This document shows positions 1-64,000 of a stretch of DNA of 64,000 nucleotides, piece after piece; the first letter of the stretch is position 1; each line of letters begins with the position of its first letter. Source of the stretch: a virus (Duplodnaviria > Caudoviricetes); IMG/VR virus record IMGVR_UViG_3300031949_000028, positions 1,009-65,008 of that record. One strand, written 5' to 3'. Below the pieces are notes generated by a model. The model searched no databases. It was given only the letters and a program-made list of their open reading frames with translations, and was not told where the DNA came from. The translations under genes and the position numbers were made by a program.

Positions 1-24
1 TGGTTCGGCGCTCTGTGGGCCTTC

Positions 25-303
25 GTGGCTGTGATGCATGCAAGGCACATCATGACGCGCGCAGAACTGTCGAAGTTCTGGAAAGTAAACCTAGCGCCTT
101 TGGCCGTGATCGGACTGTTACTTGACGCGGCATTCAACATCACGTTCGGGACTCTGTTTTTTCGCGAGTTACCGAAGGAGTGGTTATTTTCGAGCAGGGT
201 ACAAAGGCATTGGCGATCCGATAAGAACGATAGGATGGCAGTGTTCTGGGCTGCTCGTCTGAATGAGATCGACGCAGGCCATATTCACGAGCCGCGTGAA
301 TGA
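25..303 (+). CDS. hypothetical membrane protein
   Basis: ORF with hydrophobic stretch LAPLAVIGLLLDAAFNITFGTLFF; overlaps the lysozyme start (ATGA-type overlap). Confidence 0.6.
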   Translation: MAVMHARHIMTRAELSKFWKVNLAPLAVIGLLLDAAFNITFGTLFFRELPKEWLFSSRVQRHWRSDKNDRMAVFWAARLNEIDAGHIHEPRE

Positions 304-755
304 ACCTCGATCACTTGCTCGCTGACCTGAAGTCCGAGGAAGGTTGGCGCGCGTCGGTGTACGACGACTCGAACGGGCAACCGATCACGAAAGGAACGCT
401 GGTCAAAGGCTACCCCACGGTAGGCTATGGCTTCTGCGTCGATGCTTTCAAAGGCGCGCCGTTACCGCAGGAAGTGGCCGACTTCTGGCTACAGCACCTT
501 GTTGAGAAAGTCACAGCCGAGATCGAGTCTAGTTGGCAGCCCTACGTGACGCAGCACGAGGACGTACAGCGGGCGCTCGTGCAGATGGCGTACCAGCTTG
601 GGGTGAGCGGCCTGCTCGGCTTCAAGCTGATGCTGGCGGCCCTGGAGCGAGGGGACCGCGAGACGGCCGCTGAAAACGCTTTGGATTCCACTTGGCACAC
701 CCAGACCCCGGCCAGGGCCGAAAGGGTCGCGGCTTTGATTCGAGGAGAAACATAG
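300..755 (+). CDS. endolysin, T4-type lysozyme (GH24-like)
   Basis: LKSEEGWRASVYDDSNG...GYPTVGYG catalytic E/D/T pattern; LVQMAYQLGVSGLLGFKLMLAAL and AAENALDSTW..QTPARA typical of this family. Confidence 0.92.
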   Translation: MNLDHLLADLKSEEGWRASVYDDSNGQPITKGTLVKGYPTVGYGFCVDAFKGAPLPQEVADFWLQHLVEKVTAEIESSWQPYVTQHEDVQRALVQMAYQLGVSGLLGFKLMLAALERGDRETAAENALDSTWHTQTPARAERVAALIRGET

Positions 756-959
756 ATGGCCGACGAACCTAAAGTCATTCAGCGCTCATCCTGGCAGCGC
801 AAGAAGTACCAACTGACGCTGCTCGTGTTTGCGATGGGCGTATTCATCGCATACCGAACCAACTCGGACCTTGGGGCGTGGACGCTGTTTGGCACGTTCA
901 TTCTTGGAACGTTTGCGGCGGCGGACGTGGCGGACAAGCGGCTGAACGGGGCGGCGTAG
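756..959 (+). CDS. putative holin (two TM helices)
   Basis: 67 aa, two hydrophobic segments, directly after the endolysin. Confidence 0.6.
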   Translation: MADEPKVIQRSSWQRKKYQLTLLVFAMGVFIAYRTNSDLGAWTLFGTFILGTFAAADVADKRLNGAA

Positions 960-1390
960 TGGGGATCAAGTCGTTCGCGATGAAGCACCTTCTCGGTATC
1001 GACGCGGAGAAGGCCGGAGCGCTCGCCGGTAAGGCTGCCGACATCATCGGCCGATACGCACCTGGGATCACCGGCAAGGATGAGATGGTCAAGGAGCTGA
1101 TCGAGCTCCAAGGGTCTGGGCAAGACTCAGCGCGCGCTCACGATCAGCCGATGGCGTCCGGCGTTCCGATCATGGACGCGCTCATCAACGGCATCAACCG
1201 GTTGATTCGTCCGTTCGTCGCTGTGGGATTGATCGGCGGATACATGGGCTGGTGGATGGTTCCGGCGCCCGGCACGGTAGATCCTGAGTTGTACTCCATG
1301 CTCAAGATCGTGCTGCTGTTCTACTTCGGCGGTCGTACGGTGTTCAAAGACTTGCCGCAGGCGATTCAGTACATGAAGGGATTGAGGTGA
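959..1390 (+). CDS. holin-like membrane protein (3TM-holin-like)
   Basis: GTG at 959 (alternative ATG at 980); INRLIRPFVAVGLIGG and LKIVLLFYFGGRTVFK resemble the 3TM holin family motifs. Confidence 0.6.
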   Translation: MGIKSFAMKHLLGIDAEKAGALAGKAADIIGRYAPGITGKDEMVKELIELQGSGQDSARAHDQPMASGVPIMDALINGINRLIRPFVAVGLIGGYMGWWMVPAPGTVDPELYSMLKIVLLFYFGGRTVFKDLPQAIQYMKGLR

Positions 1391-1391
1391 A

Positions 1392-1652
1392 GTGGCCGAC
1401 CCGCCCAACGGCAAAGTCCGCATTGCCCTAGACGCCGCGATCATCCTTTTCGTGATCGGACTGTCGTTCTATTCAGGCATTTTGACGCAGAAAGTGAACG
1501 ACCTTCGGGATGCGATCAACACGCGCGGTCGGGTGCAGATCAGCATCGAGGCTAGCAATCGCATCACTGCTTTGGAGTCCCACGACATGAGGCAGGACAT
1601 GCGGCTGCTAGAGCTCGAAAAGCAGCTCAGGGACTGGATCAATGGACGCTAG
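1392..1652 (+). CDS. single-pass membrane protein with coiled coil
   Basis: TM IALDAAIILFVIGLSFYSGIL followed by heptad-like helix. Confidence 0.6.
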   Translation: MADPPNGKVRIALDAAIILFVIGLSFYSGILTQKVNDLRDAINTRGRVQISIEASNRITALESHDMRQDMRLLELEKQLRDWINGR

Positions 1653-1780
1653 CCGAAATAGGTTAGCTATGCTAAAAAGGACGGCGGGCGCCGGGCTTTC
1701 GCCTGACACCCGCCGAGACAATCGACCCCACGACTTTGAGAGGCTATGGGGCCAATGCCTGTCGCGAAGCGTAGCACCGA

Positions 1781-2065
1781 GTGACGCCTACTGAGCGTCA
1801 ACCAGACGACACAGACGACAGCGAGTTGTCGCCTCGGCAGGTTGTTCACAATCACTACAGCCAGCACAAGAACGGCAACGGGGCGAATCGAATCGTCTGG
1901 GCCGTCTGCGGGACTCTCGTCGTCGTCAACGTAGGCGGGCTTATAGGAGCTTTGGCGTGGTTCAACATGCGGGTTCTGGAACTGTCGAGCCAGGTGGCGG
2001 GATTGTCGGCGGCGTTCGCGGCGATGCAGGCGACTCTGGCGGCTCTCATTCAGCGTCTACCATGA
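1781..2065 (+). CDS. single-pass membrane protein with coiled coil
   Basis: TM IVWAVCGTLVVVNVGGLIGALAWF followed by amphipathic helix. Confidence 0.6.
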   Translation: MTPTERQPDDTDDSELSPRQVVHNHYSQHKNGNGANRIVWAVCGTLVVVNVGGLIGALAWFNMRVLELSSQVAGLSAAFAAMQATLAALIQRLP

Positions 2066-2322
2066 AGCAGGACTCGCCGGATCAGTCGATACACGCGACC
2101 TCTGCCCCTGGTAGCTTTATCCACCTCACAATCGACAAGGCAATCGGGAAGCAGTTTCTCATCATCATTTGGCTCAGCGCGTTTGTCGCATCCTTGGCAG
2201 TATTGGTGATGCTGGTTTTGTGGGATGCTCACCGCATTACCAGGCAGCATGTCAAAATACTTGAGTACGATCTTATGGACCTTCGGTCAAAGACCGGCAA
2301 CTCACACGAAAACACGGAGTAG
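2062..2322 (+). CDS. single-pass membrane protein
   Basis: ATG at 2062 overlapping previous TGA; TM FLIIIWLSAFVASLAVLVMLVLW. Confidence 0.6.
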   Translation: MKQDSPDQSIHATSAPGSFIHLTIDKAIGKQFLIIIWLSAFVASLAVLVMLVLWDAHRITRQHVKILEYDLMDLRSKTGNSHENTE

Positions 2323-2325
2323 AAT

Positions 2326-2589
2326 ATGGCACATGCATGGTGGCATTTTTGCCTAACTGTTGGCGATGAGACTGGCGAAAAGATTCCGCTAAAGCTCAAA
2401 GAGGGGAAGCGCGGCAATGCGTGCGGACTTTTCCGATTGCCTCACGATTGGACCGATGAGCAGCAGAAGGAAGCTATCGCTCGTGCTGACGCGCTCGCGA
2501 TGGATCTCGTAGCGATCTTTCGCAAGCCGCAAGAGTCGATCGTGTTCAATCCGATGCAGGGCACGCCTACCGTGCTGCCTGATCCGTGA
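2326..2589 (+). CDS. hypothetical protein
   Basis: ORF with upstream GGAG, coupled to the next gene. Confidence 0.5.
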   Translation: MAHAWWHFCLTVGDETGEKIPLKLKEGKRGNACGLFRLPHDWTDEQQKEAIARADALAMDLVAIFRKPQESIVFNPMQGTPTVLPDP

Positions 2590-2891
2590 TCCTCGATCCC
2601 GTCGCTATCGCCAAGGCTCTGGGAGCCCCTGTAGGGGCCGCTGCGGTGCCCTTGGTGATGATGTATACGCTCTTTACCCCACAAGCTCAGTACGCCCGTC
2701 ACGTCGCCGAGGAACGTACAACGACGGTTCAGAACCTCATTCGCGACCTACAGTCCGAACCTTCCGGGGCGTACCACGATACCCTTTGCCGAACGCTCGA
2801 ACAGACTCTAGCGGCGATCTGTCTCGACTCTCGCGAGCATCCCTTTTGCGTTGATCGTGGCGAGCTTATGGCTAAGGCTAGGTGTCGGTAG
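2586..2891 (+). CDS. membrane-anchored protein with Cys pairs
   Basis: N-terminal hydrophobic segment; four C-terminal Cys. Confidence 0.5.
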   Translation: MILDPVAIAKALGAPVGAAAVPLVMMYTLFTPQAQYARHVAEERTTTVQNLIRDLQSEPSGAYHDTLCRTLEQTLAAICLDSREHPFCVDRGELMAKARCR

Positions 2892-3024
2892 CTTCTGCCG
2901 TCGTTCGACTAAATTTAGTGCAGCCGATTAACGAGGTTGGCTGCTATCTCGGGACCTGTTTTGGCCTGCGCTCGGGTAGGTGCCTCACACCCTGACTCGT
3001 TTCAATCCTCTGCTTCGTTCGCGA

Positions 3025-3135
3025 CTAAATCAGCCAGCGGATAAGTTCTGGCAGGGCGGCGCCGAATAGCACGCACGCGACCATCATCCACCAGCCAAGC
3101 GCCGATCCGCGATCCTTACCGCCAAACTCAATCAT
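3025..3135 (-). CDS. 36-aa membrane peptide (below ORF-track cutoff)
   Basis: MIEFGGKDRGSALGWWMMVACVLFGAALPELIRWLI; GAGGG Shine-Dalgarno upstream. Confidence 0.55.
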   Translation of the reverse strand: MIEFGGKDRGSALGWWMMVACVLFGAALPELIRWLI

Positions 3136-3155
3136 ACTTTCCCTCGTTCGTACCC

Positions 3156-3164
3156 TGCTACAAT
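3156..3164 (+). promoter_or_regulatory. extended -10 promoter element TGcTACAAT
   Basis: TG-N-TACAAT directly upstream of a non-coding structured tract. Confidence 0.45.
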
Positions 3165-3170
3165 TCAGCC

Positions 3171-3310
3171 GCGAGGTCGGTGCTGGGCCGGGGATGAGCT
3201 CCCGGTTGCACTCTGCCCCGAAAGGGTAATGCAGGAAGGAACCACCGTTCGGGCGCTACGCTCACGCTACTCGCCTTTTAGAGAGGGGCGGTCGTCCCGC
3301 CCCACCCCTG
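3171..3310 (+). ncRNA. candidate structured ncRNA
   Basis: three-way junction (CGGTG 3178-82 with CACCG 3243-47; hairpins 3188-3205 and 3207-3233, the latter with a GAAA tetraloop) plus terminal hairpin 3285-3303; no ORF. Confidence 0.35.
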
Positions 3311-3481
3311 CTAGTACAGCCCCGACTCCTTGAGCCTCTTTCTGACCTTGGCCGAACGCTTCCGATCGGCGCCCCTCTCGAGCTGACGAGACCTCCAGTC
3401 GGCGTTGAGCATCCCGCTTATCTCCTTACCTAGCTTGTCGAGATCTTTACGCAGCTTCGGGCTTGTGCAATCCTGACTCAT
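3311..3481 (-). CDS. small basic hypothetical protein
   Basis: ATG at 3481 with upstream GGAG; MSQDCTSPKLRKDL... Confidence 0.5.
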   Translation of the reverse strand: MSQDCTSPKLRKDLDKLGKEISGMLNADWRSRQLERGADRKRSAKVRKRLKESGLY

Positions 3482-3664
3482 GTTGCTTCTCCGTTGATGA
3501 GCCCCGGCGCCAACCGGGGCAGCCGATCTACTTGATCGGCTAAGCACATTATATCAAACGCTTGTTTCTGCTCATTTTTTGAGCAATCAGACGCCGCAAG
3601 TGTTTGATCGTTCGTTGCCTCGACCTTCGCAAGCTCTTGATCGCGCAATGAACGCGAGTCTCAC

Positions 3665-4504
3665 TCACACCAAGTTCATTTGACGCTGCCGAGCTGCGCA
3701 CGCTGGGTTGAGGTATAGCACCTCGCGCCGCGGCGTTGCACCATCCGCCATCGCGTCCGTTTCGACGCGCTCCCACCCAGCATAGAGCCGATCGTATAGC
3801 TCGCTGTCGTAGCTGCTCAGCACCACCATCCCGGCGCAGGACTGCAGCGCGCCGGCAAGCTGCTCGTGGTCGGCCGTCTCCATCTCATAAGCATAGTTCT
3901 TGTTGCGACCGCGGAACGTCCGTGTTTCGACCGGGTAGGGTGGATCCGCATAGATCAGCGTATCGGGTCCGTCGTGCTGCTCAATGACCTGTAGCGCCGG
4001 CCGGTTCTCGATGACGACTCCTGTCAGCCTCTCCACGAACGCCGCGATGTGGGCAGGGTAGTTGACCCAATCGTGCGCCGGCGTGGTGTTGGAGCGGTTC
4101 GAGTTTGCCCGGAAGCCGGTCGCGTACTCGCTGTTGATCGACGCAGAGCCGAAGCCGGCATAGCTGCGCAGGATCGTGTAGCGGGCGCGCTCGATGGCGC
4201 CGGCGCCGTCATCTGGCGGCTCGGCTTCGTACTCGTCCCGAGCGAACGGCGTGAGTCGCAACTGCCGCTCGAGCTCGCAGGCCTGCTCCTGGTCGCGTAG
4301 CACGCGGAACACGTTCACCACACCGCCCCACAGGTCGTTGTAGATCTCCGCGAACGACCGCTGCTTGCGCATCAGGACGCTGCCGGCGCCGCCGTAGGGC
4401 TCGACGTAGACCCGGTGCGGCGGGAACTGCGAGAGGATCCACGGAGCGAGCTTCCACTTGCCGCCGTGATACCGCAGGACCGGACGGGCGAGGTTAGCCG
4501 CCAT
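3665..4504 (-). CDS. DNA adenine methyltransferase (Dam/D12 class)
   Basis: LRYHGGKWKLAPWI, YVEPYGGAGSV (motif I), YADPPY (motif IV). Confidence 0.95.
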   Translation of the reverse strand: MAANLARPVLRYHGGKWKLAPWILSQFPPHRVYVEPYGGAGSVLMRKQRSFAEIYNDLWGGVVNVFRVLRDQEQACELERQLRLTPFARDEYEAEPPDDGAGAIERARYTILRSYAGFGSASINSEYATGFRANSNRSNTTPAHDWVNYPAHIAAFVERLTGVVIENRPALQVIEQHDGPDTLIYADPPYPVETRTFRGRNKNYAYEMETADHEQLAGALQSCAGMVVLSSYDSELYDRLYAGWERVETDAMADGATPRREVLYLNPACAARQRQMNLV

Positions 4505-5015
4505 CTGATTTGAGCGCGTGTGTCTCTACTCCACCGGCAAGTATCCGACGAATCGCCGCGAGCGGGTTGTTGTGGGGATCGGCGAGCGCGGCTGATATTG
4601 AATCTAATCTGAGCAGAGCAGAGTCGCGCTCATTCTTTATGTGTCGCGACGTGGGAGATGGCGTGGCAAGGTCGGAGATTTGCTTGATCATTACCCCATC
4701 CTCGTCCAGATCGCATAACTCAGAGATTTTGGATAATCTGCTCTCGGCCCTTGAAGCCCGCTCTCCGAGCTCGTGCAGCAGATCCTCGCAGTGCGAGTGG
4801 TCCTCGGAGAGTTGGTGTAGTCTGCATCCTTGCTCTTTCAGCTTATGCTCTAGGCGTTCGCGCGCCCGCACGGATGCGTCGAGCTGCTTCTGATGCGTAT
4901 CTGCCAGCCGTTCGCAGCTTTGCTCGAGATCGTGTAGTCGGGTGTTTTTCTCTTCGGCCTGGCTGAGCAGATGGCCGAGGTGCCCGCATTTTTCCTGCCA
5001 ATAAGTGATGCTCAT
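4494..5015 (-). CDS. coiled-coil hypothetical protein
   Basis: heptad-rich ORF in the coupled leftward operon. Confidence 0.6.
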   Translation of the reverse strand: MSITYWQEKCGHLGHLLSQAEEKNTRLHDLEQSCERLADTHQKQLDASVRARERLEHKLKEQGCRLHQLSEDHSHCEDLLHELGERASRAESRLSKISELCDLDEDGVMIKQISDLATPSPTSRHIKNERDSALLRLDSISAALADPHNNPLAAIRRILAGGVETHALKSDGG

Positions 5016-5335
5016 GTCGGCGGCTCCTCGATGGCGTGCGTGAGGTCGCGGAATGCTTCAGCCTCAGTCTTGACCAGCGAGACACGGTATTTACGCAGCG
5101 CGTAATGAATCGCCTCAAGCCACTTAACGTTGCGCTGGTGAACAGCGACTAGCGTCTCCAGGTTGTCGTAGCCGAGATCGGTCACGCGCTTTTGGAAAGG
5201 TTCTTCTAGTCGGGACCGTTGCTCTTTGATGATCGCGGCGGCGCGCCGGCACACCCCGACAGACGCGATCTCGTTTCGGCCTATCGATTCAAGCCATTCA
5301 ACTATCAAATCGTCTCGCTCGGGCAACTCGTTCAC
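5012..5335 (-). CDS. hypothetical protein
   Basis: ORF with SD; ATGA overlap. Confidence 0.6.
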   Translation of the reverse strand: MNELPERDDLIVEWLESIGRNEIASVGVCRRAAAIIKEQRSRLEEPFQKRVTDLGYDNLETLVAVHQRNVKWLEAIHYALRKYRVSLVKTEAEAFRDLTHAIEEPPT

Positions 5336-5537
5336 TTCCTTCTCCTAGATGCCCTGCGAGCGGCTCTTGGGGCCGGGCCAGCCCATCACGAGAGATACGC
5401 AGTTCGTGGCTAGTAGCGAGGCCCGTGCACGCCTTATGCACGCTGAGCGGCTGGCAAGCCTCTGTCCCACGCTCCGTACCTCTTGGCCTTCAATCCGCGT
5501 TGTCATGCGCGTCATTCGCTTGCTCGCTGAACGGTGT

Positions 5538-5837
5538 TCATTTCGGCGCTCCCACGACGCCTACAGTGATCTCTACCGGCTCTTGCCGTCCGTCGTCGTG
5601 AACCATCGTCGCTTGGATCGGCTTCATTGGAAGCCCATCAACGATGTTGAGCACGTTCTGCGCCGTTACCCTAATCTCCCACGAGACCTCGCGAGCGGTG
5701 AGCGCGGTGCAGAACTTACGTATATGGTCTAGCTTGAGCAGAATGGCTTTGATTTCGCGAGGATCGGCCATGATCTCGACATCGTTGCCTTCATCGATCG
5801 CGGCATCGCACAGATCCATCAACGGTACTTTGCTCAT
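5538..5837 (-). CDS. hypothetical protein
   Basis: ORF in the coupled leftward operon. Confidence 0.55.
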   Translation of the reverse strand: MSKVPLMDLCDAAIDEGNDVEIMADPREIKAILLKLDHIRKFCTALTAREVSWEIRVTAQNVLNIVDGLPMKPIQATMVHDDGRQEPVEITVGVVGAPK

Positions 5838-6392
5838 TCACTGCCTCCAGTAGACCCGCGCGGCATCCCGTCGAGCCGTCGAAATTGCCTAGTAAAGCGC
5901 ACGATCGTGCGATCGTCGCTGGTCTCCGTGCTCGACTCTATCGGCCCGAACTCAAGTAGAGGTCGGTCGTCGAACCATAGAGTCGTCCACGGGCTGCCGG
6001 CGACACTCACGAGCCGGGAGGGGGCGCATCGAGCAGTTGTCAAAGACGCAGCCGTGCTCCGTGAACTCGTGAAGCGGCCAGGAGCACCAATCGCATCTGG
6101 CGAGCCATGTCTTATTGCGCTCGCGGATATTGTTGACTAGATTCATCAGCAAATTCATAGCTCGTTCCTCCGAGACCCTTTCCGGTCTCGCACGCAATCG
6201 CTACAGTAGTGTTTGCTCTTGATAGTGCGCCACCCGTCCGCGCGCATGTCCTCGAACAAACGCGACTTCGCACCGCTCGCGGAAGAGAAACCGCGCACTT
6301 CAAGGCCAGCCGCTTCGCCGTTTACGCATCCTGGCGTGTCGCAGAAGGCGAAGCACTCGAAAACAATACTCACTGGCCCTCCGAACACAAAC

Positions 6393-7358
6393 TCATAAAG
6401 CCAACGCGCGCTGAGAGAGCCGCTGCGCCTGTAGGGGCATGTAGTCGGCGTTGACTTCGCAACCGATCCACTGCCGGCCGAGAGCTTCCGCAACCTGTGC
6501 GGTAGTGCCGCTGCCCATGAATGGATCCAGTACGACATCGCCAGTTCGCGAACCTGCAAGGATGCAAGGCTCTATCAATTCGGCGGGGAAGGTCGCGAAA
6601 TGAGCACCGGGATACGGAGTCGTTGAAACCGTCCACACGGAGCGTTTGTTTCGTCCTTCGTAGGTCGGGGTGAATCCGCGGCCGTCACACTCGTTCCATT
6701 CGTTGCCGTCGTTTCTTGGCGATGCCTCTGCCTTGGCTGCTCGCCGTGTGAATCTTTGCCCATAAGGCGATTTAATCGACTGCGGCGAGTTCGGTGTCCG
6801 ATACTCTGCTGGCTCCCTGATAGCCGCCATGTCGCAGTAGTAGCTCTCAGATTTTGAGAGCAGGAACAGATACTCGTGGGCCTTTGTTGGCCGATCGGTG
6901 ACACTCTCCGGCATCGGGTTGGGCTTGTGCCAGATAATGTCGGAGCGCAGATACCAACCAGCCTCCTGGAGCGCGAAGGCGACGCGCCACGGAATGCCGA
7001 TCAAGTCTTTCGCCTTGAGTCCGGCCGGCAGTTCCTTTGCACGATTCGCCTGGCCGTATTGGTGCGTGCGGTGTTTCGTCTGTGACACCTGAACGCCACG
7101 TAAGCCCGCGTAGCTGTCACCGAGGTTCAGCCACAGCGTGCCGTCGTCGGCGAGCAGGTTACGCACCTCAGCGAGCACGGCGACTATCTCAGTAACGTAT
7201 GCCGCAGGCGTCGCCTCGAGCCCGATCTGCTCAGCGTGCCCGTAGTCGCGCAGGCCGAAGTAGGGAGGCGACGTGACACACGTCTGCACGCGCACGCCAG
7301 CCGCCGCCATCTGTGGCAGCAGCTCGCGGCAATCGCCGACGTGGCACTGGTTCAACAT
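6393..7358 (-). CDS. DNA methyltransferase (N4-C/N6-A, beta class)
   Basis: VTSPPYFGLRDY (motif IV) precedes VLDPFMGSGTT (motif I); HFATFPAELIEPCILAGS. Confidence 0.95.
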   Translation of the reverse strand: MLNQCHVGDCRELLPQMAAAGVRVQTCVTSPPYFGLRDYGHAEQIGLEATPAAYVTEIVAVLAEVRNLLADDGTLWLNLGDSYAGLRGVQVSQTKHRTHQYGQANRAKELPAGLKAKDLIGIPWRVAFALQEAGWYLRSDIIWHKPNPMPESVTDRPTKAHEYLFLLSKSESYYCDMAAIREPAEYRTPNSPQSIKSPYGQRFTRRAAKAEASPRNDGNEWNECDGRGFTPTYEGRNKRSVWTVSTTPYPGAHFATFPAELIEPCILAGSRTGDVVLDPFMGSGTTAQVAEALGRQWIGCEVNADYMPLQAQRLSQRALAL

Positions 7359-7701
7359 TTAGCCGTTGTGCTCCTGCGATCGTTGCCAGTCGCGATAGCG
7401 GGCTTCGCTTTCGCGCTGTCGCTCGCGCTCTTCTTTCTCGCGAGATCGCTCCTGCTCACGCTCATCGAACTCTCGCTGATACTGGTAAAAGTCTCTGCTT
7501 CCATTCATATTTTGTCCTCCCACGGCGCTGGCGTGTTGTGGCGACTCAACGGCCACCCGCATCTGCAAATCTCCTTGCGCCGCTCATGTTCGCTGTCAGC
7601 CTGGCTGAACTCGTTGCACGGCTCCTCGCTCACGCCTTTCGGCGTCGGCCACGGTGGGGTGCCATCCGTGAGATAGGCGAAGCGCGGATCTGCTGGCGGT
7701 A

Positions 7702-8022
7702 TCAGCGCCATATCTCCCCCTGTAGATGCTCAGGGAACATTCCCGGCTGGTGAATGACCTTACGCAGCTCGGCACGATGCTCGTCGCACAGGTCAGCACA
7801 CTCGTCCTCACCGCGCATGTAGGTGAATCCCACGCGAACGATCCAGCGCGACTGAACTTGCCTGCCAAGGTTCGAGCACGCGCCGCACTGCGACGTCGTG
7901 TTCTCCGGTCGCGGTTTCTCGTCAACGATCTTGGCGCGGAACTTAGCCACCTGTGCCCTCCGAATACACGGGCTTCTTTCCGAGGCACTTGATGCCGATA
8001 GTGAACTTGCCCACGCCGTCAC
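7702..8022 (-). CDS. hypothetical protein with Cys motifs
   Basis: CGAC...CADLC. Confidence 0.4.
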   Translation of the reverse strand: MTAWASSLSASSASERSPCIRRAQVAKFRAKIVDEKPRPENTTSQCGACSNLGRQVQSRWIVRVGFTYMRGEDECADLCDEHRAELRKVIHQPGMFPEHLQGEIWR

Positions 8023-9055
8023 CGGGCCACTCGATCACCTGGATACCGCCGATCACGACGAGTGAACCATTCCGGTTCTTTACGTAGGCTGCGACGGCCT
8101 TGTAGAGCCGGTCCGTGTAGCGGTCGATACCCTTCGCGGGTCGGCGCTGCCCTTTCTTTTTCATCGCGTTGTATACCTTCCACCCTTGAGCAGTTCGTTG
8201 ACGATGCGGTCCTGCTCGCGCCAGCCAGCAGCATTGGCGGCCTCGTCGGCTGCGCAGTTTTCGCAATCTTCGTCTAGGCTGACGTTGTGCTGGCACGTGT
8301 CGGGCTCTGGATCGTCGTTGTAGTCAAATTCTCTGTGCATCTGCCTTTACCTCTACAAAAAAGATCGGGGAAGTAAGAACCTCCCCGCCACCCACATGGC
8401 CCCGGTAGCGACTCCCGTCCTGCAGGAACGTGCCACGGTGGGAACTCTGTTCATTGGTTTGTTTTACCTCCACTCACTCTTTGAACGAGAGCTTGATGTC
8501 TGCGGTGCGGACCGTGAGCTTGTCGTACACGGCTACTTTGCCGCCGTGGCCGGCCGCCTCGACGGCAGCCTCCATGTCCTCGAAAATTGCAAGGTACGGC
8601 TCACCGTTGCCCGGCTGCTCTCTGACAACGAAAATCTTCTTCGGAAACAGAACTGCTTTCGTCATTTGATTACTCCCGGCAGTGTTCGGCGCAGTCGTCA
8701 CGCCCGCATTCGAGCGGCGAGAACGGGTCGGCGCTGATTTGCTGCATCGTCTCTAGGTCGAATCGCCGCTCGCAGTACACGCATGGATAGGTGCCGGCCG
8801 CATCGACAAGCCCTACTTGGCGATCGATGCTCGCCTCCATCAGCTCAACAGGATCTGGTATGTGCATTTGCTTCTCCGCGTTGCGCTAAACTCGCTCGAA
8901 ACGGACGCGAAACGCTTCGCAGTCCCATAGGGTTGTTCAGCCAGCACGATTGGCCGCCGAGCTCGAAGTTCAGCCACTCAAGCACCTCCGGGTCGTCTGC
9001 CGCAGTTGGCAGTTCCAGCTCGAAGGTCACGCGAATCTTTGTGCCTTTCTCCATG

Positions 9056-9667
9056 TCAGGCAGAAACCCTTTGTTGCAGCACGGCGCGCTCGACCTCTGT
9101 CAGATCCCACACGGCGAGCACGGCATACAGGTCGCCGCCGATGTGCTTGAGCAAAGCCGGGTCGCGCGGAGCAACGAATGACCACTCGGCCTCGAACAAG
9201 ATGTGATAGTTCGCGAGTGACGACGCGGGCCGATACCGTGGCGGCACGTTCGGCACCATCGCGCGGAAGCGGCCCCAGTTACCCTCGCGCGCCGGAATCG
9301 TGCCGATTGGGAATTTGCGGACGCTATGACGAGCCAGCGTGCTCGGGCTCTCGACCTCGGAGAACATCAGAGCGCCGTCGCTTTGTAGTTCGCACCAGCA
9401 TTCCTTTGACGATGCGCGTACCACGGCGATCCGCGGCAACTGAGCCGTCTTGCGAACGTTGTTCCACGTCTTAAACGTGTGTTCGACCGTCCCGCCGGCT
9501 TTCACCGCCTCGGACAGCTTGATGAGCTGCAACCCCTTCGAGAGCGCCTTGTACCCCTGCATGATCGCCGCGTCCTCGTCGCTGTGGCGGGTGCGTACGG
9601 CGTTGCGGTACTCGATGAAGGCACGCTTCGCTTCCTTCACGTCCATTACGATCGGGTCAAGATTCAT
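9056..9667 (-). CDS. conserved phage hypothetical protein
   Basis: 203-aa ORF with SD; C-terminal APRDPALLKHIGGDLYAVLAVWDLTEVERAVL. Confidence 0.7.
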   Translation of the reverse strand: MNLDPIVMDVKEAKRAFIEYRNAVRTRHSDEDAAIMQGYKALSKGLQLIKLSEAVKAGGTVEHTFKTWNNVRKTAQLPRIAVVRASSKECWCELQSDGALMFSEVESPSTLARHSVRKFPIGTIPAREGNWGRFRAMVPNVPPRYRPASSLANYHILFEAEWSFVAPRDPALLKHIGGDLYAVLAVWDLTEVERAVLQQRVSA

Positions 9668-10076
9668 TGTGTTCTCCTATCCGGCTAGGTTTGTTCGCCA
9701 TCGCCGGTCTCCATGTGAATCGGTCGTGGTGCTCCGGTGATTACGTCCCGCTTGGGCGCGTATTCGTGGTCGTATGGAGCGGTGCCAGGTTCGGCTCCGT
9801 AGAGCGGACCATGCACCGCCATGTGCGGCCCGTGCCCGCATTGCTTGCACTTCGGGATGCATTGGCACGTGCCGCCGACCGTGCGAATCGGACAAGCATG
9901 AATATCGATTGCGCCCACCATATTTCCTGTCTCAATTCGTAAGGCCCGCGAAGGCCCAGATTGCTTACGTTTCAGTACGTTACACGGAGTGCGAGTAACG
10001 GTATGACAAGTGCCTTGGCCTCAAACCCGCGCGCTGCTTACAAAGTTCAACAGCCATGCGGGCGTCGGACACGGCT

Positions 10077-11054
10077 CTAGTTGACCGCTCGCAGTACAGT
10101 CGTCTCCTTCCTTTCAACGATCAGCTCGGCAAATCCGAGCAGCCGATGAAGCGAGGGCGTCGCGTAGTGCTGCGCGAGGTTCGTGTTAGCATGTCCGAGC
10201 AGCGCGTTCCGATCTTCTTCCGGAACTCCAGCCGATCGCAGACGATGCGCGAACGTGTGGCGACAGTTGTGAATCCCCTTCTTCACAAGCGGGCCGGACG
10301 GCAATCCGGCCTTTCGCCACGCGTCTCCCCAGATCTTCCCTGTCGCAACACAACGACCGCCGACATTGCCGGCCGCTCGTGAGGGAAACACGTACACACT
10401 TTGCCCATGCTTCAACTGCCACTTGCGCTGCATCTCCACCGCACGTCGAGCGATTGAGTTGCAAATCACCGCTCTCGTGTGCCCGTTCTTCGTGTCCGAA
10501 AGGACGAACACGAAGATGTCAGGCCCGAGCTCGGGGACTCGCCGCAGGTCCGTCCACTTCAAGCCGAACAGTTCTTCTCGGCGAACCCCAGTGTTCACAG
10601 CGAACACCGCGGCGCCTACGTCCCATCCGGTCGGAAGGCACCGGAATAGACTGTCCTGCTCTGCCCAACTAAACGGATACGCTTGCCGAACCGCACCCCT
10701 CAAGTGCTCGATCTTCGGCGCCATCGGAATCCAGCGCCAAACCTTCGCAGCCTTGTTGAGCACGGTCACGACTTGCGTCAGCTCCTTGTTGATCGTCCCG
10801 ACCATCGCCGGCCTACTGAACGGCGAGCGGCCGAGACGGCGATCCTCCTTGAACGCCTGCATCGCCTCATCGTCTACGTCGATCACACGGAGGTGCCCTA
10901 TGTACGGGATCGTGGACTCGAGGGCCGCAGCGACACGACGTTTTTCTTTTCCTTGGAACTCGGTGAGGTACCGAGCGGCGGCCTCCCCAAAGCGCTTGTC
11001 AGCAAAGCGCTCAAACCTGTCGAAGATTGATCTAGACTCTCTGATTCTTGGCAT
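10077..11054 (-). CDS. int: tyrosine recombinase / integrase
   Basis: catalytic R (TGVRREEL), K, HxxR (HNCRHTF), H/Y (LLGHANTNLAQHY); ATG at 11054, ORF open to 11108. Confidence 0.92.
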   Translation of the reverse strand: MPRIRESRSIFDRFERFADKRFGEAAARYLTEFQGKEKRRVAAALESTIPYIGHLRVIDVDDEAMQAFKEDRRLGRSPFSRPAMVGTINKELTQVVTVLNKAAKVWRWIPMAPKIEHLRGAVRQAYPFSWAEQDSLFRCLPTGWDVGAAVFAVNTGVRREELFGLKWTDLRRVPELGPDIFVFVLSDTKNGHTRAVICNSIARRAVEMQRKWQLKHGQSVYVFPSRAAGNVGGRCVATGKIWGDAWRKAGLPSGPLVKKGIHNCRHTFAHRLRSAGVPEEDRNALLGHANTNLAQHYATPSLHRLLGFAELIVERKETTVLRAVN

Positions 11055-11254
11055 TCTTCGTTCTCCTGAGAGCCTTCGCGGGCTCTCATAGTGTCGCCGT
11101 CCTTCCAATCTGTCTCAAGCGTCACGGCCGACCGCAGCAGTCTCTTTGCCGCTACCCGATACAGGGCCGAGTTCGTAGCCTGTGGGAACAGCCCCTCGAC
11201 TACGGTGAGTAACTTGTTGGCGTCTCGTAGAATGCTCATGGGTCGTCTTGGAAC

Positions 11255-11479
11255 TCAGGTGAAAGCGGCCCAGCCATCGTCCGGGCTATACCCGCGATCG
11301 CCACGGCCTTCTTGAAACCACCCAAGCTCACGCATGCGCTCCACGTCCTCTGGCTTCATCGGATGGTCGGTCATGTAGAGATAGAAAATATCGTGCTCGG
11401 CGCCGATGTGGTGCCCGTCCGGTTTGTCGTAGTACGACCGCGCGATTGAGATTCCAGCGATGAAGTTTTGTAGGTTCAT
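11255..11479 (-). CDS. hypothetical protein
   Basis: compact ORF with SD (HIGAEHDIFY...LGWF...GWAAFT). Confidence 0.6.
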   Translation of the reverse strand: MNLQNFIAGISIARSYYDKPDGHHIGAEHDIFYLYMTDHPMKPEDVERMRELGWFQEGRGDRGYSPDDGWAAFT

Positions 11480-11497
11480 GATTTCGTCCTGCGGAAG

Positions 11498-11695
11498 CTA
11501 AATGTGCTTCCAGAATTCCTTGGCGACGGCGTACTTAACACCCCGATAGATCCCGTATATGAGCACCCCAACGAATGCGTACTCGACCAAGAATTTCATG
11601 TACTCCAAGATCACAAGCGCCCACAGTAGCGACACGGCATCGCCACTAGCGCCTCCTAGGATCTCGACAAGCTGTCGAAGCGTTTCAGGTTCCAT
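11498..11695 (-). CDS. small membrane protein
   Basis: hydrophobic helices; GAGG SD. Confidence 0.55.
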   Translation of the reverse strand: MEPETLRQLVEILGGASGDAVSLLWALVILEYMKFLVEYAFVGVLIYGIYRGVKYAVAKEFWKHI

Positions 11696-13336
11696 ATATT
11701 TCCTCGTGTATTAGCAAGACTCAGGTGCGGTCCAAGATGTCTTTGATCTTTGCAGCGGTCAGGTCGTAGCCGCTGGCGCCTTCGTGCCCCCACAGCGCAA
11801 GCCCGATCCCGTACACCATGTCCTTGACGATGGTCACGTCCTGGTAGTCCTCGTAGCCGCTCTGCTCGTTGTATTCGGACGTGTAGTACGCCAGGTGCGC
11901 GATGGCCTTGCGGACGTGCTCACGGCGTTTCTTGGTTTCTCTCGCGTTCATGCCAGTGCCCTCAACAGACCAACTCAATCTCGAACGTCTCGACGCCGAT
12001 CCCATGCCACATCTCGGCGGCTTCCTTGGACTCGAACACGATCAGCACGCCTAGCGTTCCTTGGGCCTTGTCCACCAATCTCAGCGGACCCATCGATGTG
12101 GCAGCCTCCTTCACGAGTCGCTTCGTAACAAACATCGTGGTCGGCTTCTTTGTTGCGATCGTCGGCATGGTCTAAACAGCCTTAGTGCGAAATTCCTCGG
12201 CAGCCAGACACATCAGCACGCCGAGCGTTGTCCAAAAACCCGCGCTGAACGTCAGAATGACGGCTCCGATCAATATGCAGACCCGGTACGCTCTTTCGTA
12301 ATCGGTTTTCGTAATAGCCTCCATCAGGCAGACTCAGAACCGCGCCCATCGACCGTAGCCAACTTTCGACCACCAGAAATAGAGATCGTCTTCGGGGTCG
12401 TACCAGGCTTGCCAGCTCCAGCGATAGACGTAGTGCTTCTTTCCGTTTTTGTTGATACGCATAACTGCCCTCAATATACAAAAGGCTTGAGTGGATGGCT
12501 TACCTGTCGGTGCGTAATGCGCTGGACTTCGCGCCCACGGTTAACCGCGCTATTGGCTGCCATGTGCCTCACTGGTAGGCCATCCCTAAAACCTTCTGCT
12601 CTAACTGAACTCTTAACAACGTTTCGCGCTATTCAGACTTAGCGGCAAAGATTAAACAGCACTCTGCCGGTATTCGTAAAGCGTGTGCGCCATGCCGATC
12701 TCTGGAACGGTGCAATGAACCGCGCGACGCCTGACGTAGCTAAGCCACGTCCACTGGCCGCCGATCTTCACCGGATGCCACGCGAACCATCGGCACCAAT
12801 CTCCCTCGCTAACGAACATCGTTCCCATCATCCACGCGCACTTTGGCGCGCCTCGTAGTAGCCGTTGATAGCCTTGCAAATTTCGCGCACTCGTTCAGCG
12901 CTGATTCCCTGGTTACGAATGTCAGCGGCAGCAAGCTCTACGATGACGTAGCCGAACAATTCTTCCTTGTCCTTGGCTCTCGCGTAGAGGTCGGCAATGC
13001 TTCTAATCTTTGCCACCAGGGTCCTACCTAGTATCCGTACCGTTTGCGGTTTCGCTTACTCGTCGGGACAAGTTCGACGCGAACCATGCGAGCGTCATCG
13101 CTTGGCTTGGCGTCAATCTCATCGAGCAGGACGGACTTGAACGGAGCCGCCCAGTTGCAAAGCACCCAAGGACCGCCGTGTTCCGGTTGAAACTCCCAGG
13201 TCCACCCAAAGCCGCGCTGATTGACCTTTAGTGTGCTCACCACTACCTCCAGTCACCGAACTTGATGTGCTCGGATACCTTGAACACGGCAAGCACGGCA
13301 CAGATTGCAACTAACCAATAGAGCAGGTGAACGATT

Positions 13337-13594
13337 TCAGAATGGGATATCGTCATTTGGGTCTGGCTCGTTCGGTTCCGACTTCGGTTTCTGCGTCTGC
13401 CCTTGATCCTCTTTCGGCTTCACTGAAAGGCTCATGTACTTGTCGCCTTTCTTGCTCGTCTTGAGCCAAGCGTTGAGCCAAAACTCCTCCCCGCCGACGT
13501 TGATCGAGCCGCGGTAGTCTGGCCAGTTCGCGTTGCCTTTCTTGTCGTTCTTGAACAGGGCGCCCGTGTTCGTGTTGTCGTATTCCTGGCTCAC
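13337..13594 (-). CDS. SSB-like small protein
   Basis: GTG at 13594 overlapping the ERF stop; GALFKN...WPDYRGSINVGG..W..AW; acidic C-terminal DDIPF tail; adjacent to ERF. Confidence 0.7.
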   Translation of the reverse strand: MSQEYDNTNTGALFKNDKKGNANWPDYRGSINVGGEEFWLNAWLKTSKKGDKYMSLSVKPKEDQGQTQKPKSEPNEPDPNDDIPF

Positions 13595-14580
13595 GCTTTC
13601 AACTCCTTCTTGCGATCCTGGTACAGAGTGTTCACGTCGAGCGGAACCTCGTTCACGCCGTTCTCTGCATAGGCGTTCTGGATCGAGTCCCACGCCGCCT
13701 TTAACGCCTTGCCGTCCTTGCAGCTCGCGAGCACCTGACTCGCCCAACCGATCAGGTTCACGCCGCAGTCAGCGGCCTGTGCTTCGGCAAGCAGCTTCTT
13801 GATGCTCGATCGTTCCCAGGACCGTAACTCCCGCCACACAACCTCGCGCTCGTCGTTCTCGAGCTCGTTGACGATCTGTAGCAAACCTGGGCCGTCGTTG
13901 TTCTTGGTGGTCTCCAAGAGACCGTCCACGATCTGCCGCATTCGCTTTGGTCCGATCTTTGGCAGCGGCTCGTCCGGTTCCTTCGGAGTTGCGGCGTTGC
14001 CGTCATCATCCTCGTCGGTCATCGTGGCGTTGAAGATCATCAGCGTCAGATACCGGCGACCGTAGGAAAGGGCTGAGCCAGATCCGTGAGCGCGAGTCAT
14101 CATCGTCGTGCCCTTGATGCCGGTCAGCGTGAGCGGCGATGGGTATTCGTAGTCGCGTTTGTGTCCGCCAATGTGCGAGACGCGGCACGTCACGAGCACC
14201 GTGTCGGGCACATCGGTCTTGCCAGTACCGAACGAGAGCGCGAACCCATGGCGCGTGTAGATCGGGATCAGCGCGGCATTCACGGTCGGCAGCGTCGCGT
14301 ACATCGAGCTCGTCTGTGTGTTCTCTTCGTCGCGCTTGATGCGCGGCATTTCCTTTTGAACCTCCATGAGCGCAGTATTGAACTCGCGTTCGGCCCTGGC
14401 TTCCTCGCGCTCGTTGTACAGCTTCATCAGCCGTTCGAGCTTGTCGATGTCTACGGCCGGATCGGTCGCCGCACGGGTGATGACCGCGAGCACTTGGGCG
14501 CTATCGCTAATCATCACTGGCGGCTCACTCGGGGCGTCGATCATCGCTACGGCCGGAAGTAGTTCGGCTGTCTCAGTCAT
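13591..14580 (-). CDS. erf: ERF-family single-strand annealing recombinase
   Basis: YATLPTVNAALIPIYTRHGFALSF...GSALSYGRRYL..IFN....EDDDGNAA ERF signature. Confidence 0.9.
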   Translation of the reverse strand: MTETAELLPAVAMIDAPSEPPVMISDSAQVLAVITRAATDPAVDIDKLERLMKLYNEREEARAEREFNTALMEVQKEMPRIKRDEENTQTSSMYATLPTVNAALIPIYTRHGFALSFGTGKTDVPDTVLVTCRVSHIGGHKRDYEYPSPLTLTGIKGTTMMTRAHGSGSALSYGRRYLTLMIFNATMTDEDDDGNAATPKEPDEPLPKIGPKRMRQIVDGLLETTKNNDGPGLLQIVNELENDEREVVWRELRSWERSSIKKLLAEAQAADCGVNLIGWASQVLASCKDGKALKAAWDSIQNAYAENGVNEVPLDVNTLYQDRKKELKA

Positions 14581-14980
14581 GGTTGTCGTCCTCTAGGTCG
14601 TCCACATCGGGCATCGGCTCCCGCACTTCGCACGGCGGCTCGTTGGGCGGCGAAACATTGCGGTAGCGGACCGCTCGCTCCGAGGGGAGCCCGTACCCCG
14701 TCGTGAGCAGCGTCACGATTGCACGCGCCTCAGAAGGGCTCAGAATCACTTCGTCCTTGAACTTGTCGGCTTGCGCTGCTCGCAGGTTCAAGTCCGCCAC
14801 CCACTCCGCAGGGGTAAGGTCGTCGGGAGCGGGGCCAGCGGGTACGCCGTCCCAATCGTGGGCGTCGGAGTCCACGTCCCACGCCGCAGGGTCGAGCTTC
14901 TGTACCTTCACGTCGATTTGCTTCAACTCTGGAATGTCGGTTTTGTCGGTGCTCATTGCTGGCTCCATCATTGCATCCAT
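14573..14980 (-). CDS. hypothetical protein
   Basis: ORF MDAMMEP... upstream of erf. Confidence 0.5.
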   Translation of the reverse strand: MDAMMEPAMSTDKTDIPELKQIDVKVQKLDPAAWDVDSDAHDWDGVPAGPAPDDLTPAEWVADLNLRAAQADKFKDEVILSPSEARAIVTLLTTGYGLPSERAVRYRNVSPPNEPPCEVREPMPDVDDLEDDNHD

Positions 14981-15471
14981 TTTTCGTCGCTCTGTCTTGG
15001 TCTCTCTGGGTAGCGTTTGCGTCTCGGCACAGTCAGCGCGCGTTCGTCTGACCATCCGGCGCGAAGACGCTGATGCAGGACATGCGTCGGGAAGGTGAGC
15101 ATTTCTGCCCAGACCATGAGCGAACGAGTCACGCCATTTAGCGTGAGGTATCTCGTCGTGCTTCTGTTCAGATGCTGCTCACTCGGAGGTGCCCAGCGAC
15201 AGTTGCTAGGCTTGTAATTGTCATCGACGTTGATTCGCTCAATCGTCAACTCTTTTCGGTAGCCTGTCGCAATCGCCCAGGCGCGGAATACTGCGTAATC
15301 GCTCCACTCGTCGCAAATCGTGATTCCACGTCCGCCATATCTGTGATACCTGGTCTGGCTAGGTGAGAAGCACCGAGCGCGCATACCTGTCCAAATCGCA
15401 TAGAGCCTAACCGGTCGACCGTCGATAACACGACCGAAGGAACTCTTGTGCGACCAGCGTTTACGCCCCAT
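14968..15471 (-). CDS. HNH-type homing-endonuclease-like protein 1
   Basis: RLYAIW.GMR.RC...RYGGRGITICDEW...LTIERINVDDNYKPSNCRWA...NR. Confidence 0.8.
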   Translation of the reverse strand: MGRKRWSHKSSFGRVIDGRPVRLYAIWTGMRARCFSPSQTRYHRYGGRGITICDEWSDYAVFRAWAIATGYRKELTIERINVDDNYKPSNCRWAPPSEQHLNRSTTRYLTLNGVTRSLMVWAEMLTFPTHVLHQRLRAGWSDERALTVPRRKRYPERPRQSDEKWMQ

Positions 15472-15897
15472 GTTCGTTACTCGCTGGTATAGGTGCCGGT
15501 CGCGGAGGTGGATGCACAGCGATTCCCCGCGTCGATTGCTCGACAGACAACCTCACCCGAGGTCATCAACGTTTCATCGCCTGACTGATCTCCCACCGGC
15601 TGACGGGGTTTACTTGTGAAAGCCCCGAAGGGCAGCGGTCCGCCTACTGCGCACTCACCGTCTAATCGCGAGCGGCCGCCAGTAATTGAATAACTGTGCG
15701 CGTTCATGTTCGTTACTCGGGACTGTCCGGCGAAATGTGATCGCAGACTCGCTTGAGCCTCCGGCAATTTTCGAGCAGCCGTTGCTCGGCGGCATTTTCG
15801 GAGCCCGCATTGCCCAGGGCTTCGATAGAAGCAATCACCGCACAGGCCGCCGGCCAAAGTTGGTCCCACTTCTGTTCGAGGGTGAGGGGCTTGTCGG

Positions 15898-16446
15898 TCA
15901 CTTTGGATCTCCGCTCGGCTGGAACGATTTCGGTTTGCGGCCACGCGGTTTAGGCACATACCCAATTCGGGCGGCACCTGGCGGTGTCGTCAGGATTTGC
16001 TCATCGGTCCATCCGTTGGAGCGCCGCGTGCGGAGCGCTTCTTTCGTGAATCCGAGCGCGCGTGCCCACTCAGGGAGCGAGCGCGTAACGCTGTTGAGCG
16101 TGAGCATGATCGTGCGGCCGGTATTGGTCTGCTGCTCCTGGCGCGTGGCCCAACGGCAATTCCCTGGCTCGTAGTCGCCGTCGCTGCGCTCACGATCAAG
16201 CGTCAGATCCTTTCGATAGCCCTTGGCGATCGCCCACGCTCGGAACACGGCGTAGTCGTCCCACTCCGCGCAGACACGCACGCCCTTAGCGCCGTACCAC
16301 GGATAGTTGACCGACTTCGGATTGTTGCAACGGACGCGCATGTCCGACCAGATTATGTAGAGGCGGCACTTGATCGCGCGCTTCGCAACCGGGTAGGCCG
16401 TGCGGACCCAACTGCGTTCGTTGCCAGTGGACAGATTCGTATTCAT
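15898..16446 (-). CDS. HNH-type homing-endonuclease-like protein 2
   Basis: paralogue of 14968-15471 (YAVFRAWAIA.GYRK.LT...NCRWA...LTLN.VTRSL..WA). Confidence 0.8.
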   Translation of the reverse strand: MNTNLSTGNERSWVRTAYPVAKRAIKCRLYIIWSDMRVRCNNPKSVNYPWYGAKGVRVCAEWDDYAVFRAWAIAKGYRKDLTLDRERSDGDYEPGNCRWATRQEQQTNTGRTIMLTLNSVTRSLPEWARALGFTKEALRTRRSNGWTDEQILTTPPGAARIGYVPKPRGRKPKSFQPSGDPK

Positions 16447-16449
16447 TCG

Positions 16450-19055
16450 CTACTTGCCACCCTCGGCAGAGGACTGACGCGCATTGCGTGCGGCGCGCAG
16501 TTCGTTTTGCAGCTCAGAGCAGATTCGCGAGAGCGTTTCGCGCTGCCGAACCAGTTGGTTGATGGTGTTACGGTCGCGCTTCATGCGCCGCACCGCGCGG
16601 TCGCGCTGCTCATGCGTTGGTCGGTCGCCTTGCTCGGCCAGTTCGTCAAGAATGTTCACGCTTTCTCTCCCGTGTTGGACGCAGCCTCTTTTGCGCAGAT
16701 GTTAGAGGCGAGCCGCAGCGCGCTTGCTCCGTCAAAATTCGGCCATCTGTCGGCAGCGCGAGCGAACAGTCGCGACGCAATGTCGTACTTACCCGCGCGC
16801 TCTGCGCGGCGAGCTCGTGTCAACAGCGCGTGAGGTAGTGACAGGATTCTTGGTCGATTTGCGCGACAGCCTGCGTTCATGCTTTCTCTCCTGTGCCGGA
16901 CGAGGACTCGGTCGGAATGTCGTCCGGATCTTCCTCGTCGTTACCGAGCATCCGGTCTATGGCCGCGTCGCCGCTTCCTGACTCCTTGATCTCGGCGCTC
17001 ATCCATTCCGTGACGACGGGCGGCGGGTAGCCGTCGAGGTTGTAGCGCCGCTCAATTCTCAGGCAGGTCTGCCAGCCGTCGGGCTGGGCCATCGCCTTGC
17101 AGTACTCTTCCAGGTCGTGCTGAACGCTCACGAGCGGTCCTCGAATACGATCGCTTGGCGTTCAGCCGCTGCAACGATTGCCTTGCGCGCATCGGCGCCC
17201 GCCGCGATCGCAGAGTCGAACGGACCATGCCCATCGCCTATGCACTCGTCGTGCTCATCGGTCTCGTCCCAAAACCAGCCTGTACCTTGAATGCTGGCAT
17301 CGACCCAGAAAACTTTCGCGTTCACTTGTTTGCTCCTGCATCGGTGGAGGACTCGTAAGGCAATTCGTGTTGCGCGACCGCGCGGTGCGCTCGCGCGAGC
17401 ACGACACCAACCGGCCACGCCTTATCTTCTGGTGGCCGTACCTTCTCGACGCGTCGCGCCTCTGTCTCGGTGAACTGGTGGGCGTCGTCGATGTTCGTGG
17501 TGTATCCGCAGCGGCCTGTGCGCCACCACAAGGCGTCGTTGCCGGACCAGCCGCATTGCATGAAGTACATCGCACTCACGGTTCCGCTCCCGCGTCGGTT
17601 GAGGGTTCGACGCTAAATGGATCTTTCGGCATGTTCGCGATGTGCGACGGCCCTAGTTCCATGTGCGGGCCGCCGATCAGCCTGAACCTATGACCGGGAC
17701 CGTTTCCGTGATCGCCTTGGTCGAGTGCGTCGTAGAAGCCCACCCTGATGCGTGGCGCGCTCCACTTCGCGTTGAAGCCGAAGCAGTAGTAGCCAGGCAC
17801 GTCGGCCTTGCTCGCAGTTTTGGCGTCGAACCACGGCCCGATGGGGAAGGCTTTCTTTGTCACTGGGCCTATCTCGTGTAGTAGAAGTTGAACGTTTCCG
17901 GGTTCGTCATCTGCTCGACGACGATCGGCAATCCGCGAACGAGCGTCAGGCGATTGCAGTCGGCGATGTGGCGAATCTCGCGCTGCTGATCGTCCGAGAA
18001 CGTCACGCCGTACTCGGGCGCGAAAACTTGGATGCAGCCGTCGTCTAACTTGCGAACGCGCGCCTTGATGCCAGCGGCCTTGATGCGACGGCGAATATGG
18101 GCCGTCATCTCGACGAGATTTAGGCGTGCGTCTGCGCTGCTCGCCGCTCGCTTCTCGGCCGACAATTCCAAACACACCGAGCGAATCTCGGCGTCGGTTG
18201 CGATGTTCGTGCTCACTTGGTTTCTCCGGACGAGCACAAAGTCCGGTAAGCGATGCCGTGCGTACCGACGATCCACGTCCCGGTCCACACCGACTCGAAC
18301 ACGAAGTAGCGCTCGCCGTTTTTCGTGAAGGTCATGACTTCGCCTCGGCGGAGGATGAGAACGGTTGCGGATTCTCGGCATTCAGCCGCGCGACGTGAGA
18401 TCGGTTGCGCTCGTAGAAATCCGGGTGCCGCTTGCACTCAGGCAGCGTGACGCCGGTATTGCGCCAGTACGCGACGAGGCGCTCGACCATAGCGGGGCCG
18501 ATCACGGACGCGCGCCGGCCTCTGCCGCTCTTGATCGTCTCAACGCGCGTGCAGTCGCAGGCCCATACGAACCGCACGCGCGAGCCGCCGAGATAGACGG
18601 CGGTGCCGCGGTTCAATGCGTTGCGCTTCACCTTCACGATTTACCGCCCGTGTCGGACGAGGACAAAACGCCATAGCAGTCCGGGTTAATGCGCCCCTCA
18701 CGCTGCAATTGTCGGTAGCGCTTTTTAGCCACCTGTACTTCACGGCCGTCGTCGCGGCGCAAGTTGATTTTCATGAAGCCATCCAAGTCGAGACCGCGCC
18801 CGATGTATGCGTATTTGTGAATTGCGCGCGTGCTTGCGCTGCAACCAGGCGAATTACTCACGGCCTCTCTCCCTTCGTCGGCCAGTCGTGCAGAGCGTTC
18901 AATCCGTCGTGGAAGCGCCAGATGAACGAGTCGCGATCGGTCCAGCACAAATTGCCATCGACGCTTGTGACGTTGCCGAGAGAACGGCCGCGATAGGTCA
19001 CCGGATCACCCTTGCGCGGCTTGAGCGAAGCTGCTTTGTTCTGCGTGGTGCCCAT
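16450..19055 (-). other. array of about 11 translationally coupled small early genes
   Basis: ORFs 16450-16659, 16656-16880, 16877-17131, 17128-17325, 17322-17579, 17576-17863, 17869-18216, 18213-18335, 18332-18637, 18634-18948, 18858-19055, mostly with 4-nt ATGA/GTGA overlaps. Confidence 0.7.
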
Positions 19056-19197
19056 GACTTAAACCTCGTTCGTTAGCGGATGCACAGAAGGCAGGGCGGT
19101 GATAGGCTCGGGGGCCCGACAACCCCACGAAGAGGGCGGACCCATGCCACCGTCTGGATAGCTGCTGAATTTCCCGTTGCCTTGCTCATGGGAACGG

Positions 19198-19226
19198 AGA
19201 GTAATCCCTAAAAAGGGAAGTGTCAA
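19198..19226 (-). promoter_or_regulatory. leftward early promoter (PL-like)
   Basis: minus strand TTGACA (19226-19221), 17 bp, TACTCT (19203-19198). Confidence 0.8.
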
Positions 19227-19239
19227 CCCTAAAAAGGGA
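19205..19239. promoter_or_regulatory. left operators (2 x CCCTAAAAAGGG)
   Basis: TCCCTAAAAAGGGA at 19205-19218 and ACCCTAAAAAGGGA at 19226-19239, both overlapping or abutting the PL promoter. Confidence 0.85.
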
Positions 19240-19279
19240 CGTGCCGCACAGCGGCGGCGACGGGCGGGCCGGTCGAAGT

Positions 19280-19609
19280 CTAGAGCTGGGTTTTGCGGCG
19301 CTTGGTCGTGATGGGGGTCACGGCATCGCCACGAGCGAAGTAGGGGGTAACAAGCTCTTGCGGTCTAACGCCGAGGGCGGCGGCGAGCCATTCGATGTAG
19401 TCGATGCTCGTACCCTGGCTCTTGTCCAGGATGCGGTAGACTTGATTGATGCTGACGCCTGAGTCTGCGGCGAGCTGCCTGTTCTTGGCCGCGACAGACT
19501 TGAACTTGTCGGCCGGGTATTTCCGGTCCCGCAGCGTAGCGATGTTATCGGCTACGTAGTTCCGAACCAACGTCGGCGGTCGCTCTGATTTCGATCGTCG
19601 TTTCCCCAC
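19280..19609 (-). CDS. CI-like XRE HTH repressor (no S24 peptidase domain)
   Basis: GTG at 19609; NRQLAADSGVSINQVYRIL...SIDYIEWLAAALGV HTH; divergent from a cro-like gene. Confidence 0.8.
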   Translation of the reverse strand: MGKRRSKSERPPTLVRNYVADNIATLRDRKYPADKFKSVAAKNRQLAADSGVSINQVYRILDKSQGTSIDYIEWLAAALGVRPQELVTPYFARGDAVTPITTKRRKTQL

Positions 19610-19635
19610 GCTCAGATAGCCTACCTGCCCCGACT

Positions 19636-19677
19636 TCCCTAAATCGGGTTGCAGCGTCCCTAAAAAGGGATTAGCAT
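19636..19677 (+). promoter_or_regulatory. right operators and PR-like promoter
   Basis: TCCCTAAATCGGGT 19636-49 and TCCCTAAAAAGGGA 19657-70; TTGCAG (19649-54), 17 bp, TAGCAT (19672-77). Confidence 0.8.
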
Positions 19678-19685
19678 CCTGGGTC

Positions 19686-19898
19686 ATGGCTGAATCTATG
19701 CATGAGTTCGTTGTTCGTCGGCTTCTGGAATACCGGCCTATCGAGTGGCAGGAGATTGCCGAGAAAAGCGGCATTCCACTTCGCACGATCGAGAAGGTGG
19801 CCCGCCGCGTGTACCGATCGCACCGCATGGTGACGATTGAGCCGCTAGCTGAGCACTTGGGGTATTTCCGGCAGTTCCAGCGTCGTCGCGTTAGTTAG
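19686..19898 (+). CDS. Cro-like HTH protein
   Basis: WQEIAEKSGIPLRTIEKVA HTH; position opposite the repressor. Confidence 0.8.
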   Translation: MAESMHEFVVRRLLEYRPIEWQEIAEKSGIPLRTIEKVARRVYRSHRMVTIEPLAEHLGYFRQFQRRRVS

Positions 19899-19954
19899 TT
19901 GTTCTTGGAAGCCAGCCTAACCCGCTGGCTTTTCTTTCGCCCGATTCAGGACTT

Positions 19955-20386
19955 ATGGAAAGCCAAACGCACGATTCCGTAAAAAACCAGCCGGTTATGT
20001 CCGTTGGGAGCGGGTTCCCAAAGTTGTGCGGCTCATGCGGCAGGAGTACCGGCGACCGGAACCGACGAACGCGATTCTGTCGTCCGTGCAGACAAGAGCG
20101 CGAACGGGCGTACTCACGCGAGTACCGGCGTCGTTGTCCGATTGCTGTCAAAGCTCACTACGCGGTGCAGCTTGAAATTCAGCGCGGCAATTTGCCAAAG
20201 GCCGACGAGCTGAAATGCACTGACTGTGATCGTAACGCGAACTGTTACGACCACCGCGACTATACCAAGCCTCTCGAAGTCGATCCGGTTTGCGGCGGCT
20301 GCAACAAGCGTCGCGGGCCAGCTCATCCCTACATCAACGCCAACCTTCGTCTGTCCATCGGTATCGAGCCGGAGTGGAAGCCATGA
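19955..20386 (+). CDS. Zn-finger/HNH-like protein
   Basis: CxxC pairs and CYDHRDYTKPLEVDPVCGGCNKRRG. Confidence 0.55.
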   Translation: MESQTHDSVKNQPVMSVGSGFPKLCGSCGRSTGDRNRRTRFCRPCRQERERAYSREYRRRCPIAVKAHYAVQLEIQRGNLPKADELKCTDCDRNANCYDHRDYTKPLEVDPVCGGCNKRRGPAHPYINANLRLSIGIEPEWKP

Positions 20387-22316
20387 GTGAGCCTCTTGTT
20401 CGAGCGCCGTGGCGTATCGCCTTCCGATCAGAGGGCGAGTACGTGAACTGCTACTTCGCCGACGAGCACACGATGGAGGGCGCCATTCTGCTCAGCTCTC
20501 TCAAGCGCAGTATCGCCGAACTCGGAATGTTCGACGCTTGGCGCGAGTTCATGCAGGACGCAATGCGCGCTGTCACAAAGGACACGCTCGGCGTTGCCTG
20601 CGAGTACCCCGAGGAACCGCAACCAGCGCCCGAGCACGAACGTGCGGGCCGAGGATAGATCCATGCAAACAATCCAGATGCCAGACGGTCGCCTACTCCG
20701 CGAGCTGTTCAGCGAGGAAGAAGTGCGCCAAGGCAAGCACACGCGGCGCCGTCAAGAGCTTGAAAAGCTCGGTGGCAAGTTCAAGCGCTTCGAGTGGGTA
20801 AGCACGAGCAAGTACGAGCCACACCAAGGCGAGCGTGAGTGTGCTCGTCGTCGCCGACAGATGGAGCGAGCGACGGCATGAACTCTGTCGGTATCGAGCC
20901 GGGGGAGCTGCGGTGAAGCGAGAATACCTCGACGCGCTGATCGAATCGTACTGGGATCACCTACCGAAGCTAGGGAAGTCCACGGCAGACGACGACGCGC
21001 ACCTGGCTATCAAAATCGAAATCAGTCGGCTCTGCGGCGTACAGCGCGGGCTCGGACTCAAGTCGTATCTCGAACGACTGGCAGTGGCCCCATGAAGCTC
21101 GCGGCCCGAATCCGTACCGCCAACGAGTCTGCTCAGCCGTTCGTCTACCGCGTTCAGGACCGATCTGGTCGTGGGCCGTTTCGTCCTGGCTTTTCGCGTC
21201 GCTGGTGTGACGACAATTTTACGCACGGCATGTTGGCGTTGCCTACGTGGCTTGAAGAGTTCGGCGCCGACCTGATCGAAAAGCAACGAAAGCCGGAAGA
21301 GTTTTACGGAACTGCCGTTCGTGATCCTGGCGCACTTGGCAAGTGGTTTTCGCCGACCGAGCAAGCGCGGCTGGTCCGGCTGCACTTTCACGTGGTCTCG
21401 ATGCGTCCAACTCGCATTTTAGCAGAAAGCGAGAACCAGCTCGTATTTGCTCGCTTGCTCCCGCTATCGATGGGAGTCGTGTCGTTGCCGTGGCGCTCTA
21501 TTGCGGAGGCCGCATGAGCGACGCACTCAAAGCTGCCGAGCAGCACCTAGCCGAGTTAGTCGCCAACGGAGTTGCCGCGCGCGACAAGCCGAGTGCGCTC
21601 CACTTCGGGCTCATCACGACGCTCGCGGCCGAGCTGAAACAGTGCCGCACCAAGCTCGACAAGGTGATGGCGCATCCGAGCGTATCGCTATCGACCTACG
21701 AGGCCGTAGAGCGCGAGCGGGATGCCGCGCTGGCCCGTGTCTCACGTCTCAGAGACATCGACCCGCTTGCGTCCGACATGCTCGACGCAATGGATCGGCT
21801 GGCGAAGCAGCGCGACGAAGCCCATGAGGAACTCGCTGTCACCCAGATACAGCTAGATAACGCCGCGCACGAAGCCAAGGAATTTCGTCTAGCTCATAAC
21901 CGCCTCATGGAACTGTACAAGAAAACCAAGATGGATCACGGACTTTGCGAGCCAGTTGAACGGAAGGCTTGCACGAATTGCGCGGCGCGACGAGAGCTTG
22001 ATCGGCTGTTGTCAGAATGGAAGGGGCCGCGAGTGGTGCTCGCATGACCCTCTCTCACCGCCTCCGCCGCACCATCCGCCGCCTCTCGCTGTTCGAGATC
22101 GTCAAGCCGATCAAGCGTCCCAAGTTCCCAGTGAACCACGAACTCGTTCGTAGTCGTCACCAAGCCTACGACGATCTACGTGCTCGTGATCTTTCAATCG
22201 AAGGCGGGGAGCGCTCCAACCTAAAGCGCTTCATCGCTCGAACCCAGCGTTTGCAGCTCATCGAGCAGCGCAAGCCGAAAGCATCCATTTTGAAGTTAGT
22301 GAGGTCGCGAGGATGA
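20383..22316 (+). other. coupled small rightward early genes
   Basis: ORFs 20383-20658, 20663-20881, 20913-21095, 21092-21517, 21514-22047 (coiled coil), 22044-22316. Confidence 0.6.
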
Positions 22317-22427
22317 CGCGAATGGAAGCCTATCGCGCTGCGCTCAGTGCTGCTGTTCGTGACGGCAAATCTGAGCTTGTTCGGCTGCTCACTCGCGAGT
22401 GCCTAGTACTAATCCAAGGAACCAACG

Positions 22428-23303
22428 ATGAACCAACTCGCTCGGCGCTCGACGACGGACATCAGTGTATTCGATCCGGCCGAAGCGAGAACGGCTGAGG
22501 CGAAGCTAACTGCGATCATCGAATACGCGAAGAGCGTGAAGGACTGGCCGCTACTGGAGCAGGCGGTCGAGCAGATAGTCGAGAAGCAGATCGAGCTTGT
22601 CGGCTGGTGGGACGCTAAGGTACGCCCACCTGGGCAGAGTAATAACGCCGATCTGGGTTATTTGTTTGTCGAAGAGCTGGAGAAGCTAACCCATTTCACC
22701 CAACAACAGATTTCCAAGCTCCGCAAAAAGCTCAAGGACGTTCCAGCATACCGAGCGCGGCTCTTCGGAAAAACATGGGCCGAAGCCTTCGGCGCCGCTA
22801 ACCCGCACGTTGCGAACAACAGCGGCGAAAACGAGTGGTACACGCCGGCGGATTTGATTGCCGCGGCTCGTGCAGTGCTTGGAGGTATCGATCTCGACCC
22901 AGCGAGTTGCGCGCTGGCAAACGAAACCGTTCAAGCCACTAACTACTTCGACGCTAAGCAAAACGGGCTCGTCCAGAAGTGGAGCGGGCGAGTCTGGCTC
23001 AACCCGCCGTACGCGCAACCTCTGATCTCTCAATTTTCGGCCGCAGTCGTTAGCAAGCGCGCCGAGTACGACGCAGCGTGCGTGCTCGTGAACAACGCTA
23101 CCGATACGGATTGGCTACAGAACATGCTCGACGCTTGCGACGCAGCGTGCTTCCTACGCGGCCGAGTGAGATTCATTGACAAGGAAGGTGATCCGTCCGG
23201 AGCTCCGTTGCAGGGTCAGGTAGTGCTCTACCTCGGCCCACGCACGAACTCCTTCGGAGAAGTGTTTGCCGCGCTCGGTTGGGTCTGCCGCAAGCATGGC
23301 TGA
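22428..23303 (+). CDS. phage N6-adenine DNA methyltransferase with N-terminal extension
   Basis: NEWYTP...GGIDLDPAS...VWLNPPY...CFLRGRVRF. Confidence 0.88.
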   Translation: MNQLARRSTTDISVFDPAEARTAEAKLTAIIEYAKSVKDWPLLEQAVEQIVEKQIELVGWWDAKVRPPGQSNNADLGYLFVEELEKLTHFTQQQISKLRKKLKDVPAYRARLFGKTWAEAFGAANPHVANNSGENEWYTPADLIAAARAVLGGIDLDPASCALANETVQATNYFDAKQNGLVQKWSGRVWLNPPYAQPLISQFSAAVVSKRAEYDAACVLVNNATDTDWLQNMLDACDAACFLRGRVRFIDKEGDPSGAPLQGQVVLYLGPRTNSFGEVFAALGWVCRKHG

Positions 23304-23772
23304 CATTCGAGACTGGGGTCGATTTCTTCGCGGCCGATGGGATTGGTCGAAGTTTGGATATGAACGCGGATTTCCGCGCGGCTGTCAGTTCACAGACATA
23401 GACGCGACCGTGGAATTTGACGGCAAGCGTCTGGTGCTCGAACCCAAGCACTACGACGGTGAAGGTGAGCTTTCGCTGCCGCCAACTGGGCAGCTCCGAT
23501 TTCTACAAGACGAAGCGCGGAGCGGAAAGACGGTGCTCGTGCTCTACGGCTGCGGGGTCTGCAACGACCCGTACGCGATTTACGACGTGGGGCGAAACGA
23601 ATGGTTTAAGTGGCGCGATCAAGGTGGCGCTTGGCTTAGCAGAAGCGACAGGCGACTGCGGCTCAAGAACCACATTGACCGCGCTATGGGCTTGGAGTGC
23701 GGCAAGGCTACCAACTCGGCCGCGCTCGTCAGCGCTAGAGGCAATGGGGATCTTAGCACAGCGCAACGGTAG
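23296..23772 (+). CDS. hypothetical protein
   Basis: ATG at 23296; DIDATVEFDGKRLVLEPKH may be a PD-(D/E)xK-like motif. Confidence 0.6.
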   Translation: MADIRDWGRFLRGRWDWSKFGYERGFPRGCQFTDIDATVEFDGKRLVLEPKHYDGEGELSLPPTGQLRFLQDEARSGKTVLVLYGCGVCNDPYAIYDVGRNEWFKWRDQGGAWLSRSDRRLRLKNHIDRAMGLECGKATNSAALVSARGNGDLSTAQR

Positions 23773-23942
23773 GCGACGGGAAGCCGTAGGACTAAGCGGC
23801 TAGCGGGGCGTTGCTCGGCTAGTTGTAAGTGGCCCGTCACGCACGCTCGGCTCACGCGTGGCTAGAGCGTTCCGGCCTAAACCCTCTTTACGGAGGGATT
23901 AGCTCGGCACGCCCGCTGACTACGCTGGCTAAGGGGAAAGAG

Positions 23943-24485
23943 ATGAACGAGGACTTGATGGTAAGCGCTTACGTTGGGTACTGCGAAAACCTTCTGGCTC
24001 TACGAAAGAGCGGTGATTGGAAAGCATGGCACGAGACGTGGGACGAGTACGTCCGAGTGCGATTGGGTTTATCGAAGTCGCGCGCGAAGCTCGTCTGCGA
24101 CTTTGCCAAGTTCCGCGCCATGCTCGACTCCGAGCTGTTCGCGACGCGGCCGGAGACGCCGGAGCAGGTGAAGGGGATTCTGGCGCTGCCGCAGAAGCAG
24201 TGGATAGACACGTGGGAGTTGGTGCTGAACGTGTGCAAGCCGCCGGTGACGGCGCAAAACGTCGAGTCGGCGATGGTGCATTTTCACATTTACGCGCACA
24301 AGTCGCTGTCACCGGAGGCGTTGAAGGCCATTCGTGTGCGGCGAGCCGCTAAGACGATGGCCGAAATGAAAGACGGTACGGAGCTCGTCGGCGAAATCGG
24401 CGGCAGGGCGCTGGGCAAGAACTGGAACAAAGCTGTGGAGGTTGTCATTGACGCAGACCAAGCACGACTCAACGAACAGCGATGA
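23943..24485 (+). CDS. hypothetical protein, possible HTH
   Basis: ATG at 23943 with GGGGAAAGAG SD; TWDEYVRVRLGLSKSRAK. Confidence 0.65.
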   Translation: MNEDLMVSAYVGYCENLLALRKSGDWKAWHETWDEYVRVRLGLSKSRAKLVCDFAKFRAMLDSELFATRPETPEQVKGILALPQKQWIDTWELVLNVCKPPVTAQNVESAMVHFHIYAHKSLSPEALKAIRVRRAAKTMAEMKDGTELVGEIGGRALGKNWNKAVEVVIDADQARLNEQR

Positions 24486-24885
24486 CGTTCCACGTGGCAC
24501 CAAACCCGATACCTGCGATCACTGCGGACTCCCCGGCAAGCTCGGGCCGGAGCTTCGAGCCTATTCAGTCGCTGACAGAAAAGGAAGAAGCGTCGTCCGA
24601 ATACTTCACGCGCAAGACATTGGAAGAGAGCGAAATTGCGTCGCCGAGTGGTTCGCCAAATATCGAGCGTGGCAAGCGTCGGTCGGCATGGGAAGCGGGG
24701 ATAAAGGAAGGGCACAGCCGCGTGATGCAGAGCCCGATACTCGAGAGTTTGTGCGCCGAGCTGAGTCTCTTGAGGAAGTTGGTGAACGCGATGACGGTAG
24801 CGGCGCAGGAGCAGGACAAGGTGATCTCCTGGTATCGGCGCAAGTTGCGGGAAGCGTATCACCACATTCTGACGAGGCGTGATCC

Positions 24886-25173
24886 GTGAACCTACGCGAA
24901 CACGCCCGCGGCCAGTTCTGTGCGGTGCGATTGCCGGGTATCTGCAATGGCAACGCTGAGACGACTGTGCTCGCGCACGTACGGCTTTCAGGTATCAGCG
25001 GCATGGGATTGAAGTCTCCTGACTTGCTCGGCGCGTGGGCGTGCTCGTCGTGCCACGACGAAATTGATAGACGGACGCGCGAGCTAGAGGCGGACTTTGT
25101 GAAGCTCGCGTTCTACGAGGGCATTTTGAGAACGCAAGCTGCGCTCATCGAGTCGGAGGTTGTGACGTGGTAG
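24886..25173 (+). CDS. DUF1364-family protein
   Basis: ARGQFCAVRLPGICNGNAETTVLAH...GMGLK..DLLGAWACSSCHDEID. Confidence 0.88.
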   Translation: MNLREHARGQFCAVRLPGICNGNAETTVLAHVRLSGISGMGLKSPDLLGAWACSSCHDEIDRRTRELEADFVKLAFYEGILRTQAALIESEVVTW

Positions 25174-25481
25174 CGAAGTACCGTAACAAGATCAGTCTGG
25201 ATGCAGACGGAGTGCCGTTCGCGAGCAAGCGTGAGCTAACGCGCTGGCGCGAGCTCGTGCTGCTCCAGACTGCCGGACTCATTTCCGAGCTACGCCGACA
25301 GGTGCGATTGCCGCTCGGTGTGAAGTACGACAGCGGGCGGGAAGCGGCACTCGTGGTGGACTTCATGTACGTCGAGAAGGGCGAGCAGAAATACGCCGAC
25401 GCGAAGGGTTTCGAGACGGACGCGAGCAAGCTCAAGCGCGCAATTCTGCGCAGCCGTGGAATTGAGATAGTGCTCGTATGA
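25167..25481 (+). CDS. DUF1064-family nuclease-like protein
   Basis: KYRNK...DGVPFASKRE...VVDFMY...DAKGFET. Confidence 0.8.
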   Translation: MVAKYRNKISLDADGVPFASKRELTRWRELVLLQTAGLISELRRQVRLPLGVKYDSGREAALVVDFMYVEKGEQKYADAKGFETDASKLKRAILRSRGIEIVLV

Positions 25482-25918
25482 GTGCTGATTTCGTCATGAA
25501 CGACGAGAACAAGGACCGCGTATTGGCGCGGCTCGTCGGATTCTTGCACAACTGGCCGAAGGACAAGCCGTGCCTGATTCACTGCGAGCTGTTCAAGATC
25601 GGGCGTTCTAGCAAGCAGAACCGGGCGCTATTCGGGCTCGCGTACAAGATCCTGCGCGACGAGACGGGGCACAGCGTGGATGAGCTGCATGATTTCTTCT
25701 GCAAGCGCTTCTTCGGCACCGTCGAGTACGACTTCTTCGGCGAGACGCGTACACGTCCCATGCGCACGACGACGACGGATGAGGACGGGAAGCGTGACGT
25801 GTTGCCGTGGGATCGGTTCAGCGATTTCTTCGAGTCAGTTCGTACCTTTGCGGCGAGCGAGCTCATGGTGAACATTCCGGACCCCGATCCGGATTACGAA
25901 CAGAAGCGTGCTGCATGA
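25478..25918 (+). CDS. NinB-like recombination protein
   Basis: RSSKQNRALFG...LHDFFCKRF...MRTT...FSDFFESVRTFAA. Confidence 0.7.
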   Translation: MSADFVMNDENKDRVLARLVGFLHNWPKDKPCLIHCELFKIGRSSKQNRALFGLAYKILRDETGHSVDELHDFFCKRFFGTVEYDFFGETRTRPMRTTTTDEDGKRDVLPWDRFSDFFESVRTFAASELMVNIPDPDPDYEQKRAA

Positions 25919-26021
25919 TTTTCGCCCGGCACCAGACGCCACAACCCCGATGGTGGCCGATTTGCAACCACAAAAGCGTCGCATGGTTTGGCCGCTGGTG
26001 TCCGGGCGATTCTAGGGAGGG

Positions 26022-26411
26022 ATGATGGCTGCAATCGCAAGTGAAGTAGCTCCGAGCCAGTGGCGCTGCCTCGAGCCCGAGGGGCGGGGCCACGAGCTGC
26101 TGATTACCTGGGGCATTCATAGGCGTGGAGGGGAGCGTACGCACTCTCCGATCTCGGCCCAGAAGTACGATCCACCTATGGACCCAGTGCATGACGATGA
26201 GCCGTATTCTGTGGTGCTGGTCGATGATGTGCTGCGTACGCTGGTGAGGACCGGACATGAGCATACGGTCGAGATTGCCAAGCGATTCTATCTTGAGCAT
26301 CCGAAGTACGATTTTTTTGAGGTAGCCGGCAGGGTCAGTCGAACCGAGGGATTCGTGCGGCTCACGCTTCGTGGTGTTTGCGAGCTTGTAGAAAATCGCG
26401 TACCGGAATAG
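26022..26411 (+). CDS. putative Q-like late antiterminator
   Basis: last early gene; the late promoter overlaps its 3' end and a terminator follows (lambda Q/PR'/tR' layout); positional call only. Confidence 0.45.
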   Translation: MMAAIASEVAPSQWRCLEPEGRGHELLITWGIHRRGGERTHSPISAQKYDPPMDPVHDDEPYSVVLVDDVLRTLVRTGHEHTVEIAKRFYLEHPKYDFFEVAGRVSRTEGFVRLTLRGVCELVENRVPE

Positions 26412-26414
26412 TAT
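26386..26414 (+). promoter_or_regulatory. late promoter (PR'-like)
   Basis: TTGTAG (26386-91), 17 bp, TAGTAT (26409-14). Confidence 0.65.
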
Positions 26415-26475
26415 TCAGGAACCTACGTGGCGCTCTACTGCGCCCGGAACAAACGCATCCCGTTTGATATTTGAC

Positions 26476-26497
26476 GCTCGCCACGCGCGGGCTTTTT
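26476..26497 (+). terminator. intrinsic terminator (tR'-like)
   Basis: GCTCGC-cacgc-GCGGGC followed by TTTTT. Confidence 0.7.
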
Positions 26498-26516
26498 CAT
26501 TTGGAGAACCGAACCC

Positions 26517-28979
26517 GTGCGAAGCCTCAAATGGCTCGTCGTCGCATTCGTATGTGCTGTACTTGCGCCGCCGTGGCTGACGTATGCGCAGTGGGTCCGT
26601 GGGACGGTCAATGGTGTTGAGACGTGTGTTGACGTAGCGGCTGGCGTTTCTATTCCTGCGGTCTACCCCAGGAGCAAGCCTGACACGACGAAGGCGTGCA
26701 AGGGGGCGAGCGCGCTGCTCGCGTGGCTCAAGTCGGCGAACGGTGCTGCCTATGCTGCCGGGCTATCGGCGGTATTCCCAGGCGCTCTGCCGGATGACAT
26801 ACCCAATACCGCGCCACCGGCTTCTGGTCCATCGCTGCACGCTCCGTGGTCGCAGTCCGACATCGGCTCCCCGTCGATCGCCGGGGATGCGTCCGACACA
26901 GCGAACGTGCTCACGACCTCGGGGCAGGGAAACTTCGCCAGCACGACGGTCCAGGGCCATAGCGTCCACCAAGAACTGACCGGGGACTATGAGGCGATCT
27001 GGTGCCCGGACTCGATCACGTCGGATTTGGTCTGGGCGCGGACGCTGATTCGCATCGCGGATTCTCTCGACGCCAACTCCGCGTTCATCTCCGCATCGCT
27101 CGACAACAACCCGAGCGCGACCGATGGCGCACAGATGGACGCTCGACTAACAACGGGTGCCGCGTCCATCTACGCGACCAATGCGTCGAATCAGAATCCG
27201 GGCGACACATGCCTGAAGGTGTCGCGCCTCGGTACAGCGGTCGCCGTGTACAGCAGCCCGGTCGCGCAGCCGTATGTCTGGACGCTGATCAACAACGGCT
27301 CGCAGACCATTACGTTTACTGGGTCTATCTGGATCGATGTCCTGACGCATAGCGGCGCCGCTGGCACGCTTGCGATCGCTATCGGCACCCTGCCAACGGT
27401 GAGCGCGATTGCGGGCGCGGCTGGGACTGTGGAGTTCACCGCGCCCACGATCTCGCAGGCCGAGAACGTCACCCCGCTCGTGATCTCGGTCTCGCGCAGC
27501 GGTGGATGTTCTGGTGCTGCGAGCGTGGCTGTGTCGAAGTCCGGTGGCACGGCAGCCGCCGGTACGGACTACACCGATCCGCCGTTTCCGGTCATGCTTA
27601 ATTGGAGCGACGGAAGCTGCACGACGCAGACGCAGAACGTGACGCTGATCGACCGCTCCGGCGTGCAGGCGAGCCGCACGCTCAACCTCGCGCTCGGCAG
27701 TTACTCGACGGTCGCGGCCGGTAGCCAAGTCACTCAAGCCGTCACAATCACCGACAACGACGGCGTTGACCGAGATTTGCACTTTGGTCACGGCGTTGCG
27801 GTTCGAGGTCTCTCGTACTCCGTTTGCACCGGCAACGAGTGCAATTCTGCGCCGACGCTTCAGACGATCACGGACGCCCAGAACCGGCGATTTGCGGTCT
27901 ACGACACCTCCGCGATCGCGAACAACGCGAACATCAAGACTATCCTGATTCAGATCCCGTGGAGCGTGTTCGAGTACGGCGGTCAGGGAGTGTACACACC
28001 GGCGTTCGACATGTTGCAAGCCGAGGTGACGAAGCTGCAATCACTCGCGCAACCCAAGTCGCTGATTCTGAGCATCATCGAGGTCCGTTACAACGATCCG
28101 ATCAACGCGATCTTTCCACCCTACATCAAACAAATGGGCGTGGCCTGGACCTCGGGGTCTGTTCCGCCGTCGGGCTCGACGTGCATGTACGGTCCGACCG
28201 AAGCGCCGTGGCTCGTAGAGGTCAAGTGGTGGAACACCGCGTGCATGAACCCGTACACCGCCCTCGTGGAGGCGCTCGGTGCGGAGTTCGACGACGTAGT
28301 AGGGTTCGAGGGCCTCTCGTTCATGAACGAGACGGCGTACACCTACGGCAGCAACGCGGCTACTGAGGGATTCAGTGCCGCGAATTTCAACACGAACCTG
28401 CGGGCGATGGTCACGGCGGGTGCCGCGGCGTGGCCGCACTCCCTCGCGATTATCCCCGTCACCTACACGTTCAACGGCAGTCAGTCCAACCTCATCTCGT
28501 TGGTGTCGCTCGCGGCGTCGCTCGGCGTTGGAATCGGCGCAGGCGATACCTGCCTGCCGTGGCGCCCGTCAGACGGAGTGACGAGCGGCGAGTGCAACTG
28601 GGACGGCGTACGGATCTGGCGCGGCGACATCGGCGGCCACGACTACCGCGGCACTGGCAGTGCTGCGAACGAAATCATCTACATGAGCCGCATCGAGGCG
28701 AGCGAGCTCGGGCTCAACTCGGTGGGCGCCTCGGGCGGCTACACCCCGACGCAGCTCATGGACTTCGCGGCCGGTGTACTGACAACCGGAGGGAACTTCA
28801 ACTTGCGCGCTAACTATATGATCTGGGACTACCAGAACTATGCGTCGGACGGCGCGCCGTGCTCCGGCACCGTCTGTCAGTTCAATACCGCGACGACGGG
28901 CGAGAATGCGATCATCAACACACGGACGTTTCCGGCCGGCAACTTGGCCTGTCCGACGAACTTGTCTGAAACGTGTTAG
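26517..28979 (+). CDS. secreted multidomain protein: ConA/DUF1349-like, Calx-beta-like and clan-A-like glycoside hydrolase barrel
   Basis: signal peptide MRSLKWLVVAFVCAVLAPPWLTYA; WSQSDIG..ELTGD..WAR; VEFTAPTISQAEN..VSRSGG..GTAAAGTDY; IPWSVFE..FD..KWWN..MNET; many paired Cys. Confidence 0.65.
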   Translation: MRSLKWLVVAFVCAVLAPPWLTYAQWVRGTVNGVETCVDVAAGVSIPAVYPRSKPDTTKACKGASALLAWLKSANGAAYAAGLSAVFPGALPDDIPNTAPPASGPSLHAPWSQSDIGSPSIAGDASDTANVLTTSGQGNFASTTVQGHSVHQELTGDYEAIWCPDSITSDLVWARTLIRIADSLDANSAFISASLDNNPSATDGAQMDARLTTGAASIYATNASNQNPGDTCLKVSRLGTAVAVYSSPVAQPYVWTLINNGSQTITFTGSIWIDVLTHSGAAGTLAIAIGTLPTVSAIAGAAGTVEFTAPTISQAENVTPLVISVSRSGGCSGAASVAVSKSGGTAAAGTDYTDPPFPVMLNWSDGSCTTQTQNVTLIDRSGVQASRTLNLALGSYSTVAAGSQVTQAVTITDNDGVDRDLHFGHGVAVRGLSYSVCTGNECNSAPTLQTITDAQNRRFAVYDTSAIANNANIKTILIQIPWSVFEYGGQGVYTPAFDMLQAEVTKLQSLAQPKSLILSIIEVRYNDPINAIFPPYIKQMGVAWTSGSVPPSGSTCMYGPTEAPWLVEVKWWNTACMNPYTALVEALGAEFDDVVGFEGLSFMNETAYTYGSNAATEGFSAANFNTNLRAMVTAGAAAWPHSLAIIPVTYTFNGSQSNLISLVSLAASLGVGIGAGDTCLPWRPSDGVTSGECNWDGVRIWRGDIGGHDYRGTGSAANEIIYMSRIEASELGLNSVGASGGYTPTQLMDFAAGVLTTGGNFNLRANYMIWDYQNYASDGAPCSGTVCQFNTATTGENAIINTRTFPAGNLACPTNLSETC

Positions 28980-29101
28980 TGCGGTACCCAGAAGTTCGGG
29001 GCTTTCACTGCGAGTCGGATCGCGAGCACGATCGACACGAGGACGATCACGACCACGAACGACTTGAAGAGTGGGCCGGCTTGGCCGTGGCTCTTACTCA
29101 T
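28976..29101 (-). CDS. 41-aa antisense membrane peptide
   Basis: MSKSHGQAGPLFKSFVVVIVLVSIVLAIRLAVKAPNFWVPH. Confidence 0.5.
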   Translation of the reverse strand: MSKSHGQAGPLFKSFVVVIVLVSIVLAIRLAVKAPNFWVPH

Positions 29102-29237
29102 GGCGTTCGATAATCCCGTTCCCACTGTTCGCACTGACGTTGGTTGTACCCGTCGCACGCGGGGGCAAAGCGTGAGCCTGCTGCGTAAAGCGTCCAGCCA
29201 GCGATGGCTACCAGGGACAGGGCCGCGACGATTTGCA

Positions 29238-30014
29238 TTGCTTTTCTCATGGGCCAGATCCTCCGTTGGGAAGGTAATAGTACCCGGAATCGTCGGGTTG
29301 TTCTGTGCGTTATGTCTTGCCCATGCCCAAGCGGCTGCTCCGACGTTTGATGAGGCGCCTGCCGGTACTGGGACGGTGGTCGGCGATCCGGCGTTATTTA
29401 CCTCCTATGCCTCGGCTGTTGCTGGGGCGACGCTTGAGATTGCCATCCGTGTCAACGGCACGGGAGACAATGTAGTCGGTTGCAGCGACTCGACCAACGG
29501 CGCGTGGACGGAAGTTGCCCAGGCCGACAATGGCGCTGCTAATTTCCAGGTGTGGAGATTTTATAACTCCGCATCAGGTGCCATTGCCGGAGTGCAGTGC
29601 GACCTCACTAGTTCGCTCACGTACCGAGGGGTATCAACTGCCTACACCGGGGCAGAGACAGCTAGCGCCATTGAGGCGATCACCACTGGCACGTTCGCCT
29701 CGACGACCTCGGTCACGACCTCGAACATCGTCACGACGTATACCGACGAGCTGACGCTATGCCACATCGCGCTAGACGGCAACTCTACGATCGACCCGGA
29801 GAGCTCGGAGAACGAGCGAACCGAGACGAGCACCAGAGTTCAAGAGCAGGACAAGGACGCCACGGCTGCCGGGACGTTTACACATTCTTGGACACTCGGT
29901 ACCGCTGCGGCTGGGTCTTATATTTGTTTCGGACTGAAGTCTACGACCTCGGTACTTTCTGGTGGTTTCAACCCAATTCTCGGCCCGACCTCGTTACCTG
30001 GGAGCGTTCAATGA
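29238..30014 (+). CDS. secreted beta-sandwich protein (module A1)
   Basis: start uncertain (TTG 29238; frame open from 28980); signal IVGLFCALCLAHAQA; Thr/Ala-rich; ends GGFNP. Confidence 0.6.
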   Translation: MLFSWARSSVGKVIVPGIVGLFCALCLAHAQAAAPTFDEAPAGTGTVVGDPALFTSYASAVAGATLEIAIRVNGTGDNVVGCSDSTNGAWTEVAQADNGAANFQVWRFYNSASGAIAGVQCDLTSSLTYRGVSTAYTGAETASAIEAITTGTFASTTSVTTSNIVTTYTDELTLCHIALDGNSTIDPESSENERTETSTRVQEQDKDATAAGTFTHSWTLGTAAAGSYICFGLKSTTSVLSGGFNPILGPTSLPGSVQ

Positions 30015-31096
30015 AGCGGCTCGTACTAGTCGCGCTTGCGTGTATCGCAATGCTGCCTGTACTTGCCGACACCTACAAAGGTGACTTCTTACTCGGCGAC
30101 ACGGTGCGCAAGGTTTACAGCCTTTCGACCACGGCCGGTGCGGACGTAGAGCGAACCGTTGCCGGAACAGCCTCATGCGTCGAGGACGGAGGAACGACTG
30201 AGATAACGGCTGGAGTTACAGACACCGGCACGACTGAGTTCGATGGCGTCGTCGGTAAAAACTTGCTAACGATCGTAGCTACAGCTGCGAATGGATTCGA
30301 GGCCAGCAAGGATTACGACTGTGGCGTACGGGCTTCTACGTTGAATGGCGTCACTGCGTCGTACGAAGTCGTCTCGTTCTCAATCGAGAACCGTTCTGAT
30401 AGCAGGGGCCGAATTCTCGCGCGCGACACTGCGAACACTGGCAGCACAGTGAGCGTCGTGAACGTCGATACCGCCGGCACGATCACGAGCACGAACCAGT
30501 ACATCGTGAACCGTCTGTGGAACGCGACGGCAGGATGGGACCGCGCTATCACCGCGACCACAACCGGCTCGCCCGACACGATCACGATCTATCCAGACTC
30601 GCCGAGCGCAACCGCCGACAATGACGTGCTGTACATCACGCGCGACATCATCTATCCGATCTCGCTAGACGGCACGGATGTTAACGTCACTAGCTTTGGT
30701 CCGACTCCGGTCACAGTCACTCAGCAGATGGCAGCGAACATTGTTACGCATTACGACAACAATAATACTGCGATCAGTTCAGCGACTGATTTATTGGGGG
30801 TTATCGGGACAAACGTCGCTGCGGCAGCTAACGGTGTGGTGAATGGAGGGGAAAACCTCACGGCATTGTTGCTAGATAACCAAATAGTCGAAGATGCCGG
30901 ATCGACGGACATCACTGCTCGTGGTGCGTTGTCTTTGTTGTTGTCGGAACGACTGGGCGCTTGCGACTTCACGGCTGGATCTCCGGATACCTGGGTCTGC
31001 GAAGACCCAAGCGGAACTGTGACGCGATTCACCATGACGTATGGAACCGATAACGGTGATCGGAGCGTTCCAACACTCGTTCCAGATGCACCTTAA
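30011..31096 (+). CDS. secreted Thr-rich protein (module B1)
   Basis: ATGA overlap; signal MKRLVLVALACIAMLPVLA; YKGDF..GDTV domain. Confidence 0.7.
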   Translation: MKRLVLVALACIAMLPVLADTYKGDFLLGDTVRKVYSLSTTAGADVERTVAGTASCVEDGGTTEITAGVTDTGTTEFDGVVGKNLLTIVATAANGFEASKDYDCGVRASTLNGVTASYEVVSFSIENRSDSRGRILARDTANTGSTVSVVNVDTAGTITSTNQYIVNRLWNATAGWDRAITATTTGSPDTITIYPDSPSATADNDVLYITRDIIYPISLDGTDVNVTSFGPTPVTVTQQMAANIVTHYDNNNTAISSATDLLGVIGTNVAAAANGVVNGGENLTALLLDNQIVEDAGSTDITARGALSLLLSERLGACDFTAGSPDTWVCEDPSGTVTRFTMTYGTDNGDRSVPTLVPDAP

Positions 31097-31267
31097 ATGC
31101 CCAATCGGCAGGAACCAGGAAAGCAGCAGCCTGATAAGCAAGAGCCTGGCAAACAAAGTCCTGGCTCTGAAACTCAAGCGCAGAATTTTGGGCCGGATGG
31201 TCCGTTTCTAGACTTACTGAGTCCCATACACAGCACGTTGGGGATATTTGTTTCTCTTGGCGAATAA
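31097..31267 (+). CDS. 56-aa peptide with QEPGK repeats
   Basis: TAAATG coupling; MPNRQEPGKQQPDKQEPGKQSPG... Confidence 0.4.
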   Translation: MPNRQEPGKQQPDKQEPGKQSPGSETQAQNFGPDGPFLDLLSPIHSTLGIFVSLGE

Positions 31268-31300
31268 TCTGTCTGCCGTACGAGGCACATAGGGAACATC

Positions 31301-31669
31301 ATGCGAAAGGTTATCTCAATCATTGCGCTGCTCGGATTCTCGTTCGCAGCTCAAGCTGCCTTCGACATCACCGCGACGATGCCGAGCACTCTAGGTGCAA
31401 CGAGCTGCCAGCTATACCTGGATGGTGTTGTGGCTGGGGCTACGAAGCCATGCGATTCGGCGAATCAGTATCCGGCGCTGATCGCTAATCCAGGGTCTTA
31501 CGTGTTCACGTACAAAGCGGTGAACGCAACGGGTGAGAGTGCGTTCTCGCCTGCAACCACGGTCAACATTCAGGTCATACCGCCGCCTGGTGATCCGCTA
31601 TCGGCACCTTCAGTCACGGTCACTTGCAATCCAGCGCCATGCAATGTCGTCGTCACGGTCATGCCCTAG
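31301..31669 (+). CDS. secreted Fn3-like protein
   Basis: signal MRKVISIIALLGFSFAAQA; YVFTYKAVNATGESAFS Fn3 strand; two Cys pairs. Confidence 0.75.
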   Translation: MRKVISIIALLGFSFAAQAAFDITATMPSTLGATSCQLYLDGVVAGATKPCDSANQYPALIANPGSYVFTYKAVNATGESAFSPATTVNIQVIPPPGDPLSAPSVTVTCNPAPCNVVVTVMP

Positions 31670-31982
31670 CTTTCGTGTGCTCGTTGATGCGTACGCGGCG
31701 GAGCTGATTCGTGCAGCTCTTATTGAGCATGGCTCGGTGGCGAAGGCAGCTAAAGCGTTGGGCTTGTGCCGCACTTACTGCTACAAACTTTTGCATCGGT
31801 ACGGCATTCGCTGGTCAAGCGATGCTGAGTTGGACGCCGCCGACGCAGAACACGGACGGAAGCGCGCTCACCGATCTAACGAGCTATCGGGCGTACTGGA
31901 ATTGTGGAAGCGGGACGGGCTATCCGTTCAGCGAGACGTTCGCAGCTCCAGCAACGACTCGCACGATTACCGGGCTACCTGA
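31644..31982 (+). CDS. Fis-type HTH ORF overlapping the next gene
   Basis: ELIRAALIEHGSVAKAAKALGLCRTYCYKLLHRYGI matches the Fis/HTH_8 consensus. Confidence 0.45.
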   Translation: MSSSRSCPSFRVLVDAYAAELIRAALIEHGSVAKAAKALGLCRTYCYKLLHRYGIRWSSDAELDAADAEHGRKRAHRSNELSGVLELWKRDGLSVQRDVRSSSNDSHDYRAT

Positions 31983-32859
31983 TGATGGCGGTACGTGTTA
32001 CTTCGCTCTGTCAGCGATCAACAGTGGCGGAGTTGAGAGTGCTGTTTCAAACGAGGCGAGCAAGCTACTGCCGGTCGTTGCGGTCGGAGACCCGACAGTC
32101 GGTCCGACGATCACGTGGACCGAGAGACTAGCGATGGCTGAGCCGACCTTCGTCGAGTATGACGAGTCAACTTATAGCGACATTGGCCCTACTGACGAAC
32201 TCGCCTCTGCTTCTACGTGGCAGACCGGCGACATTGTTTTAGTTTTTGGTGGTCACAGTACCAACGACGCTGCGAATCAGCTCGGGACTCCGACAGTTAC
32301 GAGCGGAAGTGGGACCGGACTTACGTTCTCCCTGTTGGCAAGCGTCAATAATGCGGCAGGCAGCAATGACACCCAAGTATTTCTCTGGACAGCGACCGCG
32401 GCTGGCAATGGGTCTGGAGCAATTCAATCCGTTACGTCGGCTACAGCTAATGGCCTGCGGTCGGGTATTTCAGTACTCATTTATCGAGGATCTGACGGTT
32501 TAGGGACGCCGGTCACGCTGGACGGCTCGACGGCCAAGACGATATCGGTCACGCGCGCTCAAGCAAATTCGCACGTAGCGCTGATGCTGGCGGATTGGGC
32601 TCAGGTCGGCGATGTCACGGTTACTGCAACTCCGAGCGGAACAGTTAGGCACGCCTCCGCTGAAGCGGGCCAAGCCGATTTCTTTGTCGTTACTTTTGGA
32701 GATCAAGGAGCGACCGGAACCACTTCCTACGGCATCACGGATCACACCGGCACGGTCGATATGTCGGGCATCGCCGTTGAGATCAAGGGCACGGCTGGCG
32801 GCAGTGCGTTTAATCCGGCTCCTGTCGTCAATTACCAGGCCATGATGCGGGCTAACTGA
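31729..32859 (+). CDS. secreted Fn3 plus beta-sandwich protein (module A2)
   Basis: signal MARWRRQLKRWACAALTATNFCIGTAFA; LSWTPPTQNTDGSALTDLTSY Fn3; ends SAFNPA; possible internal start at MAEPTF. Confidence 0.75.
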   Translation: MARWRRQLKRWACAALTATNFCIGTAFAGQAMLSWTPPTQNTDGSALTDLTSYRAYWNCGSGTGYPFSETFAAPATTRTITGLPDDGGTCYFALSAINSGGVESAVSNEASKLLPVVAVGDPTVGPTITWTERLAMAEPTFVEYDESTYSDIGPTDELASASTWQTGDIVLVFGGHSTNDAANQLGTPTVTSGSGTGLTFSLLASVNNAAGSNDTQVFLWTATAAGNGSGAIQSVTSATANGLRSGISVLIYRGSDGLGTPVTLDGSTAKTISVTRAQANSHVALMLADWAQVGDVTVTATPSGTVRHASAEAGQADFFVVTFGDQGATGTTSYGITDHTGTVDMSGIAVEIKGTAGGSAFNPAPVVNYQAMMRAN

Positions 32860-34772
32860 TGTCTAGGACGGTAGCCCAAAACAGTTCGGCCAATGTCGTT
32901 ATAGGCCCGTTGGTAAATGTGTCAGGAGATTTCCTGGCAGGGCTTACGATTGCCAATACTGCAATCGTGCTGGTGAAGGAATCCAGCGTTTCGGCTGCAC
33001 GTGCGGCGACGACTTCGGCGCTTTCGGTGGGACCTGGACTCTACCGTATTGTGCTCGCTACGGCTGATACCGATACGCTTGGTGAGCTCACCGTGTTTGT
33101 CTCAGGTTCGGGGGCCTTGTCATATGCTCGTAACCTCGAGATATGGCAGAGCACGACGTGGAACCTCTATTTCGGTTCTGCCGAGCAAATTCTCACGAGT
33201 GCTGCGGCGAGCGTGTTGGTTTCGGTTCGAGTCAATGTGGCGCTTGGCAATTACGACGTTCCAACATCCGCCGATATCTCGGCCATCGTGGTGGGGGTGC
33301 TCACCAATTACGACGTACCGACTAGCGCTGACATTTCTGTCCTAGTGAGCGTGGGTGTTAACACTGCTCTAGTTAACAGACAGGTTCCGAGCTCTGCTGC
33401 GGTCTCTGCTATTGTTATCCAGGCTCTGACCGATCGCGATGTTCTGACTTCGGCGGCAGCGAGCGTCATGGTGAGCGTTCTGACGAACACGGCGCTGGTG
33501 AACTATGACGTTGCGACGAGTGCGGATGTTTCCGCGATCCTTGCCAATATTGGTGGGGTGAGCTCGGCTGCAGTGTCCGCTATCGTTGCAGGGGCTTTAA
33601 CCAACTACGACGTTGCGACCTCGGCGGATGTGTCGGTGATCGTAGCAAATCTCGGCGGTCTCACCTCCGCTGCGGTTTCTGGCATCGTCGCAGGCGCATT
33701 GACCAATTACGATGTTGCAACCAGTGCTGATGTTTCGGTCATTCTGGCGGCTACTGGCGCGGTGAGCTCGGCTGCGATCTCTGGCATCGTTGCTGGAGCG
33801 TTGACTAACTACGATGTAGCCACTTCTGCCGATGTATCGGTCATCATCGCCGCAGTGGGTGGACCAAGCTCTGCGGCTATTTCCGGAATCGTAGCCGGCG
33901 CCTTGGCGAACTATGACGTACCGACCAGTGCGGGCATATCGGCCATCGGCGTTTTGGTGTTGACCAACTACGACGTTCCAACCAGTGCCGATATCTCTGT
34001 TCTGGTGAGCGTTGTAGTTAACGCCGCGCTCACGAATTTTGGAGTACCTACCTCTGCCGCGATGAGTGCAGCCATGAGCGCGGTCGGAGCGTTGGTACTC
34101 GCAAACTACGATGCTCCGACCTCAGCGGATGTGAGCGCCATCGTTATCGGGGCGTTGACAGGGTATGACGTGCCGACGAGTGCCGATGTTTCGGTGTTGG
34201 TCAGTGTGGGGGTCAATGCTGCTCTAACTAACTTCGGGGTTCCTACTTCTGCCGCGATGTCAGCGGCCATGAGTGCCGTGGGGGCAGGAGTTCTCACTAA
34301 CTATGGGGTTCCGACTAGCGCTGGTGTTTCGGTCCTAATAAGTGTCGGTGTCAACGCTGCGTTGACTAATTACGGGGTGCCGACCTCTGCGGCTATGAGT
34401 GCTGCGGTGAGTGCGGTTATGGTCGGGGTGTTGACCAATTATGACGTGCCTACGTCTGCGGATATTTCTGCGATAGTATCGGCGGTCATGAGTGGGGTGC
34501 TCGCTTCCTACGATGTTGCGACCAGTGCGGATGTCAGCGCGATTGTTGGGCCGGCGGTTTGGAGGGTGGCGGGGACCGAGCCTTCGAGCGCTCCGGAATG
34601 GACTAGCGTGAATCGCGGACAGCTTCAAGACTGGATGGGAGCCCGCAGTTTCAATCGCCACGCGCAAACTGGGTCCGAGATCGAGATATTCAGCTCCGCG
34701 GGGGCGGTGATTGCTTCGGCCTCGATTTCCAACAACTCCGCTTCTGCAGTAAGGGATCAGTTCGTTGGCTAG
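32859..34772 (+). CDS. repeat-rich fibre-like protein (module B2)
   Basis: N-terminal IGPLVN..GLTIANT..GLY..L.TADTDTLGEL domain, then 18 NYDV(P/A)TSA repeats. Confidence 0.8.
   Translation: MSRTVAQNSSANVVIGPLVNVSGDFLAGLTIANTAIVLVKESSVSAARAATTSALSVGPGLYRIVLATADTDTLGELTVFVSGSGALSYARNLEIWQSTTWNLYFGSAEQILTSAAASVLVSVRVNVALGNYDVPTSADISAIVVGVLTNYDVPTSADISVLVSVGVNTALVNRQVPSSAAVSAIVIQALTDRDVLTSAAASVMVSVLTNTALVNYDVATSADVSAILANIGGVSSAAVSAIVAGALTNYDVATSADVSVIVANLGGLTSAAVSGIVAGALTNYDVATSADVSVILAATGAVSSAAISGIVAGALTNYDVATSADVSVIIAAVGGPSSAAISGIVAGALANYDVPTSAGISAIGVLVLTNYDVPTSADISVLVSVVVNAALTNFGVPTSAAMSAAMSAVGALVLANYDAPTSADVSAIVIGALTGYDVPTSADVSVLVSVGVNAALTNFGVPTSAAMSAAMSAVGAGVLTNYGVPTSAGVSVLISVGVNAALTNYGVPTSAAMSAAVSAVMVGVLTNYDVPTSADISAIVSAVMSGVLASYDVATSADVSAIVGPAVWRVAGTEPSSAPEWTSVNRGQLQDWMGARSFNRHAQTGSEIEIFSSAGAVIASASISNNSASAVRDQFVG
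33245..34550 (+). repeat. intragenic tandem repeat, 18 units of 19/23/34 aa
   Basis: core L(T/A)NYDV(P/A)TSA(D/A)(I/V)S; synonymous codons have diverged; boundaries approximate. Confidence 0.85.
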
Positions 34773-35010
34773 TCTACAAGTCCTACTAGGATTCGGATTC
34801 GAGCATCAGGAGCTTGTATTCGGATTCGGGCAGACGGCCGAGGAGCAGTTATGGAACCGCATGGGGCTAATCGGAGGATTGCCTGTAACTGAGGACCCGG
34901 TGGATTTCGATTTCGGCCGGCCGTTTTTGAGTCGATCGGCTCGCACAGCCACTGAAATCGAGCAGCCGAGTCTCATGGCCTCCAGGGTTATATCGAGATC
35001 CACGCTGTGA
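34765..35010 (+). CDS. hypothetical protein
   Basis: coupled ORF. Confidence 0.5.
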   Translation: MASLQVLLGFGFEHQELVFGFGQTAEEQLWNRMGLIGGLPVTEDPVDFDFGRPFLSRSARTATEIEQPSLMASRVISRSTL

Positions 35011-35339
35011 GCAATCCGCGCAAAGGGTCCTACGGATACACCATTCGTATCCTGACCGGGATCGACATGAACGACTTTGAGAATATCGCTCTCAGAGCCT
35101 CGGCTTCGAGCAACGGGGGGTTTAATCTCTATCGCTCGGCCTCTACACTCTTTGTCGGCAACTCGACGGTGTATTCGAGCACCGAGGGGCTTACGTTCCC
35201 GAGTGCTCGATGGGTGTACGGGCAGAACCTCACGGCGAATGCTTTCAACACTGCGGATGATTATTCGATGTGGATCGTAGCGGACTCGACCGGGGAGCAT
35301 TTCATCAGCCCCGTGGTGGTCATTACAGTGGACCCATGA
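35007..35339 (+). CDS. small beta-rich structural-type protein
   Basis: coupled ORF, beta-strand pattern. Confidence 0.55.
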   Translation: MSNPRKGSYGYTIRILTGIDMNDFENIALRASASSNGGFNLYRSASTLFVGNSTVYSSTEGLTFPSARWVYGQNLTANAFNTADDYSMWIVADSTGEHFISPVVVITVDP

Positions 35340-35887
35340 GCTATCCCGTCAGGTTCGATTGGCCGGCGATTAGGGCTTTGTACGAAGCCGGGGAGAGTCC
35401 GGCGCACATCGAGCAGCGGCCCGGTATGCCGACACGACAGGCCATACACGGGCGGATTAAGAAAGAGGGTTGGATCGTCATCGGCAAGCCTGACGAGTCA
35501 ATGAAGCTCATTGATTTCGAGGGGCTATCCGTTGAGCAGCAGCTAGTGATCCAGGAAGTGAGCCAAGGGGCTACTCAGAGACAGGCTGCAGCGATTGCCG
35601 GGGTGCATGAGTCTACGGTCTCAGATTGGAAGGCCGAGAACCCACGATTCGCCAAGGCGATGGCGGCGGGTAAGGCCGTGAAGGTTCGGCGACGAATCGG
35701 TAAGATCGAGGAATCAACGGACTGGCACTCGCAGGCTTGGCTGACAGAACGCGATCAGGACTCTAGAGCCGAATATGCTCCTCCGGCTTCCTCGCGCGGG
35801 ACGTTCACCGGGAACACTTTCAACGTGTTGGGACATGTGAGTCTCGGGATCGAGCGCGACGAGATCCCTGCGTTACCGGCCGAGTAG
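35336..35887 (+). CDS. putative terminase small subunit (HTH)
   Basis: ATG at 35336; DWPAIRALYEAG, TQRQAAAIAGVHESTVSDWK, DWHSQAWLTER. Confidence 0.6.
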   Translation: MSYPVRFDWPAIRALYEAGESPAHIEQRPGMPTRQAIHGRIKKEGWIVIGKPDESMKLIDFEGLSVEQQLVIQEVSQGATQRQAAAIAGVHESTVSDWKAENPRFAKAMAAGKAVKVRRRIGKIEESTDWHSQAWLTERDQDSRAEYAPPASSRGTFTGNTFNVLGHVSLGIERDEIPALPAE

Positions 35888-35894
35888 GTAGATC

Positions 35895-36170
35895 ATGAGC
35901 GACCTCGAACGCTTAGCGTCTAAGCGCCTGGACAAGACTCCGAGCAACCTCAAGGTCAAGCCCGTAGACCTGTTACGCGCTGCAGCTCACGACATCGAGG
36001 CAGGAACGATCAAGTGTGACGCCGTACTCGTTCTATTCGCCCACTGCCCAGAAGCAGCCGAGGAACCGTGGATCTTCGATACCTATAGAGCAGGTATGGC
36101 AAGGGATCGTGAGGTCGTGCTCCTTACCCTGGCCCTAGAACGTACTGTGCGCCAATGGCGCGAGGGATAG
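35895..36170 (+). CDS. hypothetical protein
   Basis: ORF with SD. Confidence 0.55.
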   Translation: MSDLERLASKRLDKTPSNLKVKPVDLLRAAAHDIEAGTIKCDAVLVLFAHCPEAAEEPWIFDTYRAGMARDREVVLLTLALERTVRQWREG

Positions 36171-36349
36171 ACTCTCGCAAGCTAATCACGGTCATGATCC
36201 TTGCGGTCGTAGGCTCATTGTTCCTGCCGAGGCCAGGAGGCTGGCTCTGGGGGCTCTGGGTCGCAGACATGAGCATATTCACGGTGCTCGTGCTCTGGAT
36301 CATGCTTAGGAAGGCGATCAAGTACTTGCCTGTCAGGCGCAATGAGTGA
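36155..36349 (+). CDS. two-TM membrane protein
   Basis: two hydrophobic helices. Confidence 0.5.
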   Translation: MARGIDSRKLITVMILAVVGSLFLPRPGGWLWGLWVADMSIFTVLVLWIMLRKAIKYLPVRRNE

Positions 36350-36703
36350 AAGAGCGTGTCGCAAGGGCTGTAGCATGCGATCTCTTACCGCTCAGCCACT
36401 GTGCTCCACGCTGTGAACGGTCAAGGGATTAGCCGTATTGAGGCTAATTCAGGTGCCTACACGAGCTCGAGCTGCCAAGCGCTTGAAGCCTTGAGCACTA
36501 GCAATGGCGCGGTCTGTAGGGTATGTGTAGTGCTCTATGGTAGCGGTCTATGACAGAGCCGAGCGGCTGGGTAGGCATTGGATAGCGATTCGGGGCCGGT
36601 TTGATTCCAATCCGATCCGCAGGGGCCCAACCTAGCGGTGGAACAAGTACCTGCATGCTCTTGCCCTCGCGTTCGCACCAAAAAAAGTAAAAAGCTGGTT
36701 GTC

Positions 36704-36752
36704 TTGTAACCGTTCACGTTGTAACCGGTAACGCACCGTGTTACCGTTCACG
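36704..36752. repeat. three 15-bp direct repeats with an embedded inverted repeat
   Basis: TTGTAACCGTTCACG (36704), TTGTAACCGGTAACG (36719), GTGTTACCGTTCACG (36738); CGGTAAC-7-GTTACCG. Confidence 0.7.
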
Positions 36753-36754
36753 CT

Positions 36755-36997
36755 ATGGGTGAGGTGTATTGCAGCCGTTGCAGGAAGCTGGGGCACTTAG
36801 CGGCGAAGTGTCCTGGAGCGGCGCCGAAGCCCAAGGTCTTGAGGCAACCGCTGCTGAAGCAGTCCGTGACTCCGAAGCGTCCGAAGGTATCGGATGACAA
36901 TGAAGCCTGTCCGACGTGTGGCGCGAATTTAGCTGCGAGGCGTCGAGAGAGGGAGCGGCGGCGGGAGTACATGAAGAAGCGGAGGGCCGCGAAGTGA
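36755..36997 (+). CDS. CCHC zinc-knuckle protein
   Basis: CSRCRKLGHLAAKC = CX2CX4HX4C; CPTC; Arg-rich tail. Confidence 0.6.
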   Translation: MGEVYCSRCRKLGHLAAKCPGAAPKPKVLRQPLLKQSVTPKRPKVSDDNEACPTCGANLAARRRERERRREYMKKRRAAK

Positions 36998-37656
36998 GCG
37001 CCAAGTACGTCGCCTACTACCGTGTTTCGACGCAGAGGCAGGGTGTGAGTGGGTTGGGGTTAGAGGCTCAGCGTGCGGCGGTAGGGGCGTACACCGGCTC
37101 GGTATTGGGTGAGTATGTGGAGGTCGAGTCTGGGAGGCGGCACGACAACCGGCCGGAGCTCGACAGGGCTTTAGCGCATTGTAGAAGTGCGCAGGCGGTG
37201 TTGTTGATCGCGAAGTTGGACAGGTTGTCGAGGAACGTCGCTTTCTTGGCTTCTCTGATGGAGTCTGGGGTTGAGATCATGGCCTGTGACATGCCCCAAG
37301 CGAACCGGTTCACGTTACACGTTTTAGCCGCGGTGGCGGAGCAGGAGTCAAGAATGATCTCCGATCGGACTCGTGCGGCGATCAAGGCGCGCTTGGCGAG
37401 AGGAAAGCCGTGGGATCACGTCGTGCCTCCGCGTGGGACGCCCGAGAGGGCTCTGAAAGCGAGGGCAGCGAGGGCAAGACAGTTAGAGGCGCGGAAGGCT
37501 GATTTCGCTCCGGTGGTCAGTGGAATCAAGGAGCGTGGTGTTCGGTCGATGCGCGGGATTGCCGAGGAGCTGAACCGGATGGGGTATGTGGGGTTGCAGG
37601 GGGGCAAGTTTCATGCCTCTTCGGTGCGGGGGTTACTTTTGGACGGAAATTCTTGA
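36994..37656 (+). CDS. small serine recombinase (resolvase/invertase family)
   Basis: GTG at 36994; YVAYYRVSTQRQ, VEVESG, RPELDRAL, IAKLDRLSRN. Confidence 0.92.
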   Translation: MSAKYVAYYRVSTQRQGVSGLGLEAQRAAVGAYTGSVLGEYVEVESGRRHDNRPELDRALAHCRSAQAVLLIAKLDRLSRNVAFLASLMESGVEIMACDMPQANRFTLHVLAAVAEQESRMISDRTRAAIKARLARGKPWDHVVPPRGTPERALKARAARARQLEARKADFAPVVSGIKERGVRSMRGIAEELNRMGYVGLQGGKFHASSVRGLLLDGNS

Positions 37657-37684
37657 TTTGAGTTTTTGAACATTGGAGGAGCCA

Positions 37685-38089
37685 ATGAACATTAAGAGAT
37701 TCTTTCAAAGAACGATTGAGCCAAAGCACGTCATTCGTCAGGGCGATGTGTTGCTGGTCGAAGTGACGGATGACAGCGAGCGAAGCGTAGCCAATGCCAA
37801 AGGCCGCACTATCGACGGACTAGTACTCGCTTACGGCGAAGTGACTGGGCACGCGCACCGACTGAGCGCTCCCGTCGAGTTGCTCACCGCTCATGACGAC
37901 GCGGAGCTCAAGGACTTCGCGAACCGCGGCGGGGCGTCGCTACGCATCGTCTCGCGCAACGACGACGTGATCCTACGCCACGAGGAACACGCGCCATTGA
38001 TCTTGAAGAAAGGCAAGGTCTATGAGATTCGCCGACAGCGCGAGTACGACGCGACGACCGAGGCGAAAGAACGGCCGGTGTTCGACTGA
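37685..38089 (+). CDS. RQGDV-motif protein (partner of the DUF6745-like gene)
   Basis: IRQGDVLL..LAYGEVTGHAH..RHEEHAPL.L..G.VYEIRRQREY. Confidence 0.75.
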   Translation: MNIKRFFQRTIEPKHVIRQGDVLLVEVTDDSERSVANAKGRTIDGLVLAYGEVTGHAHRLSAPVELLTAHDDAELKDFANRGGASLRIVSRNDDVILRHEEHAPLILKKGKVYEIRRQREYDATTEAKERPVFD

Positions 38090-39039
38090 TGACAACCGAA
38101 CTCAATCCACTCGGCAGCCTTTTGGGGGCTGGCGTGAAGAACATTCGCAGACCGATACCGGACGTGCCGATCGAGTCGTCGTGGCAGTCGCAGTTAGCGG
38201 CGCGGCAGAATCAGTTGGGCATGTCGCTACAGCAGGCGCTCCAAAATCAACAGTGGCAGACCGTGGCGACTGCCTCGCCAGCATTGAATCGTGACTGGTT
38301 CAATTTGCGGCGTTTCACTCCTGGCTCGGGGTCTCCTGAGTTCAGCGGGCACGGCCACTATACGGACGAGAATCGCAGGTTGATCGAGCGCTCCGTGAGC
38401 CGTTGGTACGTCGAGCAGTACGGATTCAAGCATCCACCGATTCATTGGAGGTTGTCGGGAACGCCGGAAATGTTTCGTTGGTTGGCGAAGTGCGAATGGA
38501 AGCATGACGACGTAAGGGCGTTTCTCTATCGGCACCGAGTCATCGTGCTCGTCGCGCGCCCGCAGATGATGAAGTTCGATGACGATCGCGGGCGGCTGCA
38601 CTGTGCTGACGGTCCAGCGCTTCGTTGGCCGTCAGGACGCGAGGAATTCTACATTCACGGCGCTCATGTGCCGCGCTGGATCGTTGAGCATCCAGAATGG
38701 ACGCCCATCAAGCGGATCAAGGACGAGCGCAACGCAGAGGTTCGGCGGATGTTGATCGACGGCTATATTCGTTGTCACGGTCATGGGAAATTCATCGAGA
38801 AAGTCGGTGCCGTTCTCCTCAACGAGGATTCGGTCGGTAAGCTGTGGGGCGTGAAGGGTATGTTCTGGAGCGACTACCAGCACACAATCGCCGAAGTCCT
38901 GAACAAAACACCTGAGCCGGACGGTTCGTTCAAGACGTATCACATCATCTGCCCGCCCGGCATGAGCCGATGCAAAGAGGCGATTGCCTGGACGTTCAAC
39001 ATGAGCGAGAACGAGTACGAATTAGCAGCGGAAAGCTAA
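38089..39039 (+). CDS. DUF6745-like protein
   Basis: GRLHCADGPALRWPSG..FYIHG..VP..I..ERNAEVRR; EVLNKTPEPDGSFKTY..CPP..CKEAIAWTF. Confidence 0.7.
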   Translation: MTTELNPLGSLLGAGVKNIRRPIPDVPIESSWQSQLAARQNQLGMSLQQALQNQQWQTVATASPALNRDWFNLRRFTPGSGSPEFSGHGHYTDENRRLIERSVSRWYVEQYGFKHPPIHWRLSGTPEMFRWLAKCEWKHDDVRAFLYRHRVIVLVARPQMMKFDDDRGRLHCADGPALRWPSGREEFYIHGAHVPRWIVEHPEWTPIKRIKDERNAEVRRMLIDGYIRCHGHGKFIEKVGAVLLNEDSVGKLWGVKGMFWSDYQHTIAEVLNKTPEPDGSFKTYHIICPPGMSRCKEAIAWTFNMSENEYELAAES

Positions 39040-39914
39040 TGAGCGTCGCCAAGCGGGTTCCTTTAGCGGTCTATCAGCCGATCTGGGTCAAGGGTGAGGT
39101 TTACGATCACGCTTTCCAGAGACCTTCGGCGGAGCGCTACGAGCCGATTCGGGCATTGTGTGCGAAGTTCGAGCGGCCGTTCTCGGTGTTGGACATCGGA
39201 AGCAATTACGGGTACTTCGATGTTCGGCTGATGAACGACTTTCCCGAGTGCGTGTGCGTGCTCGTGGACGACAAGACGGTCGGGCCGGTGCTCCAGGCCA
39301 ACAACGTCATGGACCGTTCCGTGGTGCTCTCTAGGAAGGTCAGTGCCGAGGTTTTGGAGTCATTGTCCCGTAGTGAGCACTTCGATGTGGTGGTGGCTTT
39401 TTCGGTGCTGCATCACTTCGATGATCCCGCGCGGGCCTTCAACGCTCTTTTGAAGTTAGGCTCCTGGGCGCTCTTTGAGATTCCTGGGGAGGATGATGTC
39501 GGGGCGGCGAATCCTGAGCTTCATGCTGGGATTCGGAAACTCTTTGAGCGCTACCTGGAAGCGGGGTATTTCCCGAGCCATGTGTCGGAGTGCCGAAGGC
39601 CCTACTACGTGATCGAGAACGCTCCGTACTTGGTCGAGCAGTCGATCGATTGTGCGGACCGAGATGCACCGGCTTATCAGAGATACCGGATCGAGACTGA
39701 CTTTAAGCGCTGCGAGTTCGTGAAGGCCGATGGCGAGAGGCGTCCCTTCGTTCCGGGGATGAACCTGCACAACTTCCGAAGGTTAGGTGGAGGTTGGCCG
39801 ACCGAGGACTTGATCCAAAAGAGCCTGGAGGAGTTTCGCGGGCATCCGGACTTCAACCCGTGGAATTTCATCGTAGGCCGCGGTCTGACGCCGATCGATG
39901 CAGGAGCCAAGTAA
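39039..39914 (+). CDS. class I SAM-dependent methyltransferase-like protein
   Basis: VLDIGSNYGYF motif I; FDVVVAFSVLHHF. Confidence 0.75.
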   Translation: MSVAKRVPLAVYQPIWVKGEVYDHAFQRPSAERYEPIRALCAKFERPFSVLDIGSNYGYFDVRLMNDFPECVCVLVDDKTVGPVLQANNVMDRSVVLSRKVSAEVLESLSRSEHFDVVVAFSVLHHFDDPARAFNALLKLGSWALFEIPGEDDVGAANPELHAGIRKLFERYLEAGYFPSHVSECRRPYYVIENAPYLVEQSIDCADRDAPAYQRYRIETDFKRCEFVKADGERRPFVPGMNLHNFRRLGGGWPTEDLIQKSLEEFRGHPDFNPWNFIVGRGLTPIDAGAK

Positions 39915-39915
39915 C

Positions 39916-40032
39916 GTGCGCAAATGGTTGGAATGGTGGCCTCTCTTGGTGTTTGGCGTGTTCTTGATCGTAATGATCTCATTGGTTGTTAGTTTTGGAG
40001 TTTTGATTTGGCGAGTTCCGCTACCGACATGA
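39916..40032 (+). CDS. 38-aa membrane peptide
   Basis: MRKWLEWWPLLVFGVFLIVMISLVVSFGVLIWRVPLPT; ATGA-coupled to the next ORF. Confidence 0.5.
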   Translation: MRKWLEWWPLLVFGVFLIVMISLVVSFGVLIWRVPLPT

Positions 40033-40300
40033 ACCGTCGCGACGTATTCAAAGCTCTATTCGGCACGGCCGTTGCTGTTGCAGTCGGTCCTGCGTTCGTT
40101 TGGCGCGAATGGACGCTCTCCGAGATCATCGCTGAGACGTTGCGCAAGAACCAACAGCACTTGTTGCGAATATGACGGCGAACAATGCGGTTCTACGCAA
40201 GCTCATGGAACGCTATCCATACGTCGAGCGCAGCGTGACGATGGTAGCAACACCGCAGAACGCGCCGTATCTGTTCGGCCCGAACCCGCCAACGATCTAG
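40029..40300 (+). pseudogene. Tat-signal peptide fused to a capsid-N-terminus-like segment, broken by a -1 frameshift near 40160
   Basis: MNRRDVFKALFGTAVAVAVGPA then LSEIIAETLRKNQQH/LVANMTANNAVLRKLMER; frame 1 stops at 40175, the -1 frame at 40300. Confidence 0.55.
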
Positions 40301-40302
40301 CC

Positions 40303-40367
40303 ATGCCCCTATACGATTCACGTGCCACAAGTGTGGCGCGACGGGCGAGTACGTTTTGAAAGTATGA
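40303..40367 (+). pseudogene. FmdB-like zinc-ribbon minigene with a 1-nt deletion
   Basis: adding one T at about 40318 gives MPLYDFTCHKCGATGEYVLKV, ending in an ATGA overlap with gmd. Confidence 0.5.
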
Positions 40368-41302
40368 GAGCGCTAATCACGGGCATTGGAGGCCAGGACG
40401 GACACTACCTCTCTAAGCATTTATTGGGTTTGGGCTATCAGGTGTTTGGCGGTTCTCGCCGCTCTAGCCATGGTGTGTTGCCTGCCGGTGTGGAGGCGGT
40501 ATCCATGGAACTCCTCGAGTACGAGTCGATCCGCAGAGCGATCGGAAAAATAGCGCCGGATGAAATCTACAACCTGGGGGCTCAGAGCCATGTGGGGGAG
40601 AGTTTCGAGAGCCCGGTTTATACGGCAGATGTTAATCACCTGGGCGTCGCCAGGCTGCTGGAGTCGATCCGAGGCACGCGAATACGCCTCTATCAAGCGT
40701 CGACCTCTGAAATGTTCGGCGGCGGAACGGGACTTACTGAGACGAGTCCTTTTGCGCCACGAAGTCCGTATGCCGTGGCAAAGCTGGCTGCGCACAGCCT
40801 TTGCGGCGTTTACCGAAAAGCTCACGGGGTCAGAGTTTCCTGCGGAATCCTTTTCAATCACGAAAGCCCGTTGAGAAGCAAGGATTTCGTCACGAGGAAG
40901 ATTTGCTACCACGTCGCTCGTGGACTGCCATTCACTCTTGGGAACATCCAAGCGCGTAGGGATTGGGGCCACGCGGCGGACTACGTGAAGGCCATGCACC
41001 TAATGTTGCAACACGAGCCGGATGATTTCGTAATCGCGACGGGGGAGAGTCATTCGGTCGCTGAATTCTTAAGCGCGGCTTCGGAGTTCACCGAGAACCT
41101 CCCCATCCCTCGATATAGCGTCGCGTCCGACATGCGTCCCTGGGACGTGGACGAGCTTTCTGGTGATGCGTCAAAGGCTCGTGAGCGATTGGGTTGGGTT
41201 CCGGAGTACGACTTCGCCGCACTCGTTAAAGAAATGATGGCCTCTGATCTCAGGGCGGCCGGATGGGCTGAGAGTGTTGAATTGGCAAGACACGTAGCGT
41301 GA
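40364..41302 (+). CDS. gmd: GDP-mannose 4,6-dehydratase
   Basis: ALITGIGGQDGHYL, PDEIYNLGAQSHVGESF, LYQASTSEMFG, PRSPYAVAKL, GILFNHESPLR..FVTRKI. Confidence 0.95.
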   Translation: MRALITGIGGQDGHYLSKHLLGLGYQVFGGSRRSSHGVLPAGVEAVSMELLEYESIRRAIGKIAPDEIYNLGAQSHVGESFESPVYTADVNHLGVARLLESIRGTRIRLYQASTSEMFGGGTGLTETSPFAPRSPYAVAKLAAHSLCGVYRKAHGVRVSCGILFNHESPLRSKDFVTRKICYHVARGLPFTLGNIQARRDWGHAADYVKAMHLMLQHEPDDFVIATGESHSVAEFLSAASEFTENLPIPRYSVASDMRPWDVDELSGDASKARERLGWVPEYDFAALVKEMMASDLRAAGWAESVELARHVA

Positions 41303-41898
41303 AACAAGTCAACGGCGACTGGTGGCCTAGTCGCGACGAGACGTGTCATCGAGTTGCGTACGAGTTTTCGGGTTGTGATCTCGCCGTCAGGAAGTGCAGC
41401 AAGCGTGATCTAGTAATTCAGGCCGGCGGATGTGTCGGTGTCTGGCCGCGGTATTTGAAAACGATCTTCTCCCGCGTGCTCACCTTCGAGCCGTCAGAGG
41501 AGAACTTCGCTCTGATGACGCGCAATTTGTCTGGACTCCAGATCGAACAGACTTTAGGCGCATTGGGCGCTAAGCATGGACTATGCGCGATCAAAACGAA
41601 CAAAAGGAACTGCGGAGACGATCAGACTCGTCCTGGGGATGATGTTCGGGTGATCGCGATCGATGAGCTTCGGGTTGATCCCGATTTGATCTATCTCGAC
41701 ATCCAAGGGGATGAGTATCCGGCACTTCTCGGGGCCAGAGAAACTCTTGCGCGTTGTTCCCCGGTGGTCGGGATCGAGTTCGATCCGAAGTGCGCTCGTC
41801 GTCACGATGTGGACGCACGCGAGTGGTTGAAGGGTGAGGGTTATAGGGAAGTGGGTCAATACAAGCAGGACTGGATTTTCGCAAAGGTGAAACCATGA
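41299..41898 (+). CDS. FkbM-family methyltransferase
   Basis: VIQAGGCVGVWP, VLTFEPSEENF, LIYLDIQGDEYPALLGARETL..CSPVVGIE. Confidence 0.85.
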   Translation: MKQVNGDWWPSRDETCHRVAYEFSGCDLAVRKCSKRDLVIQAGGCVGVWPRYLKTIFSRVLTFEPSEENFALMTRNLSGLQIEQTLGALGAKHGLCAIKTNKRNCGDDQTRPGDDVRVIAIDELRVDPDLIYLDIQGDEYPALLGARETLARCSPVVGIEFDPKCARRHDVDAREWLKGEGYREVGQYKQDWIFAKVKP

Positions 41899-42266
41899 CG
41901 ATCAGAGTGATGACTGCCGGTTCTGTGAGCGCGAACTATCACGTTCACGTTCGCCGCAGCGATACCCCTGGTAACACGTCGGTGTCGGCTGGTTACGCCA
42001 ACGAGCGCACACTGTGTATTCCGGTGATGGTTCAAGATACCCGTATCACGGTGCTTGGCACGTTCGGATCAGGTTCAGCCTCCACCGTAGTAGCTCTAGA
42101 CATCGGTCCCAACGGCTCGGCGTACATCAACCTGTTCAGTATCTCAGCTCCGTTCACGACGACGATCCCGGTGCAAGTGGATCACGTCCTGAGGTTTAGA
42201 CATTCCTACACCTCCGCGGCAGTAGCAGGAGCGTTAGGCGCATCGGTCGATGCCTGGGTCGGCTAG
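41895..42266 (+). CDS. small beta-rich hypothetical protein
   Basis: coupled ORF before terL. Confidence 0.6.
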   Translation: MTIRVMTAGSVSANYHVHVRRSDTPGNTSVSAGYANERTLCIPVMVQDTRITVLGTFGSGSASTVVALDIGPNGSAYINLFSISAPFTTTIPVQVDHVLRFRHSYTSAAVAGALGASVDAWVG

Positions 42267-44967
42267 CGCGATCAGGCTGCCCTACGTCCCGCAGCCGCGC
42301 CAAAAGGTACTACACCAGGCTGTCGCTCGAGAGATTCTTTACGGCGGACAAGCCGGAGGCGGTAAGCTAGGAGTAAGCTACTGTTTTGATTGGATTTTTC
42401 AGAAGTATCCAAACATTCAACCGCTGGAAGCTCTTGCTAAGCTGTCTGAGGTTCCAGAAGAGATCAGGGCTAAAGATTCTAAAGTTCTAGGATGGGACGG
42501 TCGCTGGCTCAGTATCTCCGAAGTCACTCCCGGAACTCGGATCATGAATCCGGACGGGCAATTTCAAGAGGTCTTGCAGGTTCATTACAACGGCACCTTA
42601 CCGTGCTCTCGGATGCATTTTGAGGACGGTTCCTCAGTCGAATGTGGAAACGAGCATCTTTGGGCCTTCTGGGAGGCGCGGTGCAATTCGCGAAAAAAGT
42701 CCAGCAATGGTGAGAACCCGGTCCATCCTGGATTAGACCCGCGAACTTGGAATCAAAATTACATCACGAGAGCCAGAGTTAGGCCGACATCCTGGCTCGC
42801 TAGCGCCCTGTCGAAGAATCGAAGATTTCTTATCCCTATCGGCAACCGGCTTCAATTTACGGGGTTGACTCGTAGCAAGCCAGATCGTGCATACCTTTAT
42901 GGACTACTGATTGGCGATGGTTGTATCGCTACTCCAGGTACACATGGAGATATTTTTCTGGGTACAGCAGACCCAGAAATCCGAGACTATGCTTTGGGTC
43001 TTTCAGAACTTAAGCCGGTTTGCTCGGTTAGGCCCAAAGACGGATTCAATAGCATCAAGTTTAGTGACAAACGATCGTGGCTGTATGGATGGGCGGCTAA
43101 TTCTGGGCTACTAGGTAAATACTCATGGGAGAAGTCTTTCCCGCTGGGCTATCTAGCGGCCAGCGTTGAATTTCGCATTGCTCTCGCCCAAGGATTGTTC
43201 GACTCTGACGGAACGGCCGGAGACGAGAAGCGCGAGGTCTCGTATACCTCTACGAGCGAAACGTTAGCCAGGCAAGTTGCTGATCTTGTCCGCACACTCG
43301 GCTATATGGCGAAGGTTAGCTCCAGGAAGCCCCTATGCACAAATTCTCCTGGTGGACCGAAACGATGTCGTGAGGCATGGACTGTATTTGTACAAGGAAA
43401 TCATCTAGAGGATTTGTTCAGGCTCGAGCGCAAGCGAGAACGTGCCGTTGTCCTTGGAGAGTTCAACGGTGGAGTTTCGTGGCCTGGAAAACGTATTGAT
43501 CGTATTGAACCAATCGGAGACCACTACGGGATTTGCATAACTGTTAGCAACCCGAATGGGCTGTACGTTACGGATGGCTACAACACCACGCACAACAGTT
43601 TTGGGTTGCGATGGGACGCAATCGACTTCTGTTTGCATCTTCCGGGGTTCTTTGCAGGCATTTTTCGCAGAACTAACCCGGAGCTCGAAGAGAATCACAT
43701 CAGCTTTATTCGAGAAGAGTTAGCGGCTCTGTCTCAGGCGTTCAAGACGCACATCGGTAAGTACAACGAGACTCGCAAGCGCGTCGAGTTCGTGAACGGG
43801 TCGCACATTCGTTTCAAGCATTTGGAGCTTGAGAAAGACGCGCACGACATTCAGGGCTGGGAGCTGCATGGGGCCTACCCCGATGAAGCGGCTCTTATGG
43901 AGCCGGGGCTGCTCGCGTATATCCGTTCGCGCATTCGCTTGGGCAGGATGCGCAATTTGTGGGAGTCGATGGCACTACAAGACCCGGCGATGCTTCCCTA
44001 CATTGCGAGAGTTCCGAGATTCGTGTTGGGCAGTAACCCTGGAGGCCCGTCGCATCACTGGCTGAAAGAGAACTTCATCGATCCAGCGCCTCCGGAGACG
44101 ATGTTCGAGATCACCACTGGAAGTGGTCGCAAGCGCACGCGGATCTTCATCCCGGCGTCGATGCGGGATAACCAATACCTCGATGAGAGTTACGAGGATC
44201 AGTTTGACGATCTCCCGGAGTGGCAGAGAAAGCAGCTCAGGGACGGGGATTGGAACACGGTTCCCGGAGCATTCTTCGATTGTTGGTCGCCGCAAAACGT
44301 CATTCGTCCGTTCGCGGTGCCGGACTACTGGACTCGCATGTGGTCCTGCGACTGGGGCTTTAGACAGCCGTTTTGGATCGGAGAATGGGTTGTCTCTGAC
44401 GGCAACCCCGTCAAGAACATGGCTGGTGAGTGGGTCACGTTTCCAGAGGAATGCATGATCCTCGTTCGCGAATGGTACGGACGGGAGAAGGGCAACAAAG
44501 GGATTCGGATGCCGGCGTACGAAGTAGGTCGTGCGCTTCGCGATTGGGCGAAGGCAGATATCAAAGTCGCAGACCCTTCGATGTGGCGATCAGACTCAGG
44601 GCCCTCTCCTGCAGAACGCATGGCACAAGCCGGTATCTATTGGACGCAGGCCGATAACGAGCGTGTTCCTGGCTGGCAGGAAATGTACGCACGCATCAAG
44701 GACGGAATGTTGTTGTCGTTCGATACCTGCAGTCACTTTTTGAGGATCATCCCGACGTTGACGCACGATGAGAAGAATCCCGAGGACGTGCTCAAGAAAG
44801 GCGAGGATCATCCGGGCGATGGCACACGCTACGCCTGCATGGGCCGTCCGTACAAAAAAGATCGTCCGAAAAAGAAGCGTTCATGGCAAGAGGAAGCGGT
44901 GAGAGTTCCGACGTTCAACGAGATCATGAATAGACGAACGCCCGCTCGTGGGCCGGAAATTATTTAG
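42250..44967 (+). CDS. terL: terminase large subunit containing an intein
   Basis: ILYGGQAGGGK/S Walker A, YPDEAA Walker B, GSNPGG motif, DWG RNase-H domain, EDHPGDGTRY. Confidence 0.95.
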   Translation: MPGSASAIRLPYVPQPRQKVLHQAVAREILYGGQAGGGKLGVSYCFDWIFQKYPNIQPLEALAKLSEVPEEIRAKDSKVLGWDGRWLSISEVTPGTRIMNPDGQFQEVLQVHYNGTLPCSRMHFEDGSSVECGNEHLWAFWEARCNSRKKSSNGENPVHPGLDPRTWNQNYITRARVRPTSWLASALSKNRRFLIPIGNRLQFTGLTRSKPDRAYLYGLLIGDGCIATPGTHGDIFLGTADPEIRDYALGLSELKPVCSVRPKDGFNSIKFSDKRSWLYGWAANSGLLGKYSWEKSFPLGYLAASVEFRIALAQGLFDSDGTAGDEKREVSYTSTSETLARQVADLVRTLGYMAKVSSRKPLCTNSPGGPKRCREAWTVFVQGNHLEDLFRLERKRERAVVLGEFNGGVSWPGKRIDRIEPIGDHYGICITVSNPNGLYVTDGYNTTHNSFGLRWDAIDFCLHLPGFFAGIFRRTNPELEENHISFIREELAALSQAFKTHIGKYNETRKRVEFVNGSHIRFKHLELEKDAHDIQGWELHGAYPDEAALMEPGLLAYIRSRIRLGRMRNLWESMALQDPAMLPYIARVPRFVLGSNPGGPSHHWLKENFIDPAPPETMFEITTGSGRKRTRIFIPASMRDNQYLDESYEDQFDDLPEWQRKQLRDGDWNTVPGAFFDCWSPQNVIRPFAVPDYWTRMWSCDWGFRQPFWIGEWVVSDGNPVKNMAGEWVTFPEECMILVREWYGREKGNKGIRMPAYEVGRALRDWAKADIKVADPSMWRSDSGPSPAERMAQAGIYWTQADNERVPGWQEMYARIKDGMLLSFDTCSHFLRIIPTLTHDEKNPEDVLKKGEDHPGDGTRYACMGRPYKKDRPKKKRSWQEEAVRVPTFNEIMNRRTPARGPEII
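42367..43596 (+). mobile_element. intein with LAGLIDADG homing endonuclease (410 aa, class-3-like)
   Basis: lies between Walker A Lys and Ser; ends TTHN/S; LAGLIDADG motifs YLYGLLIGDGC and QGLFDSDG; block B HLW, block F CITV. Confidence 0.9.
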
Positions 44968-44977
44968 GGTTCATGTT

Positions 44978-45208
44978 ATGGATCACAAAATGATGGGCGA
45001 GATTCTCCGAAGAAAGCCTCACATGGAGAACGAAGAATTAAGAGTCGGAGATAGGGTATCGGTTAAGGAAGGATCGGATCATGACTCGATGACTAAAGGG
45101 AAAAGCGGAGTTATTGAGATTGTCAGTACTAACGCATTGGGGATTAAATTCGATGGAATGAAAGAAGTTCACAAGTGGTATGTGGCCGATGAGCTGACTA
45201 AAAAATAA
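44978..45208 (+). CDS. small SH3/KOW-like protein
   Basis: LRVGDRVSVK..GKSGVIEIV..LGIKFDG. Confidence 0.55.
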   Translation: MDHKMMGEILRRKPHMENEELRVGDRVSVKEGSDHDSMTKGKSGVIEIVSTNALGIKFDGMKEVHKWYVADELTKK

Positions 45209-47289
45209 TGGAAGTTAAAGAGTTCTGGCGTCAATACGAAGTTGCCGACAAAGAGCACAAGCGATGGGAGAAGCGTGCCGACAAGGTTCTGCAGCGCTAT
45301 CGGCTTGAGACCGAGGCAGGAGATCCCACGACTGAGCCCGCGTTCAACATTCTCTGGGCGAATACGGCGGTGTTGTTGCCGAGCTATTTCTCCCAGGTTC
45401 CGACTCCCGACATCACACGGCGCTACAAAGACGACGATCCGATCGGAGCGCAGGGCTCCAAGGTCATCGAGCGCTCTCTTGAGTTCGTGTTGGACGACGG
45501 GGATTTCTACGAGTTCGGCGAAGCGTCCGTTTTGGATTACCTGCTCCCCGGACGAACGGTATGCAAGGTCCGATACGTTCCGACCTACGCACGGGTTAGA
45601 CAAGCCGTTCCCGTGGAGGCTCGCGAGCAGTTGGGGCCGGATGGCGTACCTGTTGGGTTTCAATACTTCCACGACGACGAGGAGCTTGACCCCGCGGAGG
45701 TCAAGTTCAATGAAGGCGTTGCGTTCATCGAGGTCGAGGTCGAAGAGGTCGTCGATGAGCATGTCGATATCGATCGGTGGCCGTGGAAGAACTTTCGCCA
45801 CCAGAAAGTCAAGCGGTGGAAGGATTGCGGTTGGGTCGATTACATCTCGTATCTAGATAGCGATCAGCTCAAGCGCCTATTAGGTCGCAAGGCCAAGGGT
45901 GTTGAACTCACTGTAGACGGCACCGGGAACGAGGATGGCAAGGACGACGGATTCCAGGCAACTCATGCCGAGGTTCACGAGGTTTGGTTCGCGCGCGATC
46001 GCAAGGTCCGTGTCGCGGTCAAGGGGAATCTGAAGAACTGGCTCAAGGAGATCGCCGATCCTCTGAGGCTCGATAAGTTCTATCCGACGCCGCCTCCGTT
46101 GCTCGCGATCGACACGAACGATTCGTTGCAGCCTATTCCGCTCTTTACGTTCTACCAGCATCAGGCGAACGAGCTTGATCTGATTACCAAGCGGATCGCG
46201 AAGCTCATGCGGGCTTTGAAGCTCGCGGGTCTCTACGCTGGGTCTGAAAAGGACACGCTCAAGAAGCTGTTCGAGTCCGACGAAAACGAGATGATCGCGG
46301 TCGAGGACTGGAACGCGATCAAGTCTGCTGGTGGTATCAATGGCCTCGTAGACTGGTTGCCGATCGAGCAAGTCGGCAAGGTCCTCACGGCTCTGTTCCG
46401 AGAGCGTGAGCAGATCATCTCGCAAATCTTCGAGCTCACGGGCATCGCAGATATCGAACGCGGTTCGACCGATCCCAGGGAGACGAAGGGCTCACAGGTC
46501 ATCAAGGCGCAGTTCTCCAGCCGCCGCCAGCAGAATCCGAAGCAAGAAGTGGAGCGGTATTTCCGCGACGTGCTCAGGATTGCCGCGGAGGTCATGGCCG
46601 AGCACTTCTCGACCGACACGTTGCAGAGAATGACCGGGCTTCAAATTCCTCCGGAAGTCCGGCAGCTCTTGCAAGACGAGCTGCAGCGCCAGTACCGGAT
46701 CGACATCGAGACCGATTCGACGGTGGCTCCCGATCAAGAACGTGAGCAGGCGAATATGGCGAAGGCGCTGGAAGCCGTCACGAACTATGTAGCGACCCTA
46801 GCTCCGATGGTGCAGCAGGGCACGCTCGATCAGCGTGCGGCTATTCAGTTGCTCAAGGTGTACCTGCGCAAGTTCAAGTGGGGTCGTGAGATGGAAGAGA
46901 TGCTCGAGCAGATCGAGCGCGCCCCGCCCGAGGAAAGGCCCGACCCCGAAAAGCAGAGGATGGAATTCGAGGCGAAGCTCGAGCAGCAGAAGGTTCAATC
47001 TCAGCTACAGATTGAAGCTCAGAAAGCGCAGATGGATCTGCAAAAGCAGCAGTCCGAGATGCAGCTTCGGATGCAGGAGATGCAAGCGAACCTCAGAGAA
47101 ATCCAGATGCGCATGGAGCTCGATGCTCGCAAGTCGCAACAAGAAATGTCACAGGACGCGCAGCGCCATTCGCAGGAAATGATCCAGGACCAACAGGTCC
47201 ACGAACAAGAGCTGATTCAAGCGAGGCAGTTAGCCGATGCGAAAGCGTTACAGGTACGACGCGGAAACGAAAACCGTCCTTCCACTTGA
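45208..47289 (+). CDS. portal protein (P22-like, with C-terminal Gln-rich barrel)
   Basis: position after terL; FNILWANT..P; YRIDIETDST; long C-terminal coiled coil. Confidence 0.88.
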   Translation: MEVKEFWRQYEVADKEHKRWEKRADKVLQRYRLETEAGDPTTEPAFNILWANTAVLLPSYFSQVPTPDITRRYKDDDPIGAQGSKVIERSLEFVLDDGDFYEFGEASVLDYLLPGRTVCKVRYVPTYARVRQAVPVEAREQLGPDGVPVGFQYFHDDEELDPAEVKFNEGVAFIEVEVEEVVDEHVDIDRWPWKNFRHQKVKRWKDCGWVDYISYLDSDQLKRLLGRKAKGVELTVDGTGNEDGKDDGFQATHAEVHEVWFARDRKVRVAVKGNLKNWLKEIADPLRLDKFYPTPPPLLAIDTNDSLQPIPLFTFYQHQANELDLITKRIAKLMRALKLAGLYAGSEKDTLKKLFESDENEMIAVEDWNAIKSAGGINGLVDWLPIEQVGKVLTALFREREQIISQIFELTGIADIERGSTDPRETKGSQVIKAQFSSRRQQNPKQEVERYFRDVLRIAAEVMAEHFSTDTLQRMTGLQIPPEVRQLLQDELQRQYRIDIETDSTVAPDQEREQANMAKALEAVTNYVATLAPMVQQGTLDQRAAIQLLKVYLRKFKWGREMEEMLEQIERAPPEERPDPEKQRMEFEAKLEQQKVQSQLQIEAQKAQMDLQKQQSEMQLRMQEMQANLREIQMRMELDARKSQQEMSQDAQRHSQEMIQDQQVHEQELIQARQLADAKALQVRRGNENRPST

Positions 47290-47587
47290 GCGATGGCTCG
47301 CTAAGAACGGAGATCCATCGCGCGCCAAGCATCACGTCATCGGCGATATCGATCCCTACATGCCGGTGACGGGAGACATGCAGGGCAAGTGGATCACGTC
47401 GCGCAAACAGCATCGCGAGTTCTTGAAGCGTAACAATTTAGTCGAGGTCGGAAACGAGAAGGCGTACATGACCCGCCACGGCGGCATGTCGCCTGACAAT
47501 CCGAACCTCATCAGTGACGAGAAGCACGAGGAGCAGATATGCAGGAACCTGATGGAGAGCTTGGAGCAGTTGAAGAGTCGTCGGTAG
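47237..47587 (+). CDS. conserved phage protein between portal and scaffold
   Basis: DIDPY..V..G.WITSRKQHREFLKRNNLVEVGNE. Confidence 0.7.
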   Translation: MRKRYRYDAETKTVLPLERWLAKNGDPSRAKHHVIGDIDPYMPVTGDMQGKWITSRKQHREFLKRNNLVEVGNEKAYMTRHGGMSPDNPNLISDEKHEEQICRNLMESLEQLKSRR

Positions 47588-48627
47588 ATATCGACTGGCA
47601 GAAAGCTCTCCAAGAAAGTTTAGACGGCGACGGCGCCGCGAAGAAGGACGAGACTGCAGAGGTCAAAGCCGACGACGCAACCGAAGCCAAGAAAGAGACC
47701 CAACAGGGTCACGAGACCCCCATCGAGACCAAGGTCGAGGCCAAGGTCGAAACGGGGAACAAGTCGGGTGAAGAGTCCGCTAAGGATGCCCTACAGCCGC
47801 TTGCCAGTTGGTCGGAAGAGGTCAAGACGTATTTCCTCTCGCTGGATAAAACGGGCCAGCAGTTCCTTTTGGACAGGCACAAAGAGTTCGAGGGTGACTA
47901 CACGAAGAAAACCCAAGAAGTCGCGGATGTCCGAAAGCGATACGAACGGCTCGATGATGTGCTCAAGCCCTACGATGAAATCGCTCGCCGAACGGGTACT
48001 GATCTTGCACCGGCTGTAGCAACGGCGTTGCAGTATTACGTCGCCTTTCAGCGCGATCCCTTGTCGCTAATCAAGACACTCATCCAAGCGAACAAGCTCA
48101 CAGCCGAACAGCTAGGACTTGTGGAGGACACGACCGATCCGGCCCAAAGGGCGCTCACGGACCGTTTGGCTAACACCGAACGAACTCTCGCGAGCATGCA
48201 GCAGGGTGCATCCCAAGCCAATGTGACTCAGCTCGTCACTCGCGTGACCGAGTTCAAAGACGCGAAAGACGAGAAAGGCAATCCCAAGTACCCGTATTTC
48301 GATCGTGTACGAACGCTGATGGCTCCGATCGTCGATGCCGGCAAATCGCTAGAGGACTCCTACAAAGAGGCCGTCTGGGCGGTACCGGAATATCGACAGG
48401 AGATGGAGAAGTCGGCGCAAGTCGCTCGCGAAACCGCACACGCTGCGGCCGAGAAAGAACGAGAGAAGGAACGGTTAGCCAAAGCGGAAAAGGAACGACT
48501 CGAGAAATTGAAGAGTGCCAAAGCCGCCGAAACTCTACCGTCATCCGATACGGACAAAGGAAAGCAGAAAACCGAGTTCAAAGGATGGGCCAGCGCTTTG
48601 CAGGAAGAACTTTCATCAATGCAATAG
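47539..48627 (+). CDS. capsid scaffolding protein
   Basis: acidic, helical, directly upstream of the capsid gene. Confidence 0.75.
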   Translation: MQEPDGELGAVEESSVDIDWQKALQESLDGDGAAKKDETAEVKADDATEAKKETQQGHETPIETKVEAKVETGNKSGEESAKDALQPLASWSEEVKTYFLSLDKTGQQFLLDRHKEFEGDYTKKTQEVADVRKRYERLDDVLKPYDEIARRTGTDLAPAVATALQYYVAFQRDPLSLIKTLIQANKLTAEQLGLVEDTTDPAQRALTDRLANTERTLASMQQGASQANVTQLVTRVTEFKDAKDEKGNPKYPYFDRVRTLMAPIVDAGKSLEDSYKEAVWAVPEYRQEMEKSAQVARETAHAAAEKEREKERLAKAEKERLEKLKSAKAAETLPSSDTDKGKQKTEFKGWASALQEELSSMQ

Positions 48628-48638
48628 GAGCAAAGTAA

Positions 48639-50461
48639 ATGGCAAGTCCGAATCTTTCGGAGCTTGTTACAACGACTCTTCGCAAGCGTCAAGGGCAGTT
48701 GTCCGACAACGTTTCCAAGTCGAACGCATTGCTTTCGCGGGTCATGGCCCGCGGCAATCTCGATACGGTGACGGGTGGGCGGACGATAGTACGTGAACTC
48801 GAATACGCTGTGTGATTTCGGCCTCTAGCGGCGCGATCTGCTAGAGAATCAGCATAATTTGCTGGAAACCCCTTAGAGCTTCCAAGACCAAAGGGTGAAA
48901 CTGTGGAAGATTGGGCAATCAGCAGCCAAAGACATGTGTTTGACAGGTTAGCTTATACCATTGGTTTTTTTCTGGGTGATGGCTGTCTAACTTCATATCC
49001 GTTCAAGTCGTCGAGCAACGGAAGAACGTACTACAAGAACGATGTGGTATTTGTTTCTTCTGACTTGGAGTCTCTTGAAAAGGCTCATGAACAGATAGCA
49101 GACGTGTTCGGCAAGAGTTACGCGTTCGTAAGGCGCACTCTCAAATCCGGAACGCCGCACTGGAACTTCTGCGCTCACCGTAGGGACATCTTCGACTTCT
49201 TCGCAGTTAATACTGCGATGAGGAAGGAAATCCCTAAGTACTATTTTTCAGCAGAGGCTTCGGTACAGAAAGAGTTGATAGCGGGTCTGATGGACACGGA
49301 CGGGCATTGCACCAGAACAACGGGTGGCAGTGGACTTCCGCGTTGGCAGATCGGTTTTAGCAATGGCAATCTTGGTCTTGTGCAAGACGTGGCCTCCATT
49401 CTGCAGAAGCACAATGTTTCTGTTGGAGCGATCACCGAAGGCAGAAAGGCCGGGTATAAGTCAATGTGGATCATTCATCCAAATATCCGTCAGTACATCG
49501 ACAGAGGGTTTGGGTTTAGCGTACTGCGTAAGCAGCAACGCTTGAATGATTACGTCAGTCACGTGTCTGGCTCAGAGACTACAATGGCTGCACCCTTGAC
49601 ATAGGGTGAAGGTATAGTCCTCCCGTATCTGAAAATATACGGATTCAGGAAAATTCGACGTTTATGTACTATTCGGGCTATGAGAGCCTGAATATTTCGC
49701 CCTCAGACGTTTTTTCTGCCGCAGAGTACGATTGGAAGCAAGCAGCAGTTAACGTTTCGTGGTCTGGTCTCGAAGCTCGAATTCAAAACAGCGGTGACGC
49801 GGCGAGCATCAAGCTCGTTGCAGGCCGGATTAAGAATGCCGAGCGGACGATGCGCAACCAGATATCGATCGGCATCTACTCGGACGGGTCGGGAAGCGGC
49901 GGCAAGCAGATCACTGGGTTGCAGTCCCAGGTTGCTGATGCGCCCTCGACCGGAACTGTGGGCGGGATCAACCGTGCGAACTTCGCGTTCTTCCAGAATC
50001 AAACGGTCACGATCACGTCCACGGATAACACGTCCGAGCTCGCGGCGGACATGCGGACTCTCTGGTCTGCGTGCTCACGCGGGGTGGATAAGCCGGACCT
50101 TATCGTGGCGGGCGCTACTCTGTATGACCTCTTTTGGTCGGACATGCAGAGCATCCAACGGGTGACGCAAGCGGGCAGCGGGAGCAAGGGTTTTTCAGAA
50201 CTCGACTTTCGCGGCGTGCCGGTCGTGCTCGATGGAGGTCAGGCGACGGGATCGGCGATCGATTGGGGCGGCGGCATCTCGGCAACAAGACTTTATATGC
50301 TTAATACCGAATATATTTATTGGTCGGTACACAGCAAGACCAACATGGTCCCGGCTGAGGAGCGTATGTCTTTGAACCAAGACGCTACCGTAGTTCCGCT
50401 TCTGTGGGCAGGCAATCTCACGATGAGTAACGCCGGCCTTCAGGGCGTCATCCACACTTAA
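48639..50461 (+). CDS. major capsid protein, spliced (exons 48639-48809 and 49649-50461; 327 aa)
   Basis: joining gives MASPNLSELVTTTLRKR...GGRTIVRELEYA/ENSTFMYYSGYESLNISPSDVFSAAEYDWKQ, in frame. Confidence 0.88.
48810..49648 (+). mobile_element. group I self-splicing intron (839 nt)
   Basis: 5' exon ends in U; terminal omega-G; P (AATTTGCTGGAAA), Q (AATCAGCAG), R (TCAGAGACTACA), S (AAGGTATAGTCC); candidate IGS TTTCGGC at 48816-22. Confidence 0.9.
48903..49604 (+). CDS. intron-encoded LAGLIDADG homing endonuclease
   Basis: AYTIGFFLGDGC and LIAGLMDTDG motifs. Confidence 0.88.
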   Translation: MEDWAISSQRHVFDRLAYTIGFFLGDGCLTSYPFKSSSNGRTYYKNDVVFVSSDLESLEKAHEQIADVFGKSYAFVRRTLKSGTPHWNFCAHRRDIFDFFAVNTAMRKEIPKYYFSAEASVQKELIAGLMDTDGHCTRTTGGSGLPRWQIGFSNGNLGLVQDVASILQKHNVSVGAITEGRKAGYKSMWIIHPNIRQYIDRGFGFSVLRKQQRLNDYVSHVSGSETTMAAPLT

Positions 50462-50471
50462 GGAGACGACA

Positions 50472-50975
50472 ATGACTGACTCAGCATTGGGGCTCTTGGG
50501 GGTGGACTTGGACAACGTGTACACGTCCGCGGGGGAATTGCCGCATCAGCAGGGCGCTCCGGTTCGCACCAAGAATGGTGTGGCCGTGCTCGTCAAGGCT
50601 GGTTCGGCGATTCCGCAATACTCGTTGGTGGTCTATTCGCCTTCGAGTGCCGCGGCATCGGCGTCCGTGGTTGCCTTCCCGGCTTCTTTGACCAATGTGT
50701 CAACGCGACTCTTCGCGGTGGCGCAAACGTCGATCGCCAAAGACAGCTACGGATGGGTGCATACGGAGTGCGAGAAGGAGGGCCGGATTCTCTGCAACAC
50801 GGCAGAGACTGGAGTACCTCTGTATCTCTTGGGTAGCGGCGGACAAGTTGACGATGCGGTGACTTCGGGGAAGGCTCTACAAAATCTCTGGATTCTCGCA
50901 TCCGTCGCGGCGTCGCTCTCAGCGCCTCCGGCGATTTGGCGCAACATCGCGCTCGATCGCAATCAGTTGGCCTAG
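50472..50975 (+). CDS. putative capsid decoration protein
   Basis: immediately after the capsid gene, before a terminator; AQTSIAKDSYGWV. Confidence 0.55.
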   Translation: MTDSALGLLGVDLDNVYTSAGELPHQQGAPVRTKNGVAVLVKAGSAIPQYSLVVYSPSSAAASASVVAFPASLTNVSTRLFAVAQTSIAKDSYGWVHTECEKEGRILCNTAETGVPLYLLGSGGQVDDAVTSGKALQNLWILASVAASLSAPPAIWRNIALDRNQLA

Positions 50976-51000
50976 TTCGCGTTTCAGTAGTCTCGGTTTT

Positions 51001-51029
51001 GGGGGCCAGAAATGGCCCCCTTTCTTTTT
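51001..51029 (+). terminator. intrinsic terminator
   Basis: GGGGGCCA-gaaa-TGGCCCCC followed by TTTCTTTTT. Confidence 0.85.
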
Positions 51030-51921
51030 GGAGGAGGAGCCTCTTTTGATTCCACAGAATCTTGCGCCATTGGTCGTGCTCGCTCGTTGCGTAGCAGACT
51101 TCCCGACGATTCGGGAGCATGTGAAGTACTGCTCTGGGCTTGGGTTGAAGTTCTTCACTCCGACGCCTACTCGTCACAACTTGGAAGCCGTATTGGTAGG
51201 GTCTGGTCCGTCCGTCAAAGACGAGATCAAGAACCTTGCCAAGAAGCGCCGTGATCCGAAGTTCATGTTCTTCGGCATCAAGGGCGGACATGATTTTTTG
51301 GTTAAGAACGACATTCGGCCGCACTTCGGAGTGGCGGTTGATCCGTTGGAGAGAATCCACCGCGAGAACTTCTTGGAGAAAGCGGCGGAGTGTAAATACT
51401 TTATCGCGTCACAGTGCCATCCGACGCTATTCGACATGCTGATCGCTCGGGGCGAGCAGGTCATCATCTGGCACTTGCTGACCGATAACTTGATGAAGTG
51501 GGCGCAGGAAGAAGGATCGCCCGTCTTTCGCCACTACATGATTCCCGGCGGCTCGACGTCGGGGCTTCGGACGATCGTTCTGGCTTACGCGATGGGCTTT
51601 CGCAAGTTCCATCTGTACGGCTACGACTCGTGTTTGTCAGCGACAGATCCGAAGAAGCCGCCGAACTTGAGAAAGATCAACGGTGAGCTTTGCGACGGTA
51701 AGGATGAAAAGGGCCGAGATAAGGCGATTAGCGTCTACGTCGCCGGTAAAGAGTTCAGAGCGGATCGTGCCATGGCTGCTCAAGCCACGGAGTTCCAAAC
51801 GCTCCTAAAGAGCATGTGGAAGAACGACGATCCGTTTCAGGTCAGGGGATACGGCAAGGGGATGATTCAGACGATCGTCCGGGAGCGCTACAAAGAGGGG
51901 GCTCCTGAGTGCTCGCTATAA
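51028..51921 (+). CDS. DUF115/MptE-like (Maf-type) sugar-transferase-like protein
   Basis: AVLVGSGPSV, RPHFGVAVDP, IPGGSTSGLRTIVLAYAMGFRKFHLYGYDS. Confidence 0.75.
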   Translation: MEEEPLLIPQNLAPLVVLARCVADFPTIREHVKYCSGLGLKFFTPTPTRHNLEAVLVGSGPSVKDEIKNLAKKRRDPKFMFFGIKGGHDFLVKNDIRPHFGVAVDPLERIHRENFLEKAAECKYFIASQCHPTLFDMLIARGEQVIIWHLLTDNLMKWAQEEGSPVFRHYMIPGGSTSGLRTIVLAYAMGFRKFHLYGYDSCLSATDPKKPPNLRKINGELCDGKDEKGRDKAISVYVAGKEFRADRAMAAQATEFQTLLKSMWKNDDPFQVRGYGKGMIQTIVRERYKEGAPECSL

Positions 51922-52583
51922 CAACGTTTCACCCCGACACGTTCAAGGCGTTCGCCCGAGATTGCGTTTTGCGCATGAGTCAACTATGGCCGGGCCCGAT
52001 CCGAGTTTACTTCGAGAGCTCGGCTCCTCCGGCGCTCGATGGGACGGGGGTCGAGTGCCGGCCTCTCAATTCTCCGGAACGCTCCGCGTTCTTGGCGCGA
52101 GAGATTCCAGATCGTAGGGGGTTCTTGTGGGACGCGAAGCGGTTTTGCCACAAGGTTTTCGCGCAGCTCGACGCGGCGGCAGAGGGTGAGCCGTTCTGGT
52201 GGATCGATGCCGATGTCGCGATCTTCCGCCGAGTTCCTGAGGAGCTCTTGGAGCAACATGAGCTCGTGACGTTCTTGGGGCGTGACACGTACACCGAAAC
52301 CGGATTGGTTGGCTTCAACCCGAAGCACCCCGAGTTCGCGGAGTTCATCTCGCGCTATCGCTCGATGTACACGGACGGAAAGATCCTTGATTTGCCAGGA
52401 TGGACCGATTGCCATGCGTTCGACGCGGCGCGTCAAGGCATGGGTCGAGACCTAACTCCGGATGGGAAGGGGTTTGACAATGTGATGGTGGAGTCTCCCT
52501 TTGGGCCGTACATGGCTCACTACAAAGGGCCGCTCAAGTTGGAGCTGTATCGACTAGGAGGAGCGAATGCAGTTAACGGTTAG
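51909..52583 (+). CDS. putative nucleotide-diphospho-sugar transferase
   Basis: KRFCHKVFAQ, WWIDADV (DxD), GWTDCHAFD. Confidence 0.7.
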   Translation: MLAITTFHPDTFKAFARDCVLRMSQLWPGPIRVYFESSAPPALDGTGVECRPLNSPERSAFLAREIPDRRGFLWDAKRFCHKVFAQLDAAAEGEPFWWIDADVAIFRRVPEELLEQHELVTFLGRDTYTETGLVGFNPKHPEFAEFISRYRSMYTDGKILDLPGWTDCHAFDAARQGMGRDLTPDGKGFDNVMVESPFGPYMAHYKGPLKLELYRLGGANAVNG

Positions 52584-52741
52584 CGAGATGTCAATCAGAC
52601 TGTGCCCTGATTGCTTCGCCGCATTTAGAAGTTGCGATAAATGCGCTATGTGCGGATCGGAGAGAGGGGCTGTTTGTTTTTGGATAGACGAATCGACTGA
52701 CCGTTTGTTTCAGTTGGTTAGCGACAAATCTGGAGGAGCCA

Positions 52742-53359
52742 GTGAGATTTCAGCAAATTCATGATTGGATCGAGACGCACAAACCGGAAACGATTCTGGA
52801 GACCGGGACTTGGAATGCGCAAAACGCAGTGCGGATGTTGAAGCAGGGGGCCAAGAGCTACATCGGGTTTGATCTGTGGGAGGACGGAGACGAAGTTCTC
52901 GATGAATGCGAGAACAACGTCAAGAAACGGGTCACGTTCCTGGAAGCCCAGACCGTGCTTCGGGATTTCACTGCGGAGCTCATCAAGGGCAATACCCGAG
53001 AGACGTTGCCGTACTACGTCACGGGGAAGAAACCGTTCGTGGACATGGCGCTCATCGACGGTGGGCATTCCAAGGGAACGATCAAGAACGATCTTCTGAA
53101 AATCCTCGAGATCATGAAGCCATCGGGCGTCATTTTCATCGACGACTACTACTTCGGCTGTACAGACGCGGGTATCGGCGCTCAGAGTCTCATGGGAGAG
53201 ATTCAGCTTCCGTACACCGTCCTACCGAAAGCGGATAAGACCAAGGGCGGGTATCTCGTGAAGCTCGTTCAGATCAACATGAACGAAGTTCCGAGACCGA
53301 ACGCTTGGGAAGTCCCTGAGGCTCAGGCGTGGAAGTTCGCGCCTGGTGAAGCTGCGTGA
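52742..53359 (+). CDS. class I SAM methyltransferase (Methyltransf_24-like)
   Basis: ILETGTWNA, ALIDGGHS, VIFIDDY. Confidence 0.8.
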   Translation: MRFQQIHDWIETHKPETILETGTWNAQNAVRMLKQGAKSYIGFDLWEDGDEVLDECENNVKKRVTFLEAQTVLRDFTAELIKGNTRETLPYYVTGKKPFVDMALIDGGHSKGTIKNDLLKILEIMKPSGVIFIDDYYFGCTDAGIGAQSLMGEIQLPYTVLPKADKTKGGYLVKLVQINMNEVPRPNAWEVPEAQAWKFAPGEAA

Positions 53360-54072
53360 ACATGCTAGTCGTGGCTATTGGTTACGACGTTAGGGAGTCG
53401 ATAACATTTCACGTTCTTGAGCAGTCGATCATCAATCGGACGAGCGTTCCAGTCGCGATCATCCCATTGGCTTCGCAGATGCTCAGAGACTTCGACGGGC
53501 AGAGAGACGGAACCAATAGCTTCATCTACTCGCGGTTCTTGGTGCCAGAGCTGATGGACTACCAGGGATGGGCTCTCTATATGGATTCCGACATGCTTCT
53601 TAGAGACGATCTCGCGAAGCTGTGGAATCTTCGTGACGACTCCAAGGCGGTGATGGTGGTCGAGCATGATTACCACACGAAGTACCGCCGGAAGCTGATC
53701 GGGACTCCGATGGAGTGCGATAACGCTGACTATCCGAAGAAGAATCACAGCAGCCTGATTCTTTGGAACTGCGGTCATCCAAGTAACAGGATCGTAAATC
53801 GGGAGTTTGCCCAGGAGTCTCCTGGGAGCGTCTTGCACCGGTTTCAATGGCTCAGGGACGAAGAGATTGGCTCGTTGTCGCTGGAGTGGAATTGGCTCTG
53901 TGGGGAATACCAGTTCAACGCAGAAGCCAAGAATGTTCACTTCACGATTGGCGCTCCGTGTTTTAGTCATTACGCGAAGTGTGACTACGCCGGCGAGTGG
54001 CACGCTATGAGTGACGAAGTTAACGACAGACTTGATATGAGAGAACTGTTATCAGATAGGAGGACAGCATGA
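53356..54072 (+). CDS. glycosyltransferase (GT-A fold, GT8-like)
   Basis: IGYDVRE, FIYSRFLVP, ALYMDSDML, KNHSSLILWNC, WNWL, VHFTIGAP. Confidence 0.85.
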   Translation: MNMLVVAIGYDVRESITFHVLEQSIINRTSVPVAIIPLASQMLRDFDGQRDGTNSFIYSRFLVPELMDYQGWALYMDSDMLLRDDLAKLWNLRDDSKAVMVVEHDYHTKYRRKLIGTPMECDNADYPKKNHSSLILWNCGHPSNRIVNREFAQESPGSVLHRFQWLRDEEIGSLSLEWNWLCGEYQFNAEAKNVHFTIGAPCFSHYAKCDYAGEWHAMSDEVNDRLDMRELLSDRRTA

Positions 54073-54644
54073 GCGAAGGTTTTGACTACGAAGCGCACCG
54101 CGCTATGAGTCAGGGCAATCCTGACAAGGCGCTGCTCGTTACATTCGAGTGGGCGTCAGAGAAGCAGAAAGACGGGACTTTCAAGAACGTCGAGATGATC
54201 CGGATTTGGATGGGCAAGAATTCCGAGGTCGTCCGGAAGGTCATTCCGGAAGATATCGTTCGTTTCGCGCCTCGGTACGAGGCTTTCAAGAAGGGCGAGG
54301 AAATGCCGTTGGACGGCACTCCTATTGCGCTGTGTGCCTTCGCGACTCCGGCTGATGTTTCTGCCTGTAAGGCAGAGCGGATCTTCACGCTGGAACAGTT
54401 GGTGGAGACCGCTGATGAGCGGCTACAAAAGTCGAAGCTCATCAATCTGAAGTACAAGGCGCGCGACTTTATAGAGGCACGAGCTAGAACTGGGTTTGTC
54501 GGTGAGTTGCGAGATCAGATCAATTCATTGAAGGCACAGGTCGATGTGCTCAAGGAGAAGGACGGGTTGATCTCAGAGCTTCGGTCTGAAATCGAATCGC
54601 TGAGAAAGCAGGTCGATAAACCCGCTCGGAGACAGACCGCGTAA
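54069..54644 (+). CDS. conserved phage protein with coiled coil
   Basis: FAPRYEAFKKG...PLDGTP...IFTLEQL. Confidence 0.7.
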   Translation: MSEGFDYEAHRAMSQGNPDKALLVTFEWASEKQKDGTFKNVEMIRIWMGKNSEVVRKVIPEDIVRFAPRYEAFKKGEEMPLDGTPIALCAFATPADVSACKAERIFTLEQLVETADERLQKSKLINLKYKARDFIEARARTGFVGELRDQINSLKAQVDVLKEKDGLISELRSEIESLRKQVDKPARRQTA

Positions 54645-55352
54645 ATGGCAACGCTCAAGGATATCGTCAACAACGTTCTGACCGAGAGCGGTTATCAGGA
54701 ACTCGATACCGTTGTCGGTAATGGCTCAAACACCGCTCGACGGATCTTGGGGCTAGGGCAGCGTGAAGGTCGCACGCTCGCCAAGAAGAACTGGACGATT
54801 CTGCTCAAGAGAAACGTGCTAAGCACGGCGTCGTCAGCAGAGAGCTACGCTTTGCCAACCGATTTCGATCGGTTCATCGACAATACTCACTGGAACGTCA
54901 GCCAGCAACGCAGGATGGCTGGGCCTATCTCCGTTCAGCACTGGCAGGCCAACAAGTCGGGAGTGGGTACGCTCACAGTCAACGATCGGTTTCAGATCCG
55001 TGCCGATGGCAATCAGAACCGATATTTCATCGATCCTATTCCGACTTCGGCTGAAAGCGTTTCGTTCTTCTACATCTCGAAAGCCTGGTGTCGAGCGAAC
55101 GGTGGAGAGCGGCAGGTGAAGTGGTTGGCTGACAACGACGTGTTGCTGCTAGATGACTTTGTTTACGAGCTCGGCCTGAAATGGCGTTGGCTGCATTCGC
55201 AGCGCAGGCCCTACCAGGAGGAGTATGGCGAGTACGTCGTTGAGCGCGACAAGGCCATTGCCAGAGACGGCGATCTCGCCACGCTGAGCATCCTGGGGCC
55301 GTCAGAGGATATCAGGCCGTTCGCCAATATCCCCGAGACTGGATTCGGCTGA
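54645..55352 (+). CDS. head-tail adaptor / tail tubular protein A-like
   Basis: position; YALPTDFDRF; LGLKWRW. Confidence 0.7.
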   Translation: MATLKDIVNNVLTESGYQELDTVVGNGSNTARRILGLGQREGRTLAKKNWTILLKRNVLSTASSAESYALPTDFDRFIDNTHWNVSQQRRMAGPISVQHWQANKSGVGTLTVNDRFQIRADGNQNRYFIDPIPTSAESVSFFYISKAWCRANGGERQVKWLADNDVLLLDDFVYELGLKWRWLHSQRRPYQEEYGEYVVERDKAIARDGDLATLSILGPSEDIRPFANIPETGFG

Positions 55353-56842
55353 TGGCAGTCGATAGGAATGGGAGCGCGGAGCTTAAGTCATCTCCGGCGC
55401 CTACGGGCGGGTGGAATACTCTCGACCCGCTAGCCGAGATGCCCAAGGGCGATGCTGCGCTTCTAACGAACCTCATTCCCGATACCAACGGCGTGCGGTT
55501 ACGAGACGGGTATTCGCAATTCTGTGAGACGGGAAGCGCTCATGTCGATTTCCTGAAAACGTTCGATACGCCGTTTGGACCGCGATTCATCGCCGCGTCA
55601 AGTAAGGCTCTGTACGACATCACGACCGGAACTGCGTCGAGTATCAAAACGGGGTTCTTTCGCGACGACTGGAACTCAGCAGTCATGAACGGCCGCATGG
55701 GACTCGTCAACGGGGGTGATGATCCGGTGCAACTGAGCTTTGCTCCGGGCGGCATAGAGATTTCTAACCTGACGTTGCAGGGGACTCCATCGCCCGAAAA
55801 GTTCAAGGTCATTCACGTCTACAAATCACGATCCTATTTCGCGACCGGTACTGAGCCTGAGTTCTGGTACTCGGCGGTCAATGCATTGGGCGGAACAGTA
55901 ACGCGGTTCCCGATCGATCGGGTTTCTGGAACCGGCGGAAACGTCATCGACATCAAGTCCTGGACGATCGATGGCGGTAGCGGACCGGATGACTTCTTTG
56001 TGCTCTTTCTCGATTCCGGAGAAGTGATTGTTTACCAGGGGGATGATCCGGGCGGCGGATTAACCACTTGGGCACTGGTCGGTCGTTATTCGGTAGGGAA
56101 GATCATTACCTCCGTGCAGTTCGCAGGCCAGATTCATGCGGTGACGGATTTCGACTACAACGTGTTCCCGCGTGACTTCGAGAATCAGGGACTGACGCCT
56201 CCTACAAAACTATCCGGAGCCGCGAAACAGTCGGTGAAGCAGAAGGGCGGATTGCCTCGCTGGCAAGTGCTGTTCGTTCCTAATCGGGGATTGAAGATCA
56301 TCAACGTTCCGCAAAGCGAGTCAGCGATGTATCAGCACGTCACGAACTTGAGCAGCGGCGGGCACTGTCTGTTCAAGGATCTGAACGCTACGCGATGGGA
56401 GCTGTTCAAGGGCGAACTGTACTTCGGCGACATTTCGGGGAATGTGAACAGGTACGGTGGAACGAGTGACAACGGTACTGCGATCTCCTGGGAGATGGCG
56501 ACCGCTCCAGACCGATTGGGATCGCATCACGAAAAGAACATCTTGGAATACCGATCCGTCATCAGCGGGGAAGGGGCTCTCACCGAGTCCACCGGGATCG
56601 GCTACGACTACCAAGGGCCTGAGTTCATGCAGAGCATGACGACGCAGGCGCTAGGAACGCCTTGGAATACCTCTCCGTGGGATACGTCTGAGTGGTCGCA
56701 AGCCCCGCAGACAAAGGACGAATGGTTCACCGGCACTGGATCGGGGCAGGCCGTGCAGTATTTTTCCAGGGGCAGCGTCAAGGGCTTCACTCCGGTGTGG
56801 CACAGCATCGACTACCTGTACGAAATGAGTGACGTGCATTGA
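55352..56842 (+). CDS. tail nozzle / P22 gp10-like DNA stabilisation protein
   Basis: APTGGWN; beta-propeller-like pattern; position. Confidence 0.7.
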   Translation: MAVDRNGSAELKSSPAPTGGWNTLDPLAEMPKGDAALLTNLIPDTNGVRLRDGYSQFCETGSAHVDFLKTFDTPFGPRFIAASSKALYDITTGTASSIKTGFFRDDWNSAVMNGRMGLVNGGDDPVQLSFAPGGIEISNLTLQGTPSPEKFKVIHVYKSRSYFATGTEPEFWYSAVNALGGTVTRFPIDRVSGTGGNVIDIKSWTIDGGSGPDDFFVLFLDSGEVIVYQGDDPGGGLTTWALVGRYSVGKIITSVQFAGQIHAVTDFDYNVFPRDFENQGLTPPTKLSGAAKQSVKQKGGLPRWQVLFVPNRGLKIINVPQSESAMYQHVTNLSSGGHCLFKDLNATRWELFKGELYFGDISGNVNRYGGTSDNGTAISWEMATAPDRLGSHHEKNILEYRSVISGEGALTESTGIGYDYQGPEFMQSMTTQALGTPWNTSPWDTSEWSQAPQTKDEWFTGTGSGQAVQYFSRGSVKGFTPVWHSIDYLYEMSDVH

Positions 56843-57318
56843 TTGTTTTTCCGACTCCCGAACAAAACCTGTTTTTGAAAGCCTGGGTTGAGCAAAGGCT
56901 CAATGCTGCTTTGGGCGATTGTCGTTGCCTTGGCGTGATGCGAGATAACCGTCTAGTCGCAGTTGCAGCGTTCAATAACTACAAAGAATTTCCAGTAGGG
57001 TCGAAGCGAATTCCGTGCGACATCGAACTATCGTTTGCCTCTGATAATCCCAGATGGGCTACTCGGCAAGTAGTCACTTGGATTCTGAGTTACCCATTCG
57101 TGCAGCTAAAAACGCAACGAGTGACGCTGCTAGTCAAGAAATCGAATCGTATTGCAAGAAAACTTGCTATTGGGTTGGGGTTTCAGCACGAAGGCACACA
57201 CGCGCATGCGGCTAATAATTTAGAGGCCGTCATGAGCTATGGATTGACTCGCGTAGATTTTATGGAGAGATACCTAAGTGGGCTCAAAACGTCAACCGAC
57301 ACCGCCGCCAGCGCCTAA
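56839..57318 (+). CDS. GNAT-like acetyltransferase
   Basis: ILSYPFVQLKTQRVT..V..SN....KL..GLGFQHEG. Confidence 0.75.
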   Translation: MIVFPTPEQNLFLKAWVEQRLNAALGDCRCLGVMRDNRLVAVAAFNNYKEFPVGSKRIPCDIELSFASDNPRWATRQVVTWILSYPFVQLKTQRVTLLVKKSNRIARKLAIGLGFQHEGTHAHAANNLEAVMSYGLTRVDFMERYLSGLKTSTDTAASA

Positions 57319-59380
57319 TCCGTACGACATCATTAGTGCGGAGGCTCAGGCCAACCGGATCAATCAAAACACTCCGTACGGCTCGCTGCAGTTTTCAGGC
57401 CCTAACAACAACACCGCGACGCTTTCTCTCGACCCGCGAATTCAGCAGCTTCTAGATTCTCAAATCTCGTCCGATCAAAGCACGCTGAATCAGGCTCTAC
57501 AACGACAGGGACAGTTACCGCAGGGCGATCCGTTCGCCGGCTTTGGCATTCCAGGATCGACCGGGGTCTCGCAACAGATTCCTGGCCTGGCGTTGCTCGG
57601 AAATTCTCGGCTCCCAACACCCCCGACTCTACAGGCCCCGAACGCTTCGGCGCTGCAGGCTCCTGGGCTTATAGAATCTGCGCCGTTCTTGGGATTGGCT
57701 CGATCTCCGAACCTCACAACTTCGGTTCCTGGCGCCAATCTTCAAACGAGCGTTCAGGGACTCGGTAATCTTCAATCGAACATTCCTGGCGTGAACTTGC
57801 AGAGCGGTGTGAATCTACAGGGCAATGTTGACTTACAGCGCAATATCCCTGGAGTACAGCTTCAGAGACAAATCGATCTAGCTTCGTCGGTGAACCAGCC
57901 GGATATCCAGAAAGCTATATCGGGCCTCGACTTGTCAGGGGTTTCGGCTCTACCGCAGAACGCAGAGATGTTTCGCGGTGATGTATCACGCGCTCTATTC
58001 GATCGTTCGTCTGGATTTCTGAACGAACAGTTCAACAAGGACGAGGATCGTCTACGGCAGACGCTTGCTAACCAGGGATTGCAGTCAGGAGGGCAGGGGT
58101 TTGGGAGCGAGTTCGGGACGTTCAATCAGCGCAAGGGCGAGACGTTCGAGAACCTAGCGCGCGATGCCGTCATTTTCGGAGGTCAGGAAGCCTCGCGGTC
58201 GCTCGCAGATCAACTATCGTTGCGAGGCCAGGGGGTCAATGAAGCGCTGTCTAGATTCGGTGCAGGACTGACGCAAGGGCAATTTGCCAATCAGGCGTCG
58301 CAGCAGCAGTTCAATAATCAGCTAGCAGGTCTAGATTTTGGCAATCAAGCTCTGTTGCAAGAAGCGGGATTCGGTAACAACGCCGCTCTTAATCAGTTTG
58401 GGGTAGACCAGCAGCGAGGGCAGTTCTCAAACGATGCTGCACTTAACGCCGGCAACTTCGCGAACACCGCAGCGCTGAATGCCGGCAACTTCGCGAACAA
58501 TGCGGCTCTTAGCCAATTCGGGATCAATCAGGCGCAAGCAGGGTTTGCGAATCAAGCAGCGATGGACCGGTTCAATGCGGAACTTTCGCGAGCGGGGTTT
58601 GGAAATCAGTCTCAACTGCAGCAGTTAGGAGCGAACCTGCAAGGAGCAGAGTTCGGTAACAACGCAGCACTGGCCGGAGCCAACTTCAATCAGAACGCCG
58701 CACTTTCAGAGCTCGATGCCAACTTGCAGAGTTCTCAGTTTGCCAACCAGGCGAGACAGCAGGGCTTCGCCAACCAGCAGTCTATCCGTGATTCGCAGAT
58801 CCAAAACGCATTGCTGCAACAGAACACGCAATCCCAGAACTTCGGGCTGCAGCAGCAGGCGCTACAGAATCAGTTGGCTCAGATAGCACAGAACAACGCG
58901 GGGCGGACGCAACTGTTCAACGAGACCGCCGCGTCTAGAGGAACGCAGTTCAACGAGCTTGCCGCTCTACTTGGCCTGCAGCAAGTCTCGCAACCTCAAC
59001 TGCAGAACTTCTTCAACCCAGGACAGATCAACACGACCGATGCGTTCGGGTTACAACAACAGGCGTTGCAGAATGTGTTCAACACACAGTCAGGTAATGC
59101 TGCTTCAAAGAAGGGTGGAACTGCAGACCTTGCTGGCCTTCTAGGTACTGCGGCTATCGGTGCTGCTTCTGCGTCTGACAGACGCTTGAAGGATCAAGTC
59201 GTGAAGGTAGGTAAGTACCGAGACAACAACGTCTATCTCTTCCGCTGGAACAAGAAAGCAAAGCCTCTAGGACTGGAGGGCTATTCGATGGGAGTCATGG
59301 CAGACGAGGTTGATCCCAAATTCGTGACTGTCAGAAATGGGTATCTCGCTGTTGATTATGGAGCGTTGCAATGCCAGTGA
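57278..59380 (+). CDS. internal virion/ejection-type protein with C-terminal S74-like chaperone domain
   Basis: Q/N/G/F-rich repeats; SDRRLKDQV..YLFRW..GVMADEV..GYLAVDYGAL. Confidence 0.75.
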   Translation: MGSKRQPTPPPAPNPYDIISAEAQANRINQNTPYGSLQFSGPNNNTATLSLDPRIQQLLDSQISSDQSTLNQALQRQGQLPQGDPFAGFGIPGSTGVSQQIPGLALLGNSRLPTPPTLQAPNASALQAPGLIESAPFLGLARSPNLTTSVPGANLQTSVQGLGNLQSNIPGVNLQSGVNLQGNVDLQRNIPGVQLQRQIDLASSVNQPDIQKAISGLDLSGVSALPQNAEMFRGDVSRALFDRSSGFLNEQFNKDEDRLRQTLANQGLQSGGQGFGSEFGTFNQRKGETFENLARDAVIFGGQEASRSLADQLSLRGQGVNEALSRFGAGLTQGQFANQASQQQFNNQLAGLDFGNQALLQEAGFGNNAALNQFGVDQQRGQFSNDAALNAGNFANTAALNAGNFANNAALSQFGINQAQAGFANQAAMDRFNAELSRAGFGNQSQLQQLGANLQGAEFGNNAALAGANFNQNAALSELDANLQSSQFANQARQQGFANQQSIRDSQIQNALLQQNTQSQNFGLQQQALQNQLAQIAQNNAGRTQLFNETAASRGTQFNELAALLGLQQVSQPQLQNFFNPGQINTTDAFGLQQQALQNVFNTQSGNAASKKGGTADLAGLLGTAAIGAASASDRRLKDQVVKVGKYRDNNVYLFRWNKKAKPLGLEGYSMGVMADEVDPKFVTVRNGYLAVDYGALQCQ

Positions 59381-60741
59381 ATAATCCTGCCGGTTATGGC
59401 CGACTTGGTGAGATTCTGCGCGGCGGTTCTCTCACTCCGTCGCCGACGCGATCGGCCATCGTTCAACAGCTCATGGCGGGCGTTCAGAGTGGCCGTGGCT
59501 CGAAGTCGGTCGCAGAGTCCCTTGCGATTGCAGCACGTCCTATTCTCGCAGCCCTACTCGCAAAACGAGAAGAGAAGGCGCAGAAAACCGAAACCGACGC
59601 TCAGCGGCAAGCGCTCTCGCAAGCGCTAGGAATTCCGCAGCCAGGACAGATAGGGCTAGCAGATCCAAGAACCGGGAACATCGTGCCCAACGAAGTACCG
59701 CGGCGCATGAGCGACGAGCAGAGCCAGCTCGCGGCCCTACTTCGCGGCGCTCCGCCGGAGACGATCAAGGGCTTGCAGAGTGCGATGATTGCGCAGAAGT
59801 TCACTCCGCCTGAGGAGTTTAGCCTAACCCCTGGTGGCGGTCGTTTTAGGGGCAGCGAGCTGATAGCTAGTATGCCGGCAGAGCCTGATATCGAGCGAGT
59901 CGGTCAGCGGGTCGTCAATGGAAAGGAAATTGAGGTTTTCCGTGACAAGGGTACGAATCAGCTATTCGCACAGGACGCTTTCGGTCGTCGCACGCCGCTC
60001 GCGAGTGGTGATCTTACGACGCCCATTCAGCGCCAAGAAACCGGCGGTCCGGGCGGGTTTGATCCACGCACTCGTTCGCAGCAAGGCGAGGACGTGCAGA
60101 AGTTCCAGGACGCGGTATCCGGCGGAGTATCAGCTATCTCGGCGGCGACTCCGCTTTTGGAGATTGCACGCACCAATCCTGAGGCGCTCGGCGCTCCCGG
60201 CACTATCCTGCGAATAGGGAACGAGTTCATTCGGACCGTAGGATCTCTAGGGCAGATGCTCGGCAAGGATGTCGATGCGGATCGAGACTTGGACCTGTTT
60301 ACCTTTGAAGGCTTTTCCGGCTCGATGCGCAATGCCGCGATCGAGAGCCAGGCGTTTCGGTCCGGCATCTACGGTATTGCTTTTGCTGCGGCCGTAGCCG
60401 ATCAAGGAGCACGCCCGACAGACAAGGATATTCAGGCGTATATCGATCAGATCGCTGGGTCCACGGCAGATCCGCAGGCGTTCGCGAGAACGATTCAGCA
60501 ATTCGTCGGCCGAATCGACAAGAGGCTGCGCAGCACGGCCAGGATCAAGGATATTCCGCAAGACGTTCAGGACAGGGCGTTCGGCGAGCTGGACCAATCG
60601 CTCAGTGGGTTCAATGCATTCTTCAAGGACGGTGGTATCGGAAAGCCTCCAGGCCAGGCCGAAGAACTGGAAGGATTCGATACGTTGACTCCGGCTGAAC
60701 AAGCTGAACTCAAGAGGTTGCTAAATGGCGCGCAACGCTAG
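59371..60741 (+). CDS. internal virion (ejection) protein
   Basis: position, helical composition. Confidence 0.6.
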   Translation: MPVNNPAGYGRLGEILRGGSLTPSPTRSAIVQQLMAGVQSGRGSKSVAESLAIAARPILAALLAKREEKAQKTETDAQRQALSQALGIPQPGQIGLADPRTGNIVPNEVPRRMSDEQSQLAALLRGAPPETIKGLQSAMIAQKFTPPEEFSLTPGGGRFRGSELIASMPAEPDIERVGQRVVNGKEIEVFRDKGTNQLFAQDAFGRRTPLASGDLTTPIQRQETGGPGGFDPRTRSQQGEDVQKFQDAVSGGVSAISAATPLLEIARTNPEALGAPGTILRIGNEFIRTVGSLGQMLGKDVDADRDLDLFTFEGFSGSMRNAAIESQAFRSGIYGIAFAAAVADQGARPTDKDIQAYIDQIAGSTADPQAFARTIQQFVGRIDKRLRSTARIKDIPQDVQDRAFGELDQSLSGFNAFFKDGGIGKPPGQAEELEGFDTLTPAEQAELKRLLNGAQR

Positions 60742-63334
60742 GGAGATGCTCGAGCAGCTTCGCGCGCAACAAACCCCTGCGCGGCAGCGTCTTGAAGCAT
60801 TGCGGGCCGAGGCTGCGGCGGGTGTTGACACCTCACCGTTCACGTTGCCAAAGCAGCATGAGACCAAGCCGTCACGCTATCAGCCCATCATCGCAAAGCC
60901 GCCGATCGTCTCGAAGGAGGACCTGGCTACAGCGGAAACCGGTGTCGATATCTCTACTGGCTCTCCGGTCGGCCGCCTAAAGTCAGGATTCGCTCAGAAC
61001 CAGGCGTTACAGGCCAATGATCTAGAACCACTTCTCACCAAGCACTTCGGCGAACCGGTCAAGGTTCGGGTCGGGCCACAGAGCGGAGAACTCGAGTATC
61101 TCAACCCCAAAACCAAGCGGTTCACTTTGGTGGACGAGGCCCTGTTCTCACCACGAGACTTTGCGGATATGGTCGGCCCGGCTCTAACGGCAGGCGGTGC
61201 CACTGTGGGCGCTCTGGGAGGCCCTGTAGGCGCTGCAGCGGGCGGCGCTGCGGGCGAGGGGCTTAGGCGCGGGATAGGCAATGCGCTTGGCGTACGCGAC
61301 GAGAGCGCGCTTGAAGCGACCCAGGGCGCATTGGGAGCGGGGGCCATTGAGGGGGTTAGCGCGGTGGCAGGCAACGTCCTCGCGCGCGGTGCTCAGGGGG
61401 TCCGTAAGTTCTTTCGCCCCCCACCGCTCACGGGGAGAGAGGCCGAAAGCGTTCTTCTGCGATCCGAAGCCAACCAGGCCGTAGCGGATGAAATATCCAA
61501 GCGGACCGGCCAGAGATTCCAGCCGTTCACCGGCCAAATGTCGGATGACCCTCTCTTGCTCGGCGAGCAGCCTAGGATTCTGGGGAGTCGTGAAACGGGC
61601 GTCGCTGCGCGCTCGCAGTTGCGCCAAAACGAGACGGCGCTAGAGACCTTCTTCTCACAGGTCAACCCGACTGGCGGCGGTCCCAATACGGCAGTCGGAC
61701 GATCGATTCAGCAGGAGGCCAAGGGACAGATTCAGCCTCGCGTCGATGCGCTCGATGCAGGCGTAAAGCAGCAAGTCGTCGAGCTCGAGAAGCTCACCAG
61801 CGCCCTTCCACGCGCTCAATCGCAGCAAGTAGGCAAACAGCTTCGCCAGGTCGCCGAAGAGGCGCGCACGGCCGTCAAGAAGTTCGAGGACTCGGCTTGG
61901 GATGGCGTGCGACGTGGGTACGGGTTTGATCCAGAAACACAGCTTTCTAGCTATAAGGTTCCTGTGTCCGGAGAGCTGCAGACGCAGTTACGCCGATTCC
62001 AGGCAGCAGCTCACGAGGCACTTGACCCGGCGACTGAATCCGGCAAGCGGCAGTTGATTTTCAAGAAGCTGCTACCGGACGCGGGGGCCGAACTGTCGCC
62101 GGATGATCGCGCGTTGCTCCAGGGCTTCGACGTATTGGTCGCCCCGGAGGGGCCGGTACGAGCCGATCTACATCAGGTTCAAGTGCTGCTCAGCAGCCTA
62201 CGAAAGAGGGAGCGGATCGCGCTGCAAGGCAAGGTCGCAACCGATCCGTCCGGTCGTGATATCTCGGTGATGCGCGATGCGCTGGTGACTCAGCGCAACG
62301 ATTACCTGAAAGCCACGGACCCCGAGCTCCTCGCCGAGATCGAAGCAGCCGAGGCCCTGACTGCGACTCGTGCCAATCTCTTCGACAAAGGGCTGGTCGG
62401 TGGATTGCTGCGCAAGTCCGAAGGGCAATACGCAATCACCGATCCGGAGGTCGTAGGTCGCACGATCGGCTCCGGCAACCCGGAAGCGATTAGGCATTTG
62501 GTGAACGTGTTTTCGTCTCATCCGGCAGGGGTTCCTACGTTGCAAGGCGCGATGCTCGCGACGTACCGCAACGAAGTTGTGCGAGACGGTATCCCGCAAG
62601 CCGCGCTACATCGGCGATTCATCGAGCAAAACGGTGACGCGATCGACGCTCTATTTCCGGGAGGCGCCCAGATCCGCCAGCTCGGCGAGTTCGAGAAAGT
62701 CGTTACCAAGAACATTAAGCGCTTCGAGGACTTCGAGGCCAATGTGCAGCAGATTTTCAGAGGACGTATTCAGAACTTGGCGCCGGAGCGCGTCGCCGAG
62801 CAGGCACTATCAAGTGCCTTTTCCGTAAAGGACGTGTCACGCATCGTTTCACTGGCAGGGCAGGCGGGAGTCAAAGAAGAGTATCGGCGGGCCATTGGCG
62901 ATCAGATCCGCCGCAGGTTCATGAGCGAGACGAGCGGGCTGAACTTGAACTCGCTAGACAAATTCGTCAACAAGGAAGCAGAGAAGCTCTCAGCGGTATT
63001 CGGCGAGCAGTATATCCGTGATATGCGGCTCTTGACCAAGGCACTGAAAACCGCTCAAACGGATGCCGGCGGGATTGCAGTCACGCGCAAGCCGACGTTA
63101 ATCGAATCGATCGCACGAAGCACGATCGCGCGCCCGCTGAGCGCCCCAGGTGTTGCCCTGACTCGCGCTCTGAAATTTAGAGCAGTAGCAGGCGAGAGGT
63201 TGCTTGCGAAAGCCATCATGGAGCCAGATGCGCTGCGCCAGATCGTTGCACAGAGCAACTCCGACATCAGGAACAGAAAGGTTGCGACGCTTCTTGCGGT
63301 GCTCGGCGGGTCGTCTCTAGCTATAGAGGATTAG
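60725..63334 (+). CDS. large internal virion (ejection) protein
   Basis: 869 aa, Gly/Ala-rich membrane-like segment then helical domain; position. Confidence 0.65.
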   Translation: MARNAREMLEQLRAQQTPARQRLEALRAEAAAGVDTSPFTLPKQHETKPSRYQPIIAKPPIVSKEDLATAETGVDISTGSPVGRLKSGFAQNQALQANDLEPLLTKHFGEPVKVRVGPQSGELEYLNPKTKRFTLVDEALFSPRDFADMVGPALTAGGATVGALGGPVGAAAGGAAGEGLRRGIGNALGVRDESALEATQGALGAGAIEGVSAVAGNVLARGAQGVRKFFRPPPLTGREAESVLLRSEANQAVADEISKRTGQRFQPFTGQMSDDPLLLGEQPRILGSRETGVAARSQLRQNETALETFFSQVNPTGGGPNTAVGRSIQQEAKGQIQPRVDALDAGVKQQVVELEKLTSALPRAQSQQVGKQLRQVAEEARTAVKKFEDSAWDGVRRGYGFDPETQLSSYKVPVSGELQTQLRRFQAAAHEALDPATESGKRQLIFKKLLPDAGAELSPDDRALLQGFDVLVAPEGPVRADLHQVQVLLSSLRKRERIALQGKVATDPSGRDISVMRDALVTQRNDYLKATDPELLAEIEAAEALTATRANLFDKGLVGGLLRKSEGQYAITDPEVVGRTIGSGNPEAIRHLVNVFSSHPAGVPTLQGAMLATYRNEVVRDGIPQAALHRRFIEQNGDAIDALFPGGAQIRQLGEFEKVVTKNIKRFEDFEANVQQIFRGRIQNLAPERVAEQALSSAFSVKDVSRIVSLAGQAGVKEEYRRAIGDQIRRRFMSETSGLNLNSLDKFVNKEAEKLSAVFGEQYIRDMRLLTKALKTAQTDAGGIAVTRKPTLIESIARSTIARPLSAPGVALTRALKFRAVAGERLLAKAIMEPDALRQIVAQSNSDIRNRKVATLLAVLGGSSLAIED

Positions 63335-63759
63335 TCGGCAGTCCCGAAGAGGACTTCTGCGTAACCGAGCAGCATCGCTAACCCTAGCGCTGTTTTCTTC
63401 GATGTCGCGAGCGCGAACGTATTGCCGCTATCGTCCGTCCAAGCGCGCAGCACGAGCACGACATTACAGCCGCGTTTGGCCGCTACGCGCTGCGCTAGTT
63501 TGAGTGCGGTTCCGCGATTAGTTCGAGTTCCGGATCGCGGCGTGACGATCGTTTCTGCTTTCTCGTTGGCGGCTACGAAATTCTCCGTGTGCTCTGAGAC
63601 GAATACTGCGGCGGAGTCATAGTCATCGGCGAACGATTCGAGATCGAGAACGAGTACATCATCTCGCGAAATCTGCGATCCACAGGACTGAGCTGGTGGC
63701 GCGACGATTTGCGCATTCGACAGGCACGGTATGAGCAGCAGCGTTGTTATTCTTTTCAT
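63331..63759 (-). CDS. antisense moron, secreted protein
   Basis: signal-like MKRITTLLLIPCLSNAQ; opposite to the structural operon. Confidence 0.6.
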   Translation of the reverse strand: MKRITTLLLIPCLSNAQIVAPPAQSCGSQISRDDVLVLDLESFADDYDSAAVFVSEHTENFVAANEKAETIVTPRSGTRTNRGTALKLAQRVAAKRGCNVVLVLRAWTDDSGNTFALATSKKTALGLAMLLGYAEVLFGTAD

Positions 63760-63782
63760 CGATCACTCCATAGGATAAGAAT

Positions 63783-64000
63783 ATGGGTTGGACAGGTACG
63801 GGTTCGTACTCTCGGGTTCATTCGTTCTCTGCTGATAGTAGCGCCTCTATCAAAATCCTTGCCTCGCGCATGGATGCCGAGTTCGATGACTTCGCCTCAG
63901 CGATGACAGTTGCCGTTGCTAAAGACGGCCAGAATACGCCAACTGCAAACCTACCGATGGGTGGGTTTAGACATAACAATGTCGGAGCCGCAGCGAGCGC
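63783..64000 (+). CDS. tail fibre/spike N-terminus (truncated by window edge)
   Basis: MGWTGTGSYSR..RMDAEFDDFA..KDGQNTPTANLPMGGFRH virion-attachment domain. Confidence 0.7.
   Translation, partial: MGWTGTGSYSRVHSFSADSSASIKILASRMDAEFDDFASAMTVAVAKDGQNTPTANLPMGGFRHNNVGAAAS

Follow-up and report, generated by a model that had tools for sequence, protein, structure and literature searches.

An in-frame connector repeated at gene boundaries in the early operon of an uncultured soil phage and its possible role in gene exchange

The DNA analysed is a stretch of 64,000 nucleotides (the window) from the 65-kb genome of an uncultured soil phage. Its early operon runs leftward and contains a chain of thirteen small genes, g1 to g13 (Table 1). 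Ten of the 12 boundaries in this chain are GTGA or ATGA stop-start overlaps, and at the boundaries with such an overlap GGAG was found at -11 to -8 of the start, in agreement with a preliminary description of this DNA in which GGAG had been taken for the Shine-Dalgarno sequence of the next gene. The genes had also been described as unrelated and, apart from their tails, the encoded proteins are indeed unrelated, with the paralogue pair g12/g15 as the sole exception; for most genes of the chain a family assignment is absent. An ERF-family single-strand annealing recombinase is encoded in the same operon. A likely early-left promoter upstream of g1, accompanied by two copies of the palindrome CCCTTTTTAGGG, was spotted by eye; the automatic scan gave no call there and called no promoter-like site in 13000-20500. 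Seven terminator-like sites were found, but within the chain the operon strand had none. No integrase-type domain was detected in those proteins of the chain that were scanned. A sequence search with g12 against solved structures gave no match, and the structure predicted for g12 from three sequences (pLDDT 54) was too poor for a fold search.

Eight of the 12 consecutive boundaries, between 16444 and 18666 on the minus strand, carry one motif, the connector; no other family of direct repeats in the region is as large as the one formed by this junction (D1). The long form has the consensus (G)AG-YCCTC-NN-CCGAC-RCR-GGAG-N7-RTGA, the short form reads YCCTC-YG-CCGAGG. The 3' half is the Shine-Dalgarno sequence of the following gene; 7 nt separate it from a start codon, which overlaps with the stop codon of the preceding gene. 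The connector sits entirely within the reading frame of that preceding gene, always in one phase, and is therefore translated as (E)-S-S-x-D-x-G-x-x-K. A standard junction of ~27 nt had been supposed, and the copies indeed measure about 27-33 nt, including the next ribosome site and the overlapping start. The nine C-termini listed in the preliminary description were all correct in sequence and position. The idea of a motif common to these junctions stood for the eight connector boundaries but not for 15898 (PSGDPK), where the upstream blocks are absent. The weaker versions reported elsewhere could not be upheld: 18858 and 5834 have, like 15898, only an in-frame Shine-Dalgarno sequence, and 15477 and 7943 are without the motif.

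Table 1 Features of the early operon of the soil phage (window coordinates).
Feature	Position	Strand	Encoded C-terminus	Remarks
Chain g1-g13	15713..19055	minus		small early genes, n=13
Early-left promoter, likely	19195..19245	minus		TTGACA...TACTCT, with palindromes
g1	18858-19055	minus
g2	18634-18861	minus
g3	18332-18637	minus
g4	18213-18335	minus
g5	17869-18216	minus
g6	17576-17863	minus
g7	17322-17579	minus
g8	17128-17325	minus
g9	16877-17131	minus
g10	16656-16880	minus
g11	16450-16659	minus
g12	15898-16446	minus
g13	15713-15901	minus
ERF-family recombinase	13591..14580	minus		PF04404, E=4.8e-14
Connector g2/g3	18634..18666	minus	SSSDTGGKS	long form, TCCTC-GT-CCGAC-ACG-GGCGG...GTGA; p=1e-4, score 16.1
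Connector g3/g4	18332..18358	minus	SSSAEAKS	short form, TCCTC-CG-CCGAGG...ATGA, 2 codons shorter; shift -6, p=0.011
Connector g4/g5	18213..18236	minus	CSSGETK	short form, first block degenerate, TGCTC-GT-CCGGAG...GTGA; shift -6, p=0.004
Connector g6/g7	17576..17608	minus	PSTDAGAEP	long form; score 23.8
Connector g7/g8	17322..17354	minus	SSTDAGANK	long form; score 27.7
Connector g9/g10	16877..16909	minus	SSSGTGEKA	long form; score 20.6
Connector g10/g11	16656..16688	minus	ASNTGEKA	long form, first block degenerate; p=0.002; 80% to the g9/g10 copy
Connector g11/g12	16444..16476	minus	SSAEGGK	short form, no overlap (TAG, 3 nt, ATG); shift +1, p=0.01
Junction g12/g13	15898..15920	minus	PSGDPK	Shine-Dalgarno + GTGA only, upstream blocks absent
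Junction g1/g2	18858-18880	minus		resembles g12/g13, no upstream blocks
Junction g8/g9	17128-17150	minus		resembles g12/g13, no upstream blocks

The connector was also found between other genes in related phages. The relative G001 (complete, 45.5 kb) shows 66-70% nucleotide identity in its late genes, and one of its junctions between unrelated genes is 85% identical over 33 nt to the g6/g7 connector; this is the single clear copy in G001, in which the loose motif is as frequent as in controls. A junction in the soil contigs L085/L068 matches the g7/g8 connector over 40 nt with 85% identity, and the g9/g10 connector is retained in the g9 orthologue of contig L092. Compared with the window, G001 and the soil contigs thus have isolated homology blocks of 33-40 nt. 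The contigs L092, L094/L074 and L085+L068 are cassette variants of one soil phage population: their flanks are 98-100% identical and enclose three different cassette sets, the genes of which end in SSTDGSVER, SSTGTGVER, SSAGEPS, SSPDAGVER, SSTDTGASK, SSPDAEGKR and CSAEGAIK. The g9 gene of the window and its L092 orthologue are homologous between the start codon and the GGAG belonging to the next connector, with only random similarity beyond these limits, and in L068 a connector start codon is joined to a site in the interior of another gene. Among related phages the connector remains in place although its flanking genes are exchanged, and judged from these alignments it appears to mark the points at which genes are swapped. 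G001, the soil contigs and the g9/L092 pair agree with the preliminary suggestion that gene swaps break at the motif, yet two breakpoints of the soil population fall near gene starts without it. The free dinucleotide between the conserved blocks groups the copies into sub-families: four copies of the window have GT, CA is found across phages and the soil population has AC. This indicates that the connector spread by copying. Two further contigs, L060 and L070, look similar and are candidate relatives, next to the established L092, L094/L074 and L085/L068.

Searches beyond these relatives gave little. The DNA of the region had no match in 50,697 phage records, in which protein searches with g3 and g6 returned nothing either, and locus searches based on g7 in viral and metagenome contigs found none; a search based on the portal yielded three short contigs only. 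In 29 ERF-related IMG/VR loci (36-51% identity) no motif copy was present. An over-specific pattern of the motif gave one chance match, within a primase-like gene, and a stricter pattern run against species genomes in a search for prophages gave one chance hit, in a Lachnospiraceae genome. A pattern scan of the metagenome resulted in 44 hits, which is about chance level by our own estimate; therefore, the motif is a feature of this lineage and not a general one. Among the assembled contigs of the single run with the phage, probably its source, there were no deletion or joint variants, contigs being uninformative on absence.

Based on copies and alignments, we propose that the connectors are phase-compatible joints which probably both preserve translational coupling and act as recombination points. 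A ribosome terminating at UGA would restart at the overlapping start codon (termination-reinitiation), and thus the promoter-less small genes would be expressed as one coupled chain. Since one phase is common to all copies, recombination between any two of them would insert, delete or replace whole genes; it could take place within the genome or between co-infecting relatives, and upstream frame as well as downstream start would be preserved. The ERF-type annealing protein of the operon may catalyse exchange at such short homologies. Several observations speak against this proposal: with 60-85% identity over 27-35 nt the copies are short for homologous exchange, and two tight pentamers beside free positions suit a sequence-specific reader better than mere recombination homology. 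The single clear copy in G001, the two soil breakpoints at starts lacking the motif, the contigs free of joint variants and the chance-level metagenome count weigh against it as well. Neighbouring connectors were no more alike than distant ones (p=0.13 and 0.42), and adjacency as a footprint of circle insertion was dropped as not significant.

Some observations favour the reading that nothing but in-frame Shine-Dalgarno sequences, chance and base composition is at work: overlapping junctions in 29 other phage loci share tails of 2-3 residues too, for example a terminal E-A-A from GGAGGCAGC-ATGA, pairwise similarity in the upstream 20 nt is unremarkable (maximum 13/20, matched by three control loci), and a loose pattern with one mismatch allowed is not enriched. 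A leave-one-out weight matrix was restricted to positions -30 to -14, by which the Shine-Dalgarno core and the start codon were excluded. The 5' half of the connector alone was significant (p = 3e-5 to 0.011), and the supposed enrichment beyond the Shine-Dalgarno sequence was thereby borne out. Five starts (18637, 17579, 17325, 16880 and 16659) matched in register with p = 3e-5 to 2e-3 and three (18335, 18216 and 16446) with a shift of -6 or +1 at corrected p-values of 0.004 to 0.011; unmatched were the four junctions g1/g2 (18861), g5/g6, g8/g9 and g12/g13 (15901), with p=0.4-0.8 for g12/g13, g1/g2 and g8/g9. With a matrix built from seven other-phage copies alone, the four highest-scoring of 130,000 genome positions were window junctions. 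Both matrices do without the ribosome site and are highly significant and register-specific, and the other-phage copies are 85% identical over 33-40 nt; the chance reading is already contradicted by the two matrices and we consider it extremely unlikely. A shared peptide tag, as raised in the preliminary description, would mean that selection acts on S-S-x-D-x-G-x-x-K as a peptide common to unrelated early proteins, be it for degradation (a degron), for docking or as a nascent-chain signal delaying release at UGA. Substitutions within the tail are conservative (S/T/P/A and T/A) and 18 of 18 copies are in one frame, including two with non-overlapping stop and start, but the RTGA overlap and in-frame indels are sufficient to produce a constant frame. 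At the codon level, 12 long-form copies from five phage genomes or haplotypes were compared. One invariant block runs over codon positions 1-2-3-1-2 and the other over 2-3-1-2-3, first and second codon positions occur among the free ones, and the fixed, synonymous third positions are locked on rare codons: the first Ser codon is TCC in 9/9 copies with Ser at that place (TCC makes up 15% of Ser codons), the third tail residue is encoded by NCC in 11/12 (23% of NCN) and the Gly position is GGA in 9/12 (18% of Gly codons). The first codon position of residue 3 is A, C or T, three of four bases, and an AGY serine codon is absent from the copies. Moreover, close homologues lack the tail, also at 76-87% identity: it is missing from g7 homologues at 65-68% identity and likewise from their counterparts in F116, phi297 and Burkholderia phages, of six g9 homologues (62-82% identity) four have different tails or none, and 10 of 10 g6 homologues diverge past a conserved DPFS. 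In all 18 copies the tail is followed by a start codon within at most 4 nt. This nucleotide-level conservation and the tail-less homologues of g6, g7 and g9 argue that the tail is a by-product of translation rather than a demonstrated tag, and selection on the peptide appears very unlikely to us.

The TCCTC block had also been thought to form a hairpin with the ribosome site, that is, upstream CCUC would pair with GGAG or GAGG and hide the site, and the stem would be melted only by a ribosome on its way through the upstream gene. Such coupling structures were suggested for overlapping gene pairs of E. coli by Huber et al. (PMC6728339). Folded alone, seven of the eight junctions give small stems that include ribosome-site bases, a CCUC-tetraloop-GRGG stem is possible in the short-form junctions and the g11/g12 copy folds at -10.3 kcal/mol (z = -1.8). 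The complementarity exists on paper, but shuffled or slid controls show as much of it. Dinucleotide shuffling yields the same folding energies (z -1.8 to +0.2 locally and -2.0 to +1.9 on 63-nt windows), RNAalifold found no consensus pairs, the proposed 4-bp helix pairs in 77% of cells compared to 78.5% after shuffling, and there is no covariation. For the ribosome site the probability of being unpaired is 0.42, compared with 0.44 at the 127 junctions used as controls, overall folding is weaker in motif junctions (-14.3 versus -17.4 kcal/mol, p=0.01) and the second block, CCGAC, has no pairing partner. The hairpin thus failed in every one of these tests and is, in our judgement, very unlikely. 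Conservation of the 19-nt YCCTC-NN-CCGAC-RCR-GGAG could alternatively reflect an operator at which an RNA- or DNA-binding protein of phage or host switches translation or stability of the early genes together, recombination at the site being a side effect of conservation. RegA and RegB of T4 act at early-gene ribosome sites. In the connectors, near-invariant pentamers flank free positions and conservation goes beyond the needs of a ribosome site; the copy shared with G001 clearly exceeds in identity even the best conserved late genes, and the motif is found, in a single orientation, only within ~2.5 kb downstream of the early promoter. The same reasoning was applied by the authors who described the start-associated sequences (SAS) of mycobacteriophages (PMC3203893), but SAS themselves still await a functional test (PMC12699233). 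Against an operator, no candidate reader was identified, a complementary (antisense) RNA is not encoded elsewhere in the genome and G001 has only its one clear copy. Since the free positions fall into descent sub-families and are unsaturated, part of the conservation may be shared ancestry. Taken together, we regard an operator as rather unlikely. A resemblance of ACA-GGA-G to a CsrA/RsmA site was rejected, on inspection by eye, for its unsuitable spacing. Quite unlikely, finally, is a dedicated system, in which the connectors would be more than passive homology and act as sites either for a sequence-specific reader of YCCTC-NN-CCGAC that controls the translation of early accessory genes as a set or for an integron-like exchange of "translational cassettes". 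In the latter case the ERF annealing protein of the phage, perhaps together with g12/g15, which are duplicated and resemble HNH-type DNA-binding proteins, would capture promoter-less, in-phase genes at the connectors. A CCGAC core is bound by the AP2 domains of plant DREB proteins, and g12/g15 might be AP2-like, but Pfam gave no match to AP2, so that this is no more than a lead.

Mosaicism at gene boundaries of phage genomes is an old open question, with homologous exchange at short conserved linkers on one side and random illegitimate joining followed by selection on the other. To our knowledge, clear examples of linkers are rare. The lineage described here supplies a well-defined connector in many copies and a soil metagenome population with at least three cassette arrangements between identical flanks, and therefore makes the question testable. 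For annotation, the connectors are a warning that common C-terminal tails of small phage proteins can be the footprint of the start region of the next gene and not a protein motif.

Among known systems, gene pairs coupled by termination-reinitiation at ATGA/GTGA overlaps (PMC6728339) share with the connectors the 4-nt stop-start overlap and the Shine-Dalgarno sequence in the 3' end of the upstream gene. Coupling needs only overlap and ribosome site, and leaves the YCCTC and CCGAC blocks and their recurrence between unrelated genes unexplained. Integron attC sites are imperfect inverted repeats used by a tyrosine integrase, whereas the connectors have no conserved pairing and the scanned chain proteins no integrase-type domain. 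The comparison with SAS made in the preliminary description is apt as an analogy, although sequence and placement differ. SAS of Cluster K mycobacteriophages are 13 bp long with the consensus GGGATAGGAGCCC (PMC3203893, PMC12699233). Like the connectors, they are asymmetric, contain a Shine-Dalgarno core, extend beyond the pairing with 16S rRNA, have one orientation and lie just upstream of the starts of non-structural genes from different families. With up to two mismatches, GGGATAGGAGCCC had one match in the genome, located in the late region, which does not exceed the chance expectation of 1.27. SAS are almost always outside reading frames (6/125 inside ORFs; PMC12699233), whereas 18/18 connector copies are inside the upstream ORF. 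Moreover, SAS belong to actinobacterial phages and are often paired with a 17-bp inverted-repeat extension.

The promoter-early stem-loops (PeSLs) of T4-type phages are repeated regulatory cassettes that serve as recombination sites for gene shuffling (PMC2839356). In a hyperplastic early region, copies of either element lie on both sides of orphan genes, and each terminates in the ribosome site and start of the following gene. However, PeSLs are intergenic and about 100 bp long, whereas the connectors are inside the upstream coding frame; PeSLs carry a sigma-70 promoter and a terminator stem-loop, for which the connectors offer neither a promoter-like site in the range scanned nor any consensus pairs or minus-strand terminator-like site in the chain. 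Mini-circles were demonstrated for PeSLs; the connectors are known here from sequence alone.

Closest are the conserved boundary (linker) sequences at phage mosaic joints, an idea that goes back to lambdoid phages. In mycobacteriophage Island3, gp67 and gp68 have 18 C-terminal residues in common via ~50 bp of DNA (PMC3029335). As with the connectors, unrelated neighbours share a short 3' sequence at the nucleotide level and consequently the same C-terminal residues, and the shared sequence was read as a recombination site that inserts or deletes a whole gene. Nucleotide sharing between unrelated genes was found for the eight window copies, in G001 and in the soil contigs, and homology begins or ends within the shared sequence, apart from the two breakpoints at other gene starts. 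In contrast to the one pair in Island3, the connectors occur in eight copies in one operon, follow a defined consensus in which two pentamers are conserved, keep to one phase, include a start that overlaps the stop, and recur in at least three distinct phages.

The window covers 64 kb of the 65,008-bp virus record and contains a leftward operon which starts at ~19225, adjoins a cI-like repressor gene and comprises, on the minus strand, ~15 small genes followed by the gene encoding an ERF-family annealing protein (see table). The genes were named g1 to g17 from 19055 downwards; family matches were absent for most of the operon products. A scan of the region revealed no promoter-like site, and none of its seven terminator-like sites is located on the minus strand within the chain of genes. 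Two copies of the palindrome CCCTTTTTAGGG lie around a likely early-left promoter and are probably repressor operators. A second start-associated word, TAACGAAC, was found in five copies in the window (1.5 expected), three of them at gene starts of the operon.

Features of the early operon in window coordinates
Feature	Position	Strand	Remark
cI-like repressor gene	19280-19828		adjoins the operon
Likely early-left promoter	~19195-19245	minus	TTGACA, 17 nt, TACTCT
TAACGAAC	15472-15479, 15708-15715, 19068-19075	minus	directly upstream of the g15, g14 and g1 starts
Paralogues g12 and g15	15898-16446 and 14968-15471	minus	50% identical
ERF-family annealing protein gene	13591-14580	minus	follows the small genes

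From g1 to g13, neighbouring genes overlap by GTGA or ATGA at 10 of 12 boundaries, and the junction shared by many of them, hereafter called connector, makes up the region's largest family of direct repeats. The preliminary description had listed nine C-termini of the type S-S-x-D-T-G-x-K on unrelated genes; all nine were read correctly and, apart from the paralogues g12 and g15, the proteins are dissimilar, other local similarities being the tails only. Since a Shine-Dalgarno sequence at fixed phase itself yields part of such a tail, scoring with leave-one-out weight matrices against all genome positions was restricted to the stretch from -30 to -14, upstream of the ribosome site. Five junctions matched in register (starts 18637, 17579, 17325, 16880 and 16659; p = 3e-5 to 2e-3), two matched six bases nearer to the start (18335 and 18216; p = 0.004 and 0.011) and one matched one base farther from it (16446; p = 0.01); g1-g2, g5-g6, g8-g9 and g12-g13 gave no match. 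A matrix trained solely on seven copies from outside the window gave its four highest scores, among 130,000 genome positions, to junctions of the window. Simple pairwise similarity of the upstream 20 nt was not extreme and a loose pattern with one mismatch was not enriched, and therefore the signal is that of a register-specific family, not of any single pair. The "weaker versions" were not borne out: 18858, 15898 and 5834 carry the ribosome site only, and 15477 and 7943 lack the motif. In ERF-bearing viral contigs (L001-L029), many overlapping junctions read GGAGGCAGC-ATGA or near it, giving unrelated proteins E-A-A, R-A-A or K-A-A ends; these tails are a minimal, ribosome-site-only version of the shared ones.

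The tails had alternatively been taken for a shared peptide tag. The consensus of the 12 long-form copies is (G)AG-YCCTC-NN-CCGAC-RCR-GGAG-NN-RA-NNN-RTGA; its conserved columns form contiguous blocks without a period of three, and the free columns include codon positions 1 and 2. Conserved third positions hold rare codons (TCC, 15% of Ser codons; NCC, 23% of NCN; GGA, 18% of Gly codons; ACA and GCA, 11-12% of theirs), and residue 3 is Ser, Thr or Pro, yet its last two bases are CC in 11 of 12 copies. With this pattern, the conservation fits a nucleotide rather than a peptide constraint, with the caveat that the free dinucleotide forms sub-families (GT in g2, g4, g9 and g10; CA in five copies across phages; AC in the soil population described below), so the copies share descent and do not count as independent samples. 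A constraint on nucleotides is also consistent with the protein families: the tail is missing from g7 homologues, a different tail or none at all is seen in four of six g9 homologues (62-82% identity), and the sequences of all ten g6 homologues (up to 87% identity) part directly after the conserved ...DPFS. In Pseudomonas phage F116 (L031, 3001-3642), a protein of 213 residues has the g7 domain (PHROG 2457) as its N-terminal third; in phage phi297 the g7 match overlaps a gene whose annotation is DUF4406 domain-containing.

A hairpin occluding the ribosome site, which had also been proposed, found no support as a general feature. Folds of 63-nt windows gave z-values of -2.0 to +1.9 against shuffles, RNAalifold predicted no pairs for eight junctions, and the UCCU:AGGA helix paired in 77% of cells compared to 78.5% in shuffled and 43-66% in slid ones. 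Folded alone, seven of eight junctions formed a small stem touching the ribosome site, without an advantage over shuffles (z = -1.8 to +0.2). Accessibility of the ribosome site was the same as in 127 overlapping junctions of other phages (0.42 vs 0.44), and the motif junctions were less structured overall than these controls (-14.3 vs -17.4 kcal/mol, p = 0.01). Only the g11-g12 copy, of the short form (YCCTC-YG-CCGAGG), stood out in folding; a hairpin in the short-form connector is possible.

A DNA search of 50,697 phage records found no annotated phage matching the region, and the motif was absent from distant ERF-bearing contigs. Scanning IMG/VR with a degenerate pattern gave one junction, in the complete 45.5-kb phage G001, which by sequence is a true relative: its late genes share 66-70% DNA identity with the window phage over ~15 kb, and its early region is unrelated save for an HNH-like gene and the single connector junction, 85% identical to g6-g7 over 33 nt. 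On one side of this junction is the gene of a small membrane protein, on the other that of an unrelated protein of 77 residues. The C-terminal 26 residues of the membrane protein (L047:2380-2460) are similar to the g6-family end (GPS...M..D.F...PSTDAGAKP), as though its gene had kept the 3' remainder of a g6-like gene and acquired a new 5' part. Both ends of the window's own genome record (G000:C1 67-212, just outside the window, and 64863-65008, at its end) match one and the same 146-nt stretch of G001, which suggests a direct terminal repeat and thus a complete genome.

The degenerate pattern gave 44 matches in metagenome contigs, about the number estimated for chance, among which five soil contigs are relatives. 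One of them, L092, has a g9 orthologue (72% protein identity). In L094/L074, L092 and L085+L068, flanks of 98-100% identity enclose three different small-gene sets, nearly all of whose genes end in the motif (SSPDAGVER, SSTDGSVER, SSTGTGVER, SSAGEPS, SSTDTGASK, SSPDAEGKR, HPDAGASK, CSAEGAIK, SSTLQAQE). These variants (Ga0137 series) come from one phage population; the first ten codons of the first variable gene (MSATEQKSGA) are kept in all three, and mini-ORFs of 27 and 29 codons link larger genes via ATGA overlaps.

The expectation that gene swaps break at the motif held in part. Between the start codon and the GGAG of the following connector, the identity of window g9 to its L092 orthologue is 70-90%; it is at background beyond either end and peaks in the connector itself. 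The junction preceding g9 lacks the motif in the window and has it in L092. The G001 and L085/L068 copies are isolated 33-40-nt identity islands between unrelated genes, two copies within L085+L068 have 24 nt in common at 96%, and L068 has codon 18 of a gene intact in L094 joined to a connector start codon. However, two other breakpoints in the soil population lie near gene starts without the motif, showing that connectors are not the sole joints. Adjacent window connectors were not significantly more alike than distant ones.

As read from the sequences, these comparisons demonstrate a termination-reinitiation geometry, conservation at the nucleotide level and persistence of the connector despite change of the flanking genes. 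Ribosomes would be passed from gene to gene at the overlaps, by a mechanism as in PMC6728339, and in-phase connectors would be preferred crossover sites that always leave genes intact, the operon's ERF protein possibly performing the crossover. No antisense partner for the motif is encoded in the genome. That the duplicated HNH-like g12 and g15 are readers of the conserved pentamers YCCTC and CCGAC is only a guess, because the structure model was too poor to use. Both match PHROG 3377 ("HNH endonuclease") without a Pfam family match, and G001 has a homologue (L047:3092-3559). Visual inspection shows D-R or E-R where the HNH motif usually has D-H, and for this reason they may be DNA-binding only. 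g12 carries TAGCGAATG, similar to TAACGAAC, and is flanked by AAGT repeats, as though inserted into a former g11-g13 connector.

In sum, the connectors are genuine: they form a family embedded in coding sequence and specific to this lineage. The comparison with mycobacteriophage start-associated sequences, drawn before, applies to the logic: those of Cluster K, whose function is still a matter of proposal (PMC3203893, PMC12699233), are likewise a ribosome-site motif conserved beyond pairing needs, but they differ in sequence and lie outside reading frames. The best-studied shuffling cassettes, the T4-type PeSLs, are intergenic and carry a promoter and a stem-loop, neither of which was found in the window connectors. 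Closest in concept are the short boundary sequences conserved at mosaic joints; Island3 gp67 and gp68, for instance, have 18 C-terminal residues in common via ~50 bp of DNA (PMC3029335). The main value of the connector family is that the linker model of phage mosaicism can be studied in it with relative ease.

Follow-up and report, generated by a model that had tools for sequence, protein, structure and literature searches.

An 8.8-kb cassette in the genome of an uncultured phage encodes five proteins, here designated A to E, that are very probably exported and disulfide-bonded, judging from their sequences. What makes this very probable is that the leaders are kept in relatives and that, in the family of protein C, leader and Cys pairs co-occur. 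The cassette lies in a window of 64,000 nucleotides, the whole stretch of DNA that was analysed. The 65-kb genome carries a podovirus-type adaptor as well as a tyrosine integrase, a CI-like repressor and ERF, which indicate a temperate lifestyle, and the host of the phage is probably diderm. We tentatively interpret the stretch, with somewhat less than even confidence, as a module with which a temperate podovirus-type phage recognises the host surface, most of the module's proteins having moved to the Sec route. In our reading, A to E would be late-made, Sec-exported, disulfide-bonded proteins that recognise host glycans and are released by lysis.

Concerning its position, the cassette is preceded (plus strand, as are all features below unless stated otherwise) by a NinB/Orf-like gene (25478..25918; phrog_72, E 5.6e-5), a marker of the lambdoid 'nin region', and by a 129-aa gene (26022..26411) that sits where lambda carries Q; its role is suggested by position only, and it had no match in Pfam or PHROG. 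A terminator-like hairpin follows (26476..26501 with its T-run, stem-loop 26476-26492), recognised by a consensus scan and in the sequence itself, with a 6-bp stem and a 5-nt loop before the T-run; hairpin and T-run together lie 15 nt 5' of the start codon of gene A. At the other end lies terS, encoding the small terminase (35336..35887; phrog_4102, E 7.6e-10). The order NinB-like gene, Q-position gene, hairpin, cassette and terS puts the cassette in the place of lambdoid late genes. The first-pass annotation had described a late promoter and a terminator in front of gene A. No sigma-70-like promoter was found in a scan of 25.5-37 kb, and what is left of that description is the hairpin, a type of site that the consensus scan found no more frequently than in shuffled sequences.

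The stop and start codons of E, F, G, H and terS overlap throughout, indicating translational coupling. F (32859..34772, 637 aa) has neither leader nor Cys and is fibre-like, and the small leaderless G and H (81 and 110 aa; 34765..35339) are coupled to F and to terS, the ATG of which overlaps the stop codon of H. For the earlier suggestion that the leader genes share an operon with a fibre-like repeat protein upstream of terS, coupling was seen from E through terS. A is split from B. Between these two genes lie two tiny, ATGA-coupled ORFs on the minus strand (28976..29250; 50 and 41 aa), each encoding one hydrophobic helix, the first with a GGAGGA ribosome site and neither with a PHROG match. 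Because of this split, the cassette may comprise several transcription units. Gaps of approximately 200-260 nt precede B and D. None of A to H matched PHROGs, no relatives of B, F, G or H were present among about 120 fetched loci, and the close phage relatives in IMG/VR (L002 and L003; portal 62-67%) end before reaching the cassette.

Export signals were scored with a home-made Sec/SPI rule (not SignalP), the elements of which are a positively charged n-region, an h-region made up of 8-18 uncharged hydrophobic residues, and small residues at -3 and -1. The genes carrying them start at the coordinates initially given. Among the 97 ORFs of the window, A (26517..28979, 820 aa), B (29238..30014, 258 aa), C (30011..31096, 361 aa) and D (31301..31669, 122 aa) obtained the four highest scores (12.9-17.5), with cleavage predicted after residues 24, 30, 19 and 19, respectively. 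The start codon of B is a weak TTG. E (31711..32859, 376-382 aa) scored a borderline 8.5, and the best ORF outside the cassette, a doubtful small one, scored 10.0. Cleavage of E is predicted after residue 28, numbering from the ATG at 31729. Its leader, weak and either Sec- or Tat-like, contains an R-R pair, then Q-L-K and a weakly hydrophobic h-region, and the Tat motif S/T-R-R-x-F-L-K is incomplete. Moreover, the leader is dual-coded, sharing its bases with a small HTH ORF in another frame (31644..31982; HTH_50/Fis-like, PF18024, E 2.2e-7, 30.9 bits against a cut-off of 27) that overlaps the end of D, the leader of E and the start of the E Fn3 domain. Locus L082 has a similar HTH_8 gene in a module of this type. 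Five Sec-type leaders had been proposed; those starting at 26517, 29238, 30011 and 31301 are clear, and the fifth (31711/31729), overlapped by the HTH ORF, is weaker.

Conservation of the leaders was examined in the A, C and E families, B and D being without homologues. In the A family the leader was kept in all 10 homologues read with a complete N-terminus. Close homologues of C have it in 6 of 6 cases, and there it persists across 37-65% identity with canonical cleavage sites. The closest full-length homologue of E (P0172) is also leader-bearing. Furthermore, the three IMG/VR loci with a leader-bearing C-like gene each contain a second gene with a Sec or Tat-type leader. In L040 this second gene is the direct upstream neighbour of the C-like gene, and in L113 it lies a short way upstream; L113 is a related provirus in which the gene following the portal gene displays a clear R-R-x-F-L leader.

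The distribution of Cys was then compared. With the leaders removed, the Cys counts are even in all five proteins (16 in A, 4 each in B, C and D, and 2 in E), as the claim of paired Cys had implied, while F, G, H and terS contain none and eight head/tail proteins contain 0-2. Even mature counts were also found in 11 of 12 members of the A family (A included), the twelfth having an ambiguous cleavage site. In the C family, leader and conserved Cys pairs were either both present or both absent: in leader-bearing members the mature Cys number 6, 6, 6, 6, 6 and 8 and occupy aligned positions, the four leaderless homologues have none, and the median for 71 leaderless C-like proteins from IMG/VR is 0. 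Ser and Thr together account for 18-24% of residues in A to F against 11.7±3.7% in the remaining ORFs, in agreement with the earlier description of these proteins as Ser/Thr-rich.

Protein A comprises the leader (residues 1-24), a conserved N-region (25-105), a ConA-like domain (110-298), a Calx-beta domain (302-415) and a (beta/alpha)8 barrel (419-812); the lectin-like, Calx-beta and GH-like labels first attached to the region thus hold for this protein, with a barrel of GH clan-A type. The Calx-beta domain was recognised by Pfam (PF03160, 29.9 bits against a cut-off of 27) and by fold (TM 0.90 to CALX-CBD1, 3ead). The ConA-like domain had no sequence-family match and adopts a DUF1349-type fold in comparison with 3mep (Z 20.2, rmsd 2.4, 170 aligned) and 3o12 (Z 19.2). 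The barrel, in a model of moderate confidence (pLDDT 71), resembles GH14 beta-amylases and GH5 enzymes (Z 19-20.5). Clan GH-A enzymes have their two catalytic Glu where strands 4 and 7 end; in A, Glu605, preceded by Asn, and Glu727 come after predicted strands and are kept in 6-7 of 8 other barrel-type homologues. Pfam offered no family for the barrel, whether in A or among 12 homologues, and nothing outside Calx-beta matched PDB sequences. In sister proteins, a right-handed beta-helix takes the place of the barrel. A was matched by 3,419 proteins, mainly via Calx-beta. Searches of IMG/VR viral contigs with A, P0109 and P0168 gave no match. As a member of an enzyme family that is secreted, A most likely cleaves a polysaccharide of the host surface, and the family is an uncharacterised group of probable polysaccharide degraders with either a barrel or a beta-helix at the C-terminus. 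A protein of this size with lectin domains and a barrel of GH-A type does not match known muralytic folds, and we rejected the idea that A is a Sec-exported endolysin.

Protein C, whose start overlaps the stop codon of B, consists of the leader, an N-terminal domain shared with more than 100 uncultured phages and a variable fibre-like remainder. Among 74 IMG/VR genes with the N-domain that were analysed, a leader was present in 3. C-like genes usually lie in head or packaging modules, between the portal and capsid genes or just 5' of terS/terL, and their products range from 175 to 1262 aa. After cleavage, C would begin at the point where its leaderless homologues start. A conserved N-domain, a variable distal part and a gene in the structural module fit the pattern of a fibre or appendage. 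A scan of GTDB genomes for the C family returned two MAG fragments only (Desulfocapsa and Ca. Solibacter). Queries with A, with C itself and a consensus-like form of its domain, and with the E-domain had no match in 50,697 cultured-phage records, and the E-domain and C-family profiles had none among PDB sequences, where the base (Rcc01079) and the fibre (Rcc01080) of the RcGTA head spike served as comparison targets. C displayed no similarity to F, nor A to E, in pairwise comparison. A 56-aa Pro/Gln/Lys-rich ORF beginning directly 3' of the C stop codon (31097..31267) is a doubtful gene. As for B, its Ser/Thr-rich beta-type domain occupies the slot of a gene for an approximately 250-aa beta-sandwich protein, which in other phages comes before C-like genes; comparison of B with the E-domain profile was not significant (1.8% probability).

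E contains an Fn3 domain (residues 30-105) and a beta-sandwich (136-357), the latter of a minor-tail-protein type that is widespread among phages. Neither E nor D matched Pfam, fn3 included, and the Fn3-like label initially given is supported for E by fold (residues 22-109; TM 0.70 to 5dft, Z 8.8) and is weak for D, a small Fn3/Ig-like domain resembling the N-terminal part of E (E 0.001). A leader-bearing relative in L088 matches Pfam fn3 at 7.9e-11. D was also considered as a spanin and rejected, having neither a lipobox nor a C-terminal membrane helix. The beta-sandwich of E matches predicted structures of mycobacteriophage minor tail proteins, among them those of Gaia, Tweety and Stubby (TM up to 0.72), and P0176, a homologue 67% identical to E, matches phrog_553 at 5.6e-5. 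Foldseek gave no clear match for the sandwich in the PDB, and in a wide VIA structure search with E, Fn3 matches dominated and one borderline match was to a Tuc2009 RBP head (Z 8.8). In high-GC phage contigs, the E-domain forms the N-terminal head of 500-1100-aa proteins in the tail-fibre region; homologues 70% identical occur as stand-alone, leaderless proteins beside unrelated genes. F is composed of an N-terminal domain, 18 repeats of 19, 23 or 34 aa and a C-terminal domain, and no solved structure was found for it among PDB sequences.

On sequence comparison, B, C and E appear as exported counterparts of ordinary leaderless phage proteins, and B with C, as well as D with E, would represent the exported form of a two-gene unit that is frequent among uncultured phages. 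This unit consists of a beta-sandwich protein of approximately 250 aa, then a fibre-like protein with a conserved N-domain and a variable distal part. We propose that the cassette genes would be expressed alongside the late genes for packaging and the head, and that A to E would be threaded through Sec, lose their leaders, fold with disulfides in the periplasm and get outside upon cell lysis. We lean towards the view that B, C and E, along with the leaderless fibre F, may still be virion appendages; they could join a cytoplasm-built particle only at lysis, and A would act free or ride on a fibre. Particles of tailed phages assemble in the cytoplasm, and tailed phages are not known to mount periplasmic parts, two points that count against the appendage view. 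We regard a two-compartment assembly, in which Sec/Tat-exported fibres and lectins fold in the periplasm with disulfides and are mounted on particles at lysis, as less likely than not. If true, phages could borrow domains of secreted host proteins directly as receptor-binding parts. A limited search of open-access full text found no paper on Sec-exported tailed-phage fibres.

The cassette shares features with several known systems. Like loci for tail fibres, receptor-binding proteins and depolymerases, it pairs a conserved N-domain with distal parts that are exchanged (C family, 175-1262 aa) and contains domains of lectin-like, Fn3 and glycanase type, a repeat-built fibre (F), a swap between barrel and beta-helix at the C-terminus of the A family, and tight coupling with structural and packaging genes. 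The textbook phage fibre lacks a leader and is folded in the cytoplasm; here, five proteins have Sec-type leaders and paired Cys, and the module lies 5' of terS, not 3' of the tail genes. The sandwich of E resembles actinobacteriophage minor tail proteins (phrog_553) but is fused to a leader and Fn3, in a phage with a probably diderm host and a podovirus-type adaptor. A is like secreted bacterial CAZymes in its three folds (DUF1349-type ConA-like, Calx-beta, and GH5/GH14-like barrel or pectate-lyase-like beta-helix), its leader and its even Cys count, and differs in that its barrel has no Pfam family and its gene opens a phage late block. The virion of Agrobacterium phage Milano also has Cys pairs in outer parts; in the cassette such pairs accompany leaders, while the paper on this disulfide-rich virion does not mention a signal peptide or the periplasm (PMC10811340).

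Late-made, Sec-exported phage cargo released by lysis is an already known idea from Stx phages. The toxin subunits have Sec leaders, mature in the periplasm and are released through phage lysis, events established there and inferred here. Expression of stx is under the control of Q and the late promoter (PMC5120812). There, stxAB lies downstream of Q, the late promoter and its terminator; here, likewise, the cassette is flanked on one side by the Q-place gene and the terminator-like hairpin and on the other by genes for packaging. However, the present cargo is of fibre and CAZyme type, not a toxin, and some of it derives from genes of the ordinary phage structural module; in addition, the scan found no promoter for the cassette, and the Q-place gene is assigned by position.

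This precedent also favours a different explanation, which we consider somewhat unlikely, namely that A to E are all exported, act free and stay apart from the particle throughout. As lectins and a glycanase acting on a surface polysaccharide receptor, they would bind, mask or destroy it from the periplasm or after lysis, in the manner of a receptor-destroying enzyme, so that progeny would not stick to debris, other phages would be excluded or biofilm would be loosened. Export separates the proteins from the site of particle assembly, the A family consists of secreted enzymes not found on IMG/VR viral contigs, suggesting that A may be bacterial-type cargo, and bacterial-looking contigs (L017, L018 and L020) encode large proteins with leaders that include the E-domain. 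On the other hand, C retains the invariant residues of an N-domain that is fibre-anchor-like in 71 leaderless genes of head and packaging modules, and E is coupled through F, a leaderless fibre-like protein, to G, H and terS. Textbook accounts describe tailed-phage morphogenesis as entirely cytoplasmic. The fibre-module families examined here exist in two states, most members being leaderless and Cys-free and a minority having a leader and conserved Cys pairs. Either periplasm-matured parts finish some particles, or copies of a phage's own recognition modules became secreted factors, and either outcome informs the evolution of phage host range and the uptake of secreted host-protein domains. 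Pipelines for predicting receptor-binding proteins that drop leader-bearing proteins as "non-structural" would overlook such proteins.

Compared with a recognition module moved to the Sec route, the remaining explanations seem improbable to different degrees. Phage exclusion proteins are often exported, T5 Llp and Cor being examples, and since the phage is temperate, the genes might be expressed in the prophage from their own promoters, housed in the gaps before B and D or near the antisense mini-genes, and alter the lysogen envelope for lysogenic conversion or superinfection exclusion. We judge this improbable, considering the absence of promoter-like sites in 25.5-37 kb, the single coupled string from E through terS, and the large size and fibre-type modules of the cassette. 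It is still less probable that the leaders are unused and that the proteins are ordinary virion components folded in the cytoplasm, their Cys being oxidised only after lysis. Disulfide networks without export signals do exist in virions (PMC10811340), the E leader is weak and dual-coded, and the B start codon is uncertain; nevertheless, the top scores of A to D, the canonical cleavage sites kept in divergent homologues and the joint presence or absence of leader and Cys pairs in the C family argue otherwise. Least probable, and in our view very unlikely, is the proposal of the first-pass annotation, a dedicated surface structure or multi-part extracellular apparatus, which the glycan enzymes encoded at 39-42 and 51-54 kb would modify. 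It could draw on five consecutive exported proteins with one fibre-like protein and on glycan genes near C-like genes in other phage contigs (L085, L086 and L102). However, secretion, pilus and assembly components are absent, and the parts are independent modules found singly in other phages: an enzyme of a secreted family and exported copies of ordinary fibre-module proteins. Modification of A to E is likewise not borne out. The glycan enzymes are leaderless and lie within the head module, also in the related phage L003, which places them in the cytoplasm, and the capsid or the leaderless Ser/Thr-rich F are better candidate targets than the Sec-exported proteins.

The IMG/VR record of this phage comprises 65,008 bases and was rated complete by CheckV, the window covering nearly all of it. 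The phage is temperate, with genes for a tyrosine integrase (10077-11108) and a CI-like repressor (19280-19828), both on the minus strand, and for an ERF recombinase; it also encodes DNA methylases. Among cultured phages it has no close relative, the best match to its terL being 39% identical. The plus strand carries all genes from about 19.9 kb onward. Small genes, among them those for a Dam-type methylase and a NinB/Orf-like protein, precede the cassette of leader-bearing genes A (26517-28979), B (29238-30014), C (30011-31096), D (31301-31669) and E (31711 or 31729 to 32859). These are followed by the leaderless genes F (32859-34772) and G and H (34765-35339), and by terS (phrog_4102), which starts with the ATG at 35336. 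Downstream lie genes for a serine recombinase, a DUF6745 protein, a methyltransferase, GDP-mannose 4,6-dehydratase and an FkbM methyltransferase, then the intein-bearing terL, the portal gene and a split major capsid gene, and finally four further glycan or methyl-transfer genes, an SU10-type adaptor and more virion genes. The insert carried by terL (terL at 42250-44967) is of the LAGLIDADG intein type, and the capsid gene (47539-50461) is split around a LAGLIDADG endonuclease ORF; both genes are uninterrupted in the related loci L002 and L003.

From gene order we infer a lambdoid arrangement by position: the NinB-like gene is followed by one of 129 aa in the place of lambda Q, then by a hairpin and its T-run, the cassette and terS. 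The NinB/Orf-like and 129-aa genes occupy 25478-26411; the latter belongs to no detectable family and is a candidate new late-gene regulator. The first-pass annotation had placed a late promoter before the cassette. A consensus scan of 25.5-37 kb revealed no sigma-70-like promoter; the one feature it detected, at 26476-26492, was a terminator-like hairpin of a kind that was not commoner than in shuffled sequences.

Signal peptides had been proposed for all five cassette genes, whose starts agreed with the coordinates given at that time. We applied a strict rule of our own, which demands an n-region of net positive charge, an h-region of 8-18 residues that is uncharged and at least 70% strongly hydrophobic, small residues at -3 and -1, and a total length of 15-36. 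The proposal held for A-D, whose scores (12.9-17.5) were the top four among 97 ORFs. It was weaker for E, which scored 8.5, while the best score outside the cassette was 10.0, on a doubtful 66-aa ORF. The E leader shares bases with a small HTH ORF (31644-31982; HTH_50, 30.9 bits against a Pfam cut-off of 27), and an alternative start at 31822 would leave a leaderless Fn3 domain. From sequence comparison we think that the E leader is real, because the leader of P0172, the closest full-length homologue of E (74% identity in the domain search), is more typical, and both proteins share the residues that flank the predicted cleavage site. The HTH_50/Fis-like ORF lies in another frame and overlaps the end of D, the E leader and the start of the E Fn3 domain. 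An HTH_8 gene is present in the module of locus L082, and a small regulator may belong to such cassettes.

After leader removal, the Cys counts were even in all five proteins (A, 16; B, 4; C, 4; D, 4; E, 2), consistent with the paired Cys noted previously. The predicted mature proteins begin at residue 25 in A, 31 in B, 20 in C and in D, and 29 in E. F, G, H and TerS contain none, and eight head and tail proteins, 4,076 residues together, contain seven in all. The Ser/Thr richness described at first was also found, Ser and Thr accounting for 18-24% of residues in A-F against 11.7±3.7% elsewhere. Stop and start codons overlap at E/F, F/G, G/H and H/terS (ATG at 35336), and E, F, G, H and terS thus form one translational string. 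The only start of B is a TTG without a good ribosome site. Within the 259-nt gap between A and B, the minus strand (28976-29250) carries two ATGA-coupled ORFs, of 50 aa and 41 aa. Both contain a single hydrophobic helix, and a strong ribosome site (GGAGGA) precedes the first. No family was found for either; they could be a small membrane toxin, a holin-like or an exclusion pair.

The strongest result of the analysis concerns the C family. Six close homologues of C (37-65% identical) all possess a leader, with the cut preceding an acidic residue and Tyr, and four remote homologues begin directly at the domain. Scanning IMG/VR gave 111 relatives; 80 loci were kept, in which 74 C-like genes were identified. 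Conservation covers the first ~110 residues that follow the leader position, and the remainder varies in proteins of 175-1262 aa. A leader was present in 3 of the 74 (L040, L041 and L113). C-like genes were located between the portal and scaffold or capsid genes (L095, L098, L113) or immediately upstream of terS or terL (L076, L080, L082, L088, L103, L065, L067), and bear the marks of a putative virion appendage with an N-terminal anchor. The leader-bearing proteins have 6, 6, 6, 6, 6 and 8 mature Cys at aligned positions (four in C itself), one pair lying inside the conserved N-terminal domain. The four leaderless homologues have none, and in the 71 leaderless IMG/VR proteins the median is 0, with 38 of the 71 lacking Cys entirely. 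The leader and the disulfide-type Cys were thus acquired jointly and retained jointly, which argues that the leaders are functional.

C-like genes often overlap, by 1-4 bases, the gene directly upstream, which often encodes a beta-type protein of ~240-290 aa (L042, L048, L063, L071, L088, L091, L115). The upstream protein of L048 matches the profile of the beta-sandwich formed by residues 136-357 of E, the E-domain (8.3e-7). L088 carries, in order, a leader-Fn3 gene (Pfam fn3, 7.9e-11), a leaderless ~255-aa protein, a leaderless C-like gene and terS/terL, and L044 has a 123-aa leader-Fn3 gene near its C-like gene. In L082, a leader-bearing protein with 10 Cys, the HTH_8 gene and the C-like gene all precede terS. 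L040 encodes leader-bearing proteins of 907 and 256 aa followed by a leader-bearing C-like protein; the 256-aa protein has weak E-domain similarity (hhalign 59%), and the order and overlap of the last two genes equal those of B and C. In L113 (provirus G003), the gene directly after the portal gene (8339-9400) encodes 353 aa with a textbook twin-arginine leader and lies shortly upstream of the Sec-leader C-like gene, so that exported proteins lie in the middle of a head module. Although similarity of B to the E-domain family was not significant, B fills the slot of an E-domain-type gene upstream of C-like genes, and D has weak similarity (E 0.001) to the leader-plus-Fn3 part of E. From the loci surveyed it follows that a common phage unit is present twice in the cassette, as B-C and as D-E, and that where the fibre-like member is exported, a neighbouring gene also carries a leader.

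The E-domain represents a family of 76 clusters with identities of up to 80%. Most members are stand-alone proteins of ~240 aa that begin exactly at the domain, without a leader and with few Cys; P0181, P0186 and P0235 have a short leader directly before the domain, and P0172 has a leader and Fn3 as in E. The predicted structure (pLDDT about 90) resembled, among predicted viral structures in Foldseek, minor tail proteins of Mycobacterium and Gordonia phages and unnamed rhizobial-phage proteins (TM up to 0.72). One homologue matches phrog_553, 'minor tail protein', and a wide structure search matched the Tuc2009 receptor-binding head at a borderline level (Z 8.8). The domain heads 500-1100-aa proteins of the tail-fibre region on high-GC viral contigs and is internal to large leader-bearing proteins on bacterial-looking ones. 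P0183, P0209 and P0198 carry, at the C-terminus, long arrays of a ~17-aa repeat matching phrog_14065, another fibre-like extension of the domain. At the DNA level, a 22-nt inverted repeat (32173-32194 and 32882-32903; 19/22 complementary, 687 nt apart) brackets the E C-terminal domain and the first F codons. No other pair of this kind occurs in 25.9-37 kb, where shuffled sequences predict 0.05; the bracketed DNA could be invertible or exchangeable, or the pair could be due to chance. A resolvase/invertase-type serine recombinase gene (36916-37656; PF00239, 6.6e-26) lies 4 kb downstream; just upstream of it, three close copies of a 14-nt motif (36705-36752) are a possible recombinase binding site.

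Concerning A, a word-based search returned Calx-beta relatives only, and an exhaustive HMMER search returned 3,419 proteins, mostly through Calx-beta, about a dozen of which have the whole plan of A. P0038, P0061, P0068, P0109 and P0141 match A over most of their length. In P0079, P0080, P0098/P0168 and P0117, an A-like N-terminal half is joined to a C-terminal region of another type, matching PF13229 (right-handed beta-helix) in two of them. All ten homologues with a complete N-terminus have a leader, and 11 of 12 family proteins, A included, have even numbers of mature Cys, the twelfth having an ambiguous cleavage site. The AlphaFold model of A (pLDDT 71) has three folded parts, in accordance with the lectin-like, Calx-beta and GH-like domains first assigned: a predicted ConA-like sandwich (residues 110-298; Z 20.2, rmsd 2.4 to 3mep), a Calx-beta domain (302-415; TM 0.90 to 3ead) and a (beta/alpha)8 barrel (419-812; Z 19-20.5 to GH14 beta-amylases and to mannosidases, glycoceramidases and glucanases of GH5). 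Two Glu residues located after predicted strands, Glu605 (next to a preceding Asn) and Glu727, are kept in most barrel-type homologues, which makes them candidates for the clan GH-A acid/base and nucleophile. Two A homologues searched for in IMG/VR were not found there. Thus, A looks like a member of a secreted polysaccharide-active enzyme family with an exchangeable catalytic end.

F has neither leader nor Cys, and the nearest look-alikes of its N-terminal domain are unnamed viral proteins. Its repeats are 18 old copies of 19, 23 or 34 aa with DNA identities of 60-80%. It had been suggested that the glycan enzymes of the phage modify the exported proteins. These enzymes lack leaders, are conserved inside the head module of L003 (portal 62%), and A-E would leave unfolded through Sec; if the enzymes modify anything here, the cytoplasmic, Ser/Thr-rich F would therefore be the better candidate. 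The MptE/Maf-like, DxD-transferase, methyltransferase and GT8 genes between capsid and adaptor (51028-54072) are kept in the related phage (L003:8391-11228) and recur near C-like genes elsewhere (L086:14929-18562), a pattern suggestive of cytoplasmic glycosylation of a virion protein. In L085, L086, L102, L066 and L110, the 10 kb around the C-like genes include GDP-mannose dehydratase, GT8, DxD-transferase or MptE/Maf-like genes, a proximity that carries no background rate.

Leaders, Cys parity, folds, coupling to terS, the leader-Cys correlation and an ancestry in leaderless phage modules were observed. By inference, the cassette would be expressed late, and its products would be exported through Sec, oxidized by a DsbA-type system and released at lysis, and would bind or cleave glycans. 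The released proteins may be mounted on particles at lysis. C retains the invariant residues of the presumed anchor domain, cleaved C begins where leaderless homologues begin, its neighbour is co-exported, and E is coupled to the leaderless fibre F and to terS. Fibres, spikes and decoration proteins of T4, P22 and lambda (gpD) are classically added in vitro to finished particles, which also counts for mounting.

Alternatively, the proteins may be free exported factors. The A family resembles ordinary secreted enzymes, export keeps the proteins apart from assembly, and the E-domain is also used in bacterial secreted proteins. Stx phages provide a precedent for late, exported, lysis-released cargo. 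In these phages, Q and the late promoter control the stx genes (PMC5120812). Expression as conversion genes from the prophage seems less likely, as does the possibility that the leaders are unused and the Cys become oxidized after lysis as in phage Milano, the report on which makes no mention of a signal peptide (PMC10811340).

Each of the domains is known, as are modular fibre loci and exported late cargo. A limited search of open-access full texts returned no description of a tailed phage whose fibre-module proteins bear export signals coupled to conserved disulfide-type Cys. Sequence profiles of the E-domain and C families gave no match to the RcGTA head spike. As the same families occur in two states, with and without a leader, the choice between mounted and free proteins is directly testable, and it is this that makes the cassette of interest. 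Apart from the cassette, a plausible signal peptide was also found at the right end of the window, on a 142-aa minus-strand ORF (63331-63759) that matched no family and is a candidate lysis or exclusion protein.

Follow-up and report, generated by a model that had tools for sequence, protein, structure and literature searches.

The window analysed here is a 64,000-nt stretch of viral DNA that makes up most of a roughly 65-kb phage contig. A run of genes, several of which encode proteins with N-terminal signal peptides, occupies 26.5 to 34.8 kb, and the terminase, portal and major head protein genes lie at higher coordinates (Table 1). Within this run, just past a gene for a 122-aa protein, two reading frames occupy the same bases of the same strand: frame 0 encodes an HTH protein, and the +1 frame encodes the N-terminus of a larger Fn3 protein. 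The 122-aa product has a signal peptide followed by a beta-rich body, and the genes neighbouring in the cluster retain clear signal peptides. A 200-nt gap (31097-31300) precedes the 122-aa gene, and a scan of this gap returned no terminator-like hairpin. At two of the related loci described below, GC-rich hairpins followed by T-runs, a terminator-like arrangement, lie just upstream of the 122-aa gene (L001:2700-2857 and L172:710-924). The hairpin in L001 comes after NinG/NinB-type early genes, and the layout of the two resembles the lambda pR'-tR' late-operon entry point. Upstream of the 122-aa gene and of the operon, neither an operator nor a promoter motif proved to be conserved; a Shine-Dalgarno sequence was the sole common element. 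Elsewhere in the cluster, the ORF listing gives window ORFs 29064..30014 and 29759..31096 a 256-nt overlap; the probable real start of the latter is at an internal MKRLVLVALACIAMLPVLA signal peptide near 30011, so this second overlap is most likely only apparent.

Table 1. Positions of the overlapping genes, their parts and landmark genes in the window
Feature	Position	Strand	Remarks
Upstream 122-aa gene	31301..31669	+	stop TAG 31667-31669; ORF listing
HTH gene, frame 0	31677..31982	+	GTG 31677; 101 codons + stop (31980-31982)
HTH gene, alternative start	31644..31982	+	ATG 31644; 112 codons
Fis/NtrC-type three-helix DNA-binding domain	31677..31814	+	46 aa, ends ...YGIRW; Pfam, AF2, Foldseek
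Basic tail of HTH protein, over Fn3 codons	31815..31979	+	55 aa; probably a passenger extension
Dual-coded stretch	31711..31982	+	272 nt, about 90% of HTH gene
GGAG Shine-Dalgarno	31700..31703	+	7 nt before GTG 31711; inside HTH codons A-E
Fn3-protein gene, frame +1	31711..32859	+	382 aa (P0001); GTG 31711, alternative ATG 31729
Signal-peptide-like N-terminus	31711..31812	+	basic n-region, h-region, AFA|G
Fn3 domain	31813..32130	+	AF2 beta sandwich, Foldseek
C-terminal domain, ~240 aa	32143..32856	+	common as a stand-alone viral protein
Small terminase subunit	35270		
Large terminase subunit	42250		
Portal gene	45208		
Major head protein	49664		

A preliminary description of this DNA, made from its letters, had proposed that both frames are coding, and the two strings that it quoted are both present, the first of them (ELIRAAL...HRYGI) in frame 0 at 31701-31811. 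It had placed this frame close to the Fis/HTH_8 consensus. The Fis-like fold stood up, but the family model did not: HTH_8 (PF02954) matched at E=0.008-0.01 with 16 bits, below its cut-off of 22, whereas HTH_50 (PF18024, TyrR/Fis-like DNA-binding domain) matched at E=2.2e-7 with 30.9 (or 29.2) bits against a cut-off of 27. Among the HTH sequences of the nine loci considered below, the window's was the only one to pass a Pfam cut-off. An AF2 model built with the nine-sequence alignment folds residues 1-45 into three helices (pLDDT about 90) and leaves residues 46-101 disordered. Foldseek matched this model best to the DNA-binding domains of Fis, TyrR, NtrC4 and NtrC1, with rmsd values of 0.7-1.5 A over 44-46 residues. 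Superpositions on 3e7l, 2m8g, 1ety and 1g2h had probabilities of 0.96-0.99 and E-values of 0.3-1, and a search of PDB sequences with the family profile ranked NtrX, FleQ and Fis first at E=0.05-0.9; these E-values are non-significant because the domain is short. The window's domain scored 46-50 bits against an HMM of stand-alone homologues. A word-based search with the 112-aa ORF returned no homologue and a search of PHROGs nothing for the window's HTH, whereas the profile search found thousands of relatives. The window holds a single copy of the family. No Shine-Dalgarno sequence precedes either candidate start (GTG 31677 or ATG 31644), which suggests that the gene is probably translated by coupling to the gene upstream.

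The Fn3 protein is read from the +1 frame, which is open from 31708 and reads MARWRRQLKRW...GTAFA at 31729-31812, followed by LSWTPPTQNTDGS. Signal peptides were judged by inspection of their n-, h- and c-region features. By this measure a basic n-region, a hydrophobic h-region and small residues at -3 and -1 are found at all nine loci and in an outgroup (L171), with a weak h-region in the window. In the model of the Fn3 protein, AF2 places a helix at residues 6-25 and then a beta sandwich. The putative signal peptide that had been thought plausible from the letters shows its three regions by inspection, and its hydrophobicity exceeds the null expectation at seven of the nine loci, but the window's own copy is the weakest of the nine (maximum KD 1.51, p=0.26 against the synonymous-codon null described below). 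Likewise, the domain that follows it had been called a canonical Fn3 domain. The sandwich fold bears this out, with Foldseek matches to FN3 domains at probability 1.00 and TM of about 0.66-0.70 on the target, but Pfam found neither Fn3 nor any other match in the 382-aa protein; PF00041 is borne by more distant relatives. The C-terminal domain of about 240 aa (MAEPTFVEYDESTF..., window:32143-32856, P0003-P0065) is a widespread viral module that occurs alone, at about 240 aa, or fused to varied N- or C-terminal parts, and for which Pfam and PHROGs hold no family.

The two frames are aligned such that helices 2 and 3 of the HTH domain, with the turn between them, share their DNA with the n- and h-regions of the signal peptide, and the codons for AFAG and GIRW are the same bases. 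We found the same arrangement at eight further diverged loci of uncultured phages, all of them metagenomic (L001, which equals L166 and L167; L002; L003; L164; L165; L168, which equals L169; L170; and L172). These relatives were reached through homologues of the Fn3 protein and of the upstream 122-aa protein, whose gene served as the syntenic anchor (34 orthologues, aligned), and their flanking proteins are 45-66% identical to those of the window. At all eight, an open frame lies across the signal-peptide codons and encodes an HTH of the same type, ending in Y-G-I/V/L-R-W over A-F-A|G; no stop codon interrupts it in any relative. In the third frame, every locus carries 1-6 stops per 100 codons. 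Recurrence at eight further loci makes the arrangement more than a chance one. The HTH start lies at or just after the stop of the 122-aa gene at all nine loci, either overlapping that stop as GTGA (L002, L164, L168) or TTGA (L165, L170), or 4-15 nt past it (L003, L172, the window and L001). Such overlap of start and stop is the usual signature of translational coupling. The HTH products of the relatives begin M-T-Y/L-R-E, as in the stand-alone family described below; the start in the window lacks the family's first residues M-T-Y-R-E and is a few residues shorter.

Gene callers annotated the HTH ORF at none of the nine loci. In L164 (6372-6520) and L165 (1178-1338) they also drop the signal peptide and start the Fn3 protein at a Met or Val after the cleavage site, and the overlap in L172 (1286-1668) and in the P0139 contig is assigned to an ORF on the opposite strand, which is spurious in L172. 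Near the mature N-terminus L002, L003 and L168 offer no start codon, and at these loci the Fn3 protein must therefore take in the hydrophobic segment. In L170 (3378-3900), the Fn3 frame comes to a stop after ...WRCGPGRATHPK, and the HTH frame stays open and runs into the second Fn3 half (...TGYPSQVIVPA...), so that a one-base shift fuses the HTH to the remaining Fn3 protein. Seen in a single contig, this may reflect a mistake in assembly, a recent mutation or a genuine fusion.

L171, the most distant relative of the cluster, is the only one seen to lack the HTH; its upstream protein is only 38% identical to the window's. Its Fn3 gene (L171:3318-3800) encodes a short canonical signal peptide (KLLALLALVPQLASA|G) and starts at a TTGA over the upstream stop. 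The cluster can therefore exist without the HTH, and a single outgroup cannot root the event. We found no HTH in an alternative frame of 162 distant Fn3 loci from IMG/VR and GTDB genomes, and the overlap is thus not general to PTQNTDGS-type Fn3 genes. Neither IMG/VR nor GenBank phages contained relatives of the upstream gene and the HTH, and a metagenome scan returned the L001 contig alone.

The family to which the HTH belongs is large. When a HMMER profile was built from the nine HTH domains and run against 1.84 billion representative proteins, 3834 matches were obtained at E<=1e-3, most of them stand-alone proteins of 58-90 aa that match from residue 1. Two matches carry the source name 'DNA-binding NtrC family response regulator'. 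The closest comparison was between the HTH of L172 and the stand-alone protein P0164, with 63% identity over 46 aa (E=4e-18). P0164 is a 65-aa protein encoded by the non-overlapping last gene of another phage's late operon (L173), in an unrelated context. Most single-copy members end in a short H-R-G-x-W motif that is lost in the overlapped versions, and P0254 and P0281 have long basic tails and might represent further unrecognised overlaps. Some members (P0155, P0156, P0159, P0166, P0177 and P0215) are tandem duplicates with two HTH copies in 115-150 aa, which hints that the single-copy proteins may act as dimers. We infer that the HTH protein binds DNA, probably as a dimer, since tandem-duplicated forms occur naturally in its family; most likely it is a DNA-binding regulator or an architectural protein made from a late-region operon. 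The preliminary description had also raised the possibility that it regulates the exported cluster; the missing conserved operator and the unrelated setting of P0164 speak neither for nor against this. Among GenBank phages, the one match was OR851144.1, and we rejected this record as a source of a phage HTH gene, as the matching DNA is host glrR-glnB sequence. The region concerned (L176, OR851144.1:481-1824), labelled 'Salmonella phage S.Kent 1-2-1' (UNVERIFIED_ORG), comprises the 3' end of a gene for a GlrR-type enhancer-binding protein, then glnB (MKKIDAIIKPFKLDDV). One stand-alone member of the family is 50% identical to the C-terminus of the host GlrR-type protein.

We measured selection on each frame by resampling the synonymous codons of one frame and scoring the other. 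When the signal-peptide protein was kept constant, the real HTH exceeded all 300 null sequences at nine of nine loci when scored with an HMM of 100 stand-alone homologues, themselves found with the profile of the loci. With the HTH protein held fixed, the peak hydrophobicity of the +1 frame exceeded the null at seven loci (p=0.0002-0.02), the other two being L170 (p=0.066) and the window (p=0.26). Combined over the nine loci, these tests gave Fisher p=7e-14 for the HTH and p=4e-11 for hydrophobicity, values that overstate independence because the loci share ancestry. As negative controls, we read the +1 frames of the gene for P0164 and of a host GlrR-type DNA-binding domain; both have stops and are not hydrophobic, so the signal-peptide reading is not a by-product of encoding this HTH.

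Conservation was then compared among the three frames without gaps, in a manner that favours no frame. Over the 27 shared codons, the HTH frame was the best conserved (mean identity 38%, BLOSUM score per site 1.88), followed by the signal-peptide frame (31%, 0.83) and the third frame, which has stops (21%, 0.0). Over the next 34 codons the Fn3 frame dominated (57%, 3.19), and the HTH tail frame (27%, 0.95) was conserved no better than the third frame (34%, 0.74). The most variable nucleotides are those at codon position 3, of the HTH frame upstream of the cleavage site and of the Fn3 frame downstream of it, so that the dominant frame changes exactly at the cleavage site. The tail itself is predicted by AF2 to be disordered (pLDDT below 55) and does not align with the C-terminal H-R-G-x-W motif of the stand-alone family. 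Across the loci, the HTH frame extends 42-56 codons into the Fn3 domain, and conserved G-L-P-D codons are the point at which it stops in most of them. Its open length compared with chance under the Fn3 codons gave p=0.17-0.35 per locus. We considered this openness as evidence for selection on the basis of the product of these values (about 1e-4.6) and rejected it, as the properly combined value is Fisher p=0.18. Together, these results show that selection acts on both frames beyond the constraint that each imposes on the other, with the exception of the HTH tail, which carries no selection at the amino-acid level.

On this evidence we think it likely that the locus comprises two real genes, overlapping in different frames of one strand within a phage late-region operon, and we put comparable confidence in both being functional in the family. 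The impression from the letters that both frames look functional is in keeping with their conservation and selection in nine diverged loci. Both frames would be translated, the HTH gene probably by termination-reinitiation coupling at the stop of the 122-aa gene. The bases that specify helix 2, the turn and the recognition helix, read one base on, would then give the n-region, h-region and AxA site of the next gene's product, an exported Fn3 protein. Past its domain, the HTH frame would run for ~55 codons over the first Fn3 strands and yield a disordered basic tail, ending at the first stop that the Fn3 codons happen to permit.

The HTH and the Fn3 domain would both be old, each belonging to a widely distributed family. 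The signal peptide most likely arose by overprinting of an older HTH gene, as a hydrophobic +1 extension, and the tail would have been overprinted on the Fn3 gene as a -1 basic extension. Signal peptide and tail are lineage-specific and so are the de novo parts by a phylogenetic criterion (PMC8227390); their compositions follow the published rule, by which de novo frames at +1 are hydrophobic and those at +2 basic (PMC8227390). The preliminary description had allowed for either direction, and the birth of a signal peptide on a DNA-binding gene is the better supported of the two, in that the HTH family is large and the signal-peptide sequences are lineage-specific.

Several other readings of the locus have to be weighed against this one. 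The weak h-region of the window, together with an in-frame ATG (31822) just after the putative cleavage site, means that the window's Fn3 protein could start there and remain unexported. The HTH would then be real and the protein would begin MLSW..., with the signal peptide at 31729-31812 a decaying remnant, and the functional overlap would be confined to the dispensable tail of the HTH over Fn3 codons. The h-region is indeed the least hydrophobic of the nine and lies within its synonymous-codon null, the ATG is 3 codons past AFA|G, and callers picked the equivalent downstream start in L164 and L165. However, the +1 frame is open from 31708 with GGAG 7 nt before GTG 31711, the n-region is strongly basic, the AFA|G motif is intact and neighbouring genes of the cluster keep their clear signal peptides; moreover, the gene caller of the source database chose the 382-aa form (P0001). 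We regard loss of export in the window as unlikely, and our confidence that its own Fn3 protein is exported is somewhat lower than that in the two-gene arrangement, because its signal peptide is the weakest of the nine. Alternatively, the HTH frame could be an untranslated relic, conserved merely through the constrained codons of the Fn3 protein and its signal peptide. The absence of any annotation by gene callers, the absence of a Shine-Dalgarno sequence for the HTH of the window and the lack of selection on the tail would all fit such a relic. Against it, conservation over the shared codons is higher in the HTH frame than in the signal-peptide frame, and at nine of nine loci the codons actually used retain the HTH far better than synonymous signal-peptide alternatives do; moreover, the family N-terminus M-T-Y-R-E and the GTGA overlap of start and stop are kept, and identity to a stand-alone homologue reaches 63%. 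An untranslated relic is therefore very improbable.

Programmed ribosomal frameshifting, or readthrough from the upstream gene, could in principle join the frames into one fusion protein. In L170 the HTH frame does continue into the second Fn3 half, which it can do because the Fn3 frame is interrupted there, and in L003 the HTH lies in the frame of the upstream gene with a TAG codon alone between them. Yet the relation between the frames of the upstream gene and the HTH varies among loci (+1, -1 or 0), no conserved slippery site was seen in the alignments, the fusion of a cytoplasmic DNA-binding domain to exported domains would make no obvious sense, and L170 is a single contig that may carry an assembly error or mutation. 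Of all the readings, we give a single fused product the least credence. A further reading accepts both genes and takes their overlap as a translational device beyond mere compaction, in which reinitiation at two near starts in different frames would set, or allow conditions to tune, the ratio of regulator to exported protein. The HTH start lies at -3 to +15 from the upstream stop and that of the signal-peptide frame at +2 to +42 in most loci, so that ribosomes ending the 122-aa gene might reinitiate at either; those on the HTH would run through and occlude the Fn3 start. We consider this role doubtful, a little more so than the loss of export in the window. If true, the device would couple the output of a regulator inversely to the export of the cluster proteins.

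The two-gene arrangement has partial counterparts in known systems. The Rz/Rz1 spanin genes (embedded in lambda, overlapped in P2) are likewise phage late-operon genes that share bases in different frames of one strand, with the N-terminal export signal of the second gene encoded within the coding sequence of the first, and callers routinely miss one spanin partner or choose a wrong start (PMC6139136). Spanins, however, are a mutually binding pair of an inner-membrane protein and an outer-membrane lipoprotein, whereas this locus pairs a cytoplasmic HTH protein with an Fn3 protein bearing a putative SPase-I-type signal. Unlike spanins, this locus has no lipobox (AFA|G has no Cys at +1) and no transmembrane i-spanin, its products give no sign of interaction, and the small gene is the upstream one and about 90% overlapped. 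We therefore rejected an identification as a two-component spanin, given the soluble HTH partner and the missing lipobox, and retain an analogy of architecture only.

The HTH has in common with the C-terminal domains of Fis and NtrC proteins (1ety, 3e7l, 4l5e, 1g2h, 5m7n) a three-helix fold and the pattern ...E..YL...L...G....AA..AG..R..fY.ll...G. It differs from them in being a phage-encoded lone domain, with neither an AAA+ or receiver domain nor the N-terminal beta-hairpin arms of Fis, and it differs from its stand-alone family in that a disordered tail replaces the short C-terminal H-R-G-x-W motif. As in reviewed cases of viral overprinting (phiX174 and RNA viruses; PMC8227390), a widespread ancestral part is combined with a lineage-restricted part in a shifted frame, the de novo part being hydrophobic at +1 and basic and disordered at +2. 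Unlike those cases, each gene here consists of an old domain plus a new extension over the old domain of the other, and a functional module, the signal peptide, lies over a folded recognition helix and not over a disordered region. Our search of the literature found no paper that combined overprinting, an HTH, a signal peptide and a phage.

The locus is a clean new example of overlapping genes; it is not a new kind of system and involves no new mechanism. It offers an unusually clear example from nature of a folded DNA-recognition helix and a signal peptide sharing the same bases, with selection measurable on both, and an identifiable non-overlapping relative serves as a control. Methods for the detection or design of overlapping genes could use it as a compact test case. 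It shows how a signal peptide may originate de novo from the +1 frame of a gene already present, and it documents a whole family of small phage HTH genes that standard gene callers miss wherever its members are overlapped (0 of 9 annotated).

Follow-up and report, generated by a model that had tools for sequence, protein, structure and literature searches.

Positions 40029-40367 of the window (the whole stretch of DNA analysed here, which covers 64 kb of a 65,008-bp IMG/VR virus record with a CheckV completeness of 100%) probably represent a decaying fragment of a two-gene head-module cassette, which lies in a variable slot and from which no leader-arm fusion is made. The first gene of this cassette would consist of a twin-arginine-like leader joined to an old paralogue of the N-arm helix of the major capsid protein (MCP), and the second would be the beginning of the Zn-ribbon gene that stands next in line. 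Since the reading frame is broken in the DNA and the neighbouring gene is both truncated and frameshifted, the copy in the window is most likely a relic.

The fragment sits in a stretch of ~450 nt whose left neighbour is a SAM methyltransferase gene (38970-39914) and whose right neighbour is a GDP-mannose 4,6-dehydratase gene. Three short ORFs are found here (Table 1), which are chained by ATGA overlaps from a small hydrophobic ORF to ORF A and from ORF A to ORF B. The small hydrophobic ORF is the first gene in the variable slot. Its GTG start at 39916 is preceded by an AGGAG 9 nt upstream, its stop overlaps the start of ORF A, and its coding potential is positive in frame 1; searches of PHROGs, Pfam and NCBIfam returned no family match for it. 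ORF A, which has a database entry as a 48-aa protein (P0002), showed a coding potential of +13.8 in frame 0, and its 16 arm-matching residues start after W-R-E-W. The ATG of ORF B overlaps the ORF A stop, and its coding potential is positive in its own frame. A sequence-only reading of this DNA had proposed a fused gene at 40029-40300 that needs a shift at about 40160, and it had placed both correctly: ORF A is read in frame 0 and the arm continues in frame 2 from 40160.

Table 1. Features of the variable slot and its right-hand neighbour, with the genuine capsid arm of the same phage
Feature	Position	Strand	Description
Small hydrophobic ORF	39916..40032	+	38 aa from GTG 39916; 44 aa if started at ATG 39898
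ORF A	40029..40175	+	48 aa, frame 0; leader, first arm half, 4 out-of-frame codons, TGA
Twin-arginine-like leader	40029..40109	+	27 aa; N-R-R-D-V-F-K, Ala/Val/Gly core, P-A-F-V-W-R-E
Arm copy, first half	40113..40160	+	16 residues, frame 0; homologous to MCP positions 5-20
Frame break	40158..40162	+	CAC (His) 40158-40160 and CTT (Leu) 40160-40162 share one C
Arm copy, second half	40160..40213	+	18 residues, frame 2; homologous to MCP positions 21-38
ORF B	40172..40300	+	42 aa (P0123); last 14 arm residues and 28-residue tail; leaderless
Zn_ribbon_8 5' stub	40303..40367	+	22 codons; own 1-nt deletion at 40317
GDP-mannose 4,6-dehydratase	40364..41302	+	Pfam GDP_Man_Dehyd, E 2e-91
MCP exon 1	48639..48812	+	58 aa, genuine N-arm; phrog_9953 positions 4-60, E 2e-14

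The edges of the slot were seen in a comparison with the closest relative of the window phage (L002), whose portal is 67% identical. By blastn, homology to this relative picks up again exactly at the dehydratase ATG (40364), which marks the right edge. The slot (39915-40363) measures 449 nt in the window versus 123 unrelated nt in the relative (L002 953-1075). The relative's version of the slot holds an unrelated ORF of 65 aa. A megablast search with positions 38000-50600 of the window gave no match among phage genomes. Likewise, Rfam gave no hit over 39000-50600 at an E-value of 0.1, so the region is not explained by a known RNA element.

The 34-residue stretch that follows the leader is homologous to positions 5-38 of the Mx8/SU10-type MCP, and the MCP of the window phage is itself of the Mx8/Mx9/SU10 type (phrog_9953 / PF17236 SU10_MCP). 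When the two halves were joined, the peptide aligned to the N-terminus of the phage's own MCP with a BLOSUM62 local score of 73, which is significant against shuffled controls (mean 27.7, sd 4.4, maximum 50; n=2000). The same holds for an HMM built from 109 MCP relatives, which gave the joined peptide 20.1 bits over HMM positions 5-38 and its best shuffle 9.0 bits (n=3000). The similarity claimed by the earlier reading therefore withstood both comparisons. Across the 2169 segments that the six frames of the window yield, and with no frameshift assumed, an HMM of the N-arm only ranked the MCP first and the halves of the arm copy second and fourth. The two halves are colinear (HMM positions 6-21 and 21-38) and abut at 40160-40163, within 4 nt of each other.

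A resemblance over no more than 34 residues could in principle arise by chance between two amphipathic helices, and each half singly was indeed weak in the six-frame window scan (E 0.06 and 0.66); PHROGs, Pfam and NCBIfam likewise returned nothing significant for the separate halves. We nevertheless consider the probability of coincidence to be negligible, as the joined peptide scored far beyond the shuffles by BLOSUM62 and by HMM, and independent members of the family match MCP N-termini alone, both in phage genomes and in PHROGs. Specifically, a tblastn search of 50,697 phage genomes with the intact member P0134 matched solely the N-termini of six MCP records, namely those of Mx8 (two records), Mx9, Bradyrhizobium ppBjS10J-1, Stenotrophomonas BUCT555 and one uncultured phage. 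Among 38,880 PHROGs, the top match of the same protein was the MCP family phrog_9953, at positions 7-43.

Where the earlier reading spoke of a copy of the major capsid N-terminus, homology is borne out by these scores and recent copying is contradicted by the DNA. The arm copy and the MCP arm share 50% DNA identity, with saturated third positions (50/68/32% identity over codon positions 1/2/3), a distribution which indicates that both halves of the arm copy diverged as coding sequence. In addition, the scores of the arm copy with other MCPs of the family (50-77) were as good as its score with the MCP of its own phage. These comparisons point to an old paralogue that was kept by selection and not to a fresh duplication. 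No alignment extended past HMM position 38, and the E-loop, P-domain and A-domain are absent from the arm copy. Judged from its sequence, the element in the window is an arm paralogue, with a product of at most 90 residues, and not a capsid protein. AlphaFold2 models were made of P0134 and of the MCP of locus L003, and the relevant parts of both were of low confidence, helical and nothing beyond that.

Joining the two halves of the arm copy requires a -1 frame change at 40158-40162, which amounts to a 1-nt deletion relative to the homologues. If this break were an assembly or sequencing error, the true gene would be an intact leader-arm gene of 90 codons, and a single 1-nt change does restore a residue-for-residue match to the homologues. 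An error is nevertheless very unlikely. The break is also present, at contig level, in a second assembly made with a different assembler: a 64.8-kb contig with a word depth of 18.6 in the Logan assembly of the same soil sample is identical to the window over 39800-40500 without any indel, a comparison that concerns contigs of the probable source sample and hence its dominant genotype only. No other public run was found to contain the stretch. Moreover, the site is not a homopolymer, and two more indels follow at most 160 nt downstream, in the stub and in its spacer. In total, 210 nt of the 40029-40367 segment contain three indels, of which two lie in the coding parts (one apiece) and the third in the spacer.

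A second frame-broken copy was found at locus L017 (P0131; JGI contig Ga0326597_10293252, 1431-1766). Here, the arm frame is broken by a 2-nt insertion near position 1542, which comes after A-E-I-V-T-E, ~7 codons upstream of the position of the break in the window. Read through this insertion, the L017 copy scored 16.1 bits against the MCP arm. In the annotated product of this gene (111 aa), the residues beyond 37 are out-of-frame sequence. That two members each require a -1 change inside the arm-coding region could suggest that the full-length fusion is made by programmed -1 ribosomal frameshifting or by transcriptional slippage. We regard such recoding as extremely unlikely, since the two sites differ in where they lie and in the type of lesion (a 1-nt deletion versus a 2-nt insertion) and neither of them is slippery; as read from the sequence, the break in the window has no X XXY YYZ heptamer. 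The RNA downstream of this break folds no better than shuffled sequences (z -1.5), and the intact homologues use one frame, which means that the break is not common to them. Two lesions that differ in both site and kind argue for repeated decay rather than for recoding.

The segment downstream of ORF B is in line with decay of the window copy. The Zn-ribbon stub starts three bases past the ORF B stop and encodes M-P-L-Y-D followed, after its 1-nt deletion, by F-T-C-H-K-C-G-A-T-G, six further residues and a stop; its end coincides with the start of the dehydratase gene. An intact Zn_ribbon_8 (PF09723) head-module protein has two CxxC pairs and a C-terminal domain, of which the stub keeps the first CxxC alone. 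The order of leader gene and Zn-ribbon gene, as well as the junction between them (TAG CC(A) ATG), is the same in three other loci (L006, L010 and L017), and at the DNA level 52 of 77 aligned columns are identical between the stub and L010, ~7 sd above shuffled sequences.

Between portal and scaffold, the window also has an ORF of 116 aa (47237-47587) that by eye looks like a full Zn_ribbon_8 orthologue devoid of cysteines. Counterparts of its product were recognized by eye in L008, L010 and L006, and in L003, where the protein likewise lacks the zinc-binding cysteines. This ORF had no Pfam match, and a tblastn search with the Zn-ribbon protein of L010 missed it. Since the phage appears to have its own orthologue, identified by eye, at the usual place, the presence of the stub in the variable slot indicates that 40029-40367 is an extra, partial and foreign copy of the cassette.

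The course of events that would account for this arrangement can be outlined as follows. The cassette fragment probably arrived by recombination with another phage; we infer this event, and also its direction and its timing, from the comparisons above. Later, one base would have been lost at 40158-40162, so that leader and second arm half came apart, and the Zn-ribbon gene would have been cut down to 22 codons with a 1-nt deletion of its own. The output of the window copy would then be at most a leader peptide of 48 aa and a leaderless peptide of 42 aa.

Two features of the window run contrary to this explanation. Firstly, the two halves retain a coding signal, each in its own frame. Secondly, the pieces overlap by ATGA in the manner of translationally coupled genes and could for that reason be expressed and useful. 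The split might accordingly be tolerated: the ATGA overlap would allow translation of ORF A as well as ORF B, and the leader peptide, at the least, would keep the function of the family. The ATGA chain from the hydrophobic ORF through ORF A to ORF B fits this idea, as do the positive coding potential in every frame concerned and the conservation of the leader in a family whose C-terminal parts vary freely. Against it, the adjoining Zn-ribbon stub shows that the segment is decaying, the sequence has no Shine-Dalgarno motif ahead of either ORF A or ORF B, and no homologue with the same split was found. We therefore give a tolerated split a low probability and prefer the decaying cassette fragment.

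The leader itself resembles a twin-arginine signal. Its residues 2-8 (N-R-R-D-V-F-K) match the motif (S/T/N)-R-R-x-hydrophobic-hydrophobic, which is often followed by K, and the N, R and R of this motif are invariant in the 11 relatives described below. The Pfam TAT_signal model (PF10518) gave the window copy 12.1 bits, which is below its cut-off of 22.7, and the corresponding NCBIfam model (TIGR01409) gave no hit for the window leader. TAT_signal matched 8 of the 11 family members, all of them below the curated cut-off (best E 2.9e-4), and it was the sole Pfam family that recurred across the relatives. The Kyte-Doolittle maximum over 15-mers was 2.0 for the leader in the window, within values of 1.65-2.04, compatible with a moderately hydrophobic core, and G-P-A ahead of F-V-W could be a candidate signal-peptidase site. 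In the ESM Atlas, the nearest named clusters were Tat-signal proteins, with weak scores of 0.82-0.84 (all leads were below 0.9). Of the Tat-like signal followed by a capsid-arm stretch that the sequence-only reading described, the architecture is upheld, and the label 'Tat-like' denotes a resemblance only.

The protein sequence of the leader (~27 residues) is conserved, its third codon positions being saturated, and the family consensus reads M-N-R-R, a hydrophobic core (A-V-A) and P-x-M-P-F-V-W-R-E. The phage lacks a TatA gene as well as a second ORF with an RR leader. Like Tat signal peptides, the family has N-R-R-x-hydrophobic-hydrophobic-K, a core of Ala, Val, Gly and Thr, and a Pro with small residues ahead of a possible cleavage site. 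Unlike in Tat signal peptides, the P-x-M-P-F-V-W-R-E tail is stricter than an ordinary c-region, and the passenger is a helical capsid piece of 40-80 residues rather than a cofactor enzyme. With its positive N-terminus, the leader would place the arm copy outside the cytoplasm, irrespective of whether it is cleaved or serves as an anchor. Such a location, away from capsid assembly, counts against simple anchoring of procapsids to the membrane, which had been among the roles first suggested for this element.

Intact relatives of the broken gene were found. The read-through peptide (P0001) served as query in an exhaustive HMMER search against 1.84 billion representatives, which recovered both halves from the window as well as proteins of 74-110 aa that span the break in one frame (P0124, E 2.7e-12; P0126; P0128; P0129). 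A profile search, which found 11 members, added P0130-P0135. In four proteins, all from metagenomes or uncultured phages and each on a contig shorter than 1.5 kb, leader and capsid arm are combined in one frame (P0124, P0126, P0128 and P0134). The leader-arm architecture noticed at the outset is thus shared by these intact one-frame homologues, and what the window holds in its place is a broken gene with a stub behind it.

Other searches returned little more. When the read-through peptide was submitted to a word-indexed protein search, ORF A of the window was the sole result, and a scan of viral contigs with ORF A alone found no relatives. With the family alignment as query, a metagenome scan yielded one contig that was already known and a scan of genome representatives yielded nothing. 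The sub-family is rare: it was seen in the window, in one other IMG/VR record and in one JGI metagenome contig, and was not found in species-representative genomes. Two further candidates, L015 and L016, were rejected as family members; they have generic RR-leader proteins of other phages, the parts of these loci that were fetched contain no phrog_9953 MCP, and the L016 leader protein has no similarity to other ORFs of its locus.

The C-terminal parts of the family vary, with seven copies bearing the arm and five bearing other sequence. Scores of the arm-bearing copies against the MCP HMM were 26.6 bits for P0134, 24.1 for P0124, 20.1 for the window, 16.1 for L017 and 14.1 for P0128, and were lowest for an upstream fragment in L005 (10.0) and for P0126 (7.5). 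Two of these seven copies are frame-broken, which suggests that the leader-arm gene is dispensable and prone to decay. As for the members with other C-terminal parts, those of P0129 and P0132 were unlike the MCPs of their own contigs. The C-terminal parts of P0130 (L005 103-408) and P0133 (from an ENA contig) are alike and by eye resemble cement or decoration proteins. One family member reached Pfam Phage_cement_2 at an E-value of 0.049, and P0130 and P0133 did not significantly match the post-MCP proteins of four loci; kinship of these C-terminal parts with cement proteins is at most hinted at.

Wherever its context was available, the family gene sits in the packaging/head module. In L010-L013 the gene order is portal, a 55-aa ORF, leader gene, Zn_ribbon_8, a Gp10-like gene, scaffold and MCP. 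The leader gene adjoins the scaffold gene and a phrog_9953 MCP in L008, comes after a possible small terminase gene in L007, and lies immediately 5' of a Zn-ribbon gene in L006 and L017. The 55-aa ORF that precedes the leader gene (L010 9837-10004; L017 ~1260-1430) looks by eye like an N-terminal fragment of a homing endonuclease of the HNH/AP2 type. Three family genes in tandem occupy positions 2-629 of the 882-nt contig L005: the end of an arm-bearing copy, P0130 with leader and another C-terminal part, and P0124 with leader and arm.

In the intact relatives, the product would most likely be a helical peptide that is targeted by the Tat or the Sec route and is either exported or signal-anchored. 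By homology to the coat N-arm, such a product could engage the partner of the MCP arm. Like the N-arms of HK97-fold MCPs, with which it shares homology at positions 5-38, the arm copy is predicted to be helical; unlike these MCPs, it comprises the arm only, stands behind a leader and, in the window, is split over two frames. By curated criteria the window element belongs to neither the Tat-signal nor the capsid family.

Periplasmic hydrogenases are an example of the Tat 'hitch-hiker' route, in which the small subunit takes a partner without a signal across. A more far-reaching reading of the leader-arm family is that its intact members send or anchor a working, scaffold-binding copy of the arm by way of the Tat route, the window copy being a fossil of such a gene. 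The arm copy would then bind the scaffold or coat protein of its own phage or of a competitor, with assembly control, exclusion of relatives or carriage of a folded partner across the membrane as the outcome, and further members may do likewise with different pieces of the virion. Under this reading, the fossil would show that the leader-arm gene is easily lost and that it moves in one cassette with the Zn-ribbon gene. We consider it rather unlikely that the family works in this manner.

In P22, the N-arm of the gp5 coat protein is a helix that is bound in the procapsid by the C-terminal helix-turn-helix of the scaffolding protein (PMC9965877). The nearest functional analogy that can be named may be CpmB of SaPI1, a small helical protein that competes with the scaffolding protein of 80alpha for the capsid protein (PMC5644958). 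Like CpmB, the leader-arm protein is small and helical, resembles an element of the coat-scaffold interface and is encoded by an accessory gene. CpmB differs in that it is a satellite-encoded cytoplasmic protein and imitates the scaffold side; the leader-arm protein copies the coat side, has an export-type leader and belongs to the head module of the phage itself.

Some further observations concern the head genes of the window phage. The MCP gene is interrupted (48639-50461): exon 1 (58 aa) stops at 48813, a LAGLIDADG ORF (Pfam LAGLIDADG_3) lies inside the gene at 48903-49604, and the remaining 265 aa are encoded from 49664 to 50461. The MCP of the relative L003 is uninterrupted and has 326 aa. 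A search of the MCP region with Rfam at an E-value of 0.1 found no group I intron. The large terminase (42250-44967) is 905 aa long and contains a LAGLIDADG_3 domain (residues 308-359); since the terminases of L002 and L003 have 489 aa, that of the window phage probably contains an intein of ~400 residues. Sugar-nucleotide and methyltransferase genes (GDP-mannose dehydratase, FkbM-like and MptE/Maf-like) flank the head genes at 38970-41898 and 51028-54072, and the more distant relatives L008 and L010 have an MptE-like methyltransferase gene after the MCP region. The position of these genes around the head genes hints at glycan modification of the virion.

In summary, the decaying cassette fragment in the window has consequences for annotation, as the region is better labelled as a pseudogene fragment than as two hypothetical proteins. 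The intact family, in which a leader is combined with a piece of the capsid, appears to be undescribed; keyword searches of open-access literature, which were not directed at precisely this architecture, turned up no description of export-tagged or membrane-targeted capsid fragments. The window shows the leader gene moving together with the adjoining Zn-ribbon gene. Should the intact proteins prove to bind scaffold or coat, they would constitute a novel class of factors that modulate assembly or act in exclusion, and would provide a natural example of a capsid-targeting tag.
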